Origin: Andalucia godoyi And28
Taxonomy: Eukaryota; Protista; Jakobida
Reading direction: 5' to 3'
Assembly: GCA_009859145.1 (NCBI GenBank)
Contig: VRVR01000012.1
Coordinates: 1 to 64,000 of the forward strand
Length of the DNA stretch: 64,000 nucleotides
The notes under the pieces are model-generated. The model was not told the origin of the DNA, searched no databases, and saw nothing but the letters and a program-made list of their open reading frames with translations. The position numbers and the translations under genes are program-made. Below, in pieces: positions 1 through 64,000 of this stretch (the first letter of the stretch is position 1; every line of letters begins with the position of its first letter).

Positions 1-364
1 TGCAAGCCAGCTGTTTCGTGGCAGTTGCTTCACCGATGGGCACAGGCCGAACATCACTGCGCCTCTCCAGCTCAAGACGGAGCGGGAGCTGTGTGCGCTG
101 TACCTCGCCATGCGCGCCGCCCGATGATCACGCATGGTACAATAAAGAACCCAATCTGGATGCAGTGCTCTGCTTACTCTGTATAACTCAACGGAATGCA
201 ACAGGTGACACCCTTCCTGTCTCTTCTCTGCGAGCGTGGTTAGTGTCGCGCCGGGCAAGAAGAAGGCTCGGAACACACGCATGTGAGGGCCCCCGTGCCA
301 CATTCCATCACTAGATGCAGCGGCGAGGACAGATTCGTTAGTTGAAAAAAACTATACTGATAGA

Positions 365-527
365 AAACGACTGTAGTCGGGAATTAGGTAATTAATATTT
401 TACGTATAACTCCTAAACGGCGTCGTCCGCAAGAGAATTTCTTTTGCCAGACTGCTCGCCGTCCCCGACTCTACCAGTCCCCAGCATTACCTCAGAAAAA
501 GTGCTGTGGACCATTTTCCGTATTTGT
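365..527 (+). repeat. 163-nt structured dispersed repeat, family A, copy 1 (candidate ncRNA or mobile-element end)
   Basis: Colinear with 8046-8208 (AAACGACTGTAGTCGGGAATTAGG...TTTTCCGTATTTGT). Stems GTAGTCGGG/CCCGAC(TC)TAC, TTAGG/CCTAA, GCAAGAGA/TCTTTTGC and GTCC-CAGCAT/GTGCTG-GGAC. G-U-compatible pairs favour the + strand. Confidence 0.85.
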
Positions 528-801
528 GGTGGAGTATAATAACTGATTGACAAATTGTTTTATGTCAATCGACCGTAGTCTAGCGACCTAGCGATCGACG
601 ATCGACACTGGTACTATCACTTGATGCAACTTCCGATCCTTGTTTTGCAAAAGCGCCGAAATTAACCCTAAAGGGAGCGAGAAAGCCCCCGCAAAGTGCC
701 CGCTACACTATTTCTTCCATCGAGTCTCTTCCGCCTTTCCCACTTCCAGCGGTTTCTCGATTTTACCAAGCCCTTCTGCCAACTTCCATTTCAGATAAGC
801 A

Positions 802-2202
802 ATGCTTCCAGAAACTTCCATGTCCCGTGGACTTGTCCTCCAAATAGTGATTCACGATGAAGAACAGCCTCGGATTGCAGACACCTTTGTCGCAACATCT
901 TCCTCTTCTTCAGTGGCTTTTTCGTTGCTTTGCTCTAGGCTAGCAGTATGCATCGAATTCTCTTCTTCTAATTATTTTGATTATTCTTTTGCGTCATTCC
1001 GGTCGTTGTTCGGCCAGATGAAGCATTCAAGTCTTGACACGGCTCTCGAACAGATTCACTCTGCTTTGCGCACCAATGAGGAAGTTCTCTTGTTGGGAAT
1101 CAAGAATGCAAGAATAACTGTGAAAACAGTCAACGGGGAGAAAGAAGGTTCCAGCAGATTTGCAGAAGTTGCAAAATGGTGCCAGTTGATCAGTTGTGTC
1201 GATGACTATATTCGCCTGGAGATGACCGTTCAAATTGCCTCTCGCAATTCTCTTTTTTTCCAATCGAATCTCATGCTGCACCTTTCTTTGAGCATTTCCC
1301 GAACTCTTCTCGTGACATTTGTCATTTTCAACGATGTTTTCTCGCTCTGCGAAGAGCACCTTCCACGTGTTTTCTACTGTTTTCTCGTCAGTCTGGGTCT
1401 CAGTAAGGAATGCAACCTACGCATCGTTCAAGATTCTGCCGAAGCACGCCATCATGCTCTTGTGCACTCCAGCGTTGCATGGACCTTTCCATCAAACTTG
1501 GCTGATAATCACTCTTTGATCAGTGTGCCTGATGTGCAGCGAGAGTTTTATTCGTTTGTGTCTGAAGCTGTGTATGAACATCTCGACTTTATTCGAGATT
1601 TCACAAGGTCCCGCTTTCTTCACTTTCCGGACTGGATTGCATGCTGTCCACTTCCTGCAGCAGATTCACAAACGTTAGACGTTTCTTTGAAGGATCTTGA
1701 GTGCACAAACCAGGATCCGAAATCAGGGGTTTTCGCAGAATCCCCTCTCGTCCTTTCTGTGTTGTACGGATCTCTTCGAAGCTTGCACCGAATGTACATG
1801 CAGTCGTCCGTCGAAATTTGCGAATTCCTGTTATCTTTGCTCCAACAGTCTGAAACATGTATCGCTTTTGGTGACATTGTGCATTTCAGAGAAGAAATGG
1901 ACCAAGAAGTTCAAATTGTCGAGAACTCTTCGATTCTTTTGCATGAAAGCCGAGCGGTTCGTCTTCGAATTTGGATGAGACAGATGAGCCGCTTCCGATC
2001 CGATGGCCCTCTTTGCGTCTGGCTAGTTCTTTCCCACCCAAATGGCCCGGGAAAGATTCGCAGAATACCTATTGTTGAAAAACCACAATTTTTGTTGAAT
2101 CTGCAATCGTCACAGCTGTCCTCCCCTCTGATCAGTTGTCAGTATGCGCCAGCAAATTTCGTGTGTCAAATTCGACTTTCCCGTCTTTCGGACTATCATT
2201 AA
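802..2202 (+). CDS. Hypothetical protein, 466 aa
   Basis: Long uninterrupted ATG-initiated ORF; no motif recognised. Confidence 0.6.
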   Translation: MLPETSMSRGLVLQIVIHDEEQPRIADTFVATSSSSSVAFSLLCSRLAVCIEFSSSNYFDYSFASFRSLFGQMKHSSLDTALEQIHSALRTNEEVLLLGIKNARITVKTVNGEKEGSSRFAEVAKWCQLISCVDDYIRLEMTVQIASRNSLFFQSNLMLHLSLSISRTLLVTFVIFNDVFSLCEEHLPRVFYCFLVSLGLSKECNLRIVQDSAEARHHALVHSSVAWTFPSNLADNHSLISVPDVQREFYSFVSEAVYEHLDFIRDFTRSRFLHFPDWIACCPLPAADSQTLDVSLKDLECTNQDPKSGVFAESPLVLSVLYGSLRSLHRMYMQSSVEICEFLLSLLQQSETCIAFGDIVHFREEMDQEVQIVENSSILLHESRAVRLRIWMRQMSRFRSDGPLCVWLVLSHPNGPGKIRRIPIVEKPQFLLNLQSSQLSSPLISCQYAPANFVCQIRLSRLSDYH

Positions 2203-2508
2203 AGCTTTTCACAAGAGGCAATTTGCAGTCATTACACAATGTAAGCACTCTTTCAAGATCTCTTTACGTCTCCCGCGCGCCGAGACCGCTCTGAGCTGTT
2301 GTAGCCGTGCCAGATCGGCGAAATCGGCGATTTAGCGCCGAATTTGTTAGCGTAATTGTCCGCTTTTTTCGGATTTGTGCCCCAGAATGATTCCACCGCG
2401 CTAGGTGGGAAGCTGATTTGCAATAAGCGGCGGCCCAAACTCAACTTCTTTGCAAAATAAAAAATTTCATTTCTTCCGATTTTTCGAATAAGACCAAGTC
2501 CAAACGAA

Positions 2509-3381
2509 ATGTCGGACATCGAGACCATTAAGATTGTGTGTGCTGTGAGCATTTTCCTTGTCGGTTTCATTGGAGTTGCGATTCCGCTGGTTCAGAAGGA
2601 GCGAAGAGATCGCCAGCCAATAGCATACTGTAAGTCCCCGCTGATTCTTGACGAACAGAAACCGCATGATGATGCGAAGTGTTCCAGGACGGAACTGCAG
2701 GGGTCCTCTCATGCTGCAGCAGAGTCTTTTGCTGCCGGAGTAGTCCTCAGTGCAGGTACGGTTCATGTCCTCGGCGATGCTTGTGATTCTTTTGACTTGG
2801 TTTCTCCCTCGTTTCAGTATCCGATTGCCATTTTCGTTTGCGCATCAGTCATACTCCTGCTTGTTACGATTCAATATGCGCTGGAAGCATACTTGAAGAA
2901 GAAGAAGAAGAAGGGGACCGACGGAAGCATGCAAGGCGTGTGGGTCTTCTTCGGCGCTTTAGGAGTCCATTCCGTCTTTGAGGGACTGGCCATCGGAGGG
3001 GAAAACGATCTTACAGCAATCAGTACTGTCGTAGCAGCCATTCTGGCCCACAAAGGATTTGCTGCATTTGCTCTGGGAATACGGATGGCAGATGTGTACG
3101 GTCTTGGATCGAAGGGGCAGTTGTGGATTTTAGCCCTTCTCTTTTCCCTTGCCTCTCCTCTGGGTTGCTTTATCGGAATGGCTGTGAGTGCATCACTTAG
3201 AGACTCTCGTTCGGGACTCATTGCGCAGGGATGCCTATTAGCAGCAGCAGCAGGATCGTTTCTATTTATTGCAACTTTTGAAATGATCCCTCACGCATTA
3301 AAATACGGCAGATTGTCGTGGAATCTTGGTCTGTTGTGGTTAGGCTTCGGCATATTCTCGGTTCTTGCATTCTGGGTCTGA
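2509..3381 (+). CDS. ZIP-family (ZRT/IRT-like) zinc/iron transporter
   Basis: Multiple TM segments; motifs FAAGVVLSAGTVHVLGDA, GVHSVFEGLAIG, ILAHKGFAAFALG. Confidence 0.93.
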   Translation: MSDIETIKIVCAVSIFLVGFIGVAIPLVQKERRDRQPIAYCKSPLILDEQKPHDDAKCSRTELQGSSHAAAESFAAGVVLSAGTVHVLGDACDSFDLVSPSFQYPIAIFVCASVILLLVTIQYALEAYLKKKKKKGTDGSMQGVWVFFGALGVHSVFEGLAIGGENDLTAISTVVAAILAHKGFAAFALGIRMADVYGLGSKGQLWILALLFSLASPLGCFIGMAVSASLRDSRSGLIAQGCLLAAAAGSFLFIATFEMIPHALKYGRLSWNLGLLWLGFGIFSVLAFWV

Positions 3382-3933
3382 TCTGTTCATGAAACCCACA
3401 ATGAGCCTCTTTTCACAAATCCACGTGTTGTTCTTCTCGTGTACTGTACGCAGAAAAGCCCGTTGACCATTCATGCGGAGTCGCAGACCATTCTTTACTT
3501 TCTTATGAATAGATAAACCATTGTGGGTCACGTGTCAGTCTGACACGCAGCAGCCCCCGTCGAAGTTGCAAGAGACAATGGACAGGACAGGCATGCTGCC
3601 TGCTTTTTCAAATAAATGTCCTGTTTTATACGGCCCTCTGTATTGCAGAAGTTTTCTTTGCGTTGTCATGACGTACTGACAGAGAGAGAGTCATTCTGTC
3701 GTAAATCGCAAGGTCGGGCGGAGAATTGATTACGAGGCGGGTATTTATGGTGCCCTCATTAGGGTAATTGCGGCGACTTTGCGGACGGACGTATCGTACG
3801 TCAGCCCAGGGTTTCTCGGTTTTCAACAAGTTTTCAGAAAGTAGAAACCCTGACAAACTATGATCAACGTCTTTGCGCCTATTCGACTGCTCCCGCGTTT
3901 CTCTTTTGGTCAGCTGACGCTCGAGAACATTTC

Positions 3934-5298
3934 ATGAAGGACACACGACTGCCCGCCACGATTCTTTCGGGTTTCCTGGGAGCAGGCAAGACTACCTTGC
4001 TGAACCACATCCTGCGGCAGCCGCACGGCCTGAAAATTGCAGTCATCGTGAATGACATGTCCGAGGTGAACGTGGACGCGTCTCTTATTCGGAGCGCTCT
4101 TGTCGACATCGAGCTGCAGCATTCCCTTGCCTCCGTTTCGTTGGCCGACACCCAAGTCAAGGGGACCGTCAAGCTTGCTGAACTGATCCGCACCGAAGAG
4201 AGGATTGTACAGCTGCAGAATGGGTGCATTTGCTGCACACTTCGGGATGACTTGCTGCAAGAGGTCGCGCGGCTCTCGGCGCTGAAGCAGTTTGATTATC
4301 TGCTGATCGAAGGAACAGGGATTGCCGAGCCCATGCAAGTCGCGGAAACATTTTCTTTCGAGGGACTGCGCTCTTTGGCACGAATCGATACCATGGTCAC
4401 GGTTGTCGACAGCGTGCGGTTTCTTGAAGACCTGAAATCTTCCGATCTGTTGAAGGACCGAAAAATGGAATCCGGAGAAGAAGACAAGAGGTGCATCACC
4501 GATTTGCTGGTCGATCAGGTCGAGTTCGCAAACATTCTCCTTTTGAACAAGGCAGACTGTATTCAATCAGAAGATGATCTCGGCCGGGTCAAATCTTTCT
4601 TGGCATCTATGAATCCAGCTGCTAAAATAATGACATGCTCATTCGGCCGCGTTGACGCAGGTGAGCTTCTCAACACGCGTTTGTATTCCGAAGAGGCATC
4701 GCTGTCTATGCCCCGCTGGATGCAGTCCACGAAAATGCCTGTTCTTCCAGAAACAGAAGAGTACGGTGTCTCCTCCTTTGTCTATTCACGAAGAATGCCC
4801 TTCCATCCCTTCCGTCTCGAAGCATTCTTGACTTCCGAAATGGAGTCTCTTAGCCCGGTCCTTCGCTCGAAAGGAGTGTTCTGGAACGCTTCTCGGGACG
4901 ATTTGTGCGGCGAATGGGCACAAAGCGGAAAGATGATCAAACTAGTACCTGCAGGGTTCTGGCTCGCGTGTGCCATAGGAAAAGAGCGCTCGAGGTTTTT
5001 CAAGAGCATGAAAAAGACGTCCGTTGTGGAGAAAGAGGTGCAAAGAATCTGGTCAGAGGAAGACAATCGAGGTGATCGGAGGATTGAGATCGTGTTCATT
5101 GGCATTCATATGGATCGACAGAAAATCGAAAAGGATCTGGACGAGTGTCTGGTGACAAAAGAGGAATGGCTGGCTTGGACCGTGTCGGACCGCGACAAGT
5201 TGTTCGGGGGTGAACTGGACAAGATCCTCAAGGGGTCTCCGTCGTCTCCATCCATTCCTTGTTTCCATTTCTCGAAGGGAAAATGCATCCACAAATAG
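3934..5298 (+). CDS. COG0523/CobW-family G3E GTPase zinc metallochaperone, paralog 1
   Basis: TILSGFLGAGKTT, NDMSEVNVD, GCICC (CxCC), IEGTG, LLNKAD, and CobW_C motifs RSKGVFW and GDRRIEIVFIG. Confidence 0.95.
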   Translation: MKDTRLPATILSGFLGAGKTTLLNHILRQPHGLKIAVIVNDMSEVNVDASLIRSALVDIELQHSLASVSLADTQVKGTVKLAELIRTEERIVQLQNGCICCTLRDDLLQEVARLSALKQFDYLLIEGTGIAEPMQVAETFSFEGLRSLARIDTMVTVVDSVRFLEDLKSSDLLKDRKMESGEEDKRCITDLLVDQVEFANILLLNKADCIQSEDDLGRVKSFLASMNPAAKIMTCSFGRVDAGELLNTRLYSEEASLSMPRWMQSTKMPVLPETEEYGVSSFVYSRRMPFHPFRLEAFLTSEMESLSPVLRSKGVFWNASRDDLCGEWAQSGKMIKLVPAGFWLACAIGKERSRFFKSMKKTSVVEKEVQRIWSEEDNRGDRRIEIVFIGIHMDRQKIEKDLDECLVTKEEWLAWTVSDRDKLFGGELDKILKGSPSSPSIPCFHFSKGKCIHK

Positions 5299-5738
5299 CT
5301 GGAACAACATAATGTACTTGCATTGTTTATGTGAACTGTTTGGAACTGTTTCAGCTGAATCTGAATGTGCATTGAGTGCATGTCAGTGACCATATGAAGT
5401 AAAGGTTTGTGGGTCAGAAGAAATGACGAATCGAAGTCGGAAAGGAGCCGCAGACATTCGGGGCATTCCCTGCATCGGCTGTCGGGTCTTTTTCAATTAC
5501 TGACCGGCTAATTAAGCTTGCTTTTTCTCCGCTTTTTTCTCCGAACCCTACTCGGCATTCGTGTCTCCAGCAGTGCCAGGGAAACCCTACGAAAATCACG
5601 TGCGTCGCCAGTTTCTCCCACTGCTTGAGAAGGACAACCCTGTTCTTTCTTGGCAGTAGTACGCTTCCTGGAGAGTCTCCGGTGCGTTTCCAGCCAAGAA
5701 AAAGAGAATTTTTTCTCTGGGCATCTTCCGATTCGCAA

Positions 5739-7136
5739 ATGCTCCCAGTCACGGTCTTGTCCGGCTTTCTTGGCGCGGGAAAAACAACTCTTTTGAACCA
5801 TATTCTCAACTCTCCTGACCATGGATTCAAGATCGCAGTCATTGTCAATGACATGTCGGAGATTAATGTTGACGGCCAGCTGATTCGATCTTCTTCCAAA
5901 GGATTCTTCAAGCGAACCAAAGAGAAGATCGTCGAAATGCAGAACGGCTGCATTTGCTGCACCTTGCGAGAGGATTTGCTGAAGGAAGTCTCTCGGCTTG
6001 CCAGGAAGCAGGCCTTTGACTATCTCGTTATCGAGGGCACCGGGATTGCTGAGCCCATGCAAGTTGCAGAAACCTTTGCTTTCAAGGAACTCGAAGATGT
6101 GGCAAAGTTGGATACTATGGTGACCGTTGTGGATGCTTACAACTTTCTGGAAGACTACACCTCGGGGGAAAGTCTGAAAGACCGAGAAATGCAGGCAAAA
6201 AAGTCGGATGCAAGGTCTATTGTCGAGCTCCTTGTGGAGCAGGTGGAGTTTGCAAACGTTATCGTCCTGAATAAGATCGACAAGGTTAATGAGCCCGAGC
6301 GACAAGTCCTTCGTGGGTTGCTTTCCAAGCTCAGTCCTGGTGCCAAAATAGTCGAAGCAGTTCATGGAAAACTTGACGTGATGAAAATCCTAAATACTGG
6401 ATTGTTTTCGGTGCAGGAAGCAAGCGAGTTCGACGGATGGATGGAGTCCGTGAATTCCGCTCCTCATGTCCCGGAGACGCTGGAATATGGTATTGGCTCA
6501 TTCGTGTACCGTTCTCGTACCCCCTTCCATCCCAAGCGGCTCGAAAAGCTGCTGAAAGCCCAGCCGACATGCTTCCAAGCTGTTCTCCGTTCTAAAGGCG
6601 TATTTTGGCTGACTTCGACGGATGAGCTGTATGGCGAGTGGGCTTCTTGTGCCTCTTCGCTCAAGCTGCAGCCTGGTGGGCTATGGCTTGCAGCGATGGG
6701 AAAGGCCGAACGTGAGGCGCTTGTTGGTGAAGACGACTCCACGAAGAAGGAATTCGAGCGCATTTGGCAGGAGGACAATGACATTGGGGACCGCAGAAAC
6801 GAAATTGTGTTTATCGGAATCGACATGGATCGCGTTGCCATCGAATCGTGCCTCGACAGTTGTACTGTACCTGCTAGCGAGAGAGAGTGCACTCGTACGG
6901 TGGACCTCAATTCGAAGACGCAGAAGAAGAGGATGAGCAAGGATCCTATTTTTGGAGAAATCAAAGAACTTGTGGACATGTATAAGAACCCAGAACCTGA
7001 ACAACTGCAAGTCAAAGCAAGACACACTCCTTCTGAATTTGAAACTGCGCGTAGACACCGCCGTGCCCATTCCGGAAGGAAACGTCCTATGGACTCGGAT
7101 TTGCGCAAGTCGGTTTCGAAACGGCGTCGTGTGTAG
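5739..7136 (+). CDS. COG0523/CobW-family G3E GTPase zinc metallochaperone, paralog 2
   Basis: First ATG at 5739 (MLPVTVLSGFLGAGKTT); GCICC, IEGTG, LNKID, RSKGVFW, GDRRNEIVFIG; basic C-terminal tail. Confidence 0.95.
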   Translation: MLPVTVLSGFLGAGKTTLLNHILNSPDHGFKIAVIVNDMSEINVDGQLIRSSSKGFFKRTKEKIVEMQNGCICCTLREDLLKEVSRLARKQAFDYLVIEGTGIAEPMQVAETFAFKELEDVAKLDTMVTVVDAYNFLEDYTSGESLKDREMQAKKSDARSIVELLVEQVEFANVIVLNKIDKVNEPERQVLRGLLSKLSPGAKIVEAVHGKLDVMKILNTGLFSVQEASEFDGWMESVNSAPHVPETLEYGIGSFVYRSRTPFHPKRLEKLLKAQPTCFQAVLRSKGVFWLTSTDELYGEWASCASSLKLQPGGLWLAAMGKAEREALVGEDDSTKKEFERIWQEDNDIGDRRNEIVFIGIDMDRVAIESCLDSCTVPASERECTRTVDLNSKTQKKRMSKDPIFGEIKELVDMYKNPEPEQLQVKARHTPSEFETARRHRRAHSGRKRPMDSDLRKSVSKRRRV

Positions 7137-8045
7137 TGCGTTGATTCAGCCGCGTCGGTTTCCATTACAAGAATTCCATTCTCAGAAAATAAAGTAACGA
7201 CAGAGTTGAATGAAAACATTTATGCATCCCTTACAATCAACAATCTGGCAAAGGAATATTCGGATTTCATTCGAAAAAATCAAACTGGTATGTTGCCTAC
7301 TCTTGTTTTGAACTTCATGTATTCTGTTGCCACAAAAGAGTCCTGGCCAATCATCAAGCATACGCTGTGCTTTGTCTACAAAAATAGGAAAACAGGGACA
7401 GGAATCACCAATGCCAGGGGCGGTTTTGAACTTCAAACGGATATCATCGATAACTTCAGTGGATGCGAAGAAGATTGTAGCACTATCTTGCCACGCATTT
7501 GCTTTCAAAAGCTCTTGTGTTACACGAGATGATAATGTCGGCAAGTCAAGACAACCCAACTTGTCATCGTTGAACGCGAATGAGTTGGGATAACATTGCC
7601 ACAGCGCTAAATGAAGAAAAACAGCCTCCTTGCTACCGGCAAAGCCCTCGAAACCAATTCAGCATATATAGTAAATCTAGCCCACAGAAGCAACGGAACA
7701 TTGAAGAAACAGTTAGTCTGCGTTCACTAACCACGATCTGCTCCAAGTCCCAGCTATACAACTGCATTATTTGCTTGACAAACTGCTCGAAGTCTCTCCA
7801 TCCTCCATTCTTTCCAACCTCTCGCGTAATATACATACCAGGGAACATCGTCACATTCGTTACTGCGATCCGCGGGTCGACCGAGGTGCCCAGTGCCAAG
7901 ACGCGCAGGAAGGTGTCGAATGCGGTGCTTCGCGACTACTGTGTAAATGGCGTAAGCACAGTACCTCTGCTGATGGATCGGCAATGCTCAGCGTGCTGCA
8001 TTCATGAAGACAGCTCACCCTAAGAAAGCATTCTTCGCGCAAAAT

Positions 8046-8208
8046 AAACGACTGTAGTCGGGAATTAGGTAATTAATGTTTTACGTATAACTCCTGAACG
8101 GCGTCGTCCCCAGGCGATATTCGTGTGCCAGATTGCTCGCCGTCCCCGACTCTACCAGCCTCCAGCATTATCTCAGAAAAGACGGTCTGGCGAGTTTTCC
8201 GTATTTGT
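8046..8208 (+). repeat. 163-nt structured dispersed repeat, family A, copy 2
   Basis: Same length and boundaries as 365-527; substitutions concentrate in two hairpins that still pair. Confidence 0.85.
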
Positions 8209-8561
8209 TTCTGGATAACATCAGATATATGCTGCAGCGGTGTACGTACGTGGTCAGGACAAAATAAATGAGAAAATGAAACGAAACGAAGCGAAACAGA
8301 TGATTATAGGAACAGTAATGCAAATGAGAATGAGTGGGATGCAGGTTTGCAAGGTGCAGCAACACAGACATTGCTTACCCTGGAGCCCTCTGGGTGTCAG
8401 TGCATATTCGGTATGTGTGGCCTTGAAATACGCGTCCACTCCGGCCTTCATCTTCTTTTTGTGAGTAACTCGCTGCTTTATTCATGGACGGATGGAAAAG
8501 AATGAAGACAAAGTTTATGATGATGTTGTTTTCCTCGGAATATATGTCCCGCGCCCGAAAT

Positions 8562-10505
8562 CTAGGCAGCGTGTGCAGATGGCTGTGCTCCAAACAAGCC
8601 AGAAGCCCTTCCGTGGAGTTCTTCAACTTGGTCAAGCATTTCTTTCGGCGTGGATGACCCAATTGTGGAAGCGAAGAAGTGCCGCAACTCCTCTGCTTCT
8701 TTTACCCATTCAGAATTGTCGACCTTGACCAATTCTTCTTGATCGTGCAAACTCAAATCCAAGCCAGAAACATTGATTCCACGATGACCAGAGGAAACAA
8801 ACGGAGGCACCAAGCCAATGGAAGTTTCTTTTGCGTCAGCTTTGCCATTGCATCTGTCGAATACCCACTGCAAGACTCGGGCATTATCACCAAATCCAGG
8901 CCACAAGAACGAGTTCGATGTTGCATCTCGGCGGAACCAGTTCACATGGAAGATGCGAGGCTGCTTCTTCGTTTCCATTTTCTTACCTACTGATAGCCAA
9001 TGTCCGAAGTAATGACCCATATTGTAGCCCGCAAACGGCAGCATTGCAAAAGGATCGTGACGAAGCACTCCCAGTGCACCTGCTGCTGCCGCGGTTGTCT
9101 CCGAACGCATGGATGCTCCGAGGAAGACCCCGTGCTGCCAAGAGCGCGCCTCAAAAACCAGCGGAACCGTGCGAGAACGTCTGCCTCCAAACAAGATGGC
9201 ATCAATGGGAACGCCGCTCATGGAAGCAAATGCCTTCTGATCCAACACCGGACACTGCTGTGCTTGAACAGTGAAACGTGCGTTGGGATGCGCAAGAGGA
9301 CCTTTTCCGTCATTTGCGGACCGTTTGACTCCTTTCCAGTCAAAGGAGCCATCAGGTGCAGGCGTTGTCATACCTTCCCACCACACATCGCCGTCGGGGG
9401 TCAGTGCGACGTTCGTGAAAAGCGTGTTCTTTTCAATCGTCTTGATGGCATGTGGGTTTGTCTTTTCGGAAGTTCCCGGGGCTACTCCAAAGAAGCCATA
9501 CTCGGGATTCACTGCCCAGAGACGCCCATCGTGAGGATCCACACGCATCCACGCGATATCGTCTCCTACTGTCTCGAACTTCCAGCCAGGTACCTTGGAA
9601 TTCAACATGGCAAGGTTCGTCTTTCCACATGCTGAGGGAAACGCCGCTGCCACATACTTCTTCTCTCCCTGCGGATTCGTAATTCCAACAATCAACATGT
9701 GCTCTGCAAGCCATCCTTCATCTCGAGCAATCGTGGAAGCGATGCGCAGTGCGAGACACTTCTTCCCTAAGAGAGCGTTTCCACCATACCCGGATCCATA
9801 CGACCAAATCTCCCTTGAATCGGGGAAGTGCGCAATGAATTTGATCCCATCTCGATCGCAAGGCCATGAACTGTCCTTTTCGCCGTCCCGAAGCGGCGCA
9901 CCAACGGAGTGCAGGCACGGAACAAAGGGATTCGACGCATGTATGCCAGAAATGTGATTCAGTGCATCCGCGCCCATTCGGGTCATGATCTTCATGGATG
10001 CCGCCACATACGCAGAATCCGTCAACTGAATACCCTGAATGGAAAATGGAGAGCCCACAGGTCCCATCGAGAAGGGAACAATGTACATTGTTCGGTTTCG
10101 CATGGAAGATGCAAACAGATTCTTGAGTTTGGGCCGCAGCTCATCCGGATGGCGCCAATAGTTTGTCGGGCCTGCTTCACGAGGAGTACGAGACGCAATA
10201 AACGTGCGGTCCTCCACACGTGCAACATCCAATGGATCCGATCGCGCAAGATACGAACCAGGTCTCTTGAGCTTGGTCAACGTTCCTTGGGCAACCATCA
10301 TCTCGCACAGTGTCTCAAACTCGGACTGAGTTCCCTCGCAAAGAAACAACTTATTTGCGCCCGTGTTCTCAGCGTGTTCGCGAACAAATGACACCAGTTT
10401 TTCATTGGAAGTCCGTTTCATAAGTCCATCGAGAGTAATCTCGGCAAATGATCTCGTGTGTACGAGGCCAAAAGCGCGGGAAACCCAATTTCTCCTCGAC
10501 AACAT
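8562..10505 (-). CDS. PCK: GTP-dependent phosphoenolpyruvate carboxykinase with probable mitochondrial presequence
   Basis: YGSGYGGNALLGKKC, WLAEHML, AAFPSACGKTNLAM, VGDDIAW, NPEYGFFGVAPGT, FHVNWFRR. ATG at 10505 gives MLSRRNWVSRAF. Confidence 0.97.
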   Translation of the reverse strand: MLSRRNWVSRAFGLVHTRSFAEITLDGLMKRTSNEKLVSFVREHAENTGANKLFLCEGTQSEFETLCEMMVAQGTLTKLKRPGSYLARSDPLDVARVEDRTFIASRTPREAGPTNYWRHPDELRPKLKNLFASSMRNRTMYIVPFSMGPVGSPFSIQGIQLTDSAYVAASMKIMTRMGADALNHISGIHASNPFVPCLHSVGAPLRDGEKDSSWPCDRDGIKFIAHFPDSREIWSYGSGYGGNALLGKKCLALRIASTIARDEGWLAEHMLIVGITNPQGEKKYVAAAFPSACGKTNLAMLNSKVPGWKFETVGDDIAWMRVDPHDGRLWAVNPEYGFFGVAPGTSEKTNPHAIKTIEKNTLFTNVALTPDGDVWWEGMTTPAPDGSFDWKGVKRSANDGKGPLAHPNARFTVQAQQCPVLDQKAFASMSGVPIDAILFGGRRSRTVPLVFEARSWQHGVFLGASMRSETTAAAAGALGVLRHDPFAMLPFAGYNMGHYFGHWLSVGKKMETKKQPRIFHVNWFRRDATSNSFLWPGFGDNARVLQWVFDRCNGKADAKETSIGLVPPFVSSGHRGINVSGLDLSLHDQEELVKVDNSEWVKEAEELRHFFASTIGSSTPKEMLDQVEELHGRASGLFGAQPSAHAA

Positions 10506-10908
10506 TGTTCCAACAGCCAATGAAATGCTAAAATCTCTCAACTGGTCAAGAAAAGTAGATTATTAAAATTAAATACACATATAATTAAATGAAGAAAGGG
10601 AGGGGAAAAAGTTTAAGAAAAGAAAGGGAAAAAAATAGAGGTGGGAGATTGACTCGGAAAGAAAAACGTGACACAGTTCCAATGCTGTTTTGATCGTTTC
10701 AACTTCCCTGGGTTTTTTCATCACTCTTTTTTTTTAACTCGTGGCGCGAAACGGACAATGATTGAGCAGGTTTGTATTTTTTAGACAAAATTGGGGTGCA
10801 CTCGTAAACGTGCATTTTTTCGTGGCGGTTGTTTCACTTTTTTTTTACAGCCGGCAAAGAACCACCCAAACATCAACAACCTATTAAAAAAAAGAAGGAA
10901 AATACACA

Positions 10909-11886
10909 TCACAATACTGCAGTCGCTGGAACATTGTCACGGGATTCTTCTGGAGCTTGCTGCAGCTTCAAGATCGAAACAGAACGTAATCTCATCTTGA
11001 ACCCCATAATTCGATCATCCAGATGGACGGCAGAAAACGAGTTTGTGGTCGGGAGCTTGCGAAACGCAATGATGCCCGAGTACGTGCTGAGCTCAAACGC
11101 AGAAACGTCCATATCTGCTCCGAGGAAGGACTGAAACTCCATTACATAATCCGCATAAGTCGACAGCATGGACGCGACAGCATCCATGGCATCCAGATGT
11201 ACCCAAACGACGCAATTCCGCAGTCTCGCATATGCGCGCAGCTTGCGTGACATTTGCATGACTTCCCGCTCCGACAAACCTGGTTCAAAAGAGTCGATGA
11301 GTACAACTTGAGTGGCGTCCGCGGGAATGTTATCAACGACCAGCTCCCGATCAACAGACACGAATGAAGAGTGGATTTCGTCTGCTGAGATGTGCTTGGA
11401 CGTATCTACAGGCCCGCCTGTTTCGGAAGATGCTGCCATCCCAAGATTGAGCGATTTTGGCGTGTACTTTGCATACTGCCAGGCGATTTTCAAATCCAAA
11501 CTCGACGAAGCCGGTGATGTACCAGAGTCAACGACTGGTTTATCAACGCTTGTGAAGGTCCTTGGATGGCTGCTTCCCGATCGTGCGTACACGCGTCCGC
11601 AGAGATCTGCATATGGATCGGTGCAACATGATATAAAATGCAGCCTTCTTTTTTCAAGAACGGCTTCTGTGAGGAACAAATTGGTAAATACTTGCGAATA
11701 TCTGGAGAATGCATCTCCCACAAGAAGCACCACCGAGCCAAGAGCAACTCCTCCGCCAAACAACTTGTCCAGATCTAACGAGCCGGTAGACAGCAGGTAC
11801 TGTGCCGTGTGTGCAGACGATCGGACTCCCGGAACAGCCTGTTGAGTGGAAGCATTCGCCCCTTTCTTTACAAACGTCGACTTCAT
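10909..11886 (-). CDS. ELP4: Elongator complex subunit 4
   Basis: STGSLDLDKLFGGGVALGSVVLL and DLKIAWQY motifs of a RecA-fold without an active P-loop. Start placed at MKSTFVKK; an upstream ATG is possible. Confidence 0.85.
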   Translation of the reverse strand: MKSTFVKKGANASTQQAVPGVRSSAHTAQYLLSTGSLDLDKLFGGGVALGSVVLLVGDAFSRYSQVFTNLFLTEAVLEKRRLHFISCCTDPYADLCGRVYARSGSSHPRTFTSVDKPVVDSGTSPASSSLDLKIAWQYAKYTPKSLNLGMAASSETGGPVDTSKHISADEIHSSFVSVDRELVVDNIPADATQVVLIDSFEPGLSEREVMQMSRKLRAYARLRNCVVWVHLDAMDAVASMLSTYADYVMEFQSFLGADMDVSAFELSTYSGIIAFRKLPTTNSFSAVHLDDRIMGFKMRLRSVSILKLQQAPEESRDNVPATAVL

Positions 11887-12090
11887 TCCTGCACCGTTGA
11901 AAGTTGATTCCCGAGCCACGAATTCTCTCATTCGACGCAATGTTTTCTGGAAGTTTTCCATGCCTTTTTGCCCGCTGCTGCTTGGTTCAGAACCGAGGAT
12001 CCGGGAAGGAAATCTGCTCGACGGCTGTCGACCGCGAAAACAGACTGGACTTTCCACGAACTGCCAAAAGCAACAGCGTGCAAGAGAGAA

Positions 12091-12116
12091 GTGTGTGTGT
12101 GTGTGTGTGTGTGTGT
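12091..12116. repeat. (GT)n microsatellite in the divergent ELP4/SF1 intergenic region
   Basis: Direct reading. Confidence 0.95.
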
Positions 12117-12181
12117 TTTTGTATGCATATAGTGTAATGCGAGAGCCTCCGTTGATCATTTTGCTTGAAAAGAAGAAATAG

Positions 12182-13048
12182 ATGACGAGGTGGCGAGATT
12201 CATCAGACATATTGCCGTCTGGAGTACTGCTTACGCTTCCGTTTGGAATTCCACAGGACGCTCTCGATGCATACTGTTTGCGTGTTCGCATTGAAGAAGC
12301 CAGCAGACAGTTGACAACTGGTCGAATTGACGATTTTGTGTTTACCCGCAGCCCTTCTCCACCTCCCCAGTACGATGCCCGTGGACGTCGGGTGAACACT
12401 CGAGATGTCGTGGTCAAGGCCGCATTGTCCAATGAACGAGCCCGGCTTGTCGATCTTGCCTCACGAATGTCTCCATTGTACCGACCGCCGGCGGATTTTC
12501 GCGGCGAGCAACGCAGGCTGTCGAGGAAAATCTACATTCCTGTTCAAAAATATCCGAATTACAACTTTGTAGGAATCATCATTGGACCGAGAGGCCACAC
12601 CCAAAAGGAACTCGAGCGGGAGTCGAATTGCCGCATCGCTATTCGCGGTCGCGGGGCGTACAAGGAGGGGAAGATCAGGAAGAACGAGAGAGCAGAAGAA
12701 GAAAACGACGATTTACATGTTTTAATCACCGGAGAGAATCAAGATAGCTTGGACAAGGCTGAATCCATGATTGCAAAGTTGCTCATTCCGCTCGAAGAAA
12801 ATGACAACGTGCACAAGCGGAAGCAGCTGAAGGAACTGGCAGCATTGAATGGCACGCTGCGAGACGAGGAAACGGAGGTTTTTGAACCAGTTCCCAAGCG
12901 TAACAGAATTAAGAAAACTCCATGGGGAACAACGGTGGACTTGGACTCTCCCGGTGCGTCGGTTGTCATCGAGTCGGAAGAAATGCGAAGAGAAGCACTG
13001 CAAGAGGAAGAGGACTTTGAAGCTCTCCATTCACTGCTTCACACATGA
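12182..13048 (+). CDS. SF1: Splicing factor 1 / branchpoint-binding protein (KH-QUA2)
   Basis: RSPSPPPQYD..G.RVNTR, FVGIIIGPRGHTQK, IAIRGRG..KEGK, KRKQLKELAALNGTLRD. Confidence 0.93.
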   Translation: MTRWRDSSDILPSGVLLTLPFGIPQDALDAYCLRVRIEEASRQLTTGRIDDFVFTRSPSPPPQYDARGRRVNTRDVVVKAALSNERARLVDLASRMSPLYRPPADFRGEQRRLSRKIYIPVQKYPNYNFVGIIIGPRGHTQKELERESNCRIAIRGRGAYKEGKIRKNERAEEENDDLHVLITGENQDSLDKAESMIAKLLIPLEENDNVHKRKQLKELAALNGTLRDEETEVFEPVPKRNRIKKTPWGTTVDLDSPGASVVIESEEMRREALQEEEDFEALHSLLHT

Positions 13049-13138
13049 TCCGTGCATCGTTCAGAGTCCTCAACTTTGCCTTGGCTCTTTTGTACTCCCT
13101 CCTTTTCGGATTGGTGTTCTCTTGCACTGCGTCTCTTT

Positions 13139-13819
13139 TCAAGTACGGGGATCGAGAAGACGTTGGGACAGCACATGCAAGAACAGCGGAATTGATGCCG
13201 ACGATTCGAGGACATGCAGGATGTGGGGATCGATCGATTGCACAAACGGTGATTCCAGCATATTCACACGTCCGTCTGCAATTTGAAATAAAAGAATATC
13301 TGCTTCCGTTCTCGCAACGCATGACTGCAAGCGATAGACTCCGTCTTCCGCAAGATCTACCTTCCACCCGAACAACGAAAACACGGCATCTCGAAATTCC
13401 CGTGCCTTCTGTCGAAACATTTCTTTGATACGCACGTTCATCTTCTTAACATCTTCCAGCTCCTTTATAAGCTTGTCATGTGCCTCTTGGGTGAACTCGA
13501 CCGTCGAAAACTTTTGCTTGATTTTGGTCAGTTCGTCCTGAAGAACCTTGTTGGAAGATCTCAATCGATCCACTTCACTGGCTGACAATTCCGCTCTCGA
13601 TTTTGTCTCGGGATTTACACTGAAATGCAGAACTTTGGTTTTAGAAGGGTCATAGTCCTTCCCAGTTGCTTTCATTTCCAGTTGTTTCACCTGGAACCCG
13701 AGCATCTCGACCTCCTTCTCCAGCTGTGGATATCGCTGCACAATCTCCACGACTTGCTGCAGAGACTTATTCGGGAAGCTCTTCCTCCATACATCGGATG
13801 AAGATATATCATCATCCAT
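13139..13819 (-). CDS. MAD1: Mad1 spindle-checkpoint protein, C-terminal module only (226 aa)
   Basis: TKVLHFSVNP (Mad2-interaction motif), RIKEMF (RLK-like), EFRDAVFSLFGWKVD and YRLQS (RWD-like CTD). Confidence 0.85.
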   Translation of the reverse strand: MDDDISSSDVWRKSFPNKSLQQVVEIVQRYPQLEKEVEMLGFQVKQLEMKATGKDYDPSKTKVLHFSVNPETKSRAELSASEVDRLRSSNKVLQDELTKIKQKFSTVEFTQEAHDKLIKELEDVKKMNVRIKEMFRQKAREFRDAVFSLFGWKVDLAEDGVYRLQSCVARTEADILLFQIADGRVNMLESPFVQSIDPHILHVLESSASIPLFLHVLSQRLLDPRT

Positions 13820-14195
13820 TTCTATTCACGCGGGTTTCCTTCTTGTGATTCACGCAAACCGTATGTTTGCGTACGCAGCGTTTAACACATTTGAACCTCT
13901 TACTGATTTTTTTATTTTTATTTTTGTTTTGTCCGTGCACATTCTAATGCTTGAGGCTGGGTCGATTCAGAATCGGTACAGCAGCTGCAAAAGTGGTGAT
14001 TCCGTGCAAAGCCGCAAGTGTCATTCCAGCCCCGGCGGATTTCGTCAGCTGGAGATGGTTCTGGATACGTTTATTTGAGAAGCTCATTCTTGCATTGTTT
14101 AGTCCAGAGAGTACTCTGGGAAAAGATGACAGACGTCCCCGCGCTTAGGGGCTCAGCCAGCCCCGCCATGGCGGGAGATGACTCGCCCGGTTGAA

Positions 14196-17100
14196 TTACG
14201 ATCGATAGTCAGAATTGATGACCACATAGTCCTGCGTCAAATCTCCGCCGTGCACACGGGCGGATCCTTCACCATTGTTGAGAGCAATCGAAATGACGAT
14301 GGCATTATCATGAACTGGGTACTGGGGCTTGTGCGTATCCTTCTTGTAGATCTGGCACTTTTGCAAGTAGTTGCTGACCTTCTTTTCAATTTCCGTTGTC
14401 CACGACACGGAGTTGCCGTTATCAACAATCGTATCGTCTCCAATGCGGACGGTAACACTGCTCCAGTCTGCTTCCTCGACACCTCGACCCATTGCAGCAA
14501 GGATACGTCCGACATTGGGATCGTTGCCCGCCATTGCAGACTTCACCAACGGAGAGTTGACAACATTCTTGCCAATCTTGACAGCCAACTCACGCGACGG
14601 AGCACCGGTCACCAAGACCTCCAGGACATGTTGCACCCCTTCTCCATTCCACACAACCTGTCTTGCAAGGTGTTCGCACACTTTTTGCAACGCATCTTTG
14701 AAGGCATCACGAGGGACCGCCGGTTTCCTGCCCGATGCAATCAGGATCACTGCATCCGAGGTGGATGTGTCTGCGTCGATACTGATGCAGTTGAAGGTTT
14801 CGTCGCACACCTGGCGCAGCATGGAACTCAGGTCCTCTCGGGAAAACGGCGCGTCTGTCATGATGCATCCAAGCATTGTCCCCATGTTTGGCTCAATCAT
14901 TCCGGCGCCTTTCGCTACACCAACGACAGTGGCGCCACCAGGCAATTGCTCAGCCCATGCCTTGGGATACGTGTCTGTTGTCATCATGGCACGAGCCAGC
15001 TCCATCACTGTTGACGAGCCGCGCGTGATGTTGGGAACATGCAAAATCATGTCGTCCGCTGGCAGCCTCCAGCCAATAATCCCCGTCGACAGGGGGATGA
15101 TTTCTGACGGCAGGCAGTTTCCAAGCTCTTTGGCAAAAGCCGTACAGATCGCCTCCGCATCCCTGCCGCCCTCTTCTACACCGACATTGGAAATCTTGTT
15201 GTTGATCCACAGTGCACGAATCTTGGAGCCTTGCCGAAGGCGATCCCGTCCGATTTTCACAGGATGGCCACAGTTGGGATTGCGGGTGTACACAGCAGCC
15301 CATTCGCAAGCATCGTCCATGCGCACGCAAGAAAATTGCAGTACTTTCTTCCTACCATTGCCGAGCTCTCTTGGAAAGAACGGCACATTGGTGGTTGCCA
15401 TGTGAAACCCTGCAGGGAACGAGATGGAGTTCAAAAACTGATTATAGGCTTCGCAAGAAGACGAAGAGTACGGCATCAGCGTACGCGGAACTTCGTCCTG
15501 AAGAACTTGAAGCCGAGACAGGTTCTCGACAGAGCTCACAGGAGTCAACTGCCCGTCTTTTGTCGGAAAAGGATTGAGACCTACCAGCCGACGCACATTC
15601 GCATACGCAGAGTATGCTCCACCGGCCAGCAGGTTATCAATTGTTGACTGCACAAACAGGACCTTCCCGTCATCGGAAATGGAAAGGCCGCTGATGACAA
15701 CAACCGGTGTGTTGGCGACATCAGACGTCGTCACCGTTCGGTTCCAGAATAGCCGCACGGAAGGATGTCCAGAATATTGCGTTTCATATGCTTTCTTAAC
15801 CGAATCCACGTCCCACTTGCCGTTGGCCAGTCTTGCCTGAATGCAGCACACAATTCCTCGATCAAACTGGTCGGTGACCACCGGTACAAAGTTGACAGTC
15901 ACACCAAGCTTGGTCGACATTTCCCATTGCTGTGCGTGATGAAGCGGCTGGTAAGGTATGACAGTGTCATGCAGCTCTGGAAACTTCTTCTGATAGTCCT
16001 TTCCGGCACCAGACCAGCTTGAAATCCCACAAACATGCAAGTCAAAACCTTTCTTTTCCTTCAGCAAAACGCTGGCAGCACAAATCACGGCTGTTGAATA
16101 GCATCCAGGGTTGCTGATCCGATGATTCACAAGCGGTCTCTGATCAAGATAGGGGAACGCATACTCCCAGTTCTTCTGGTGGCGATGGTCAAAGCTGACG
16201 TCGACAATGCGAACGGAATCCGGAATCTCCGGCATAGCAGTCTTCAGAACGTTATTCGGGGAAGCAGAAACGAACACATCAACGGCATAGCCGGAAACAT
16301 CTTTCCAGGACTGGAGAACGTGGATGTCATTCGTGGCGTCATCGGAACTCGCTGCCGATCCAGGGGCTCGGAAACGAACGACGTCAAATTCCGCATCCGC
16401 TTGGAAAAGACCAAGGACTTCAGTTCCAATGAGGCCCCGGGAGCCAATGAGGCCCACAGTGTACTTTGCTTTCGCTTGTATCCATATTCCCGATACGTTT
16501 GTGTCGTGAAAAGACATTGGAAGACTTGAATGGGTGCCGAGAAAGTACCGAGTAGCCAGTGGAAGATGCCGCGACATGTTCCTGATCTGGTCAAGTTTCA
16601 ACTTGCAGCCCTCCGTCAAATCCTCGAATGGAAACGAATCCCACATGTCCAACGGAAGGGACCCCAGCTTGCGATCGCCGAGGAATTCTGTTAACGCCGA
16701 GGTATCACGTGTGTGGGCAACACCATACCCAACACCGACTGCTTTTACTCCAATGGCCAATGCAGAAATGGCCAGATCGGCGTTCGAATTCCACACATGC
16801 GAAGTTCCAGACAGAACGCACAGGAAATGAATGACAGGAATGCTCCCGGATTTCCAGGCAGCAACACAACCATCAGTGTGACAGGCAGAAGGTACCGCGA
16901 CGCAGCCATGAGCTTCGCCAAGAGCTTCTCCAGAAAACTGTGGCTCCTGTAAACCGACAAAGCGGGTGGCAGACTTGGATGCCGCAACAGAATTGCATTT
17001 CTCTACAATGCGGGACTGCTGAGAAATTGCAACCTCGCGAATGACTGGAAGCATCTCGGGAGTGGTAACCCTCTGCCCCAACGAGTAGTGGATAGGAAGA

Positions 17101-18569
17101 TTGTGTTTCTTCAGCTCTTCGTTAATTTGAGATCCGGCGCCGTGAACGATGGCCACCGAAAACCCAAGTTTCTGCCAAGCAACAGCTCTTTCTGCAAGAA
17201 CATGAAGATCAGCGTCCGACACATCGCCGCTGATCTTCCAGACAATCGGCTTGAATTCAGGTGCTGGTGCTGAAGGACAGACGGCTGCGACTGCAGGAAG
17301 CTCCAAAACATCTCGAAGAGCTCTCAAGAATTGCCACATTTCCGCTTCTGATATCACCAACGGCGGGCAAACACGCAACGTGTTCATTCCAGCGGAGATT
17401 GCCAGAACTCCGCGCTCGCGAAGCTTGACGAGAACGGAGGCTACTGGGAGTGACTCGTCGAGCTGCACCCCGATCAAGAGTCCCATTCCGCGCACGTCCA
17501 CGACTTTGGGGCACTCCTTTTGCAAGTTCCGTAGCTGATCATACAGCCACATGCCTTTGGCTTGCACGTCTGTCATCAAGGTACCTGTTGACATTTGATC
17601 GACAACCCATGACGCTGCGGAGGCAGCGAGTGCATTACCGCCAAACGTCGATCCATGCTGACCCGGTTTAATTTCGAATTTGCCCGTGCACAGGACTGCG
17701 CCGACCGGGAATCCGTTGCCCAGAGCCTTAGCAAGGGTCACAAAATCAGGCTGCCATCCAAGCTGCTGATGGCAAAGGAACGATCCCGTGCGACCGACAC
17801 CTGTCTGCACCTCGTCCACAATCCACACGAATTGCTTCTTGGCGTGGCACGCCTTCAGGAGCGCAGAAAATGGCGCGGAAACAGGGACAACACCGCCCTC
17901 GCCCTGAATGGGCTCCGTAATGACGATGCCAACATTGTTGTCTTCAAGGAACTTCTCGAATCCCTCGCAACAATTCCAGTCCCAAAACACCACGTGCGGA
18001 TTGAGGTAGTCGGCATACGCGTCGCGATACGCAGGAGTGTACGTGCAAGCCAAAGGCCCAACGGAACGACCATGGAAGCCGCCCTTCATGGCCAAGATTT
18101 TCTTGACACTCTTAACAATCACGCGGCCGCCGACATCGTCATTGTTGATGACCGCGCAGTTGCTATCCGAACCGTTGTTGCGACTGATTTCGGCACAGTC
18201 GACAGCATGCAATGACTGCAAATGCAAAATCGCAAACTTGAGCGCCGCCTCATTTGCCTCTGTTCCACTGTTGCAGAGAAACACGCGGGCACCTTCAACA
18301 GAAGGCGCCGCAAGTTCACGAAGCTTAGCAATCAACTCAAGCTCGCGATCAGAATAATAGTAGTTGCTAACGTGCGTGCACAAGGCAGCCTGCTCGGCAA
18401 CAGCTGATGACCATCCGGGATGCGAATGTCCCAGGTTCACGACACAGATGCCAGCGTACACATCGAGGTACTTACGACCATCCGTGTCGTAAACAAAGCA
18501 TCCATGCGCTTCACGAAGAACAGTGTCTTTGGGTTTGTTGTAGTTCGGAAGGCACGCTGAAATGAGCAT
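14196..18569 (-). CDS. argD-argB-argC-argJ: Four-domain ornithine biosynthesis fusion: acetylornithine aminotransferase, acetylglutamate kinase, acetylglutamyl-phosphate reductase, ornithine acetyltransferase (~1457 aa)
   Basis: One stop-free frame. ArgD: GRKYLD, SGTEANE, FHGRS, EPIQGEGG, DEVQTG, LAKALGNG. ArgB: WKISG, VHGAG, NADLA. ArgC: GLIGSRGLIG, NPGCY. ArgJ: KGAGMIEPNMGTML, DTSTSD, DYVVINSDYRS. An upstream exon is possible. Confidence 0.95.
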   Translation of the reverse strand: MLISACLPNYNKPKDTVLREAHGCFVYDTDGRKYLDVYAGICVVNLGHSHPGWSSAVAEQAALCTHVSNYYYSDRELELIAKLRELAAPSVEGARVFLCNSGTEANEAALKFAILHLQSLHAVDCAEISRNNGSDSNCAVINNDDVGGRVIVKSVKKILAMKGGFHGRSVGPLACTYTPAYRDAYADYLNPHVVFWDWNCCEGFEKFLEDNNVGIVITEPIQGEGGVVPVSAPFSALLKACHAKKQFVWIVDEVQTGVGRTGSFLCHQQLGWQPDFVTLAKALGNGFPVGAVLCTGKFEIKPGQHGSTFGGNALAASAASWVVDQMSTGTLMTDVQAKGMWLYDQLRNLQKECPKVVDVRGMGLLIGVQLDESLPVASVLVKLRERGVLAISAGMNTLRVCPPLVISEAEMWQFLRALRDVLELPAVAAVCPSAPAPEFKPIVWKISGDVSDADLHVLAERAVAWQKLGFSVAIVHGAGSQINEELKKHNLPIHYSLGQRVTTPEMLPVIREVAISQQSRIVEKCNSVAASKSATRFVGLQEPQFSGEALGEAHGCVAVPSACHTDGCVAAWKSGSIPVIHFLCVLSGTSHVWNSNADLAISALAIGVKAVGVGYGVAHTRDTSALTEFLGDRKLGSLPLDMWDSFPFEDLTEGCKLKLDQIRNMSRHLPLATRYFLGTHSSLPMSFHDTNVSGIWIQAKAKYTVGLIGSRGLIGTEVLGLFQADAEFDVVRFRAPGSAASSDDATNDIHVLQSWKDVSGYAVDVFVSASPNNVLKTAMPEIPDSVRIVDVSFDHRHQKNWEYAFPYLDQRPLVNHRISNPGCYSTAVICAASVLLKEKKGFDLHVCGISSWSGAGKDYQKKFPELHDTVIPYQPLHHAQQWEMSTKLGVTVNFVPVVTDQFDRGIVCCIQARLANGKWDVDSVKKAYETQYSGHPSVRLFWNRTVTTSDVANTPVVVISGLSISDDGKVLFVQSTIDNLLAGGAYSAYANVRRLVGLNPFPTKDGQLTPVSSVENLSRLQVLQDEVPRTLMPYSSSSCEAYNQFLNSISFPAGFHMATTNVPFFPRELGNGRKKVLQFSCVRMDDACEWAAVYTRNPNCGHPVKIGRDRLRQGSKIRALWINNKISNVGVEEGGRDAEAICTAFAKELGNCLPSEIIPLSTGIIGWRLPADDMILHVPNITRGSSTVMELARAMMTTDTYPKAWAEQLPGGATVVGVAKGAGMIEPNMGTMLGCIMTDAPFSREDLSSMLRQVCDETFNCISIDADTSTSDAVILIASGRKPAVPRDAFKDALQKVCEHLARQVVWNGEGVQHVLEVLVTGAPSRELAVKIGKNVVNSPLVKSAMAGNDPNVGRILAAMGRGVEEADWSSVTVRIGDDTIVDNGNSVSWTTEIEKKVSNYLQKCQIYKKDTHKPQYPVHDNAIVISIALNNGEGSARVHGGDLTQDYVVINSDYRS

Positions 18570-18993
18570 GCCACAGTCAACGGTAGTAAGGATAGGTGGG
18601 AGAGACCTTCTCGGGAAACGGTTATGGGGGGAAAAAACACAATCAGAGAAAGAAGACAAGACCAACGGGAGGAAGATCGAGACTATGTTAGAAGGAAGGG
18701 AAAAGGAAAGAGAAGGGAAGAGAAGGGAAGAGAGGGAGAGAGGGAGAGAGGGAGAAAGAGGAGGAGAAAGAATGAAAGAAAAAGAAGACCACTCTGAAAG
18801 AGAAAAGAATTGCTGTCCGAGAAAAAAATGTGCTTGGCGAGTGCGAAATCGAGCCAATTGGGGTAAAACTCCCACAGTGATTTGGCGCTTGGAGATGTCG
18901 TGCCGGGATTCGCGCCTGAATTCATCCGCATTGTTTCCCGCGCAACCGGATCTTGCAAAGATTACGCCAGATGACTTGAGAGGTGCAGGTACG

Positions 18994-19110
18994 CCTACAT
19001 TCTACACTGAACATGCATATCTACGAATAGACATGCATGTTCAGTCTTGCATCCCGTTGCCGGGAACAGGATAGGCCTCAACACGCCTCACGGCGCTCTT
19101 CAGATAAATG
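18994..19110 (-). ncRNA. Putative omegaRNA scaffold of Fanzor2-like element copy 1
   Basis: TCCCG-GCAA-CGGGA hairpin, then a 17-bp stem CTGAACATGCATGTCTA-TTCG-TAGATATGCATGTTCAG (19007-19044), abutting the element end. The 5' limit is approximate. Confidence 0.7.
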
Positions 19111-19411
19111 CTCCGCGCTCCGTTCCCAATCTCGATCAATGGGTGAGCCACTTTCTCAGCGTGACACGTTGTTCCTGAGAAGGGTGCATTTTGATGCTGA
19201 CGGCCCTAGCAGCAGGCGTAGTGACACGTGGTCTCTTAGGAGGTCTGCGGGACCTAGGAGGCCCTGTATCGAGCGGCGTAGGTGAATGCGAATGCGTCAT
19301 CCCAGCGCACTCACTCCCATATTTGAATAAAAATGTGAAACCAAAAAAACGACCGTGTCTCTTTATGTATACTTCCGTATGCATGACAATGACGTGTTAT
19401 TATTCAACGGC
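18994..19411 (-). mobile_element. Non-autonomous, internally deleted IS607-TnpB/Fanzor2-like element, copy 1
   Basis: Minus strand reads MTH...GPPRSRRPPKRPRV...RAVSIKMHPSQEQRVTLRKW (HTH_OrfB-like), joined directly to IDRDW(+1)NGARSIYLK (RuvC-III), then the hairpin scaffold ending GTGTAGAATGTAGG. Homologous to 60741-61295 with sharp boundaries. Confidence 0.88.
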
Positions 19412-19572
19412 ATTCGTCCCATTTATTCTGCCTGATATTTTTTACGGCGTGTGTGTGGGTGTAAGTGTGGGTGGAGCGGGCAAGCAGCAAACGGGAATCG
19501 ACTGGTGAAGAAGGAAATGATCACATATGGTGCGTCATTTTTTGACAGATCCAACACGTAATGCATTTTCAT

Positions 19573-21230
19573 TTACTTCTTTTCCTTCTCTTCAGATACT
19601 TGGCCGGGTAGCTGGCCGACTTTGACCTTCAGCATAAGATTATCCGGCGTGAGGAATGCATTCGTGATCTTTGCTCCCAACTTTTCAGCCTTCTGCACCT
19701 CTGCCATGGCTCCATAAACCTCGGGAGATCGGGCGCCTGCAAAATCCTTGATGATTTGGAACATGAGTTTCTGCTCAGTCACGTTCGCCTCTGCGCGTGC
19801 AAGTGCTTCGCGAACGAGATTCTGCTGACGAATCTCGACGAGCTTGCGCGTTTCGCTTTCCACTCTGATCTCGCGCTGCACACGCTCCAGAGCAAGCTCG
19901 GATTCTGCCTTCTCTTTCAACATTGCGTTTGTGCGATCCGTGGTTTCCTTGACGTAGTTGTCCAATACTCCTTGTATATCAGGATTCGAACATTTGATGG
20001 AAGTCAGCTGCAACGCAGTGATGTCAATTCCCTTCTCTTTGAAGAATGCTGAAGATTCCCCAACCACTTCAGACAGGATCTGCGGAGCCACATTGAAAAC
20101 CCGGCGGTGTTCCTCTACAGCAACTTTCTTGGATATTTGATTCTTAATCCAGTCCGCCATCGTTGTCAAGAACACATCGCCAATCAGGCAGAATTTAGGA
20201 ATATCGACAATGTCATAGGCAGCAGAGAACGACAGTTCAATAAGGACATTATCCTGGGAGCGAAATACGGACGACATGGCATACCGGCTGTTGCGAATGT
20301 TGAGAATGCTCACAATTCCAGCCGGAGACTGGAACTCCAGCAGCTTGTCAAACGGACCCAAGAAAAAGGACCGGGCCGAAGAATCGTCATATCTCTTGAC
20401 AAACCGCTCGCCTGTAACCGTGTTGAGCACGACGCACAGTTCATTCGTTTCCAGTGTCGTGATCGGAACGACCTTGACGACAATTCATCCAGATTCGGCA
20501 CAAACCGCTGCGGCTCCGAGAGCATACGGATGTCGCCGGTGGTAACGTTTCGGACATGCAAAGACTGGACCTTGTTGACTTCATATGCCTGCAGAATGCA
20601 GATCGTCGGACTGGAGGACGGCAAGCCGTTCAAACCAAGCGATATGAAATCCTCTTGAGGCAAAGGAATGAACGAACATGGCCCGACAATTTTTCGGTAC
20701 GTTTGCGATTCGCGATTGAACATCCAGCAGTACTGGTTGGCTTGCACCAGCGGAGAGGGCCTCACATCCATGTCGACGATCTGGTACGGTTTCGGGACAA
20801 ACAGAACGGGCCCGACAATGTGTTCAATGCTGCCATCTTGGTTCTGAATTCGAATGTAGTGATGCAGCGGAACGGAAACTTTCGATCGAACCGGAGAAAT
20901 GCGGTCATACGGGGACTTGAGCTGCACCTTTGCTGGCCCAGGGATGATTGTGATGTCATTCGACGCCCAGTCACGGACTTCGACAAACTGCGACGAGTCC
21001 AACACAATTTTTTTGAAGACCTTCACCTTGAAGACTGGAGGGCAGCAAGGGATGCAGAACCATGTCGGCCCGTCTTTCAGCGTCCTTCCTGTGAAATTCT
21101 CGATAATGGCCTGTGAATCCTCATTCGAGTTGTAGCACGAAAGACACAGTGGTATGCAGCAGCACATGGAAGCGTCTGTTCCAGTCTCAAATACATCTCG
21201 AAACGAAGACGACTGTGCAACCCTTGACAT
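19573..21230 (-). CDS. Major-vault-protein-like repeats plus SPFH/band-7 shoulder and coiled coil; one frameshift near 20484
   Basis: Two overlapping ORFs join as ...FVPNLDE / IVVKVVPITTLETNELCVVLNTVTGE if one A is added at GAT GAA TT. Repeated 'H/K.vGP..FvP' units; SPFH-like FRSQDNVLIELSF and KEKGIDITALQLTSIKC. Confidence 0.7.
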
Positions 21231-21719
21231 GGAACAGAGTGTGGTTCTAAAAACGATGCGAGCGTTCTTTTTTCTCTTTTCTTTTCTTTTCTTTTCTTTT
21301 TCGTTTTTGAAAAAGGGACGGCTTCAGAAAGAAGAAGAAGAAAAAAAGAAAAAGCACACTGCTGGCCATTCTCCGTTCTCGTGAAGCGCCATGCGGTGCA
21401 TCTCACCAGACGGAAGGGTTATCAGAGCAGAAAAAACCGGCGATTCGCTTCGGTGGGAAACGAGAATCTCTCTCTCTCTCTTTCCTTCTGGAGAATCCAT
21501 CTGCGCTCCTATGTGTTGCATCAACTGCCACTGGTTGATGGTAGAACACAAAAATTCGCTTTGGCGCAGGACTGGGGCTTTTCACAAATGTGTTTTTATT
21601 TTCCAATTCAGAATACCAGCTCTTATTTTTGTCTTTTCTTTGTAATTTTTTATTTTTTTTTCGGCTTTCTTTTTACTTTTTCCCATTCTTATTGAAACTT
21701 GTCGACTGTTTTTTCAACC

Positions 21720-22253
21720 ATGTTCCGTCGAGTTGCTTCTCTTACTGGTCCACTGTTCACAAGCCGAGGCGCGGCATTCCGTCTGATGTCGGATGCCATT
21801 CCTCCTCCTAGTGCACCTAGTGCATCCCCATCTGCGCAAGTCGTGTCTTTGCGAGATGCGATTTTGGCACTGTCTCTTTCTGATGCGGCTGCACTGAGTG
21901 CCGCATTGAAGGAGAAGCTGGGAATCACAGGTCTTGCTGCCCCGATGTTTGGTGGCGCGTCTGCTCCTGCTGGCTCTCCTGCCGCGGGCTCGCCGGGCGC
22001 ATCTCCTGCTGCAGCCGCAGCACCCAAGGAGGAAAAGACGTCGTTCAACCTCAAACTGGAAAAGTACGATGCAGCGCAGAAGATTAAGCTCATCAAGGAG
22101 CTCCGGGCAGTTGCCCCGGAACTGGGACTCAAGGAAGCAAAGGACCTTGTCGAGGGAGCACCAAAGGTGTTTAAGACTAACATTCCAAAGGCAGAAGCAG
22201 AAAAGATTGTCGCAAAGCTCAAGGAAGCCGGTGGAGAGGTCATCTTGGAATAA
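21720..22253 (+). CDS. MRPL12: Mitochondrial ribosomal protein L7/L12
   Basis: Arg/Ser-rich presequence MFRRVASL; [38 protein letters not shown]. Confidence 0.95.
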
Positions 22254-23096
22254 ACCTCATGTTTACACTTTCTTCTTCTTTTTTTTTCTCCTTGTTTCCC
22301 ATCAACTTCTGCTCCGGTTTCTTGAACCTAGCAGCCGCAACCTTTCGATCCGGGGGAAAAGGGCACAACCGCAGCCGTCGTGGCTTCGTTTCACATCGCT
22401 GATTCCGCTAACCAGCCGGGGGGGGGGGGGGGAGCTTGGCACGGTGTGTCGCAGCCTGCATCATTTTTAATTAATTAAAATGGATTACTAGGAAGGAAGG
22501 GAACGTGTCGCTCGCCAAGACATGATCATTATCGATGATCATCGGGCTAAGTTGTCCCCCGAAGACAGGATCCCAAGCCACGTGTTTTTATTTAGGGCGA
22601 ACAGCAACTTTTCGATAGGAACATCGCGTCCCCCATAGATAAGGTTTAGATAAAACAAAACTTCCGGTACGATATTGTTTGTTTGATGTTCAATGTTCAT
22701 ACACAAAAACAGGAAGGCGATTAATCCTTCCTGCTGTAAGAAAAAGGCGTGCAAAAAGCGGTCGGCAATTTTTTTTTTTTTGATTTTCATATTTTTACTG
22801 CTCGCACCTCGAATGTCCGGGAAAAGAAAAGGGAAAAGGCCCGCTAAAATGCCCCAAAAACTCTCACAATTTCCATGGAAGAAGGGAAACCCCCGCTCAT
22901 TTTTTTCCTCCAATTTGCCAAGATGCTTTCCTGCTTTTATGTTTTCCCCGTTCCTTCTCCTTATTTTCCCCGTTTTTTCATGTTCTTCATGTTTTTCTTC
23001 GTGTTCTTCATGTCCAACAGTTTGGTCGTTTTCTGAATTTCGTAAAGAAAGAAAGGGGATTAAAAAAAAAGAAGAAGAAGAGGGGGATAAACAAAA

Positions 23097-24029
23097 ATGT
23101 CAGAGTCTAATATGCCTTCAGACCAGGAGGCGCCGCCGTCGCCATCCGGCGTGGAAGTGATCACCGAGTCCGACGAGGGCTACTTGATCCGCCGTCGCAA
23201 GTACGAAATGCTTGCTGAGAAGGTCGATCCGCATCTGGAGCGTATTGACAAATATGAGAAAGATCGCGGCCATTGCGGCCATGATCACCACCATCACCAC
23301 CACGACGATGGGGACGGTAGCGATATGCACCCGCATGAGCATTATTCCTCGCGCTCTGCTGGACTCCGAGCGGCTGTGCTTGGTGCAAACGACGGCCTTG
23401 TGTCGGTTGCATCCCTTATTTTTGGTGTGATTGGTGGAGAGCTTTCATATGATGCGCTGGTTGTGTCAGCAATTGCGGCATTGATCGGAGGTGCCATTTC
23501 AATGGGAATCGGAGAGCTGATTTCGGTGTATTCGTCTCGCGATTCTGAAAAGGCAGACATTGCACAGGAGCAAAGAGCCCATTTGATGGGAGAAGATGCA
23601 GAGGCCTTCGAATTAGCAGAACTCACAAAAATATACGAAAAGAAGGGGCTGTCGAGGAATCTTGCCAAGCAGGTGGCCGTTGAGCTGTCCGCCAAGGATG
23701 TCCTGAAGGCGCATCTTATGGACGAACTCAGACTGGACTCGGACGATTTGTCCAATCCTTGGCAAGCTGCAATCTACTCGACAATCAGCTTTGTTGCTGG
23801 AGCGATTCTTCCTGTAATGGTTTGCATCATTGTGACCGACAGAACCAATTTGATTATTTCCATGTGTTTTGTCTCCAGTTTTGTGCTGCTTATCATGGGG
23901 TTGATCTCTGGTCGCTTGTCTGGCTACAAGACATTTCCTGCGGTTTTGCGAATTGTGTCGGGTGGGTGGGCCGCAATGATCATCACATTCGCCATAACCC
24001 TTGGTGTCTCGATTCCATTCACCAGGTAG
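23097..24029 (+). CDS. VIT1: VIT1/CCC1 vacuolar iron/manganese transporter with His-rich N-terminus
   Basis: LRAAVLGANDGLVS, AISMGIGELISV, PWQAAIYS; HDHHHHHHDD tract. Confidence 0.93.
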   Translation: MSESNMPSDQEAPPSPSGVEVITESDEGYLIRRRKYEMLAEKVDPHLERIDKYEKDRGHCGHDHHHHHHDDGDGSDMHPHEHYSSRSAGLRAAVLGANDGLVSVASLIFGVIGGELSYDALVVSAIAALIGGAISMGIGELISVYSSRDSEKADIAQEQRAHLMGEDAEAFELAELTKIYEKKGLSRNLAKQVAVELSAKDVLKAHLMDELRLDSDDLSNPWQAAIYSTISFVAGAILPVMVCIIVTDRTNLIISMCFVSSFVLLIMGLISGRLSGYKTFPAVLRIVSGGWAAMIITFAITLGVSIPFTR

Positions 24030-24110
24030 ACTCGGCGCTCGTTTCTCCTCCGCATGCGCAGAATGATAGTAGTTGTCTGGACATCGAGTTGCATGACACG
24101 TTGTCCCTTT

Positions 24111-24160
24111 TCTGTTTTTCTGTTTTTCTGTTTTTCTGTTTTTCTGTTTTTCTGTTTTTG
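24111..24160. repeat. Tandem 8-mer (CTGTTTTT)n, about 6 units
   Basis: Direct reading. Confidence 0.9.
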
Positions 24161-24297
24161 TTTTACCTTTTCTACCTGTCTGATGATATGCATTAAAGTA
24201 AAATAAAATAAAATAAAAATGCTGCGACGCATGCATTGCTATCATATCGTGAGCAATTATTTTACAAGATAAATGAATGTGCTGTACATGTGTCTTT

Positions 24298-25692
24298 TTA
24301 CGGGATCGCTACCTTTCGCTGTGATTTCAACGGCGCAATTTCCATGAGACCGTCGCAGATGTCTGCGACACGAGTGACTGCAGTTTCCAGCGCAGCAACG
24401 TCGTACACATCCAATCGCCGACAGACGTTCAAGAGCATTTTCCTGCACGAGTCCTCTGGCATGCTGTAAACGGCTTCGTGGCGTTTTCTGGTCAGTCGGA
24501 GCCGGAGTTCTCTCGGGGACTTGACGGCAGCATCGCCAAGTAAATCCTCTGCAGACCGGAGGAGGACTTCATCGATACTCTTCTTCGCCTCCTGCAACAC
24601 AGACACCCGTTTTCGCAGCGCATCCCGCTTCTCCTTTTCAATGCTCATGAAAACATCAATCTGCCTCAGAACACGAGCATACCGATCATCGAACTCCTTT
24701 TGTCGGAGCGCCAACGTCCGATGAAATTTGGATATTTCGTGCTGATACTTGCTCTGCATATCATCTCGGAACTCTGTCTTTTGGCTACGAAGATTCGAAA
24801 TCAATTCATCCTGGACATTAATCGTGTGCTGCAGCCTCGCCGTTTCCTCTGCAAATCTGCGCTCCAACGAGCGGGCATACAGAGAAAGCTCCTTCAATTG
24901 CTCGTCTGCATTCACGTCTGCATGCGCACGGGCGTCTCCGTTCCATTCCACTCGACCCTCGTTTCCATTCGCAAACGATGTCTTCAATGGAGTGCGACTG
25001 CTGTTTTCATCTTGCTCGGTGTCTGACACCACGTCCGGCAACGAGTCTCTCGACTCGTCTGCAGCTACTGCGGTGCGCGCGGTTTGCATTTGCGGTGCAG
25101 GCTGCGACGAAAAAAGCGTGTTCTTTGAGGACGGACTCTGAAGAATCGACGAAGAAGACTTTGCACTGTCCGTTCGTCGAACAAGCTGGGGATCGTGGAC
25201 TTGAACTGAGCCTTGTGAGTGGCCCAGCGGAGACATCGACGAGCCTCCTTTGGACGGACTCGCATCCTTGACTCGGACGGCGTGGATTTCCTGCTTGAGC
25301 CGCATAATTTCCTCCCTCATTGTATCAAACTCCTTGGATTTCGACGCTGCTGGAGTGGAATTGGAGAGCGATCTGCGCTTTGTAAATCCCTCTTGCGCGT
25401 AGTCGTCCTGCTGCGCATCGCGAGAAGCTGTGCTCCATTCGCTCTTCGAAGCAACCACGGTAGAAGACGACGCTAATGCTGATGAAGACCGGCCCACCGA
25501 CCGGCGATGCGGGGACGGCGAAGAAAGCCCAGACATCAGGAGATTCTCATCAAAACCAGATGTTGATGATGCCGGCGGTTGCAACGCTTCTTGCTCTGCA
25601 ATTCGGCGGCTGTGCTCCATAAACCTATCCAGGTCTTGGAAATCGTCTTCCGGAATTGGGACAGGAGATTTCAATGACTGGCTGTCCGACAT
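24298..25692 (-). CDS. Coiled-coil protein with Ser-rich N-terminus; weak CEP70-like C-terminus
   Basis: 464-aa ORF with heptad-rich region 260-380; LLNVCRRLDVYDVAAL resembles the CEP70 C-terminus. Confidence 0.65.
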   Translation of the reverse strand: MSDSQSLKSPVPIPEDDFQDLDRFMEHSRRIAEQEALQPPASSTSGFDENLLMSGLSSPSPHRRSVGRSSSALASSSTVVASKSEWSTASRDAQQDDYAQEGFTKRRSLSNSTPAASKSKEFDTMREEIMRLKQEIHAVRVKDASPSKGGSSMSPLGHSQGSVQVHDPQLVRRTDSAKSSSSILQSPSSKNTLFSSQPAPQMQTARTAVAADESRDSLPDVVSDTEQDENSSRTPLKTSFANGNEGRVEWNGDARAHADVNADEQLKELSLYARSLERRFAEETARLQHTINVQDELISNLRSQKTEFRDDMQSKYQHEISKFHRTLALRQKEFDDRYARVLRQIDVFMSIEKEKRDALRKRVSVLQEAKKSIDEVLLRSAEDLLGDAAVKSPRELRLRLTRKRHEAVYSMPEDSCRKMLLNVCRRLDVYDVAALETAVTRVADICDGLMEIAPLKSQRKVAIP

Positions 25693-25994
25693 TTTCTTTT
25701 CTTTTGCGATTTCCGTTTCGAGAACAACCGGATGTGTATTGTGATTTGTGCAGCGTGTGGGTTATGCCAGCGAGACTGTGGGGGGAAAATAAAGCAAAAG
25801 AAGATGAAAATAAAGGAGGGAGTGACGGCTCAGCACGATGCGGGAGAAACCGAAGAAGGAGAAGAAAAAACGGTCTACAGTCAAATTGATGCTGTCTTGC
25901 ATCAAGAATTTGAAATTTTCGAATTGGATGTCAAGTGGCGGGGGAAGCTAATGAACCACGTGATTAAGAGTAGACGATGCACCAGTCGATGGGG

Positions 25995-26046
25995 AACCCT
26001 AGTGGCCTTTGCTCTGAAACCCTAGTCTTTCCCATCGAAGCCCATG
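25995..26046 (+). promoter_or_regulatory. Two telo-box-like AACCCTAG motifs plus an AGCCCA motif upstream of RPS26
   Basis: AACCCTAG at 25995-26002 and AAACCCTAG at 26017-26025, about 140-170 bp upstream of the ATG. Confidence 0.35.
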
Positions 26047-26166
26047 TTTGTGTCTGCCCCCAGATTTTTGCAATTATTATCCCAATTTTTTCTTTCCTCT
26101 TCTTCGTTTCTTTTCTCTTTCTGTGTGTCGTGCGGAACTTTGGATTGTACGCAAAGCCTAATCAAG

Positions 26167-26517
26167 ATGACCAAGAAGCGACGTAACGCGGGACGCGCCA
26201 AGAACGGACGTGGCCACGTCAAGCCCAAGGCATGCTACAACTGTGGACGCCTCGTTGCCAAGGATAAGGCCATCAAGCGCTTCATTGTCCGTAACATCGT
26301 CGAATCTGCCGCTGTTCGTGATCTTTCTGATGCGTCTGCCATCAAGGACTACGCCCTGCCGAAGTTGTACATCAAGCAGTACTACTGCGTGTCTTGTGCA
26401 ATTCACTCCAAGATCGTTCGTGTTCGTTCCCACGAAGGACGCCGCATGCGTGAGCCTCCTCGCCGCTTTGCCCCTCGCCCTGCCGGTGCCAATGCCGCTG
26501 CAGCACAGCGCAAGTAG
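26167..26517 (+). CDS. RPS26: 40S ribosomal protein S26 (eS26)
   Basis: [51 protein letters not shown]. Confidence 0.99.
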
Positions 26518-26870
26518 GTATTCACACTAGATCCGCGTTAAGCATAAAATCTTGAAAAACACATAGTCTCGACGACATCCATCCTTTCTCTTTCTGCCCG
26601 TTCGGTTTTTTTTTTTTTCCGTTTGTGTGTGTGTGTGTGTGTGTGCACGGAGTGTCTTGGATTGCGCGTCCTGTTCCGATCCGCATCGGGAATGGCAGGC
26701 CTACCAGAAGAAAAAATACATATAAAATGGGCAGTGAGATCTATACACCAGTACTTACATGATAAATGATACATTCGCAGCATAACACACCTGCGTACTT
26801 GCCGGGCAGCAGCACTTGGGAGAACAATAGGATGTTGATGACGTTGACAACGACACATAAAACTGATGCG

Positions 26871-28562
26871 TCACATAACCCTTTTCCATATCTGGTACCC
26901 CGTTCGTGTACACATGTAACCCGGAATGTACAAGGCTCTTCGCAGCGCAGACAAACATGACGCGTTCTCCAAGAACGGGACCGACGACTCCAGTGCAAAC
27001 TGGCCAGATGATCTCCAGCGGGCAAAGTCGCGCTCCGTCTCCAATGCAACGACGTAGTCACATTCACTCGGACTGACATAGCGGCTGGGCTCGTCGAGAT
27101 TTCCGTCGTTGAAATGCGCATTTGCATCCGAGAAGAAAGCAGGCAATTCCCCACGGAAGTCCGACCGAAGAAATTGCACAGTCTGGTGCGGGCTGAGGAG
27201 GAAATGCGCTGGAAATCTGTGCCATTCCCCTGCAACACACACGTTCTGCAAGCGATTCAGTGGCCAATGATCGCCACTATGGCTGATGAAGGGGTACACG
27301 GAAAGAGGCGCCGAATAGTAGTGCACGGTCGCAGCAATTCGAGACAGAGAAACTGCAGCAATGGAAACGAGCAAGACGACACGGAACATACGCATGAAGC
27401 GCTGCATGAACCGAGGGGACGACGCAACAAGCAGGTGAGCCGCAAAAGCAGCGGAGAATGCCAGAACGGGATACACGGGAACCATGAAACGCTCCTCTTT
27501 GTGAGGAACACTCGAGTGGAATGCCAGCCACAGCGGAAAGGGTGCGATGGCCGTGGCAACCGCCCATGTTCTGTGGCTGCTGATCGTTGCAAGTTTCCTG
27601 TCCGAAGAGCGGACGACTGCCAAAGCCGCTGCCCACAGAGCACACGCAGCCCCGAGGATTGCAAGAAGGAAGATGGCGTTCCAGTTGAGGGCGAGATTGA
27701 GGAGGTAATAGGATGCAGGTTCAACACCGTAGAGCGTGGAAGACGCGGCATGCACAACATTGTACTCCACAATATTCCACGCTGAAAATGTCCACACTCC
27801 GTAACCGAAGCGGTCACAAATCAAAACAACAGTGACCAGCAGCAGCGCATACCTGGTCGCAATGAACAGCGCCCGTCTGAATGGAGCGCAGCAGAGCACC
27901 CAAACTGCAGCAGGGACGAACGCAAGCGCAACGAACGGCCATCCAAGAATCACTGCCGATGCTGCGGTGACCACCACAACGGAAAATGACCGATTGAGGA
28001 CGGCAGCTGAGCACAGCGTCATGCACAACATGGAAAAGCTCGATGGAAGAAATGCAATCGACGCATGCTGCATTCCTGGTGCGATGACCAAGAAAAACGA
28101 CAAAACTGCAGGGTTGACAAACGGAGAAGCAGCTTGGACGAACCATCCTTCCGCACACGCACACACGATTCCCAGAACCGCGCGAGTGCCAAAGAAGGCG
28201 GCGGCCTTGGATGCGAATAGCGTGTGGATGACTGCGGCAGGAACGGTGTGCATGTATACAAACGCCCATGGTCGAAGCGCATATTGCGATGCGTATTCCC
28301 ACGTCTTGAATCCGTCGCCAAACATGACGCTGTGCAAAGGCTCCCAGAAATTATATGTCTCGTCGCAATCTTGGATTGGATGCATACACGCCATTGCAAT
28401 ACGAGCAAGTGATGCAATGACAATGTGTCCAATCACCACCCAATGCACAGCAGCAGACGGCAACAACGACGCCAATAACGATGACTTCTTCGAGACGCTC
28501 GAGTGTGAAGAAGACGCAGGCATTTGTTTCCGAAATCCACGTTTTCGATTCACAGCCCGCAT
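26871..28562 (-). CDS. ALG9: Alpha-1,2-mannosyltransferase (GT22)
   Basis: IQDCDETYNFWEPLH, TWEYASQYALR, PHKEERFMVPVYP, VCVAGEWHRFP, FNDGNLDEPSRYV. Confidence 0.93.
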   Translation of the reverse strand: MRAVNRKRGFRKQMPASSSHSSVSKKSSLLASLLPSAAVHWVVIGHIVIASLARIAMACMHPIQDCDETYNFWEPLHSVMFGDGFKTWEYASQYALRPWAFVYMHTVPAAVIHTLFASKAAAFFGTRAVLGIVCACAEGWFVQAASPFVNPAVLSFFLVIAPGMQHASIAFLPSSFSMLCMTLCSAAVLNRSFSVVVVTAASAVILGWPFVALAFVPAAVWVLCCAPFRRALFIATRYALLLVTVVLICDRFGYGVWTFSAWNIVEYNVVHAASSTLYGVEPASYYLLNLALNWNAIFLLAILGAACALWAAALAVVRSSDRKLATISSHRTWAVATAIAPFPLWLAFHSSVPHKEERFMVPVYPVLAFSAAFAAHLLVASSPRFMQRFMRMFRVVLLVSIAAVSLSRIAATVHYYSAPLSVYPFISHSGDHWPLNRLQNVCVAGEWHRFPAHFLLSPHQTVQFLRSDFRGELPAFFSDANAHFNDGNLDEPSRYVSPSECDYVVALETERDFARWRSSGQFALESSVPFLENASCLSALRRALYIPGYMCTRTGYQIWKRVM

Positions 28563-28906
28563 CTGAAACACAGTCAGTGATGAATCTTGCTCGTGTTCAC
28601 CTGGGTGAACGAAAACGAAAAGAAGAAGAAGAAATATATATGTAACTGGAGATGAAAATGAGAAGGGAAAAAAAAAACGCTGGAGATGCAACAGAGACGC
28701 AAAAATAAACGAAAGGAGAGACTGCAAGGAACGAGACGACAAGAAGAAGACCGGAACGCTCTCGGTACAGCCATCGAAACGATCCAAGCAGTGTGCCGCT
28801 GTCCGTTAGCTAGACGTGAGCCGCCAAAACACGTTCAAGTTCTCAACACATGCATACACAAGGAGATGAAACGTAACGTGCGTTTCTTGTAATTTAATTT
28901 AAATAC

Positions 28907-28942
28907 TACAAGTACAAGTACAAGTACAAGTACAAGTACAAG
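28907..28942. repeat. (TACAAG)6 tandem repeat
   Basis: Direct reading. Confidence 0.9.
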
Positions 28943-29007
28943 GACTACCAGGCACAGCATTGGTGATGGCGGTAGCGGGCACTGCAAGAGACAGGAATCC
29001 GGGAGGA

Positions 29008-29451
29008 CTATGCGATTGCAAAAGTGGTCTTCTGCGGAGGACAGAGTCTGATCGCGGTGCACACAACGGTTGGATTTTCCTTTCGCACGAGTGACTCGAG
29101 GATGATCGGTGCCATCTGCGCAATCATTGCGGGACAGACCGCCTGGTCCGCCTTTGGAATAAACGGACATACAAGATCGACAAACTTTTCAATGTCCGTT
29201 TCTGTGGTCGAGGCGGTGACAAAGGATTCGAGCAACGTCACGAGATCCTCGCAGGGGTGGCACAGCCCATCGGACCCGCCATCCACAGACTCCTCAGGTG
29301 CAATCGCATGCTGAGCATCCGCATCGTGGCTGGGAACCGAGATCCTCACGCGGTCAACGGGACGGTCGACGGACGCAGTCACAACCGCCACAAGAGCACT
29401 CAGCAGCACGCAGCACGCAAGAACAGTAACAAACCCAGTACCGCGGGACAT
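29008..29451 (-). CDS. Single saposin-B-domain protein with signal peptide or TM anchor
   Basis: Six-Cys saposin pattern CHPC...CPF...CPAMI...VCTAIRLC; hydrophobic VLACCVLLSALVAVVTA. Alternative in-frame ATG at 29631. Confidence 0.85.
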   Translation of the reverse strand: MSRGTGFVTVLACCVLLSALVAVVTASVDRPVDRVRISVPSHDADAQHAIAPEESVDGGSDGLCHPCEDLVTLLESFVTASTTETDIEKFVDLVCPFIPKADQAVCPAMIAQMAPIILESLVRKENPTVVCTAIRLCPPQKTTFAIA

Positions 29452-29899
29452 TTTGGCTACAATCTTATTTATTTTCTCGACAATCGTCTTGTCTCGGATA
29501 TTTTTCTCGTTATTATGATTGTTGGTATTCCTGTTGGGAAAACTTTTGCGATTCTCGGGCATCATCAAAGAATCCCAAACACGTTTTGAGACTGTTCGAA
29601 GAGAGTTTCTTTTGCGGACGGTCGTCGACATTTCACGACTTTCAAGGGGGGAAGCATGCAAGAGCCTCTTTTTTTCTTTTTTTTTCTGGTTACGACAGAA
29701 GTCAGTTGCCCATTAGGCGAAAGTGACAAGGTCTCGAATGAGATCACAGTCCGCTTGGGAACTCCAGACTCCCGAATTTGTGTATTTTGAGTTTTTTATT
29801 TGATACAAATCGACAGACAAACTGGTGACGAATAGACGAACTGCCAATCATGCAATGAACCGAACCGAACTGAACCGGAGCGACACGCAGTTGGAGCTG

Positions 29900-30877
29900 C
29901 TACGAACGACGTGCACCAGACACATTGCTGCGCTTAATGCGCACGGCCGCGACGACGGCTTCGATGCTCTGCTTGAGCTTACGGCGGGCGTTGAACTTGT
30001 TGAGCTCGCGGAAGACGGACATGGAAGTCATGTGTGCGGTGTTTCCTTTGATCCAAGGATGGTTGAGCACTTGCTTGGTGGTAAAGCGCTTTACAGGATC
30101 GACCTGAAGCAATCGCGTAATAAGCTCTCGCGCGCTGTGGCTCACGTTATCCCAGTACGGAGACGGGAAGGAAAAGTCTCCTGCGATAATCTGGTCAAAC
30201 AACTCCGGAGTCGACTCCGAGAAGAATGGAGGGAAGCCGCACAACAGGATGTACATGATCACGCCGATCGACCACATGTCCACGGCTGCATCGTATCCAT
30301 TGTTGAGAAGAACCTCGGGGGCTACGTAGGAGGGAGTCCCGCATGCGGTCTTCAACATGTCGTCTTCGCGCATGATCTTCGCCAGACCAAAGTCCGTGAT
30401 TTTGATATCGGCATCCAGGGCATCAGAAGCATACAGCAGATTCTCCGGCTTCAAATCACGGTGCACAATTCCTCTTGAATGCAAATAGTCAATCGCGGAC
30501 ACAATCTTGTAGATGATAATCGACGCCTCCTTTTCGGAGTATCCATTCGGGTACACATTCACAATGCGATCAAACAACTCGCCACCAGTGAGACGCTCCA
30601 GGACCAGGTACACCTTGCGCGGAGACTCGTAGAGGTCGTACAGACGAACAATATTCGGATGTTGGACACCTTTCAGAATCTTCACCTCGGTTGTCAGCGA
30701 GTCTTTGTTGACATCCACGTTTGCTTTGTCAATGATCTTCACGGCGTAGTCAACTCCCGTTTCTTTGTGGCGTGCAACTCGCACCACAGAGAATGTCCCC
30801 GAGCCAAGCTCTTTTCCAAGTTCATACTGGTCACGGATTGCGCCAGAAGTAGCCTCGTCGGTGAAGATATATGACAT
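29900..30877 (-). CDS. CAMK-group Ser/Thr kinase (CaMKI/MLCK-A-like)
   Basis: GSGTFSVV, VKIIDK, HRDLKPEN, DFGL, CGTPSYVAPE, and the CaM-binding segment FNARRKLK. Confidence 0.96.
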   Translation of the reverse strand: MSYIFTDEATSGAIRDQYELGKELGSGTFSVVRVARHKETGVDYAVKIIDKANVDVNKDSLTTEVKILKGVQHPNIVRLYDLYESPRKVYLVLERLTGGELFDRIVNVYPNGYSEKEASIIIYKIVSAIDYLHSRGIVHRDLKPENLLYASDALDADIKITDFGLAKIMREDDMLKTACGTPSYVAPEVLLNNGYDAAVDMWSIGVIMYILLCGFPPFFSESTPELFDQIIAGDFSFPSPYWDNVSHSARELITRLLQVDPVKRFTTKQVLNHPWIKGNTAHMTSMSVFRELNKFNARRKLKQSIEAVVAAVRIKRSNVSGARRS

Positions 30878-32001
30878 CGCTCTCAGGAGAAAAAAGGGTA
30901 GGACGAAGAAAAAATCAAGAAAACCAAGGGGAAAATGGCTAGCGTTTTTTCGGGTTTTTGGTGGTCTAGGGAATAATCGATTTGCGCTCTGAAGAGAAGA
31001 AAGGAGGAGGAGAAGAAAGAAAAAATAGACAGAGGAGGAAAAAAGGAAAGGAGCCAAAGAAAGAAAAACGGCAACGGAGGGGAAAACCAAGAGGAGGGGA
31101 AGGGATCGCGTTCGAATCGGATCGGCACCAGCAAACAAAAAGAAAAAGAAAGTCCGAGGGAAGGCAGAATATGTGATCGCACGAGTCTACGAAAGGATGT
31201 TCTCGAGTGACCAAGGCAGCTGATGATTGATGACGCTGAGAGCGGCGAACAGCGGCTGGTCGCATCCCAGTTCGTCGACTACAGCGTCTGCTGCGCCAGA
31301 CGTGAAATCGTGACAAGAATGTCCAAGTGCATCAACTGTCATCGTCGAAGCAGATGCCAACTGTTTCCTCGCCGGACTGACGGGCGCACGACACGGGCTG
31401 GGGACACACACGAAGTGACGGGAATGATGGATGTCCGCAAGTGTGCAGCGGCAATTCTGCACTTTTGCAAAAACTGCACGCGGAAGAGCGCATTTTTTCA
31501 TGTCCCACGGTCCGTCTTCGGTCTTCACGAACAGCGCGGGACAGGGGGTTGTCTTTTGTGAGCAGCTGTTTTTTTCCCCCCAGCGATGGCGACGTGGACA
31601 CTTTCGTGTTAAGGGAAGGAGACCACCGTCCCATCGGGAGGGTCCACGGACCCGAGGGGCCCAGAGACCGAATTGGGGCAGCTCCCGACGCAGTCACCGC
31701 TGACAGATAAATAGTCCTTCCAGCGACCGTAGATACTTCACCAAGGTTCCCCTAATCGCAGCAGCGGCTTTCTCGGGACGCTGCTGTTCGTTGCCTTTCG
31801 CTGTTGTTGTATTCTTTTTGTCTTCTCTCTTTTTCACGCACACAGACACATATGCATGCATGCTACATCCACACACTCCCCTCTTTTGTCTTGCATCTCA
31901 CACTCGGACGGCGCGTCATGTCATGTCATGTCATTGTGAATAGAGGACATAAATAAGAACTGTATCTTCTCTCTGGTTTCACGCAGCAGCAAGCGTTTGG
32001 A

Positions 32002-33663
32002 ATGAACTCCACGGAGGACATGAATTCCTCGAGCAGCTCCTCTCTAGAGGACATCCCGCCACAGTCCTTGCTGACTCGAGTCAAAAAGGAGCTCTCTGTC
32101 ATTGCGAGGCTCGGTCTACCGGTTGTTGTAGGCAATTTGCTTAATTTCACAATGAACGTCACAGACATGATCATGGTTGGCCATCTCGGGCGCCAGGCGC
32201 TGGCTGCTGTCGCGCTTGCGATCACGTGGACTCTCGGAACCATGATTTTTGCCTTCGGAATGGCATCTGCATGCGACGCTATCATGGGCCAAGCGTGGGG
32301 TTCAAAGGACTACAAGGTGATTGGAAAATGCTTGCACATTGGACTCATCGTCATGACTGTCCTGTGCATTCCAATCGGGATCCTGTGGGGCCTTACAGAA
32401 CCGCTGCTTCTTTGGCTTGACCAGCCACCAGAACTTGCAGCACTGACAGCCAACTACGTACTCTGGCTTCTTCCAGGGCTTCCACCGACGTTGTACTACC
32501 AAGTCTTGACCAGGTACAATGCGTGCCAGGGTGTGATGAAGCCTGCAATGTACTGTGCAGTCGTTGCGAACATTGTGAATATTGGTGCGAACTACTTGCT
32601 GATTTATGCAATGGAACTGGGCTTTTCCGGAGCCCCGATTGCAACAAGTATCTCTAAATGGGCTTCTGTAGTCGCGCTTGCCTTGTGGATCAAGAGAAAG
32701 AAGCTGTACGTTGCCACTTGGGTTCCGTTTTCCATGTCGGCGATCTGGAAGGAAAAGGTGCTTTTCAAGCAGTTCCTGAAGCTGGGGACGGCAGGTGGAG
32801 TAGGCTTGCTGTTCGAACTCTGGGCATTTGAATTGTCGACAATTCTGGCCTCGTATTTGGGAGAAGTATGCCTGGCCGCGCACGTTATTCTCCTCAATGT
32901 CTGCACATTTTCGTTCATGATGCCGCTCGGAATATCCGTGGGTGGTGCTGTCCGTTCGGCGAATCTGCTAGGCCAGGGTCTCGGAAGCGAGGCCCGGTTC
33001 TCTTCGAAATTGAGCATCATGAGCGGTGCCACGGTGATGTTTGTGAATGGAATCATCATTTTTTCATGCAGGCATTACATTGGGTACATCTACACAACGG
33101 ACGAGGCCACTATTGCTCTTGTTGCGGCCACGGCTCCGTTTGGAGCGGCATTCCAGATCTTCGACGGAACATTCACCGTGTCATCCGGCATTCTTCGCTC
33201 GATGGGCCGACATCGAGAAGGTGCGATCATGGCAGCAGTGGGGTTTTATGTTCTTGGAGTCCCTCTCGGTTATGTCTTTGCGTTCCATACGGCAATTGGA
33301 TTTCCGGGCCTGTGGATCGGCCTTATTATTGGACTGTCCACCATGTCTGCACTGTTGCTGACATTCTTGTTCTGGCGTACCAACTGGAAGCACGAATCGG
33401 AGCTTGCAATTATGCGCATGAAGGAGTGCACCAAGGAGCAAATTGCCCATCATCAGCAACACCATCGTCATCCGCCACAACCGCACAACAGCCACCACCA
33501 TGACGACCGGGAAATGCAGTCTATTCCGCAAGCTGGGGAGGACGAAAAGAATGGCTTGCTTATTTATGGAGAAACTCTGGTGGACGATGACGAACTAAAC
33601 TCGAGTGACACCGTGCGCTTCCTGGATGGTGCACACGCCGACGGCAACGAGGTAGATGACTAA
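32002..33663 (+). CDS. MATE-family multidrug/toxin efflux transporter
   Basis: 12-TM pattern; MVGHLG..ALAAVAL, GQAWGS, ELWAFE, RSANLLG, FQIFDG, GLWIGL. Confidence 0.95.
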   Translation: MNSTEDMNSSSSSSLEDIPPQSLLTRVKKELSVIARLGLPVVVGNLLNFTMNVTDMIMVGHLGRQALAAVALAITWTLGTMIFAFGMASACDAIMGQAWGSKDYKVIGKCLHIGLIVMTVLCIPIGILWGLTEPLLLWLDQPPELAALTANYVLWLLPGLPPTLYYQVLTRYNACQGVMKPAMYCAVVANIVNIGANYLLIYAMELGFSGAPIATSISKWASVVALALWIKRKKLYVATWVPFSMSAIWKEKVLFKQFLKLGTAGGVGLLFELWAFELSTILASYLGEVCLAAHVILLNVCTFSFMMPLGISVGGAVRSANLLGQGLGSEARFSSKLSIMSGATVMFVNGIIIFSCRHYIGYIYTTDEATIALVAATAPFGAAFQIFDGTFTVSSGILRSMGRHREGAIMAAVGFYVLGVPLGYVFAFHTAIGFPGLWIGLIIGLSTMSALLLTFLFWRTNWKHESELAIMRMKECTKEQIAHHQQHHRHPPQPHNSHHHDDREMQSIPQAGEDEKNGLLIYGETLVDDDELNSSDTVRFLDGAHADGNEVDD

Positions 33664-34181
33664 TTGCCAGTTGCACCAATGCGAGACTTGGGCAATATTT
33701 TAGAATGTCATTTTGTAAATAGGAAAGAGCTTTATGGATTGCAGGTATCAATGATTTACTAAACTAGCGGGGAGGGAGAGGACACACGAATGACACTACC
33801 ACATTGAAGGGGAGGAGGAGGAACGATAACAACACTGGGTCGAGTTCAGATAGATTGAGGTAGCAAGCCCCGAAAAAATTGTAAAATGATGAGGCTTTCC
33901 TTTGCAGTGGCAAGAAAGCGGAAGAGAAAGAGGGAAACAGCACAAAACGCAAGCACAATTGATATAAACCGGAACGCCACATCGAATCAAGTTATCTTTC
34001 TACGGCGGGGGGAGGACGAGGACGAGGAGGAAATACGAAGGGGAGGGAGAGGGGAGAAAAAAAAGAAAAGAAAGGAAGGAAGAAGAAAAAATCAACATAT
34101 GAAATTGAAAGCCAAACCAAACCACAACCACAACCAAGAAAAAAAGGCTGCGATTGAAATCAAATTTCAAGACCGCGTATT

Positions 34182-35276
34182 CTAGTTCTTCTTGCCCTTC
34201 TTCTTCTTCTTTGCCGACTTATTTGCACTTCCCGAGCTCGGCTGCTTTGCTTGTTCCTCTTCATCCACATCTGCTGGATCCGCAGCGCTGTCGTCCTCGA
34301 CAGCTGCAGATGTCTGTCGTCCCTCATCCTCGGTGGCTTCCGGACTCATTGCTCGAACATCGTCTTCAAACTCGATCCTTCTGCCATTCTCTGCACGCTC
34401 AGCATCTTGCTCGCTTCTCGCAGGTGTGGAATTCGGCGTCTTGAAGTCCTCGAGGTTCGTATGCGTCGTGGCAGGTGTTGCGTGCACTGCATCAACACCG
34501 CCATTCCCAACAGCACCGGCCTTCTCACCGACGCCGGCAGAACCACCGGTAGTTGCAGGCTGGGACGGGGACTGTCCCGTCTCTTTTGACGCAGTAGCAG
34601 TGGCAGCAGCAGGTGCAGCAGGATATTCTGGAATTTCCCCGCGTTGAAGCATGGTGCGCAGCTCAGACCGCGATTTTGTCTGCGGCGCGAGTGAGTTGAG
34701 TGCATATTCTACAAACTTGCTGAACATGCTGCCGTATTCTTCCGCTACTTCCCCGGCTGCATGTCCACTAGCACCGCTGGAATTCGCAGCCACAGAGGCC
34801 TGGATCGCACGGATTGTGTCTTCTGCCTGTGCATCCACAAGCATCTGCTTTGCATCTTTGTCCTGCGCAAGCCAGTATACAAGACCAATCAGCGCCATCT
34901 TCAAATTTCGAGATGCGCCGTCTGCATTCAGCATGTCCACGGTCCGTCTCGGGACATTTGCAGCCCGAAGCACTGCAATCGGCTCGTCGCCGTCCTGCGC
35001 GTAGAGTTGCAGCACTCGAACGCAGTACTCGAGATCCAGATGAGAGGCAAGCCTCGCAAGAATGTCCAAGTCGTTCATCAGAATCCGGCGGTTCTTCGAA
35101 AACAGCGACAGCTGGTATAGCTGCTGCAGCTCAAAAAGGTCCTCTGGATTCGACTCGGAAAGCACATTGCTCGACAGCTTGTCTAGAATCGCGCGCGCCT
35201 TGGACTTTGTCGAGGACGGAGTTGCTGGAACCCCAGAAGATGGTCCACCATGAGACACCGGGGACGTAGTCATCAT
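34182..35276 (-). CDS. Hypothetical protein: helical (ARM-like) N-half plus acidic low-complexity tail
   Basis: 364-aa ORF with Lys-rich C-terminus. Confidence 0.65.
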   Translation of the reverse strand: MMTTSPVSHGGPSSGVPATPSSTKSKARAILDKLSSNVLSESNPEDLFELQQLYQLSLFSKNRRILMNDLDILARLASHLDLEYCVRVLQLYAQDGDEPIAVLRAANVPRRTVDMLNADGASRNLKMALIGLVYWLAQDKDAKQMLVDAQAEDTIRAIQASVAANSSGASGHAAGEVAEEYGSMFSKFVEYALNSLAPQTKSRSELRTMLQRGEIPEYPAAPAAATATASKETGQSPSQPATTGGSAGVGEKAGAVGNGGVDAVHATPATTHTNLEDFKTPNSTPARSEQDAERAENGRRIEFEDDVRAMSPEATEDEGRQTSAAVEDDSAADPADVDEEEQAKQPSSGSANKSAKKKKKGKKN

Positions 35277-35410
35277 TCGGCGAATCTTGGTTCACTTTTC
35301 TCTTTTCACTTTTCTGAAGGTCCTGCAAAAGACAAACAACTGAAAAGGCGAGGAAACGACAATTATCAGCCTCTCTTTTTTTTTTTCTTTTTTTTTTCCT
35401 TTAAAGTTTT

Positions 35411-35456
35411 GAAACTTTTGAGACTTTTGAGACTTTTGAGACTTTTGAAACTGTTT
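35411..35456. repeat. Tandem 9-mer (GAGACTTTT)n
   Basis: Direct reading, about 5 units. Confidence 0.85.
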
Positions 35457-35883
35457 TGAATAAAAAGAAGAAAAGGAAAAGGAAAAGGAAAAGAAAAAAG
35501 GAAAAAGAAAAAGAAAAAGGAAATAGAATGAATGTGGATTTTTTTTTCTTATTCAATGTACGTTTGATTGCATTTTTTGCGGCGTCGAGAAGAAACGAAT
35601 GGACTCCAACGAAAAAGCGTCAAACATGAAGTGCAGAAGAAGGCGAAGGGACTACTGTCGTTTTTCTTTTTCCCCTTGCTTTTCGAATTTCGAATTTCAA
35701 ACCCCGCGGCGAAGTGCTAACGCTCTGTGTGTGTGTGTGTGTTTGTGTGTGTGTCGCTCTCTGTCTGTCTTTTCTGGCACTGTTGTCTGCTGCGGGGTTC
35801 AACAGAAGAGGGGAAAGATCAGGATGGCCACCGGTCAGCGTTCAGTAATGGACTCGTGGACTGTTGGAATATGGAGACTGTCG

Positions 35884-36297
35884 TCACCGCGGATACTCTG
35901 CTTGCGAAGGATGTCGGTTCATCCGCTCAACCGCAAGCAACCGAAGCAGTGCATTGAATCGGGCGTAATGCTCCTCAACTGCCATCTTTTCCAGTGCGTC
36001 TTCCCGGGACATGCCGTCCGCCAGCCGGGCAATTTTCCCCGAATGTTCCTGCTGTAGTGGATGCCTGCTCGAGCACGCCACCGACGTCGCGTCTTCTTCC
36101 TGCTGCTGCCGGGACCGCTTCTTCTTTGGGTTACTCGCTTCTTGTAGTGGACTCAACTGATGTTTCTCAAACGAGTGTCGTGGCGGCGATGACGATGGCG
36201 ATGGTGATGACGATGGCGATGGAAGCAGAGAACCATCCATCCGTGGAGAATCGTGGACCGGTAACGTGAGACCGTGCATAATCACTCTTGCGGACAC
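35884..36297 (-). CDS. Small disordered protein with FAM104/VCF-like C-terminal helix
   Basis: NLS-like PKKKRSR; C-terminal HYARFNALLRLLAVERMNR resembles the Y..IN..LR..H.ER helix. Confidence 0.45.
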   Translation of the reverse strand: MSARVIMHGLTLPVHDSPRMDGSLLPSPSSSPSPSSSPPRHSFEKHQLSPLQEASNPKKKRSRQQQEEDATSVACSSRHPLQQEHSGKIARLADGMSREDALEKMAVEEHYARFNALLRLLAVERMNRHPSQAEYPR

Positions 36298-36504
36298 GCC
36301 TCCCTATACTCTTCTTTAAAATCACTATATAGTTGTTCAGCTTAATATAATAAAGAGGGAAAAAAGAGAAAACTGCTCTAATCCTTGTCTTTTTGAAATC
36401 GAAACGTCAGTCGAAACTCGACAGTCGCTTTACGCGCGCTTTCTCGGGTTTCCTTTTCTTTTTGGTTTCGGGTTTTCTTGCTGTCCACTACGTACGTTTT
36501 TTGT

Positions 36505-36730
36505 CGCAGTATAGGGTATTGCCCTCCCACCCAAAACCTCTCCCAAACATTTGGCTCGCATGCTGCGCCTCAGACAGATTATTTGACGTAAAGTGACTTT
36601 TACAATCCATCATCAATTGCACGGAATCGGCTCTCAATATTCGAGGGTGTCTCATTGGACCTCGACCGGCACACCCACGCCGCCGCGACACCAATCACAA
36701 CAACAGCAACCGGTAACAACAATAATCTGC
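36505..36730 (+). repeat. Diverged duplicate (family C); the inverted partner is split between 39370-39480 and 39895-40010
   Basis: Shared blocks CATGCTGCGC.TCA.ACAGATTATTTG.C.TAAAGTGACTTTTACAATC and GCTCTCAATATTCGAG.GTGTCTCATTGG.CCTCGACC. Confidence 0.75.
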
Positions 36731-37409
36731 AGAAGAAAAAAGGCCGGCCTTCACTCATCAGCAATGTCGACGGCTGCCATACTATACGATGATATTCACA
36801 GCCGTCCACCCAGACGTTTGGGTTGGATGGTTGTACCGATATTATCTTTCTTGGGAGGCTCCGTGCGTTGTTTGCTGTTCTTTCCGTTGGCTGCGGCGCG
36901 GTTTCGAGCGACTGGCTGCAAAAGGAGGGGGAGACACAGAAACAAGAAACACGGGAATGCCCTAGTGCACCTTTCGGATTAGAAAACTGAAAAGCGGGCA
37001 CTGGAATGGAAAATGAAAATGAAAAAGAGGCGTGAAACGCAAGGAGTCTGCTGACGGGGAAAGGAAACGAAAAAATGTGTGGGCAGATCACTGAAGAGCG
37101 ATGTTCCATGACGGGGGGAATCTTCTCCCCACAACCGCTTTTGACCTTCGATGCCCGCAAGCAGTGCAAACGAGCATCCGTCCATCTTCTTCTGTTTGGG
37201 TGCTGGGGCAGAAGGAGGCTTGCATATCATATTCTTTGTTTTCGAGGTTTATTTTTTTTCATTTATTTTTCTTTAATTGCATTGCGCCGTACTGTGCCGT
37301 GCAGTGCTGTGACGAAGGGTAGCGGAGCGATTAACGACACCGAAAAGGGAGAGAGAACAGAAGGAGGCACAAAGAAGAAAGAAAAGAAGAAGATAAACGC
37401 GTCAGTAGC

Positions 37410-37877
37410 ATGAGTTTCTTGGGGCTGAGCCAGGAGGAAATTGAAGCGGCGTCTGCGATCTTTTCCGAGTACGATGCGGATCATTCGGGGGTTATTGATG
37501 CATGGGAGCTGAAGCGTGCATTGACGCGGCTGGGGCAAGCTCCTTCCGAAGACGAGGTGTTTGCGCTGTTGAGCGAGGCGGATACCACGGGAGATGCAAA
37601 GATCGACTTTGGAGAGTTTCTGCGAGTAATATCTATGCACAAGACCACACATAACCAGGAGACGTTGGAGGACGAGATTTTCGAGGCATACCTCTCGCTT
37701 GGTGGAACGCCGGATAAGAAGGGGTTCGTTGACAAACAGACGGTCGTCGAAACCATCCGCAAGTTTGGGCTTCTCATTGATGTCGAGGGGCTTTTCAATG
37801 AAATTGATGTCGACAACAACAGAAAAGTTGACTACGCGGAGTTTGCACAATTCCTTCGTGAAGCCACCAAGAGCTGA
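37410..37877 (+). CDS. EF-hand protein, outer-arm dynein light chain LC4-like
   Basis: DADHSGVIDAWEL, LGQAPSEDEV, and the LC4-type third motif AYLSLGGTPDKKGFV...KFGLLIDV. Confidence 0.75.
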   Translation: MSFLGLSQEEIEAASAIFSEYDADHSGVIDAWELKRALTRLGQAPSEDEVFALLSEADTTGDAKIDFGEFLRVISMHKTTHNQETLEDEIFEAYLSLGGTPDKKGFVDKQTVVETIRKFGLLIDVEGLFNEIDVDNNRKVDYAEFAQFLREATKS

Positions 37878-38107
37878 GCATCCTGCTGGTTGCGTTCTTT
37901 GTAATCTGTGTTGCTGTATGCATGTCCGTTGTTTCGCTGCTCGTCGTTCGTCATCTCGCAATGCATTTGTCGAAACAAAACTAGTTGAGGAGGAAGGGGG
38001 AGACATCATTATAATAATAAAGCACGACGGGGTAGTGAGCGCGCGGCAGTAACATGCAGTGCCGTAATGTACAAAATGACAAGGGTGGGAAGAACACCAA
38101 AGCAATG

Positions 38108-39163
38108 CTAGTCCGAGTCGTCGACATGGCCTCTGGAATGAGATCGCCGGTATGCACCGCTTGCGGAAGCGGCGCTCTTGCTGGTGCTTCGGGGAGTGAG
38201 GGAGTTACTGAACTGGGTCGCGAGGCTCCGTATGTCCTCGGGCGAGAGCTGGAGTCGTGGAGGTTGCAAGTAGCTGTGGACTGGGCTTGGAACCGAGACG
38301 AGAGCAGGGAGGGGCGACGATGCGACAACAGGTGGGCTGGACTGTTGCCAAGACCGTAGCATCCATGTGGACCCGACGATGGCGACCATCAGTGCAGAAA
38401 GACCGACGAGAATTGTCTTTGTCGACAGTGGCTCGACAAAAGAATTGATGATGGTTGCGACTGTCTCTGCAGAAATACGAGTCCGAGCGACCATTCTTGG
38501 ATCGCGGCGCATACACTGTTCCCATAATGCGCACGTTGTTGCCAAGACCGGAGGACGATTTGGATCGTCGCACCTGTTTTCCCTCCACTGACGCTGACAC
38601 TCACCAATCTGCGTCAGTACATCCTGCGAAAACTCGTCTACCCGCAGCTCCACATCGTGCTGCACAGACGCATAGAGCAGATAAAACACATATCCAAAGA
38701 GCGCAAAGATGCCGATATGAAAAGACATTTGTGCATACGTCCCCACGACGCGAGGAGCATCCGGATGCAGCGGCAGCGTAAAGACCCTGTACAGAACCCG
38801 GCTAAGAAACGCACATATCGCAACTGGGATGTAGGCTATGCTCCAGAACGCGCGGGTCACAATTGACGAACCAACGGACCCATCTTCATCGTTGTCGCTA
38901 CCCGCAGAAGCAGCATCATCATCTTCTTGTTCCTCCTCCTCTCCCATTCTATTGGTATATACATTTGGAGCGCGCCTGGCATTCCTGCGGTTATTCCCCG
39001 AAGTGTTTTTAGCCCTTCCAGAGTTTTCATCACAATCATCGCGAACAAAATGAACGTCGGAAACATCGCGCATCGGAACATCAATGTCGTGTGCTTCGTC
39101 GTCATCCGTCACAACTCGGCGCGTTCGGCGGAAAAACATTCGCTTCTTGAACGTCACAGGCAT
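38108..39163 (-). CDS. BRR6: Brl1/Brr6 nuclear envelope/pore biogenesis protein
   Basis: TM, HDVELRV, four Cys (CQRQWRENRC...CALWEQCMRRDP), SAETVATIINSFVEPLSTKT, TM. Confidence 0.92.
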   Translation of the reverse strand: MPVTFKKRMFFRRTRRVVTDDDEAHDIDVPMRDVSDVHFVRDDCDENSGRAKNTSGNNRRNARRAPNVYTNRMGEEEEQEDDDAASAGSDNDEDGSVGSSIVTRAFWSIAYIPVAICAFLSRVLYRVFTLPLHPDAPRVVGTYAQMSFHIGIFALFGYVFYLLYASVQHDVELRVDEFSQDVLTQIGECQRQWRENRCDDPNRPPVLATTCALWEQCMRRDPRMVARTRISAETVATIINSFVEPLSTKTILVGLSALMVAIVGSTWMLRSWQQSSPPVVASSPLPALVSVPSPVHSYLQPPRLQLSPEDIRSLATQFSNSLTPRSTSKSAASASGAYRRSHSRGHVDDSD

Positions 39164-39594
39164 GCCTATGGTGGCGGTAGCGGTGGCGAGGGCGGTGGCG
39201 ATGGGTATGCTACTCGGATTGGAAACGAGCCTGCGAGACTTTTTATTTTCAGAAGTCAGAACAAGGTGACAAAACTGCAGATCCCATCGATTGCCAACAC
39301 GCGAGCAAAAAAAGAAAGAAAAAAGAAGAAGAAGAAAACACTTCAGACGCTGACTGTAGATCAGTCCTCATTCTGCGGATTGCTGTAACAGGTTGCTGTC
39401 GTTGGTGTTGTCGTGGCGGCGTAGGTGCACAGGTCGAGGCCCAATGAGACACTCTCGAATATTGAGAGCTGCATTCCTTGTAATCGATGATTCCTTCGTC
39501 GCCCCCCCTCTCTCTGTGTGTGGCGCACACCATTGCCAATCAACAAAATAAATACAATATCCGCTCGATTGTAATGGTGAAAACAAAGAATGAA

Positions 39595-39694
<100 letters not shown>

Positions 39695-40197
39695 CCAGTG
39701 GATGAAAAATGCGGAATGGCAATAAAAGAAGCTCGTTGAAATCCCTAGTTTTTTCCTGGTTCCCAAAGTCCAAATGGTTCTAACGAATACACTCATTGAT
39801 TGATCAATTCGAGAGCTCTGAACAGGAAAATAGGCCGTTTCTGTTTTGGGGTGCGCAGACCCATGGATATCCCACTCAAAAGAGGAACTTCATCTTGATT
39901 GTAAAAGTCACTTTATGCCAAATAATCTGTTTGAAGCGCAGCATGTGCGACAAGTGTTTGGAGAGAGGTTTTGGTTTGAAGGGAGGGTATACGCTTACCG
40001 TACGTCATTCCTATTGTCGGGGTATATTCAGCTTCTTTTCAAGTTCTTCATTCGAATGTGCGCTTCGCTTCATGGCTGGCTTTGGCTGCTTCCTTTTGTC
40101 GCTTTCCTTCTTTGCATTCTCTTTGCCTTTTCGGATTGCTGAATTTGCGGATCTCGGATTCTCAATACCTCTTTTCTCATTGTTTTTAAACGTAGTA

Positions 40198-42087
40198 ATG
40201 CTGACGCTCCGTCGCTCAATACCAAGCATCCATCGTGGGTTTTCCACGATGAGTTTGCCCAGACTTCCCGAAGTCAAGAACGAACAAATGGCATGCCCCT
40301 TTCTTCTTCCTGTTTCTCTTCCTCCTTATCAGCTTGTTGCTACTGGATGGATTGCTTGTTTGAAGAACAAAAAACTAATCCGATGATGATTTTCCCCTGC
40401 CACTTTCCCTTCCTCCATTTCTTTTTTGTTTTTATTTCTTATATTATTATTTTTATTTTTAAATTTGGTTTTCCTTTGGCTTTAGCTTGATTATCGACCT
40501 GGATCAGCCGAACGTGCAGCGCTGTCAAAGGCTGTTGCATCGCTCAAAGCGCAGGGTGCGATTGATATTCCGTGCATTGTGAATGGAAAGGAATACTTTA
40601 CGGGAAAGACGGTGAATCAGGGGATGCCGTCTTCTCACGGTACTGTGCTTGCGCGTGTGCACCATGCGACTCCGGCAATTCTGAAGGACGCGATTGCAGG
40701 GTCGCTTAAAGTGCGCAGAGACTGGGCGAATCTTCCTTATGCTGAACGTGCAGCTGTGTTTTTGCAAGCTGCAGAGTACTTGTCGACCACGGACCGTGCA
40801 CTGATTTGTGGAGCGACGGTGCTTGGGCAGGCAAAGACCGCATGGCAAGCGGAAATCGATGCTGCAGCGGAGACGATTGATTTTTGGAGATTTTCGGCTG
40901 CGTATGGTGAGCAGATTTACGGACTGCAACCGGAACATCACTCCCCAGGCGTCTGGAATCGGATGGAGTATCGTCCGTTGGAAGGATTTGTGTTTGCGGT
41001 ATCGCCATTCAATTTTACTGCGATTGGGTCGAACCTGGTGTCCGCTCCGGCTCAGATGGGAAATGTTGTGCTTTGGAAACCGTCGGACACGGCTGCGTTC
41101 TCCAACTACTACATCTACAAGCTGCTGCAGAAGAGCGGTCTGCCAGATGGCGTGGTCCAGTTCCTGCCATTTGCACCCACCGCAGATACATCGGACGTCG
41201 TGCTGAAGGACAAGGATCTGGCGGGACTGCATTTCACGGGTTCCACGCAGACCTTCCAGAGACTCTTTAAGACGATCGGTGAGAACATCGAACAGTACCG
41301 TGGGTACCCGAGGATTGTGGGTGAAACTGGCGGAAAGAACTTCCACTTTGCACACCCGTCTGCGGATCCCGTGCATGTTGCGCTGCAGACGGTGCGCTCT
41401 GCCTTTGAGTATTCCGGACAAAAGTGCTCGGCGTGCTCCAGACTGTATGTACCCCGCAGCATCTGGCCGGCTGTGAAGCAACGCATGTTGAGCGAATTGG
41501 CCAAGTTCAAGGTCGGACAGCCCGATGACTTCACGTCGTATGCGTCGGCGGTGATTGATGCAAAATCGTTTGCAAAGATCAAGTCATATGTGGAGCATGT
41601 CAGGTCTGACAAGTCGTGCACGTTCCTGCACTCTGGAAAGATGGACGATTCTGTTGGGTACTTTGTGGAACCGCAGTTTGTGGAGACCACGAACCCGCTT
41701 GCGCGAACCATGTGCGAAGAGATCTTTGGACCGTTCCTCACTGCATACGTCTATGAAGACTCCGAGTACGAAAAGACAATGAAACTGGCAGCCGAGTCGT
41801 CGATCTATTCGCTCACGGGGTCGTTCTTTTCTCGTGACCGGCAGTCGATTCACCATGCGCATGATGTCCTTCTTGAGGCCTGCGGAAACTTTTACGTGAA
41901 TGACAAGTCAACCGGTGCCGTTGTTGGCCAGCAGCCGTTCGGTGGTGCCCGCGGTTCCGGCACGAATGACAAGGCTGGCTTCGTTTTCAATCTGATTCGG
42001 TGGACGTCTCCGCGAACGATCAAGGAGAACTTCAGGCCGATTTCCGCTGTGGAGTACCCGTCCATCGATCCCGTGAAGTCTGCGTGA
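40198..42087 (+). CDS. ALDH4A1: Delta-1-pyrroline-5-carboxylate dehydrogenase, mitochondrial; exons 40198-40290 and 40486-42087
   Basis: Presequence MLTLRRS; VKNEQM|LDYRPGSAER junction; SPFNFTAIG, FTGST, GETGGKN, FEYSGQKCSACS, EEIFGP, FGGARGSGTNDKAG. Confidence 0.96.
40291..40485 (+). other. GC-AG spliceosomal intron (195 bp)
   Basis: Donor ATG|GCATGC, pyrimidine-rich body, acceptor TTTAG|CTT; phase 0 restores the conserved N-terminal motif. Confidence 0.75.
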
Positions 42088-42257
42088 TCGGCAGCCCACT
42101 CTTCACGCGTGCATGCAGGTCGATGAACTGAAATAAAAACGCCACCACCACAACAACAACAACAAGAAGAAGAAGAAGAAGTACAAAATGGATTGAAGTC
42201 TCTTGGAATCCTTGTCCATAAACGCCCATTCTTGTTTCAAATGTCCTTTATCTCGTT

Positions 42258-42899
42258 TTATTGGGGAAGGCGCATCTTTCGTCCCTTCATCACAGTGTTG
42301 TAATAATGATAGAAAAAGTCTCCAAAGACTGCGGCTTGGATCAATCCTGCGGTCCATGCAATGAGCGAATAGTGCCCCGTCGACACCAGTCTCCAGATCC
42401 AGTTCAGGAGGTAGAACACGCGATAGCCGCCGAGCGTAAACACATAGTGAGCATTCATGGTCTCGACTTCGCCGCGCTTTTGCAACATGAAGAGCTGTGG
42501 GAGAATCGCGACGGATTCGAGCCAGATGGAAAAAGACCACAGAACCTCAAAGAATGAAAGCCATGGATGGTGGAACACGACGCCAAACGCCGCGCACGGG
42601 GCGATAATGTACCAGATGTTGAATGTGTCCGAGTCTGCTTCGTACGTGCGCTTGTACTTCACCATCATCAAGTACACAACGGAGTACGACGCGCCGAGAA
42701 ACAGGATCTTCAATATTGTGTTGTACAACCCGGCCCAGTAGAGGAAGAGGTCCAAGTATCGGCATGTGAGCAACACTGCATACAAGATTTGCGACTTTAG
42801 AGAGAGTCCTGCACACGAACGGCTCTTGTAAAGTCGATACAGAATAATAAGAATTGACGCAATGTGCAGCAAATCTCCTGCAATCCGGAATATGTTCAT
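42258..42899 (-). CDS. ERD2: KDEL/HDEL ER lumen retention receptor
   Basis: MNIFRIAGDLLH, SCAGLSLKSQ, RYLDL, WSFSIWLESVAILPQL, YRVFYLLNWIWR. Confidence 0.98.
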   Translation of the reverse strand: MNIFRIAGDLLHIASILIILYRLYKSRSCAGLSLKSQILYAVLLTCRYLDLFLYWAGLYNTILKILFLGASYSVVYLMMVKYKRTYEADSDTFNIWYIIAPCAAFGVVFHHPWLSFFEVLWSFSIWLESVAILPQLFMLQKRGEVETMNAHYVFTLGGYRVFYLLNWIWRLVSTGHYSLIAWTAGLIQAAVFGDFFYHYYNTVMKGRKMRLPQ

Positions 42900-43603
42900 C
42901 GCGGAACAACGAAGGAGAATGAAGGTATAATGCCGAAAAAACAACTTTTGAAGGTTTTTTTTTTTTTCAAATTCCGATAATGACGGTCTTCTTTCCTTTC
43001 TTCACTGATGCTCGCACTATGTAATATCTGTAGAATCAGAAGAGAAAGAAATTTGAGTAGTCAAAAGAATTAAACATTAAATTTTTTATATTATATAAAG
43101 AGAGAGAAAGAGAGGGGAAAAAATATGAAAGAAGAAACGAAAAACCGGCCTTTTGAGAAGGAAAAAACATGCATTTAATAGTGCTTACTGCTTAGAAGGT
43201 GTGCTCGAGTGGACTGTGGACACTTCAACAACTGGGAGAGTACTTCTCGTACGACAGATCACAGGTCGTCCCTTCCCCTCCGCCCCCCTTTCTGAAGTCC
43301 CGAAACGAACCTCACGACTGCAGCGAAACCTGCACAGTCTCCCAGCGTTTGTTTTTTACATTCTGTTTTGTTGTTGTTGTATGCTTTTCTTTTTATCTGT
43401 TCCATGATTCCATGCTTCTATTTTTATCCTCCTGTTGATTCACTCATTCTCTACTCGTTTTTTTTTGAGGCTTCTGCATACCCCACTCGCACGACACGAC
43501 ACAGGACGAGCGAGTGTATAGTATCAGTTCATCAGGTACAGTACTTTATCTTTATCTTTCTTTTTTCTTCTTCCTTCCTTCCTTCCTTCCTTTGGTTGTT
43601 TGC

Positions 43604-44413
43604 ATGGCGAATCCAGCTCCAAACCCGTCGTTTCTGGATCGGTTTTTAGACGATGTCGTTGGCATTCGCGGCGATCTTCGAAAGCATCTTTCACTGATGC
43701 GCGAGCTTGACGATGCATGCGAAAATCGATTGATGGATGTGGAAGATCAGGCATCAAGGTATGTTGCGGGGCTTCAGAAGGCGACGCGGCAGAAACAGCC
43801 CAAGCTCCCTGCACCCGAAATCCTGTCCAGGCTTCGCAGCCAGTATGATCAAGCACTGACATTGTCCGACGAAAAGATCGCGATAAGCAGACAAGTATAT
43901 GAGCTTGTGGACAGGCTCATCCAGAAGCTCGACAAGGATCTGTTCGACTTTGAAGCAGAGTTTGGGGATGTCTCCGCCTTGCTTTCACAAGCCTCCCTGT
44001 CGAAATCCGGCTCGCAGTCCAAGGATAAAGGAGGAGCTTCTTTTGCGGCTGGGAGTGGAGCCAACAGTTCGTTCATCGGTGGTGGCGGCGGCAGCGGCAG
44101 CGGAGGGATTTCGCTCACTGGTTCGAATCGAAAGCGGACGGCATCACAGGTTTCGGCATCCACTGTGGAGTCGTCTTCTGTTGTCGCGGACATGCCTATT
44201 GATTCTAGCGAACCGCGGTACTGTGTGTGCAACAATGTGTCGTACGGCGAGATGGTGGCATGCGATAATCCGGATTGCCCACACGGCGAGTGGTTCCATT
44301 ATGTCTGCGTTGGACTCAAAAGTGCCCCTTCTGGGACCTGGTACTGCCCAGGATGCAGAGAAGAGTTTAAAGCCATCGCGCAGAAGTCGGGCGTCCGGAA
44401 GAAGAGGTCGTGA
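43604..44413 (+). CDS. ING-family PHD-finger chromatin protein
   Basis: N-terminal LMRELD...DEKIAISRQVYELVDR; PHD EPRYCVCNNVSYGEMVACDNPDC...WFHYVCVGL...WYCPGC. Confidence 0.95.
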   Translation: MANPAPNPSFLDRFLDDVVGIRGDLRKHLSLMRELDDACENRLMDVEDQASRYVAGLQKATRQKQPKLPAPEILSRLRSQYDQALTLSDEKIAISRQVYELVDRLIQKLDKDLFDFEAEFGDVSALLSQASLSKSGSQSKDKGGASFAAGSGANSSFIGGGGGSGSGGISLTGSNRKRTASQVSASTVESSSVVADMPIDSSEPRYCVCNNVSYGEMVACDNPDCPHGEWFHYVCVGLKSAPSGTWYCPGCREEFKAIAQKSGVRKKRS

Positions 44414-44764
44414 AGTGGGGCGATAGACTTGCGTTGTGAACACCAGCAAGTTCGGCATCATTTCGACGTTTACTGACGAATTGTAGCACATTTACTTTTT
44501 TCTCTCTTCATTATTCACTGGTTTTTTTTCTTTCTTCTTTTTTGTCTTCTTCACCATCATCATCTTTCCCCCCCCCCCCTTTTTTTTTTCCTTGTCCGTT
44601 CTGCGGATTTTGAAGGGGAAAAAGATGGGTATATATGGTTTAGTGGCATCATGGAGTTTCTTTTGGTGGGTGGAAAGAGGATTGACGGTCTCTCACTCGT
44701 TGAGAGGAGAAGAGAAGAAACAAAGCCATCCGCAACCCAGGATAAGAGAGAGCACGGCTGCGAA

Positions 44765-46609
44765 CTATGCAGTCTTCTTGAGGATTGTTGCCAGCTCATG
44801 GAGCTCGTGGTCGTCCTTTCTTTTCTGGCGGTTCTGCGCAATCGTATCGATCAGCGCGATGACGAACATGGTTACAAGAAGGCCGAGGAGAACCTGCCAG
44901 GCTTGTGCAAGCATGGATTCCGTCTGTTCACCGCGAGAAGTATTGCTGGGATCAAACTTTGCTCGCTCCTTCTCCAGCAAAGCATGGACGCTCCTTGCTG
45001 CTGCTGGTGCGTATTCGGACAACAAGGACATGACCCATTCGACAGTCTTGTGACGGAACAAGAAGATCACGAACCCAGCCTGCATATTCGACTTGAAAAG
45101 TGCTTTTCCAACAGCTGTGGCTCCAAAGAAGACAAGAAACGGAACGCCGTTCGTTCCGCATGCTAGCCCAGCCGCATCAAACAAGGGATTCGGTATCGAG
45201 GCAAACAACATGATGGTAAAGAATGTCAATCGTCCTTCTACAAGCTTCTCCACACGATCGGAAAAGGCAGCAATCCAGGACTTCTGTTCAACATGTCCGT
45301 TAGCAGCCTGTGCAGCCAACTCATCTTCCTCGTCTGCATCATCCGAGCGAGATCCACGAGCGAAAAAGTACGGCGGGAGCTCTCCAATTGCAGTTCCAAA
45401 GCCCCATGCAAGTGCCATCGGAAGCACCTTGAGCCACAGCGAAGCAAACGACAAATCCACGTCCTTATCTTGGACGCCACCTGGGCAGCGAAACTTCGTC
45501 TTGCCAACCATGTCAAAATCCAAGTTGCCACAGGCAGCAGCGGCAAGCGAGAACTCTGCAATGTACGGACCGAGATTCAGCAGGAATGTATGAAGACCAA
45601 AGCCGAAACCGACCGATGACAGAATGCCAAGAAACACCCATTCGGAGAGATCTACCGCATACGAAATTTCATACGCATGAGTATCGTAGAATCCGCGATT
45701 CAACGCATAGGAATGGATTCCAGAGGTGAGTGCAAGAGCGAGCAACACCAGCAACAAATGTTTCACGAGAATGGAGGAAAACGCGCAGATCCACTCTACC
45801 AACACTTCAATGCAGAGTCCAACGGTTTTGAACGGTGTCCGAAGCACGCCAATCTGCTTGCGCTTCTCTCGGAACATTCGTGAGTGGGCAGGAAACTGCT
45901 TGTGCACACTAGTCTCTCTTGGACTCTCCTGCTGTTCCTGCTGCTGCTGCTGCTGTTGTTGTTGTTGTTGCTGTTGCTGTTGCTGTTGTTGCCGTTCCGT
46001 CGCCGCCGCAGGCCACGCATTCGAGGAGTTTGGAATCTGAGACTTTGTAATTTTCAGTGCCTCGGCTTCAATTGCGGCGATCGCATTTTCAGAAGCTTGG
46101 TGCACAGGAGACGCGCCCAGAGAAGTTCCCAAATAACGAAATGGCGATCCTCGAGACGGCGAATTTGTAGATGTCTCTGAAAGCACCATAGACGGCTGAT
46201 CCAGCGCAGGTCTCGAAAACGGACTTGAAGCGCGCGACGAATGTGGCGATCCAGCCAATGGGGAGTCTAGCAGTGCTGATGGAGTGAGCGGACGGTCACC
46301 TGTCACACGCTGACTCGCAGTCTGGCTGAGACTCTGACTCGCATTCTGACTTTGGCTGGATTGGCGGAACGCTTCAATTCGAGCAATGACATCAGATTTT
46401 TTTCCATAAACAGGAAGGCTGTATGCGCGACAGACGTCCTGCAGATCCTTCAAAAGGAGATCTCCCAACGGAATCGCTTGATGATGGTCCAAAGCAGCAG
46501 CAGCAACAGCAGCAGAGGCCGAAGACGAAGACGAAGACGACGTCGAAGATGCGGAAGACTCCTTACGAAGCCTACGAACCGGACCGGGAGATCGTCCAAT
46601 TCCACTCAT
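44765..46609 (-). CDS. VMP1: VMP1 (DedA/VTT-family scramblase) with N-terminal SAP domain and polyQ tract
   Basis: LGILSSVGFGFGLHTFLLNLGP, GTAIGELPPYF, SIPNPLFDAAGLACG; SAP-like LLLKDLQDVCRAYSLPVYGKKSDVIARI. Confidence 0.92.
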   Translation of the reverse strand: MSGIGRSPGPVRRLRKESSASSTSSSSSSSASAAVAAAALDHHQAIPLGDLLLKDLQDVCRAYSLPVYGKKSDVIARIEAFRQSSQSQNASQSLSQTASQRVTGDRPLTPSALLDSPLAGSPHSSRASSPFSRPALDQPSMVLSETSTNSPSRGSPFRYLGTSLGASPVHQASENAIAAIEAEALKITKSQIPNSSNAWPAAATERQQQQQQQQQQQQQQQQQQEQQESPRETSVHKQFPAHSRMFREKRKQIGVLRTPFKTVGLCIEVLVEWICAFSSILVKHLLLVLLALALTSGIHSYALNRGFYDTHAYEISYAVDLSEWVFLGILSSVGFGFGLHTFLLNLGPYIAEFSLAAAACGNLDFDMVGKTKFRCPGGVQDKDVDLSFASLWLKVLPMALAWGFGTAIGELPPYFFARGSRSDDADEEDELAAQAANGHVEQKSWIAAFSDRVEKLVEGRLTFFTIMLFASIPNPLFDAAGLACGTNGVPFLVFFGATAVGKALFKSNMQAGFVIFLFRHKTVEWVMSLLSEYAPAAARSVHALLEKERAKFDPSNTSRGEQTESMLAQAWQVLLGLLVTMFVIALIDTIAQNRQKRKDDHELHELATILKKTA

Positions 46610-47069
46610 GTATAATCACGCGCTGATCCCCGTTCCTCCTAGACTGCAATACAGAAACTCTCTTATTTTTAAAATTCCTTTTTTTCCTTTTTTTTTTTTT
46701 TCTTTTTCTTTTTTTATTTTATTAAATAACGAACACAAATATATAAAAATAATAGATACAGCGTTCCCGAAAACAATGTGAAAACGAAGTGCAAAAATCC
46801 CAAAGGTGCAGCACAGAAGGAGAGAGTCGTTTTTTTATTAAATGGCATCCGGCGAGGAATTGATGCTTGATCCTAGGTGTTCTGGCTTATAGAGACGCCT
46901 GTCTTTTCGCTCTTGCTCGTCGATCCATTTCGTCCGTTTCCTTTCACGGTTTTCGTTTTTCTTTTTTTTGTTCTTGTTTTTGTTTTTGTTTTTGTTTTTG
47001 TTTTTCCGTTGGTGGTGGTTGGTGGTTGTTTGCGTGTGGGCTGATTGACTGTTTGACGGAAAAGGAAGG

Positions 47070-47978
47070 ATGTCGGACGAAGTGGTTTGGCAGATCATCA
47101 ATCACGGGTTCTGCTCGTTCAAATCCAAGACTAAGACGCAGACGTTTTGCCGAAACCCGTATAATGTGTCTGGTCTTTGTCTGCGATCTGCGTGTCCGTT
47201 GGCGAATTCAAAGTATGCGACGATTATTGAGAAGAATGGCGTGTGTTTCTTGTACATCAAGACCATCGAAAGAGCACATCTGCCGCGAGATTTGTGGGAA
47301 AAGATCAAACTGCCTGCGAACTACTCAGCGGCGTTGCAGATTGTGGACTCGCAACTGCAGTACTTTTCAAAGTATCTGAAGCACAAATGCAAGCAACGGT
47401 TGACCAAGATGCACCAGTACTTGATCAGAATGCGAAAACTGCAGCTTAAGACGCATGAGAAGCTGACGAGAATCAACAAGAAGGAGGAACGCGTCGAGAA
47501 GAAAAAGGAGGAAAAGGCTGAAAAGGCTGCGCTGGTCGAGAAAGCCATTGAAAAGGAGCTCCTGGAAAGATTGCGGCAGGGTACCTATGGAGATATTTAC
47601 AACTTCCCGACGAAGGTCTTTGAAAAGGCACTTGACGAGGACGAGGAGGAGCTGGAGAACGAGAACGAGGACGAGGATCAAGAAGAAGAGCTGGAATACG
47701 TGGAAGACGATGAAGACGTGGAGTTTGACGATGATATGGAAGACATGCAGCTTGGAATCGATGATGAAGATGATGCGCAGGATGACAGTGATGATGAAGA
47801 GGAGGAAGCGTCCGAATCCGAGTCGGAAGATGAAGAAGAAAACGACAAGGTTACCCGAAGAAGGGTGGTCCTTAAGAAACCGTTACCGAAGCGACCGCGT
47901 CTGGCTTCTGTCAAGCCCCGTGGACGGGTTGAGATTGAGTATGAACAAGAACGTGAATCCGAGTACGCAAAACACTAA
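47070..47978 (+). CDS. MAK16: Ribosome biogenesis protein Mak16
   Basis: MSDEVVWQIINHGFCSFK, FCRNPYNVSGLC.R.ACPLANS, KTIERAH, ELLERLRQGTYGDIYN, acidic tail. Confidence 0.98.
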   Translation: MSDEVVWQIINHGFCSFKSKTKTQTFCRNPYNVSGLCLRSACPLANSKYATIIEKNGVCFLYIKTIERAHLPRDLWEKIKLPANYSAALQIVDSQLQYFSKYLKHKCKQRLTKMHQYLIRMRKLQLKTHEKLTRINKKEERVEKKKEEKAEKAALVEKAIEKELLERLRQGTYGDIYNFPTKVFEKALDEDEEELENENEDEDQEEELEYVEDDEDVEFDDDMEDMQLGIDDEDDAQDDSDDEEEEASESESEDEEENDKVTRRRVVLKKPLPKRPRLASVKPRGRVEIEYEQERESEYAKH

Positions 47979-48284
47979 GGGTAAGCGACACTGGCTCGAG
48001 GCAGCATGTTTTCCTTCCTTCCTTTTTTGCTTCTTACTCCTCTTGCAATACTGTACACATGGACCTGTTTTTTTTTTTGTTGTCATTCAATCGTCATTCT
48101 TAAGCAATTGTGATTTAACACATTAGAAATAATAAAAGATCAAAAATCAAGAAGAAGAAGGAAGGTGATCGTCCTCGTGGTGTGTGTGTGCGTGTGTGTG
48201 TATGTGTGTGTTTGATTTACTGTATCATATGAAAATTCTTCGTGCGGAAGCAAGTGACAGCAATGCTGGCTTGTGTTGGATGGA

Positions 48285-49052
48285 TCACTTTCCTAGTCGG
48301 AAGAGGAGAATGAGAAGCCCGAGGAGAACAGCACACAAAAGAATGATGCAACAAATCTTGCCCTTGTCCTGGGCATCTTTGAGCACCTTCGCCGCCTTTC
48401 TCATATTGGCCTTCAGCCTGGATGATGTGGACTCGACATTGCGATCAAGCTCATCAATCATTACCTTTTGCGTATTCAACTCGTCGTGGATCTGGTTTCC
48501 AATCTGGCTTATTCTCGATACCGCACCATGCAACTCATCGAGATCCTGGTCCTGATCTCGAATAATCTGTTCCTGGCGCTGCACTTCTCCTCTGACAAAT
48601 CTCTCATTATCCTGCACTCCCAGTCGGTCCATTCTATCATCGTCAGTCATAGCCCCTCCAAGCGCACCTGCACCCGCACCCGCAGCCCCTTTGGCTCCCA
48701 TAAGCGCATTTCTCTTCTGCGAAGTTTGCTTGAGCAGCACATCGTTCATCTCCCGAATCATCTTTTTCTTTTCCGCAATAAACGACTTTCGCTTCTTCAC
48801 CTCATCATCAGAAATGTTAAACTTCACGCGATTCGACTCGACAATGGTCATTGCCTCGTCCAAATCCCCAAGATCAAGCTCGACTGTCTTCAGCTGCTTC
48901 TTCAAATCCACTGAAATCCGCTCATACTCGGGATTCCCAGACGTATTTCCAGATTCAACAAGCGACTGGAACCGCTCATACAGCTTCTTGGCACTCTGCG
49001 ACCCCGACTCGACTTCATCCTTGACTAGATAGAACGGATCCTGTGCTGCCAT
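48285..49052 (-). CDS. STX6: Syntaxin-6/Tlg1 Qc-SNARE
   Basis: DPFYLVKDEV, DLGDLDEAM.IVE.N..KF, SNARE heptad IIRDQDQDLDEL, C-terminal TM. Confidence 0.93.
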   Translation of the reverse strand: MAAQDPFYLVKDEVESGSQSAKKLYERFQSLVESGNTSGNPEYERISVDLKKQLKTVELDLGDLDEAMTIVESNRVKFNISDDEVKKRKSFIAEKKKMIREMNDVLLKQTSQKRNALMGAKGAAGAGAGALGGAMTDDDRMDRLGVQDNERFVRGEVQRQEQIIRDQDQDLDELHGAVSRISQIGNQIHDELNTQKVMIDELDRNVESTSSRLKANMRKAAKVLKDAQDKGKICCIILLCAVLLGLLILLFRLGK

Positions 49053-49139
49053 CCTGTCTCAATCCCCACAACTACCGATTCTCTAACTCTCTCTGACTAC
49101 GCCGAATATTACTCACCAGCTACACAACAGAAGTAAAAG

Positions 49140-49173
49140 CAACAACAACAATAACAACAATAACAACAACAAC

Positions 49174-49227
<54 letters not shown>
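49140..49227. repeat. (AAC)n/(AAT)n microsatellite
   Basis: Direct reading. Confidence 0.95.
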
Positions 49228-49229
<2 letters not shown>

Positions 49230-49363
49230 AATGTATGTATGCTATCCGTAGCAGATTCTCGTCAGCCACGCAATCCAAAGAACGAGAGAAACCAAAACCA
49301 AAACAGCTCGAGTCACCAAAAAAAGTAGCATCGGACATAGGCAAGCTTTGTGTACAGCAGTCG

Positions 49364-49706
49364 GCTCCCCAAACTTGCCCGGAAAGCATATTATGACACT
49401 TGAGTCCCATGAGTTCTTGTGTTAAGACAGAGGTTGAAGCGATGGAATGGAAGCCGTTGCCACTTATTGCGATATGATGAAGCAATCTAAAGCGCACGCA
49501 AACAAAAAAACCACTGCCACGCGCCATGCGCATGCGTTTATTATCTTAAGCAACTCCGTCACACGATGCCCGATTCGTTTCGCCCCATTTTGGTCATAAA
49601 ATCCCTATATAAATACGCCACCGCGTTGCATTATGCATGTTGTTGGGTTGCAGCATTGATTATGGATGATCAGCGGTGATTATCAGTGGCTAGTGTACAA
49701 TGTAGG
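49364..49706 (+). pseudogene. Possible heavily decayed Fanzor2/TnpB relic with family-like right end
   Basis: AGTGTACAATGTAGG (49692-49706) matches the element end at 14/15 positions; upstream fragments PKLARK, IMTLESHEF, RQRLK, YDEA, YYLK. Confidence 0.35.
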
Positions 49707-49865
49707 CGAAAGCAGAAGTTTTTCTCTTTTTATGGGATTTTTTTGATTTGATATTTTTTTTCTTTATTTTTTTATATATTATTTTTTTTGCACTCCATTG
49801 TTCTTTGTTTCCTTCGCTTTGTTGCTGGCTGGGAGGTGGCATTCCTCCTCGAATGTTTGGTTGTC

Positions 49866-51722
49866 ATGAAGCGGAGTCGTTCAGAGATTGACGAACAGAC
49901 TTCCGGAAGTGACACTCGCGATGCAGAAACTGGACAATCGTCCACGGCCTCTAAGTTATCGAAACGAGTGGCTCAGGAGATCGACGCATCTAACACATCT
50001 CCCGCTTCCGCTGCAGAATCTGCAAATGCTATAATAAACAGACCACCGTCGTCGTCGTCGTCGTCGTCGTCATCGATGTTGTTTGAAGGGATCTGTGGAG
50101 TGCTTTGCGCTGGTGGAGAGTTTGGGATGAAACAAATTGACATTTTGAAGAAGCGGATGGTGGAGCGCGGTGCTGTGGTCAAGGATGATATGGACGCAGA
50201 TGTGCAGTATGTGTTTGCGGATGTTCGAGACGTGAGACTGCTGTGCGAAACGCTCAAGATCAAGGAACTCCGAGAAGATGTTCACATTGTGAGCCCTGCT
50301 TGGATCCAATGCTGCTTGCGAGAAGGCGAGATCTCGCCGACTGTCGCGTATGAACTGCAGCGAACCAAGAGTGAGCATGCTCCTTTGGCTGGACCGGGGT
50401 CTGCTGGAACAGCAGGTGGAAAGGGTTCTGCGACCCCGAGTCCGTCCAAGGCAGTGCGAAAGACGGCTGCAGCATGCGGTACACTTGTCCACAGTACTGG
50501 ATCTCCGATTCGCGATCCTGATGTGATTGAGACCCTCCAGCAGCGGGACAGGGAAGGTGCACAAGTATCTGGAAATGAAAGCGAGGAGGAGCATGCGGGC
50601 GTGGTTGGAACAAGCAATCGCGGCATCAGTGCTGCTGGTGCCTCCGGTACTCCATCAAGGTCTCCGGGAAAACGAAAATGGAATTCGCGCGCTTTTGATC
50701 CTCTTCGGAATGACACAAGGGGACTCGTGCTGAACCTCCCCCTGGTTCAAGAACTGGAAGCGCTTGAAAAGATCTACAAGGACACGTCTGACGAGTATCG
50801 GGCAATGAGCTATTCCAAGGCATGTAGAGCGATTGAGAATTCAGGCGTAAGGATCGAGTCCGGAGAACAGGCATCGAAGCTGTTCGGCATCGGTTCAAAG
50901 ATTGCGAGAAGAATTGACGAATTCTTGGCGACAGGAAAGATCCAGAAAAGGATTGAGATGGAAAACAGCGAGCAAATCCGCGCTATCCGCTTGTTCCAGA
51001 CGATCCATGGAGTCGGTGCAGAAACGGCCACAAATTGGTTCATGCGAGGTCTTCGGACCATCGAGGATATTCGAAAACATCCAGAACTACTGACGACAAC
51101 ACAGGCTCTCGCACTTTCGCACTGGGAAGACATGCAGCTGAAGATTCCCAGAGAAGAGGTTGATTTGATTGAATGCATTATTCGAAAGTACTCGTTACTG
51201 GTTCGGCCGAGAATGATTGTGCGGTGCTGCGGCTCGTTTCGTAGGGGCCGCACGATGTGCGGTGATGCGGATTTCATCATTTCCCCGGCGCAGCCAAACC
51301 ACCCTCCAATCGACGGGTTCTTATCGGCGCTCGTTGCGAAACTCCGAAGTGTAGGCTTCATGAAAGAGGAAATCCGCTCCATGTCATTTGCCAATCACGA
51401 TCCAGAAGACTCCGAAACATTCATGGGTTTTTGCCAAGTCACGCCCACTGGTCCGTTCCGACGAATCGACATCAAGGTGTATCCCTACCACCAGTATCCC
51501 TCGGCCATTCTGTACTTCACGGGATCCACCTATCTCAACCGTGCGATGCGACTGAAGGCAGATCGAATGGGATACTACCTGAGCGACAGGGGTCTGTTTC
51601 GCTGCAAACGAGACACGAACGGCGATCCCATGGACATGGAGCGCATCGAATGCCTGAACGAGCGCGAGCTCTTTGACGCCCTCGAAATCGACTACTTGGT
51701 ACCAGAAGACCGGGATTCGTAG
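49866..51722 (+). CDS. POLL: X-family DNA polymerase (pol lambda-like) with N-terminal BRCT
   Basis: BRCT (HIVSPAWIQCCL), lyase/HhH GIGSKIA and HGVGAETA, GSFRRG..CGDADF, RRIDIK, YFTGS, NRAMR. Confidence 0.93.
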   Translation: MKRSRSEIDEQTSGSDTRDAETGQSSTASKLSKRVAQEIDASNTSPASAAESANAIINRPPSSSSSSSSSMLFEGICGVLCAGGEFGMKQIDILKKRMVERGAVVKDDMDADVQYVFADVRDVRLLCETLKIKELREDVHIVSPAWIQCCLREGEISPTVAYELQRTKSEHAPLAGPGSAGTAGGKGSATPSPSKAVRKTAAACGTLVHSTGSPIRDPDVIETLQQRDREGAQVSGNESEEEHAGVVGTSNRGISAAGASGTPSRSPGKRKWNSRAFDPLRNDTRGLVLNLPLVQELEALEKIYKDTSDEYRAMSYSKACRAIENSGVRIESGEQASKLFGIGSKIARRIDEFLATGKIQKRIEMENSEQIRAIRLFQTIHGVGAETATNWFMRGLRTIEDIRKHPELLTTTQALALSHWEDMQLKIPREEVDLIECIIRKYSLLVRPRMIVRCCGSFRRGRTMCGDADFIISPAQPNHPPIDGFLSALVAKLRSVGFMKEEIRSMSFANHDPEDSETFMGFCQVTPTGPFRRIDIKVYPYHQYPSAILYFTGSTYLNRAMRLKADRMGYYLSDRGLFRCKRDTNGDPMDMERIECLNERELFDALEIDYLVPEDRDS

Positions 51723-52023
51723 CCAACGATTCAGCATGATGCAGTCTAAGCACTGCATTGCAGAGCGCAGCCCGTGGGGAAAGCTGCCGGAAACCGGGTG
51801 CCAGTCTCTCAATATCATGCAACAGCCAATGTCCCAGCGCTGACTGCTCGTTTCCCCTTGCTGTCTCAAAAATAGCCACAGGAAATCTCCCGCCGTGAGC
51901 AAATTCACCGCGCATCGTCGCCATGCATGATTCGGTCGTTTGAAGAAGCGATCCAGATCCAGTCGCCATCGTAATTTGTAGAAATCTTAATTTTTCACGT
52001 ACCCAAGCCCGCTCTTCGTGACG

Positions 52024-52299
52024 ATGACTGCCGTCGCGGCCGAAGTAAGCCGCCGTAAGATCCAGTGGGCGTACGTCCTTCCTATTCTCGGAGCGCCCGT
52101 GGCACACGTCCTCGTTTCCAACATCCGCAGAGCTCGCAAGCCACGGACGAGGACACTCCTTGTTTGGTCTGTCGTTGGCACAACTGCATTTGCAGTGCTC
52201 CAAAGACTGTGGTTGATGAACGACGCGGGATACCCCGGTGGCGAACGGGTGAAGCCGGAGCGTTTTGAGCACACCGATTCCTTATCTCTGGAGAAGTGA
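52024..52299 (+). CDS. Small two-TM hypothetical protein
   Basis: Two hydrophobic segments, coding-like composition, own intergenic space. Confidence 0.55.
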   Translation: MTAVAAEVSRRKIQWAYVLPILGAPVAHVLVSNIRRARKPRTRTLLVWSVVGTTAFAVLQRLWLMNDAGYPGGERVKPERFEHTDSLSLEK

Positions 52300-52581
52300 A
52301 GTGCCGACGCTGTCATCACCACCATTCCGCCTCTCCTCCAAGCATCGCATGCATGCCACAGATTATGATTATGATGATGATATGTACAGTCCATGTTGTT
52401 GAGCTGTCCCTCCGCCACTCCTACACAGCATAAATCATAATTGTATTTATTGATTCATAAACACAAGCCCGCGAGAAGAGACTACTTTTTTCCCGAATAA
52501 ACTATGCATACATGAAACCCCCAAAAGTACCAGCAATGTATTCTTCCTTTTTCTGCGGAAGCAACTCGAGATGGAGGCGGG

Positions 52582-52818
52582 TCATGTCTCGGGAGCAGAG
52601 AATCCAAATCGGTTTCCCAGCTTTTTCGCAAACGCTATCTTTCGGTCTTGAATCTTTGCAACATTCTCTCTGTACACGCGACTCCACTCGTCCGGATGCT
52701 CCAAAATGTACTCTAAATGCGCGCGATCGCTCGTCTCCGAGTGCACTGTCAAGTATCCCATCCCACCTACAAACGAAACCGCCGCAGCACATCGCACAAA
52801 AAGCCCAAAGTCTACCAT
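52582..52818 (-). CDS. Small single-TM hypothetical protein
   Basis: MVDFGLFVRCAAAVSFVGGMGYL TM plus charged tail; start uncertain. Confidence 0.4.
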   Translation of the reverse strand: MVDFGLFVRCAAAVSFVGGMGYLTVHSETSDRAHLEYILEHPDEWSRVYRENVAKIQDRKIAFAKKLGNRFGFSAPET

Positions 52819-52891
52819 TCGCGTCGTCGTCCTGACTACTGCATTCGACACTTGTCCACACATACATACATACACATACACACACACATAC

Positions 52892-52944
<53 letters not shown>

Positions 52945-53212
52945 CCTTGCGGTCGGTCGCTGGCTTCGAGCGGTTCCTCCTTCCTTTTGGAAATTCGGTA
53001 TGGTGTCTCTGGGTTTTGCCCACCCGGCAAAACTGGACTGCAAGTCGACAGTTGTCGACACCAATCACTGAACGTTAGCAAATGGGATCGTTTTTGTCTT
53101 GTTCATCGTTGGTTTTCCCTTAGTCTCAATTTTTCCTTTTCTCTTCACACTGACGAAAGCGGTACGAATTCTCTTTTTATTATTTTTTATTTTTAAAAAA
53201 ACACAAAACACA

Positions 53213-53243
<31 letters not shown>

Positions 53244-53417
53244 AGAAGAAGAAGAAGAAGAAGAAGAAGACATAGATATTCACATTAAGAGCAGAGATTG
53301 AGTAGTGTCTGATACAGGGTTCACAGACAACGAAAGAAGAAGCGTGGAAAGGCGTGGGGAAAAAACACGACAAAAGACACATTTCATTTGATAAGCAGCT
53401 GCGGATTAAAAAGCAAG

Positions 53418-54065
53418 ATGATTTCTGCAGCGTCGAATAGCTCCAACAGTGGTGGTAGTAGTAGTTCGATTTATGTGTGTCCGATATCGGGGTTCCGGAA
53501 TCTTGTACCTCGTCCACGGGAAGAGCGCCGAGCACTGAGCAACAAGGATCTTCTTGAGAAGCAGCGACTCGCGAATCGCAGGGAAGGTTTTTCAAGATAC
53601 CACGCGTCGACACAGCCAATTATGGTTCCAGATGCCGTTGCGGCTGGGTACTTGCCTGACGCGGATCGGTTCCATTCTGACACTGCGGGCGAAGAGAAGC
53701 GGAGAAGGGAGGCGCAGCTGCAGAAAAAACAGGTCCAGATGGATGCTACGCGGCAGGGAAGAGTGCAGAAGGAAGAGGATCGATGGAAACGAATGGACAT
53801 GAACGAAAAGGAGGAACAGCACCGATGGGATTCGCTGCGAGGAACATCAAAGAACAACATTTCTTCTGTTTCGTACGACGTCGTGTCGATGAAGTACCAT
53901 GAAAACGAATCAGGTCAACGACTGGTCAAGGAAGAGGAAATGCTCAAATACAAGGCCGCCGTTCGTGCACAGAGACTGTATGAAAAGTCCAGCTCACAGG
54001 TCGATCCAATCACCGGGCAGCAGGTCCCGCAGCGCGTCAACCTCCCAAACAAGCCGCATATGTAA
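53418..54065 (+). CDS. Hypothetical helical protein, possibly ciliary
   Basis: Charged helical ORF with DADRF, YDVVSMKY and DPITG motifs reminiscent of axonemal proteins. Confidence 0.6.
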   Translation: MISAASNSSNSGGSSSSIYVCPISGFRNLVPRPREERRALSNKDLLEKQRLANRREGFSRYHASTQPIMVPDAVAAGYLPDADRFHSDTAGEEKRRREAQLQKKQVQMDATRQGRVQKEEDRWKRMDMNEKEEQHRWDSLRGTSKNNISSVSYDVVSMKYHENESGQRLVKEEEMLKYKAAVRAQRLYEKSSSQVDPITGQQVPQRVNLPNKPHM

Positions 54066-54084
54066 ACCTAAAGTAATTTTTTTA

Positions 54085-54440
54085 TTGCATTTCAGCTGGT
54101 CTCCCTACCAATTTCACCAGCGATTGCTCTTCAAGGCGAGTGAGTATGGGACCATTGCTGTGCTTGTGACGGAAGAGTACACAACGAAGACGCGTGCGCG
54201 TTGGGGGTTGTAGGGGGCAGACGGCACGAAGGATGGTCAGAAAAGGCGTTTCAATGTCCATCGTGTCGCACGGAGATCGGTCGCAATTAGAAACGATACG
54301 CGCAACGTCTACTTGAAGAACACGGTGCGAATGCACGACTTGTTGAGAACTGCCCTCATTGGGAGTCACCGCTTAATCGGTCATCCTGCAACGTTGCAAA
54401 AACAGCAATATCAATTAGGACGATTGCAGTGGGGTGCAGG
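54085..54440 (+). pseudogene. 5'-truncated, decayed IS607-TnpB/Fanzor2 nuclease C-terminus plus right end
   Basis: FSWSPYQFHQRLLFKASEYGTIAVLVTEEYTTKTRARWG, then SEKAFQCPSCRTEIGRN*(+1)NDTRNVYLK, then CAGTGGGGTGCAGG resembling the family right end. Confidence 0.85.
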
Positions 54441-54915
54441 CGCAGATGCGAAAGAAAGGGGGAGCCTTCCCCACGGTGTTCGACTATCTCGCATCCGTAG
54501 TGGAACGACCACCCCTCCCCCGCGCATTTCAACCCAATGCGATCTGATCGGACAGTCGAAGTGCATGTGTGATTAGGTCGAAGTGATCATCAGGGAAAGG
54601 CGAGACGGGAGGAGAGGGACAAAGGGAAGAAAGACGTCGCATGTGGGGGGCGGGACGACGAAGAACACAGAGGGAGCAAAGGGGTCTTCTTGCTCTTCTT
54701 GCAGAGAAAGTTTATTCTTTTCCAACTTCCGTTTCCGAGAACTGCTGATCTATCATTCTGTGTTCTGATTCCTTTTTTGTGCGACACGGCCAATCGATCG
54801 TGGGAGAGACATCGCCAGCCACCAAGGAAACCACATCAAGAGGGGGGGGAAAAAAAGAAAAAAAAAGAAGACAGAAGCAAGACAAATTGGCGAGAAACGA
54901 CGAAAAGCGTAAAAA

Positions 54916-56421
54916 ATGGAATGGATCAAGAAGATGTTTGCGCACTCCCCAAAATACTCGGCGGTTTTCATGGGAATGGAAGGCGCAGGCAAAACGTCGT
55001 TGATCCACTTTCTGCGCACCGGGAAGTACTATCTCGACATCCAGTACACGGAAAAGGACAAGGGGTTTAACGTGGCGCATGCGCACCTTGGCGACTGCGA
55101 CGTGACTCTCTTTGAGATCGCAGGTCGTGCAGACTACCACTTGCGATGCAAGGGTTGGGAGCAGTTCTGCTGGAACAAGAACGTGATTGTGTTTGCGGTT
55201 GAATGCTCGAGCGACACACGCGACATGATGATTGCCGGCAAGATTATCCGGTGGCTTTCAACCCGGATGGCGTTGTCGGACATCCCGATTCTCGTGGTTG
55301 GAACTAAGAACGAGATGCGGCGCTCTCGAACACCTCGCGAGCTCTGGAGAGATCTTGGGATTGGCGGCATTCCAGCGGAGCGTCGAGACCTGGTTCTTTG
55401 CACCACGGTGAGCTGCGAGGACAACGTAGGAATGAAGGATCTGATGCAGAAGCTGCTGGACTGTGCACAAGCCTGCAAACAAGCTCGGCAAGATCGACTT
55501 CAGTCCAAGAAGAAAAAATCAAGGATCGGAAAGTGGTTGACGACGAGAAGGCTGCGGTTTTCAAAGTGGCGCAAATCGCGCAGTTCTGCGAAAAAGGACC
55601 ACAGAAGACAGCACCAACGGTCTCGCAGCGATAGTGTTGTCTCCGTGGAACAGCGACGGACATCCTCGGAATTATTTCCTGATCAGCAGCGCAACGTTGC
55701 TGTTGATGACTCCGAAGTTGCTCGGTCCCGTGACCTAGATCTTGTACATCCGTCTTCCAACACAGCCCGTGCGAGTGTGAATGACAAGCCCATTGTGGAC
55801 GTCATGACGATGAGAAGAACGATCCGCGACGACGGCGGTGATGGTGAGGGCGGTGGTGAATTAGAAGCGGATCCTAGGGCTCCCTCAAAACATGAATTGA
55901 CTCCTACTCCTACTCTCCCTCGTACTGCAACGACCATGCGCACGGGTGCACCAGTTCGGATTCGCGGCCGACCGAATCAACGAGCAGCTCCGTCAACAGC
56001 GATGTTGGAGCGCACCAAGACGGAAGTTTCCGAAGATGCCTTGCTCCCGGGCGGCTCCAGCAAGGCAGGAAACGCGCGGTCCTCAAACCTCCGACGTGCC
56101 GAAGCCCGACACACGAGCACCAACGGGATGACGATGGTGGCTGACGGAAACGGCGATTCCTGGTCTCCCGACCAGCGTACGGGTAGAAGCACGCCAGAAC
56201 GGGTCGCCGTCGTCGTCCCGCAGCACACTGGAAGGAGCACAGTGTATGACTACAGCGAAAGCGGAGATGCGCCTGTCATTCAGAGCGCCGCCGCATCCAG
56301 AGACCACGTGAGCGTCTCGCAACAAAAGAACAAGGGGGTGACGACAGCGCGCATGTCTGCAGTGCCCGTCGCAAAGAAACAGTCGTGGTTCCAGAAGCTG
56401 CGAGGATCGAATGTACATTAA
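54916..56421 (+). CDS. Divergent ARF-like GTPase with long disordered C-terminal extension
   Basis: GMEGAGKTS P-loop, GFNV switch I, EIAGR in place of DxGGQ, TKNE in place of NKxD; no Gly2. Confidence 0.8.
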   Translation: MEWIKKMFAHSPKYSAVFMGMEGAGKTSLIHFLRTGKYYLDIQYTEKDKGFNVAHAHLGDCDVTLFEIAGRADYHLRCKGWEQFCWNKNVIVFAVECSSDTRDMMIAGKIIRWLSTRMALSDIPILVVGTKNEMRRSRTPRELWRDLGIGGIPAERRDLVLCTTVSCEDNVGMKDLMQKLLDCAQACKQARQDRLQSKKKKSRIGKWLTTRRLRFSKWRKSRSSAKKDHRRQHQRSRSDSVVSVEQRRTSSELFPDQQRNVAVDDSEVARSRDLDLVHPSSNTARASVNDKPIVDVMTMRRTIRDDGGDGEGGGELEADPRAPSKHELTPTPTLPRTATTMRTGAPVRIRGRPNQRAAPSTAMLERTKTEVSEDALLPGGSSKAGNARSSNLRRAEARHTSTNGMTMVADGNGDSWSPDQRTGRSTPERVAVVVPQHTGRSTVYDYSESGDAPVIQSAAASRDHVSVSQQKNKGVTTARMSAVPVAKKQSWFQKLRGSNVH

Positions 56422-57236
56422 AAGGAAACAATGTAAAAAGGACTATTTACAGCATTCAACTGCGCATAAAGGATGAACGCACACGCACGCACACATGCAG
56501 AGCAAGAGAGACCGAACGCGCCAGAAAGAACAGCGAGGATTGGCAATATGACTGTCAACCAAAGTACCGATCAAGCACTGAAATCAGCACGTCGCGCATT
56601 GTACATTAAACATATTTTAAAAACCGAAGCGGGGGGGGAAAAATCATCAGTATGGATACGTTCCAGCGTCGAGGAATGATTTCATATGGAAGAGAGAGCA
56701 TACGTTTTCGAATGACAAACGCGCCAGCGAGCCTCGAAAATACTAGATCCGATCAAAAAGAGCATGTTAGCATTCTCCAAATACACGACACAGAGCCAGA
56801 CAGGTCGACGACACATACACGTTGCAATTAGCGAAAGCGACTGTTTCAATTCTTCCAATTCCTCGTCAAGAGCATCATGTGGAGGAGGCATCGACACCCT
56901 CGGGAGAACATGCTGCAGAGTCATGCGTCTTGGGCTGTTTTCACAATGGGAGTTCCGCACCGAATGCAGCGTTTCAGAGTCTTGAAAATCCACACTCGAA
57001 AGCTGTCCTTTTGGGTCCTTTCCAATAGCCAGTTTTGAGAGAACAGAAAGTCCGGCAGAGAGTTTCGCCTGCTTCACGATTCTCTCGCCGTTTCACAATT
57101 CGCAAAACGTGTGGGACGTGTGAAGAAGCGTGGACTCGGAAACTCGGAAAGGGGGGGGGGGAAAGAGCCGAGGACGGAATTTCGATTTGCGAATACGGTG
57201 CATTTGGTATACGTTACAGAGAGTGTGAGGTTTGGG

Positions 57237-58328
57237 ATGGCAGAGCAGCGGCTTGACTTGCTGTTGCGGTCGATCCGAGGGCAGCTGTCATGGTACCCCG
57301 GGCACATGGTAAGTGCGCAACGGGCGATGCACAGTCGTATATCAGGTTGCGATCTTGTTCTTGAGGTCCGAGACGCCCGCGCACCGTTTTCATCGTCGAA
57401 TCCGCAATTGGAGCCGTTGGTGAATCGACGCAAGCGTATCATTGTGCTGAACAAGACGGATCTTATATCGCTGTCGGATCAGGAAAAACTAAAGAAGATC
57501 TTTGCGCGTGAGCCGTTGAGATTCGGAAATGCAACGACGCAGATTACGTTTACGTCGAGTATTGAGTCGGTGCGAATGCAGACACAGACACGAAATGAGA
57601 TCTCGCGACTGGTGAAGCTGATGCAGTCGTCGGTTCCCGAACGTGAGTTTAAGACATCCCCGATGCTTGCGCTCGTTGCAGGTGTGCCGAACTGCGGCAA
57701 GTCGACACTGATCAATGCGCTGCGGGTCAAGCATATGCCGACGGAAAGGGCGACGGCTGCTGCAAAGACTGGCGCCAAGGCTGGTGTCACGAGACAAGTT
57801 TCGGCATTTAGTATCAGTGAGTCGCCTCCGATTCGCGTGTTTGACTCTCCGGGAATCTTCATGCCCACATTTGCGGACTCGGACCAGGATGCCATGCGAG
57901 CGTTTTGCCTTTCTGCCACCGGCTGCGTAAACGACGAAAGATTCGATCCCGTTCTGATTGCCGAGTTCATCCTGTGGCAACTGCTGGACAGGAGGGTTGG
58001 CGACACAGCGGCCTGTGCAGCGTTCGCCGGAGTTGATCAACTTCCTCGCAACATTCACGACGTACTCGAAGCTTGCGTTCGGAGATATGGTATCAAGAAT
58101 GATGTGTCCTTCGAAACTCCTCTTGATCGCGACCCTGTTCTTGCCAGCGTATCCGGCAACGAGCTTCTTACGTTTTCCGCGCAATCTATCAACGCCGCAG
58201 CTCGTTTGTTTATTCGGGCATATCGAGCCGGGAAATTCGGAAAGTTTTGTTTGGACGACCTTGACAAGCCACCTTGTTTGTCCGCACTGCGAGTCCACCT
58301 GAGTCGGGGCGAGGATGGACTGGACTGA
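57237..58328 (+). CDS. MTG1: Circularly permuted GTPase RbgA/YlqF/MTG1 (mitoribosome assembly)
   Basis: SWYPGHM, EVRDAR.P.SS.NP, NKTDL, GVPNCGKSTLIN, GVT, DSPG. Confidence 0.92.
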   Translation: MAEQRLDLLLRSIRGQLSWYPGHMVSAQRAMHSRISGCDLVLEVRDARAPFSSSNPQLEPLVNRRKRIIVLNKTDLISLSDQEKLKKIFAREPLRFGNATTQITFTSSIESVRMQTQTRNEISRLVKLMQSSVPEREFKTSPMLALVAGVPNCGKSTLINALRVKHMPTERATAAAKTGAKAGVTRQVSAFSISESPPIRVFDSPGIFMPTFADSDQDAMRAFCLSATGCVNDERFDPVLIAEFILWQLLDRRVGDTAACAAFAGVDQLPRNIHDVLEACVRRYGIKNDVSFETPLDRDPVLASVSGNELLTFSAQSINAAARLFIRAYRAGKFGKFCLDDLDKPPCLSALRVHLSRGEDGLD

Positions 58329-58593
58329 GACGGATGGGAGCGTCCGGAACCCAAATAAGAAAGCAGGCTGTTGATTATTTTAATTTGATACATGTACTGT
58401 CGCTTCAAACCCTTGCAAAGAGCAGCTGTTTCAGAAGACGTTTTAACAAGAGGAACAAAGACCTCGGCGCACAGCAAGAAGTGATGAGTATATGAAAACA
58501 AGAGACCGCATTGAATTTCGGGAACGGAATCGGAATCGGAATCGGATTTGTATTGGCGCCGAGAGCAAGGAGAAAGGGGGAGACGAGCAAATC

Positions 58594-60359
58594 TCACAGC
58601 ATTGCAACGTCCGCGTGAAGCAAGTCGTGGATGTGTCGGGCGTTGCCGGATAGATGGAGCCATTCTCGAAACGCTTGGGACATGACTGTCTGCATTTCTT
58701 GACGTGCAACATGTGGTGCTGGAGTTTGCTCGCAAGCCTCGAAAACAAGCTTGTGCAGCTTCCGTACTCGGTCCGTTCGTGCTTCAATGTCCTGCTCCCA
58801 TTCTCGCGGAATCGACCCAACATATCCAGTTGTACTTGGAGACGATGATCTCCGGACCTTGACGTCGAACGGAACTGTAGGGACTAAGAGCACGTTCGAT
58901 GCACCAAAAAGCGACGAAGGTGACACTGCAGGCACAATTCCAACATCATGCGCGACAAGCGCAAGAACACGGTCCCATGCGTTGATTGCAGTAGAAATCT
59001 CGGCTTCTGCCAAGTCTTCTTCGAGCGCATCGTAGAAAGATAGCAGTGGCGCAGAATAACACTGTGAATTGAACGCCATGCATACCACAGGAGATGGAGA
59101 AAGCACGAAGAACTTGCAATCGACACAGTGTTGCGCCAGCAACCCGTGGCGAGATGCAGCAGCAATCGTCACGCGCTCGCAATGCTCCAGATGAACCAAT
59201 TTTGCAGCTCCGATCACGACCGTGCAATCTGTGCATCCAAACACCAATACATGCTGCACACAATCTGGAACATACACCTCGGACTGTGTGTTGCACACAA
59301 TCCACACAGGCTTCTGGATCGAATTCGCGCCTCCGCGTCGCATGATACATTTCTTGTACTCTCCATATATGCAGAGAACGCGAGAATCCGCAAACTGCTT
59401 CCGGTGCGACTCATCGAGTGCGAGCACAGATGCATTCAAGAGTGTCGCCGTCGAGGGAGACTGGGAAGGCGACCGATTCAATGCATCTGAATTTGTAGTA
59501 TGTGCGCCATCGACAACAAACACTCGTGATGAGGAAGAGAGGGCCTCAAAAAGCGGAGGGTATTCAAATTCGTTTTGCAGCAGTCGCTTCGACATGAACG
59601 TGAAGAGATCGGAGATTTGCACGGTGGACGCCGCAGAAACCGATCCTCGCGCTCGAATAAGTCCCATGCACAACTCGGACAGACTTCTTGCAGGATGTTT
59701 GAGATCTTTTCCTCCTTTGATGATCAAATGAAGCAAATCTAGATCTGAAAGACGGACCAACCCATCGGAAACACTGAGCAGCACAAGGAAGTCCCGCAGA
59801 TGTCGCTGTACAAATACCAGCGCGGTCGAGTCCACTCCAGCTTTCGCCTGTAGCGCAACAGACCTGGAAGGCGAAAGAGGAAAACCGGAATGGTTCACCG
59901 ACCCGTTGTTCCCGTGTCCAGTGGACGAACCCTGGCCATTCACGCCCAGTGACGAGTTTTGTGGTGGCGAAAACAACGTCGAGGATGGTTTTTCCGGTCC
60001 ATGTGCAGCAGCCTCCAATGGCCATGATTCCAGGTTTCGCTGCTGTGGCTTCACGACAACGGAAGACCCGTATAACTGGAGAAACAGAAACAGGACAAAT
60101 TGGCGCGTCACTGCAACTGCGGATCGAACATCGACAAAGGAGTGGAAGGTGTTCCACAGAGCCTCTGCAGCATGCGGACTCAGTCGAAAAAAGTCCGTTC
60201 CGAAATGAAGCCATTGGTCATACGCAATGTGAAGAGGGGCGTCATGCAGGAAGCGCAGCAGCGCAGGGATATCAAAATGCGACGACTGCGTCGATAGGAT
60301 GATTCCAGAAGTGAACACCTCAATACGAGGCCAGAAATGAATCGACTCGAAACCACTCA

Positions 60360-60360
<1 letters not shown>
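58594..60360 (-). CDS. TBCCD1: TBCC domain-containing protein 1
   Basis: QFVLFLFLQLY N-terminal motif; CARP/TBCC beta-helix GCTDCTVVIGA and HCERVTIAAAS. Confidence 0.85.
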
Positions 60361-60401
<41 letters not shown>

Positions 60402-60740
60402 TGTGTCCTGTTTCCTTGCTTTGTCGCTTTCTTTGGAATGACAGGGGACGATGACGATGGGATAAACCACACAGAATGATGACAGTAGTCGTTATTTTTA
60501 AAAACGAGATTGAAACAACAAAAACATATCTGTGTGAAAATACGACGAATGAATCCTCTTTGCTTTTTGTCAGCGATTATATCTGCAAATGAAAACTGAC
60601 ACTGTACGGCATTGAAGAGGAAACGTCGTGTCTTGCACATCGCGCTCTGGAGGCCGGAGCGTTCTACAACAGTAACGGTCAAGTGCACGTCAATGCCCAT
60701 CACCGTCTCCCAAATCCAGAAGGTTCCCTCAAGGGCTTCA

Positions 60741-60860
60741 CCTACATTCTACACCGAACATGCATATATATACGAATAGACATGCATATTCAATCTTGCA
60801 TCCCGTTGCCCGGAAGGGGATAGGCCTCAACACGCCTCACGGCGCTCTTCAGATAAATGT
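60741..60860 (-). ncRNA. Putative omegaRNA scaffold of Fanzor2-like element copy 2
   Basis: UUCG-capped stem (60754-60793) retained with G-U-compatible changes on the minus strand. Confidence 0.65.
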
Positions 60861-61295
60861 CCCGCGCTCCGTCCCCAATCTCGATCAATCGGTGAGCCAC
60901 TTTCTCAGCGTGACACGTTGTTCTTGAGAAGCGTGCATTTTGATGCTGACGGTCCTAGCAGCAGGCGCTTTCGTGTCCTCAGTTGCAGCGATTGATGCAC
61001 CTGGAGATACGAGAGGAAGAGGCGGTAGGCGTAGTGACACGCGGTCTCTTAGTAGGTCTGCGGGACCTAGGAGGCCCTGTATCGAGCGGCGTAGGCGTAG
61101 GCGAGTGCGTCATCCCAGCGCACTCACGCCCATATTTGAATAAAAAGCGAAACCAATAACCAGACTGAATTTTGGCCGAGCGTGCGTAAGCACGGATTCC
61201 TGTGAAACAAAACGTGCTAGTGTCGGCCAGTATTGACCGTGTCTGTTTATGTGTGCTTCCGTGTGCATGACAATGACGTGTTATCATTCAGCGGC
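60741..61295 (-). mobile_element. Non-autonomous, internally deleted IS607-TnpB/Fanzor2-like element, copy 2
   Basis: Same junction and ends as copy 1; RTVSIKMHASQEQRVTLRKW and IDRDW(+1)DGARDIYLKSAVRRVEAYPLPGNGMQD*. Differences from copy 1 in the C-terminal frame are mostly synonymous; two extra blocks versus copy 1. Confidence 0.88.
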
Positions 61296-61515
61296 TGACA
61301 GGCTCCTCCTGCATCGGACATTTCACCGACCTCGTATTTTCCGAAAAGGGAGGGGGGGGAAAACAGCTCAAAGAAGCCCCAAGTTGGCAAACTGGTGAGT
61401 TGAACCTGTGTGTGTTTTTTAATCTTCGAGGCTGTTCAAAAAAAGGATCTGACGAGTGACGACGACTGACCTTGATCGTGATTGCGTGTTGAAACCGAAG
61501 CAAGCTGAAAAGAAA

Positions 61516-62655
61516 ATGTCTGAAGTAATTGAATGCCAAGCCGCGGTTGTGTGGGGTCCAAACACAGACTATGTGATGGAAACCGTGAAGGTCCATCCGC
61601 CGAAGAGAGGCGAAGTTCGGATCAGGATTTTGCGATCGGCGCTTTGCCACACGGATGAGTACACTCGCAGTGGAAAGGACTCTGAGGGCGTGTTCCCTGT
61701 GATTCTTGGGCACGAGGGGTTTGCGCAGGTGCTGGATGTGGGTGCGGAGGTCACCGAGTTCCAACCTGGGGATTATGTCATTCCACTGTACACCCCAGAG
61801 TGCAAGTCGTGCAAGTTCTGCAAGTCGAACAAGACCAACTTGTGTCAGGCGATCCGCGAGACGCAGGGCAAGGGCCTCCTGCCGGATGGCACATCCAGGT
61901 TTGAATGCAAGGGTAAGCAGGTGTTTCACTACATGGGAGTGTCCGCTTTTTCGCAAGTATCAGTCGTGTCTGCCTTTTCGATAGTGAAGGTGACCGCAGA
62001 TTCTGATCCAGAGACGTGTGCGCTGCTGGGATGCGGGGTCACGACTGGGTTTGGAGCGACGCAGAACAATGTGAAGGTTGAGGAAGGTGATCGTGTCGCT
62101 ATTCTGGGGCTTGGAGCAGTTGGATTGGCTGCGATTCAAGGAGCTGCCTTTTCAAAGGCAAAACAAATTATTGCGGTCGACATCAACGAAGACAAGTTTG
62201 CGCTTGCGAGAAAGTTTGGTGCTACGGACTGCGTTAATCCCTCCAAGTTGGATGCGGCGTCTCCAAACGCTCTTGCGGATGCACTGATTGGACTCTCCGA
62301 TGGCGGTCTTGACTATGTGTTCGAGTGCGTCGGCAGCGTTTCTCTTATGAAGCTTGGACTGCTGGCTTGCCACAAGGGCTGGGGGAAACTGGTTGTGATT
62401 GGGGTTGCTGCAGCTGGAACGGAGCTCTCCTTCCGGCCCTTCTTGGTGGTCACTGGCCGACACGTTCTGGGTAGCGCCTTCGGAGGTGTGAAGGGCAAGT
62501 CGCAGCTGCCACAGTACCTCGAGCTCGTCAAGCTGGGGCACATCAAGATTGCCGATCTCATCACCGGTCGATTTGGGCTCTCTCAGCTCAATGAAGCCGC
62601 CCATCTGATGCACGAAGGAAAGGCAATTCGCTCTACGTTTGACATGTCCAAGTAA
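61516..62655 (+). CDS. ADH5: Class III alcohol dehydrogenase / S-(hydroxymethyl)glutathione (GSNO) dehydrogenase
   Basis: CHTDEYTRSGKDSEGVFPVILGHEG, structural Zn site CKSCKFC...NLC, LLGCGVTTG, GLGAVG, CHKGWG. Confidence 0.96.
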   Translation: MSEVIECQAAVVWGPNTDYVMETVKVHPPKRGEVRIRILRSALCHTDEYTRSGKDSEGVFPVILGHEGFAQVLDVGAEVTEFQPGDYVIPLYTPECKSCKFCKSNKTNLCQAIRETQGKGLLPDGTSRFECKGKQVFHYMGVSAFSQVSVVSAFSIVKVTADSDPETCALLGCGVTTGFGATQNNVKVEEGDRVAILGLGAVGLAAIQGAAFSKAKQIIAVDINEDKFALARKFGATDCVNPSKLDAASPNALADALIGLSDGGLDYVFECVGSVSLMKLGLLACHKGWGKLVVIGVAAAGTELSFRPFLVVTGRHVLGSAFGGVKGKSQLPQYLELVKLGHIKIADLITGRFGLSQLNEAAHLMHEGKAIRSTFDMSK

Positions 62656-63061
62656 ACCTGGTGTTTTCTTCTCGGATCTTTCTTCCTTTCTTTTCCCCCG
62701 AAAGCAATCTCGGTTTTACCTATTTAAATATTAAGGGTGCACCCATCTCAATAAACGCAAAGAATACGGGAAAACGTTCGCGAGATATACGGATAACAGA
62801 GAGACTTTCCTCAAATAGCAATAAAAAAACAGAAGAAGTCTCCGAGTCGTTTTTGAATTCAATTGTGTGGAAGCGCGCGCCTTTACTCGTTTAATTAATT
62901 TTTTCCCTCTCCTTTCTTTCTTAGCCTTTCTGTCTCTTTTGTTCTTTCTTTCATGTTTTTAGGGTCTTTGGAGAGACCATGATACACATGCCGTGATGCA
63001 GCCTCACGAGCACAAGCACCGGTGAAATTGTCGATAGAAGAAGGAACAGGCGGATTTAGGA

Positions 63062-64000
63062 ATGTGGGGCGTGTTGGTTCGACGCGTCTCGCAGTTGGTG
63101 CGACATCTGCATCCGCCGGAACCTGACTCACGCAAGTTCTATGCAGGACGATGCATTGTCCCACAAAGGTATACAGTGTACGGAGTGTTCCTTTCCTCGG
63201 TGGGAAACACACATGGACTATCAATCGCCGCGCTCTCGAACGCGGAAGCCGTCGCCCGATTCAAGAACAGCGCTGCTCTCCGGACTGCGTTGCTCAGTTC
63301 CAACCATGATGCATGCGACTTTCCCATCTTCTTCACCGAGTTTCTGCGACAGCTTGACGAGAATGCTCTTCTCAAGTACCACGTTATCGGAAATGCGACA
63401 ATGGAAGAAGCAAGACACGGCACTGCGTGGTTGCAAGGCCAGACGATGCGTGACCCGAGCGGAGTAGTGCTGCTTTACTATTCTGGACACGGAAGGCTTT
63501 CCGACACGATGAACTTGGAATTGCGCTTTTCAGACGTGTCTGATTCGGCGATTTGTTTCAATGAACTGTTCGACACGGAATCCACGGCTACGTCCTCGCT
63601 CAGTCCCCCGCTGGTCATTCTCGATTGCTGTCACTCCGGAGCTGCCGTGGAGGATTGCCGTCGCCGAGGAATGATGTGCATGTGCTCTACTTCGGCGGAT
63701 GCAAGATCTGGTGGCTGGGTACTGGACGGAGTGGACTCGAACGGAATACTGACGAAGTTCCTCATGGACCCTGTCGGTTCGTACATCAAGGTTCGTTGGA
63801 ATGTGTTTCACGACTTTTCCGGCTCCATGTTCGATCCGTCGTCTTCCGTGGGAGTCCTGTACGGTCTTATTGTGCAGCACGTAACGGGTGTGTTGGACCG
63901 TGAACTGGATCGCAGAACACGAGGCGATCTGTTTTCTCTTCCTGCTGCGTTGCTCCGCCTGTGGATTCACTTTGCGCTTTTCTGCCGCCTTTCCAACAGC
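63062..64000 (+). CDS. Raptor-N-like / caspase-fold (C14) protein, runs off the window end
   Basis: Manually translated open frame from ATG 63062 with no stop; VLLYYSGHG (63467-63493) and LVILDCCHSG (63611-63640); GILTKFLMDP resembles Raptor LFTSCLTTP. Confidence 0.75.
   Translation, partial: MWGVLVRRVSQLVRHLHPPEPDSRKFYAGRCIVPQRYTVYGVFLSSVGNTHGLSIAALSNAEAVARFKNSAALRTALLSSNHDACDFPIFFTEFLRQLDENALLKYHVIGNATMEEARHGTAWLQGQTMRDPSGVVLLYYSGHGRLSDTMNLELRFSDVSDSAICFNELFDTESTATSSLSPPLVILDCCHSGAAVEDCRRRGMMCMCSTSADARSGGWVLDGVDSNGILTKFLMDPVGSYIKVRWNVFHDFSGSMFDPSSSVGVLYGLIVQHVTGVLDRELDRRTRGDLFSLPAALLRLWIHFALFCRLSNS

Follow-up and report, generated by a model that had tools for sequence, protein, structure and literature searches.

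A nuclear gene with ArgD, ArgB, ArgC and ArgJ domains in one reading frame in the jakobid Andalucia godoyi, and its relatives in giant viruses

In the jakobid Andalucia godoyi, a nuclear gene places four enzyme domains, ArgD, ArgB, ArgC and ArgJ, in a single frame (positions 14196-18569, minus strand, of the first 64,000 nucleotides of contig VRVR01000012.1, hereafter “the window”). We consider it likely that this genuine nuclear gene encodes a 158-kDa protein that combines the four enzymes needed for the cyclic (acetyl-recycling) glutamate-to-ornithine route. The most likely reading of the sequence is an active cyclic-pathway enzyme whose self-cleavage would produce two chains, of about 134 and 25 kDa. 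Close relatives were found only on a second protist-like contig and among environmental giant viruses, and the whole pathway seems to travel as a single gene, a transferable “pathway in one gene.” The architecture, residue conservation, genomic contexts and family distribution were all seen directly.

In the open reading frame (ORF) listing of the window, 1559 stop-free codons span 14196-18875 on the minus strand, and the four-domain coding sequence occupies 1457 of them plus a stop at 14196-14198. In DNA of 50% GC, the chance of a stop-free run this long is about (61/64)^1457, roughly e^-70. The earliest ATG is at 18569, the stretch from the GTG at 18875 to that position being free of in-frame ATGs; this start is supported because homologues begin at the equivalent position in the alignment. 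A CT-rich (polypyrimidine) tract read directly from the 5' flank (18660-18800, minus strand) lies in the ORF frame, lacks an ATG and is probably non-coding, either 5' UTR or promoter region. From the N-terminus, the product consists of ArgD, an acetylornithine aminotransferase-like class-III PLP aminotransferase (17304-18524, residues 16-422); ArgB, an N-acetylglutamate kinase-like domain of the amino-acid-kinase fold (16524-17249, residues 441-682); ArgC, N-acetyl-gamma-glutamyl-phosphate reductase-like (15570-16460, residues 704-1000); and ArgJ, ornithine acetyltransferase/N-acetylglutamate synthase-like (14199-15437, residues 1045-1457), all on the minus strand. An earlier note on this DNA had proposed these four domains, in this order and in one frame. 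The ORF listing, the Pfam matches and about nine independently assembled sequences with the same architecture confirm it, and the boundaries proposed then lie close to those computed here.

The gene belongs to a small family. About nine homologues have all four domains at full length (43-51% identity), and four viral ones have ArgB-ArgC-ArgJ without ArgD (P0363, P0364, P0366, P0511), with the initial Met exactly at the ArgB boundary; both sets are metagenomic and AT-rich. A eukaryote-like contig that carries ECM29 also encodes ArgC-ArgJ in a single frame, 61% identical, which runs off the contig end. Two of the contigs that carry homologues, L001 and L002, are collinear with giant-virus genomes. 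On L001, collinearity with 19 IMG/VR giant-virus loci extends to as many as 12 genes, and its 4.1-kb copy of the gene separates two neighbors that lie 15-56 nt apart in four of the 19. L002 has in common with GVMAG-M-3300023174-128 an IleRS, two ORFans and a bacterial-type TopoIB; that genome is without the fusion at the corresponding spot. Because collinear giant-virus genomes are without the gene at these positions, we regard it as a viral accessory gene on both contigs. IMG/VR yielded no copy of the fusion, and no ArgB-ArgC fold combination occurred among BFVD viral proteins. The earlier note knew of no four-way fusion of this kind; this stands for the searchable literature, where we found no paper describing an ArgD-ArgB-ArgC-ArgJ protein, but the gene is not a singleton, as the family includes giant viruses and another eukaryote. 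Across 10 aligned full-length proteins, all four domains are conserved (mean column identity 55%) and each has invariant catalytic motifs, a pattern that points to selection acting on each of the four activities. No domain reaches its NCBIfam equivalog or subfamily cut-off, ArgJ falling just below and the other three well below.

ArgD matches PF00202 (Aminotran_3) with E 1e-92 and TIGR00707 with 356.8 bits (cut-off 410). Its PLP lysine, K281 (codon 17727-17729), lies within LAKALG (residues 279-284) and is invariant in the 10 proteins together with the SGTEANE, FHGR, DEVQTG and TLR motifs; residues ~117-152 form an insertion, about 35 aa long, that is lineage-specific. ArgJ matches PF01960 over residues 1076-1457 (E 5e-105) and scores 348.8 bits against NF003802 (cut-off 351). 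T1231 (codon 14877-14879) is invariant, as are STGIIGW, MTTD, AKGAGMIEPNM, NGEG and GNDPNVGR, and self-cleavage is predicted at G1230|T1231 within NMG|TML (residues 1228-1233). Cleavage there would yield an alpha chain of 133.6 kDa (residues 1-1230) and a beta chain of 24.6 kDa (residues 1231-1457, nt 14199-14879), sizes that fit the small beta and very large alpha chain foreseen earlier.

Between ArgD and ArgB, the alignment places a Pro/Ala-rich linker (17250-17303, minus strand, residues 423-440); its counterpart in the viral homologues is N/K-rich and far longer. Alignment and pLDDT delimit a second linker between ArgC and ArgJ (15438-15569, minus strand, residues 1001-1044), which is predicted to be disordered (pLDDT < 50 at model residues 574-610) and contains an Andalucia-specific insertion. 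The linkers differ in length, show little conservation and are predicted to be disordered, features that would suit a polyprotein-like precursor, cut in the linkers beyond the ArgJ self-cleavage to release separate enzymes, with no stable four-activity particle and no channeling. That ArgD is separable is indicated by the four viral proteins that begin at the ArgB boundary, and yeast Arg5,6, which is processed to a kinase and a reductase, offers a precedent. We nevertheless think such a precursor unlikely, as neither a protease site nor a targeting signal can be recognized, the ArgB-ArgC junction measures only about 21 residues, and the fusion has been kept among lineages more than 50% different in sequence, which suggests that the linkage itself is useful.

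The two central domains bear on a different alternative, in which ArgD and ArgJ work while ArgB, ArgC or both are inactive scaffolds or have an altered substrate, so that the protein alone would not carry out the full conversion. ArgB matches PF00696 (AA_kinase) with E 2e-10 over residues 441-610 (profile positions 2-166 of 234), NF003387 with E 2.8e-22, and TIGR00761 with E 3e-20 and 72.7 bits, against a cut-off of 151. It is the least conserved domain, with 29-33% identity between the Andalucia and viral copies. WKISGD (K445), HGAG (476-479), GQRVT (R500), NSNAD (D598) and EGCKLK (K658) can be recognized, and the AlphaFold2 pLDDT of the N-lobe is mostly 82-94. The C-lobe nucleotide-binding motifs are altered, with EGxKxK in place of GGMxxK and LTDxxG absent, and by these sequence measures the domain is divergent. 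Among solved structures, its best relatives are 3s6g and 3s6k, both NAGS/K enzymes, and the yeast Arg5,6 NAGK 3zzf, and its alignment with the NAGS/K and yeast NAGK kinase domains runs from one end to the other; no DUF619/NAT domain follows ArgB. ArgC matches Semialdhyde_dh (PF01118, residues 704-810, E 6e-7), Semialdhyde_dhC_1 (PF22698, residues 823-979, E 3.5e-23) and TIGR01850 (E 1e-36), the last with 126.9 bits, against a cut-off of 233.6. It has a GLIGSRGLIG Rossmann motif, R796 (codon 16182-16184) and the catalytic C823 (16101-16103) within NPGCY (residues 820-824). Aligned to 3dr3 and 1vkn, it reads H878-A-Q880 (15930-15938) in place of the canonical H-R-H, keeping the first His alone. 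The invariant Gln880 occupies the position of the Cys-activating His219 of M. tuberculosis ArgC (residue roles from PMC12041015). Thus the earlier statement that catalytic residues are retained holds for the PLP Lys, the ArgC Cys and the ArgJ Thr, all invariant, but not for the ArgC H-R-H.

This substitution, the altered ArgB motifs and the two low NCBIfam scores all speak for partial activity, as do natural ArgD-ArgJ proteins such as Batrachochytrium KAH9256016.1, in which the pair exists without ArgB and ArgC. Against it, the deviating residues have not decayed: Q880, H878, C823, R796, K445, R500, D598 and K658 are identical in 10 of 10 proteins. ArgB-ArgC-ArgJ proteins without ArgD persist in viruses, which is hard to square with ArgB and ArgC as dead weight, and ArgC is predicted to share the fold of solved, active AGPRs (Foldseek target-normalized TM 0.74-0.78). 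On balance, we regard partial activity as rather improbable.

We give almost no credence to an artifact, be it an assembly chimera, viral or bacterial contamination, or neighboring genes merged through sequencing error: although no called gene in the contig collection corresponds exactly to the 1457-aa product (a public gene model could differ), the 4.4-kb ORF is unbroken on a 406-kb contig, and independent assemblies from at least nine other samples, as well as a second eukaryote-like contig, show the same domain order. The gene lies between MAD1/SF1 and other typical eukaryotic genes (PEPCK, ELP4, VIT1, ALG9, Brr6, ING, MAK16, syntaxin), with no giant-virus-like neighbor and no other arg gene found in the window. 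Its GC3 is 0.57, and its RSCU correlation with the other window genes (0.84) is the highest among the genes tested. Because of these ordinary neighbors and the native codon usage, we conclude that it is not a chimera.

For the preferred reading, an active four-enzyme protein, we infer the enzyme activities, self-cleavage, localization, any channeling and the physiological role as follows. The C-terminal ArgJ would transfer the acetyl group of N-acetylornithine to glutamate, yielding ornithine and N-acetylglutamate; ArgB would phosphorylate the latter with ATP; ArgC would reduce the labile acyl-phosphate with NADPH via a thioester on Cys823; and the N-terminal ArgD would transaminate the semialdehyde with glutamate, giving N-acetylornithine again. 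The net conversion would be 2 Glu + ATP + NADPH to ornithine + 2-oxoglutarate. After the predicted cut, the two chains (25-kDa beta, 134-kDa alpha) would remain associated, as they do, to our knowledge, in every known ArgJ enzyme. Because each of the four parent enzymes is an obligate oligomer, the fusion protein would have to form at least a dimer. With no N-terminal extension or visible targeting peptide ahead of the ArgD core, it probably acts outside an organelle, in contrast to the pathways of fungi and plants. Viral copies would supply ornithine, on which virus-encoded ODC acts.

Among known systems, fungal Arg5,6 (yeast ARG5,6) likewise places kinase before reductase in a single frame, and the kinase domains of yeast Arg5,6 and NAGS/K (3s6g, 3s6k, 3zzf, 3zzi) are closest in sequence to this ArgB. 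Fungal Arg5,6 has two activities, with DUF619/NAT between them, whereas the fusion has four and a kinase-reductase junction free of that domain. The fungal protein also has a mitochondrial presequence, which the fusion lacks, and is cleaved to two enzymes. In ArgD-ArgJ proteins of chytrid fungi and other eukaryotes (Batrachochytrium KAH9256016.1, P0389; P0011, P0379, P0405, P0410), an N-terminal aminotransferase and a C-terminal ArgJ share one chain, as in the fusion, and such proteins (P0011) are the top-scoring relatives of the whole protein outside the family. These proteins, however, lack ArgB and ArgC, and their N-termini are basic and presequence-like. Their ArgJ domains form a separate clade, and the family was monophyletic with them in 0 of 200 bootstraps; because the ArgJ domains fall into separate clades, the two fusions look independent. 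Bacterial argC-argJ-argB-argD operons (metagenome loci L058, L071, L063, L065) likewise group these four enzymes in one genetic unit, some with ArgC-ArgJ in frame and in the same order, but their order is C-J-B-D rather than D-B-C-J, ArgB and ArgD are in separate frames, and identity is only 27-31%; these loci provided the outgroup of the tree.

Consecutive pathway steps are also joined in one chain in AROM (Aro1, pentafunctional), CAD and P5CS (ProB-ProA), and in P5CS a labile acyl-phosphate and a semialdehyde pass between neighboring domains, as proposed for the fusion. We know of none of the three that closes a catalytic cycle, with the last domain regenerating the first substrate. They belong to other pathways and folds, with sequence kinship only via shared kinase and reductase superfamilies. 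The fusion history of P5CS is treated in PMC11061531. Giant viruses of the Imitervirales and Algavirales carry polyamine auxiliary metabolic genes (ODC, arginase, spermidine and homospermidine synthases) in a survey that does not mention ArgJ, acetylglutamate or acetylornithine (PMC9992855). Like the viral homologues of the fusion, these polyamine genes are accessory genes on giant-virus contigs.

The gene for the putative single-polypeptide ornithine synthase lies in a stop-free open reading frame at positions 14196-18875 of the minus strand. Its first ATG, at 18569, gives 1457 codons that end with the stop at 14196-14198; no in-frame ATG was found upstream of it in this frame, the starts of all homologues coincide with its position in the family alignment, and the protein begins 6 residues before the conserved ArgD core. 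Just upstream of this start codon there is a stretch of about 130 nt of almost pure C/T (18660-18800, minus-strand sense), which is in frame, lacks an ATG and may belong to the 5' UTR or the promoter. Pfam places Aminotran_3 at residues 16-422 (E 1e-92), AA_kinase at 441-610 (E 2e-10), Semialdhyde_dh at 704-810 (E 6e-7), Semialdhyde_dhC_1 at 823-979 (E 3.5e-23) and ArgJ at 1076-1457 (E 5e-105), and the NCBIfam names for the four domains (argD, argB, argC, ArgJ) give the same enzymes as the Pfam order. An earlier note on this DNA had described four domains in one minus-strand frame, in the order ArgD-ArgB-ArgC-ArgJ; the ORF listing, Pfam and NCBIfam all confirm this, and the coordinates and motifs quoted there are correct. 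None of the four domains reaches an NCBIfam equivalog or subfamily cut-off, with ArgJ short by only 2 bits.

The ArgD domain scores 311.4 bits against PF00202 (cut-off 30.5), residues 16-422 corresponding to profile positions 11-403 of 403. Its scores fall below both NCBIfam argD cut-offs (TIGR00707, 356.8 vs 410.05 bits; NF002874, 354.6 vs 457), which marks it as a divergent member whose substrate specificity is not assured. The Schiff-base lysine K281 (TLAKALGNG) is invariant in all 10 full-length sequences (the Andalucia protein and nine metagenomic homologues), as are the PLP motifs DEVQTG, with D252 and Q255, SGTEANE and FHGR. An in-frame insertion of ~35 residues (residues ~117-152; 18114-18221, minus strand) is specific to Andalucia and missing from all viral homologues. 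No clear splice signals were seen there; the insertion may be a loop on the protein surface or an unspliced intron that keeps the frame.

The ArgJ domain gives a full-length match to PF01960 (351.8 bits; cut-off 32) and falls narrowly short of the NF003802 equivalog cut-off (348.8 vs 351 bits). Across the family alignment the nucleophile T1231, in PNM(G/A)|T, is invariant, and so are the motifs STGIIGW, MTTD, AKGAGMIEPNM, NGEG and GNDPNVGR. The predicted self-cleavage at G1230|T1231 would yield chains of 133.6 kDa and 24.6 kDa. Release of the smaller beta chain, as the cleavage had originally been phrased, is unlikely, because the alpha and beta chains of known ArgJ enzymes remain together.

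The ArgC domain passes PF01118 and PF22698, and scores 126.9 bits against TIGR01850, short of the 233.6 cut-off. In a Foldseek search with an AlphaFold2 model of residues 431-1040 (mean pLDDT 78.8, pTM 0.68), the top 23 matches were all AGPR or LysY structures (target-normalised TM 0.71-0.78), and solved AGPR structures superpose on the ArgC part of the model with a target-normalised TM of 0.74-0.78. The catalytic C823 (NPGCY) and the phosphate-binding R796 (DxRH), which correspond in role to Cys158 and Arg114 of M. tuberculosis ArgC, are invariant in the family alignment. In the M. tuberculosis enzyme, the second His of the H-R-H motif (His219) has been proposed to activate Cys158, and His217 aids phosphate binding (PMC12041015). 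When aligned to 3dr3 and 1vkn, this position reads H878-(A/S/Y)-Q880 across the family and H878-A-Q880 in Andalucia, so that the canonical Cys-activating His is missing, with Q880 invariant in its place. The claim that catalytic residues are retained holds for K281, C823 and T1231, all invariant, and is incomplete as regards the activating His of ArgC. Because the replacement is itself invariant rather than variable, we suspect that the active site has been remodelled, perhaps using H878, and the substitution suggests another way of activating the catalytic cysteine.

ArgB is the most divergent of the four domains. It scores 41.3 bits against PF00696 (cut-off 24.9), but over profile positions 2-166 of 234 only, and 72.7 bits against TIGR00761, where the cut-off is 151.3; in a PDB alignment it matches NAGS/K across the entire kinase domain (E 3.6e-13). 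Where canonical kinases have KxGG, HGGG, GxRVT, NxNAD and GGMxxK, the family reads KISG, HGAG, GQR(V/K)T, N(S/A)NAD and EGxKxK. Two glycines of the phosphate-binding loops are replaced and the nucleotide motif of the C-lobe is changed, with LTDxxG not recognisable, while K445, R500, D598 and K658 are invariant in the family alignment. Among kinase domains, those of NAGS/K enzymes and yeast Arg5,6 are the nearest to it. Neither a DUF619 domain nor an obvious N-terminal helix of the arginine-inhibition type is present in the sequence, and feedback control of the kinase may, rather speculatively, be absent as well.

At the level of sequence, then, the initial interpretation is largely right, with the His-to-Gln change in ArgC and the divergent ArgB as caveats, and the best-supported reading is that the fusion would be enzymatically active in the cyclic acetyl pathway. 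In this cycle, ArgB would phosphorylate N-acetylglutamate, ArgC would reduce the product, ArgD would convert the semialdehyde to N-acetylornithine by transamination, and ArgJ would move the acetyl group from N-acetylornithine to glutamate, freeing ornithine. The presence of ArgJ favours this acetyl route over the LysW-carrier route, which has a related kinase, reductase and aminotransferase. The lack of an N-terminal extension suggests a location outside organelles, and channelling of the two unstable intermediates is plausible.

Contamination or a recent insertion can be dismissed: the fusion gene is a settled part of the A. godoyi nuclear genome. Its GC3 of 0.57 and its codon preferences are the same as those of neighbouring genes, and no other among the 19 ORFs tested equals its RSCU correlation of 0.84. 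The window is ordinary eukaryotic DNA, with genes on both strands and a switch of strand every few kb. A kinetoplastid origin, suggested by the long ORFs free of introns and by the C/T-rich tract, was rejected because of these switches. It encodes PEPCK, ELP4, SF1, the C-terminus of MAD1, VIT1, ALG9, a protein kinase, MatE, a family-X DNA polymerase, an Arf-like GTPase, TBCC, Brr6, an ING/PHD protein, MAK16, syntaxin 6 and others; among these neighbours, resemblance to giant viruses was limited to one generic kinase match. Rfam and tRNA scans of the 64-kb window returned nothing. The jakobid's nuclear genome has the accession VRVR00000000 (Gray et al. 2020, PMC7050145), and the PEPCK protein that neighbours the fusion gene is recorded on contig VRVR01000012.1 (406,542 bp) of assembly GCA_009859145.1. 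In an exact look-up, the 1457-aa product was not on record as a called gene; a protein search returned an identical 1457-aa sequence (P0001), and public collections may thus already contain the protein.

Several of the neighbouring loci merit mention in their own right. A ZIP zinc transporter (2509-3381) followed by tandem CobW/COG0523-type GTPases (3934-5298 and 5625-7136), all on the plus strand within 2509-7136, is a possible zinc-homeostasis cluster in a eukaryote. For the GTP-dependent PEPCK (8562-10541, minus strand) the database offers no close relative among eukaryotes; the best matches, at 55-60% identity, are mostly bacterial (Thermoleophilia, Chlamydiales) or metagenomic, plus one MMETSP transcript, which makes PEPCK uninformative as a taxonomic marker. 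The gene may be bacterial-type or laterally acquired. The ELP4 (PAXNEB) ORF (10909-12432, minus strand), listed with a TTG start, overlaps the start of the SF1 ORF (12182-13048, plus strand) by ~250 nt, and its true start probably lies further downstream. The MAD1 ORF (13139-13819) matches no more than the C-terminal third of the Pfam MAD profile, and introns or additional exons are therefore probable for that gene. An overlapping pair of ORFs at 19573-21230 on the minus strand (19573-20430 and 20310-21230, in different frames) shows native codon usage and no match in Pfam or PDB; the pair is probably a single orphan gene, interrupted by an intron or a frameshift.

The architecture is not confined to Andalucia. 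A word-indexed search of 5.8 billion proteins yielded nine other four-domain proteins (P0002-P0010; 1358-1683 aa, 43-51% identical to the query), all metagenomic, so the initial impression of a unique fusion was wrong and the fusion instead defines a small family. The ten full-length proteins can be aligned end to end with a mean column identity of 55% and invariant blocks in each of the four domains. Identity between the Andalucia protein and the other full-length copies is 47% for ArgD, 31% for ArgB, 44% for ArgC and 58% for ArgJ. Linker lengths vary freely, and in the metagenomic copies, which are strongly AT-biased, the linkers are filled by Asn/Lys-rich inserts. When 1.84 billion cluster representatives were searched exhaustively with HMMER, with residues 431-1457 as the query, the additional members were three-domain ArgB-ArgC-ArgJ proteins whose initial Met stands right at the kinase domain (P0363, P0364, P0366 and P0511) and three fragments (P0365, P0367 and P0368); the remaining matches were ArgJ alone or two-domain ArgD-ArgJ proteins.

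Eight loci considered as full-length fusions (L058-L061, L069, L071, L080 and L082) were rejected, being bacterial argC-J-B-D clusters with a different order and different frames. Within such clusters we also observed bacterial ArgC-ArgJ fusions in one frame, of 761-802 aa (L058, 137-2395; L071, 92-2368; L063, 10001-12274; L065, 1809-3716). The two-domain ArgD-ArgJ proteins (P0389, which is Batrachochytrium KAH9256016.1, and P0011, P0379, P0405 and P0410) are 850-938 aa long, have basic presequence-like N-termini and include at least one chytrid. They look like an independent fusion, since their ArgJ forms a clade of its own, separate from the four-domain family.

Open-access papers and preprints yielded no description of a four-domain ArgD-B-C-J protein and no report of glutamate-to-ornithine genes in giant viruses. 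The A. godoyi genome paper mentions neither ornithine, ArgJ nor arginine biosynthesis (Gray et al. 2020, PMC7050145). As this survey was limited to such papers and domain-architecture databases were not queried, the architecture may already be listed there without comment.

The metagenomic four-domain genes sit on compact, ORFan-rich contigs, and two of these align with different giant viruses. On the contig of P0003 (L002) there are genes for an isoleucyl-tRNA synthetase and for a topoisomerase IB of bacterial type. The topoisomerase shares 60-71% identity with genes of IMG/VR contigs whose names label them as GVMAGs (giant-virus metagenome-assembled genomes), and in one of them, GVMAG-M-3300023174-128 (L087), the four genes that flank the fusion recur in the same arrangement, without the fusion itself or an adjacent small ORF. 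For the contig of P0008 (L001), collinearity extends over as many as 12 genes and involves 19 giant-virus loci of IMG/VR; asparagine synthase, thymidylate synthase, a JmjC-like protein and an RNB nuclease are among the common genes. Four of the 19 loci have just 15-56 nt between the two genes that border the fusion in L001. The gene is therefore carried as an accessory insertion, in different places, in at least two giant-virus lineages. On a further contig (L085), two neighbours of the family gene match giant viruses. This collinearity holds for the homologues only, the Andalucia gene itself sitting among cellular genes.

Gene content suggests that the viruses are relatives of mimiviruses. 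The mimivirus-type early promoter motif AAAATTGA occurs 6 times in L002 against 4.85 expected, which is not significant; 4-5 of the copies lie upstream of genes in the correct orientation, and the motif lends weak support only. No relative of the fusion was found in IMG/VR, with either a single-protein or a family-alignment query, or in 1.44 Mb of giant-virus loci. The RNB neighbour in L001, searched alone, had no match in IMG/VR; the thymidylate synthase neighbour did. Foldseek of the ArgB-ArgC model against BFVD gave generic Rossmann-fold matches and nothing resembling a kinase-reductase module. On the 27-kb contig of P0363 (sample 3300059473), the three-domain gene lies ~4 kb from an argininosuccinate synthase gene, perhaps the second gene of the arginine pathway on a contig that looks viral; a PMT-type mannosyltransferase, DeoC, a Na/H exchanger and a dCMP deaminase are also encoded there.

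Besides the Andalucia gene, one family member appears to be cellular. Fragment P0365 lies on a contig (L100, GC 0.49) with a gene for ECM29, a proteasome adaptor specific to eukaryotes. The ArgC-ArgJ frame there extends past the contig start and shares 61% identity with that of Andalucia; most simply, the contig comes from a second eukaryote, related to Andalucia. In neighbour-joining trees rooted by bacterial ArgC-ArgJ or bacterial ArgJ, the family is monophyletic and Andalucia pairs with L100, both with 100% bootstrap. P0363 groups next to the four-domain P0002 and P0003, which makes its absence of ArgD secondary. The AT-rich sequences form a clade with bootstrap values of only 52% (ArgC-ArgJ region) and 14% (ArgJ region); the trees do not decide whether the eukaryotic pair falls inside or beside the viral sequences, and hence leave the direction of virus-eukaryote transfer undecided.

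The nearest stand-alone ArgJ proteins include those of Vitrella, Aureoumbra and spirochaetes, and these affinities, with those of the kinase, are compatible with, though not proof of, a fusion assembled in a eukaryote. A bolder reading, which we put forward tentatively and consider rather unlikely, is that the four-domain gene is a mobile pathway cassette, with a full and self-sufficient glutamate-to-ornithine cycle packed into a single gene that moves between giant viruses and protists, that the viruses make ornithine, and that the A. godoyi pathway is virus-derived rather than inherited. If this cassette reading were true, giant viruses would make ornithine, and thence polyamines or arginine, in the infected cell, and theirs would be, to our knowledge, the first complete multi-step amino-acid biosynthetic route in a virus. 

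Apart from the cassette reading, active viral copies would mean that giant viruses can carry a multi-step amino-acid pathway, beyond single auxiliary enzymes. Virus-encoded ornithine decarboxylase and polyamine enzymes have already been described in giant viruses (PMC9992855), and a single-gene ornithine supply would presumably feed them.

Whatever its origin, a gene common to a deep-branching free-living protist and environmental giant viruses offers a concrete case in which to study virus-host gene flow. Multi-enzyme fusions reveal which reactions gain from proximity. This one brings together a full catalytic cycle in which two intermediates, an acyl-phosphate and a semialdehyde, are unstable; it is a compact natural test case for channelling, and also a one-gene part with which to engineer the production of ornithine, arginine or polyamines. 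Neither the component enzymes nor the idea of fusing a pathway is new, as Arg5,6, AROM, CAD and P5CS show; the extra interest here is that a jakobid and giant viruses share the fusion. With fungal Arg5,6 it has in common a kinase followed by a reductase in one chain (here ArgB at residues 441-682 and ArgC at 704-1000). In the fungal protein, however, the kinase is followed by a DUF619/NAT domain, and a mitochondrial presequence is present; the Andalucia fusion has neither, and a junction of ~21 residues separates its kinase from its reductase.
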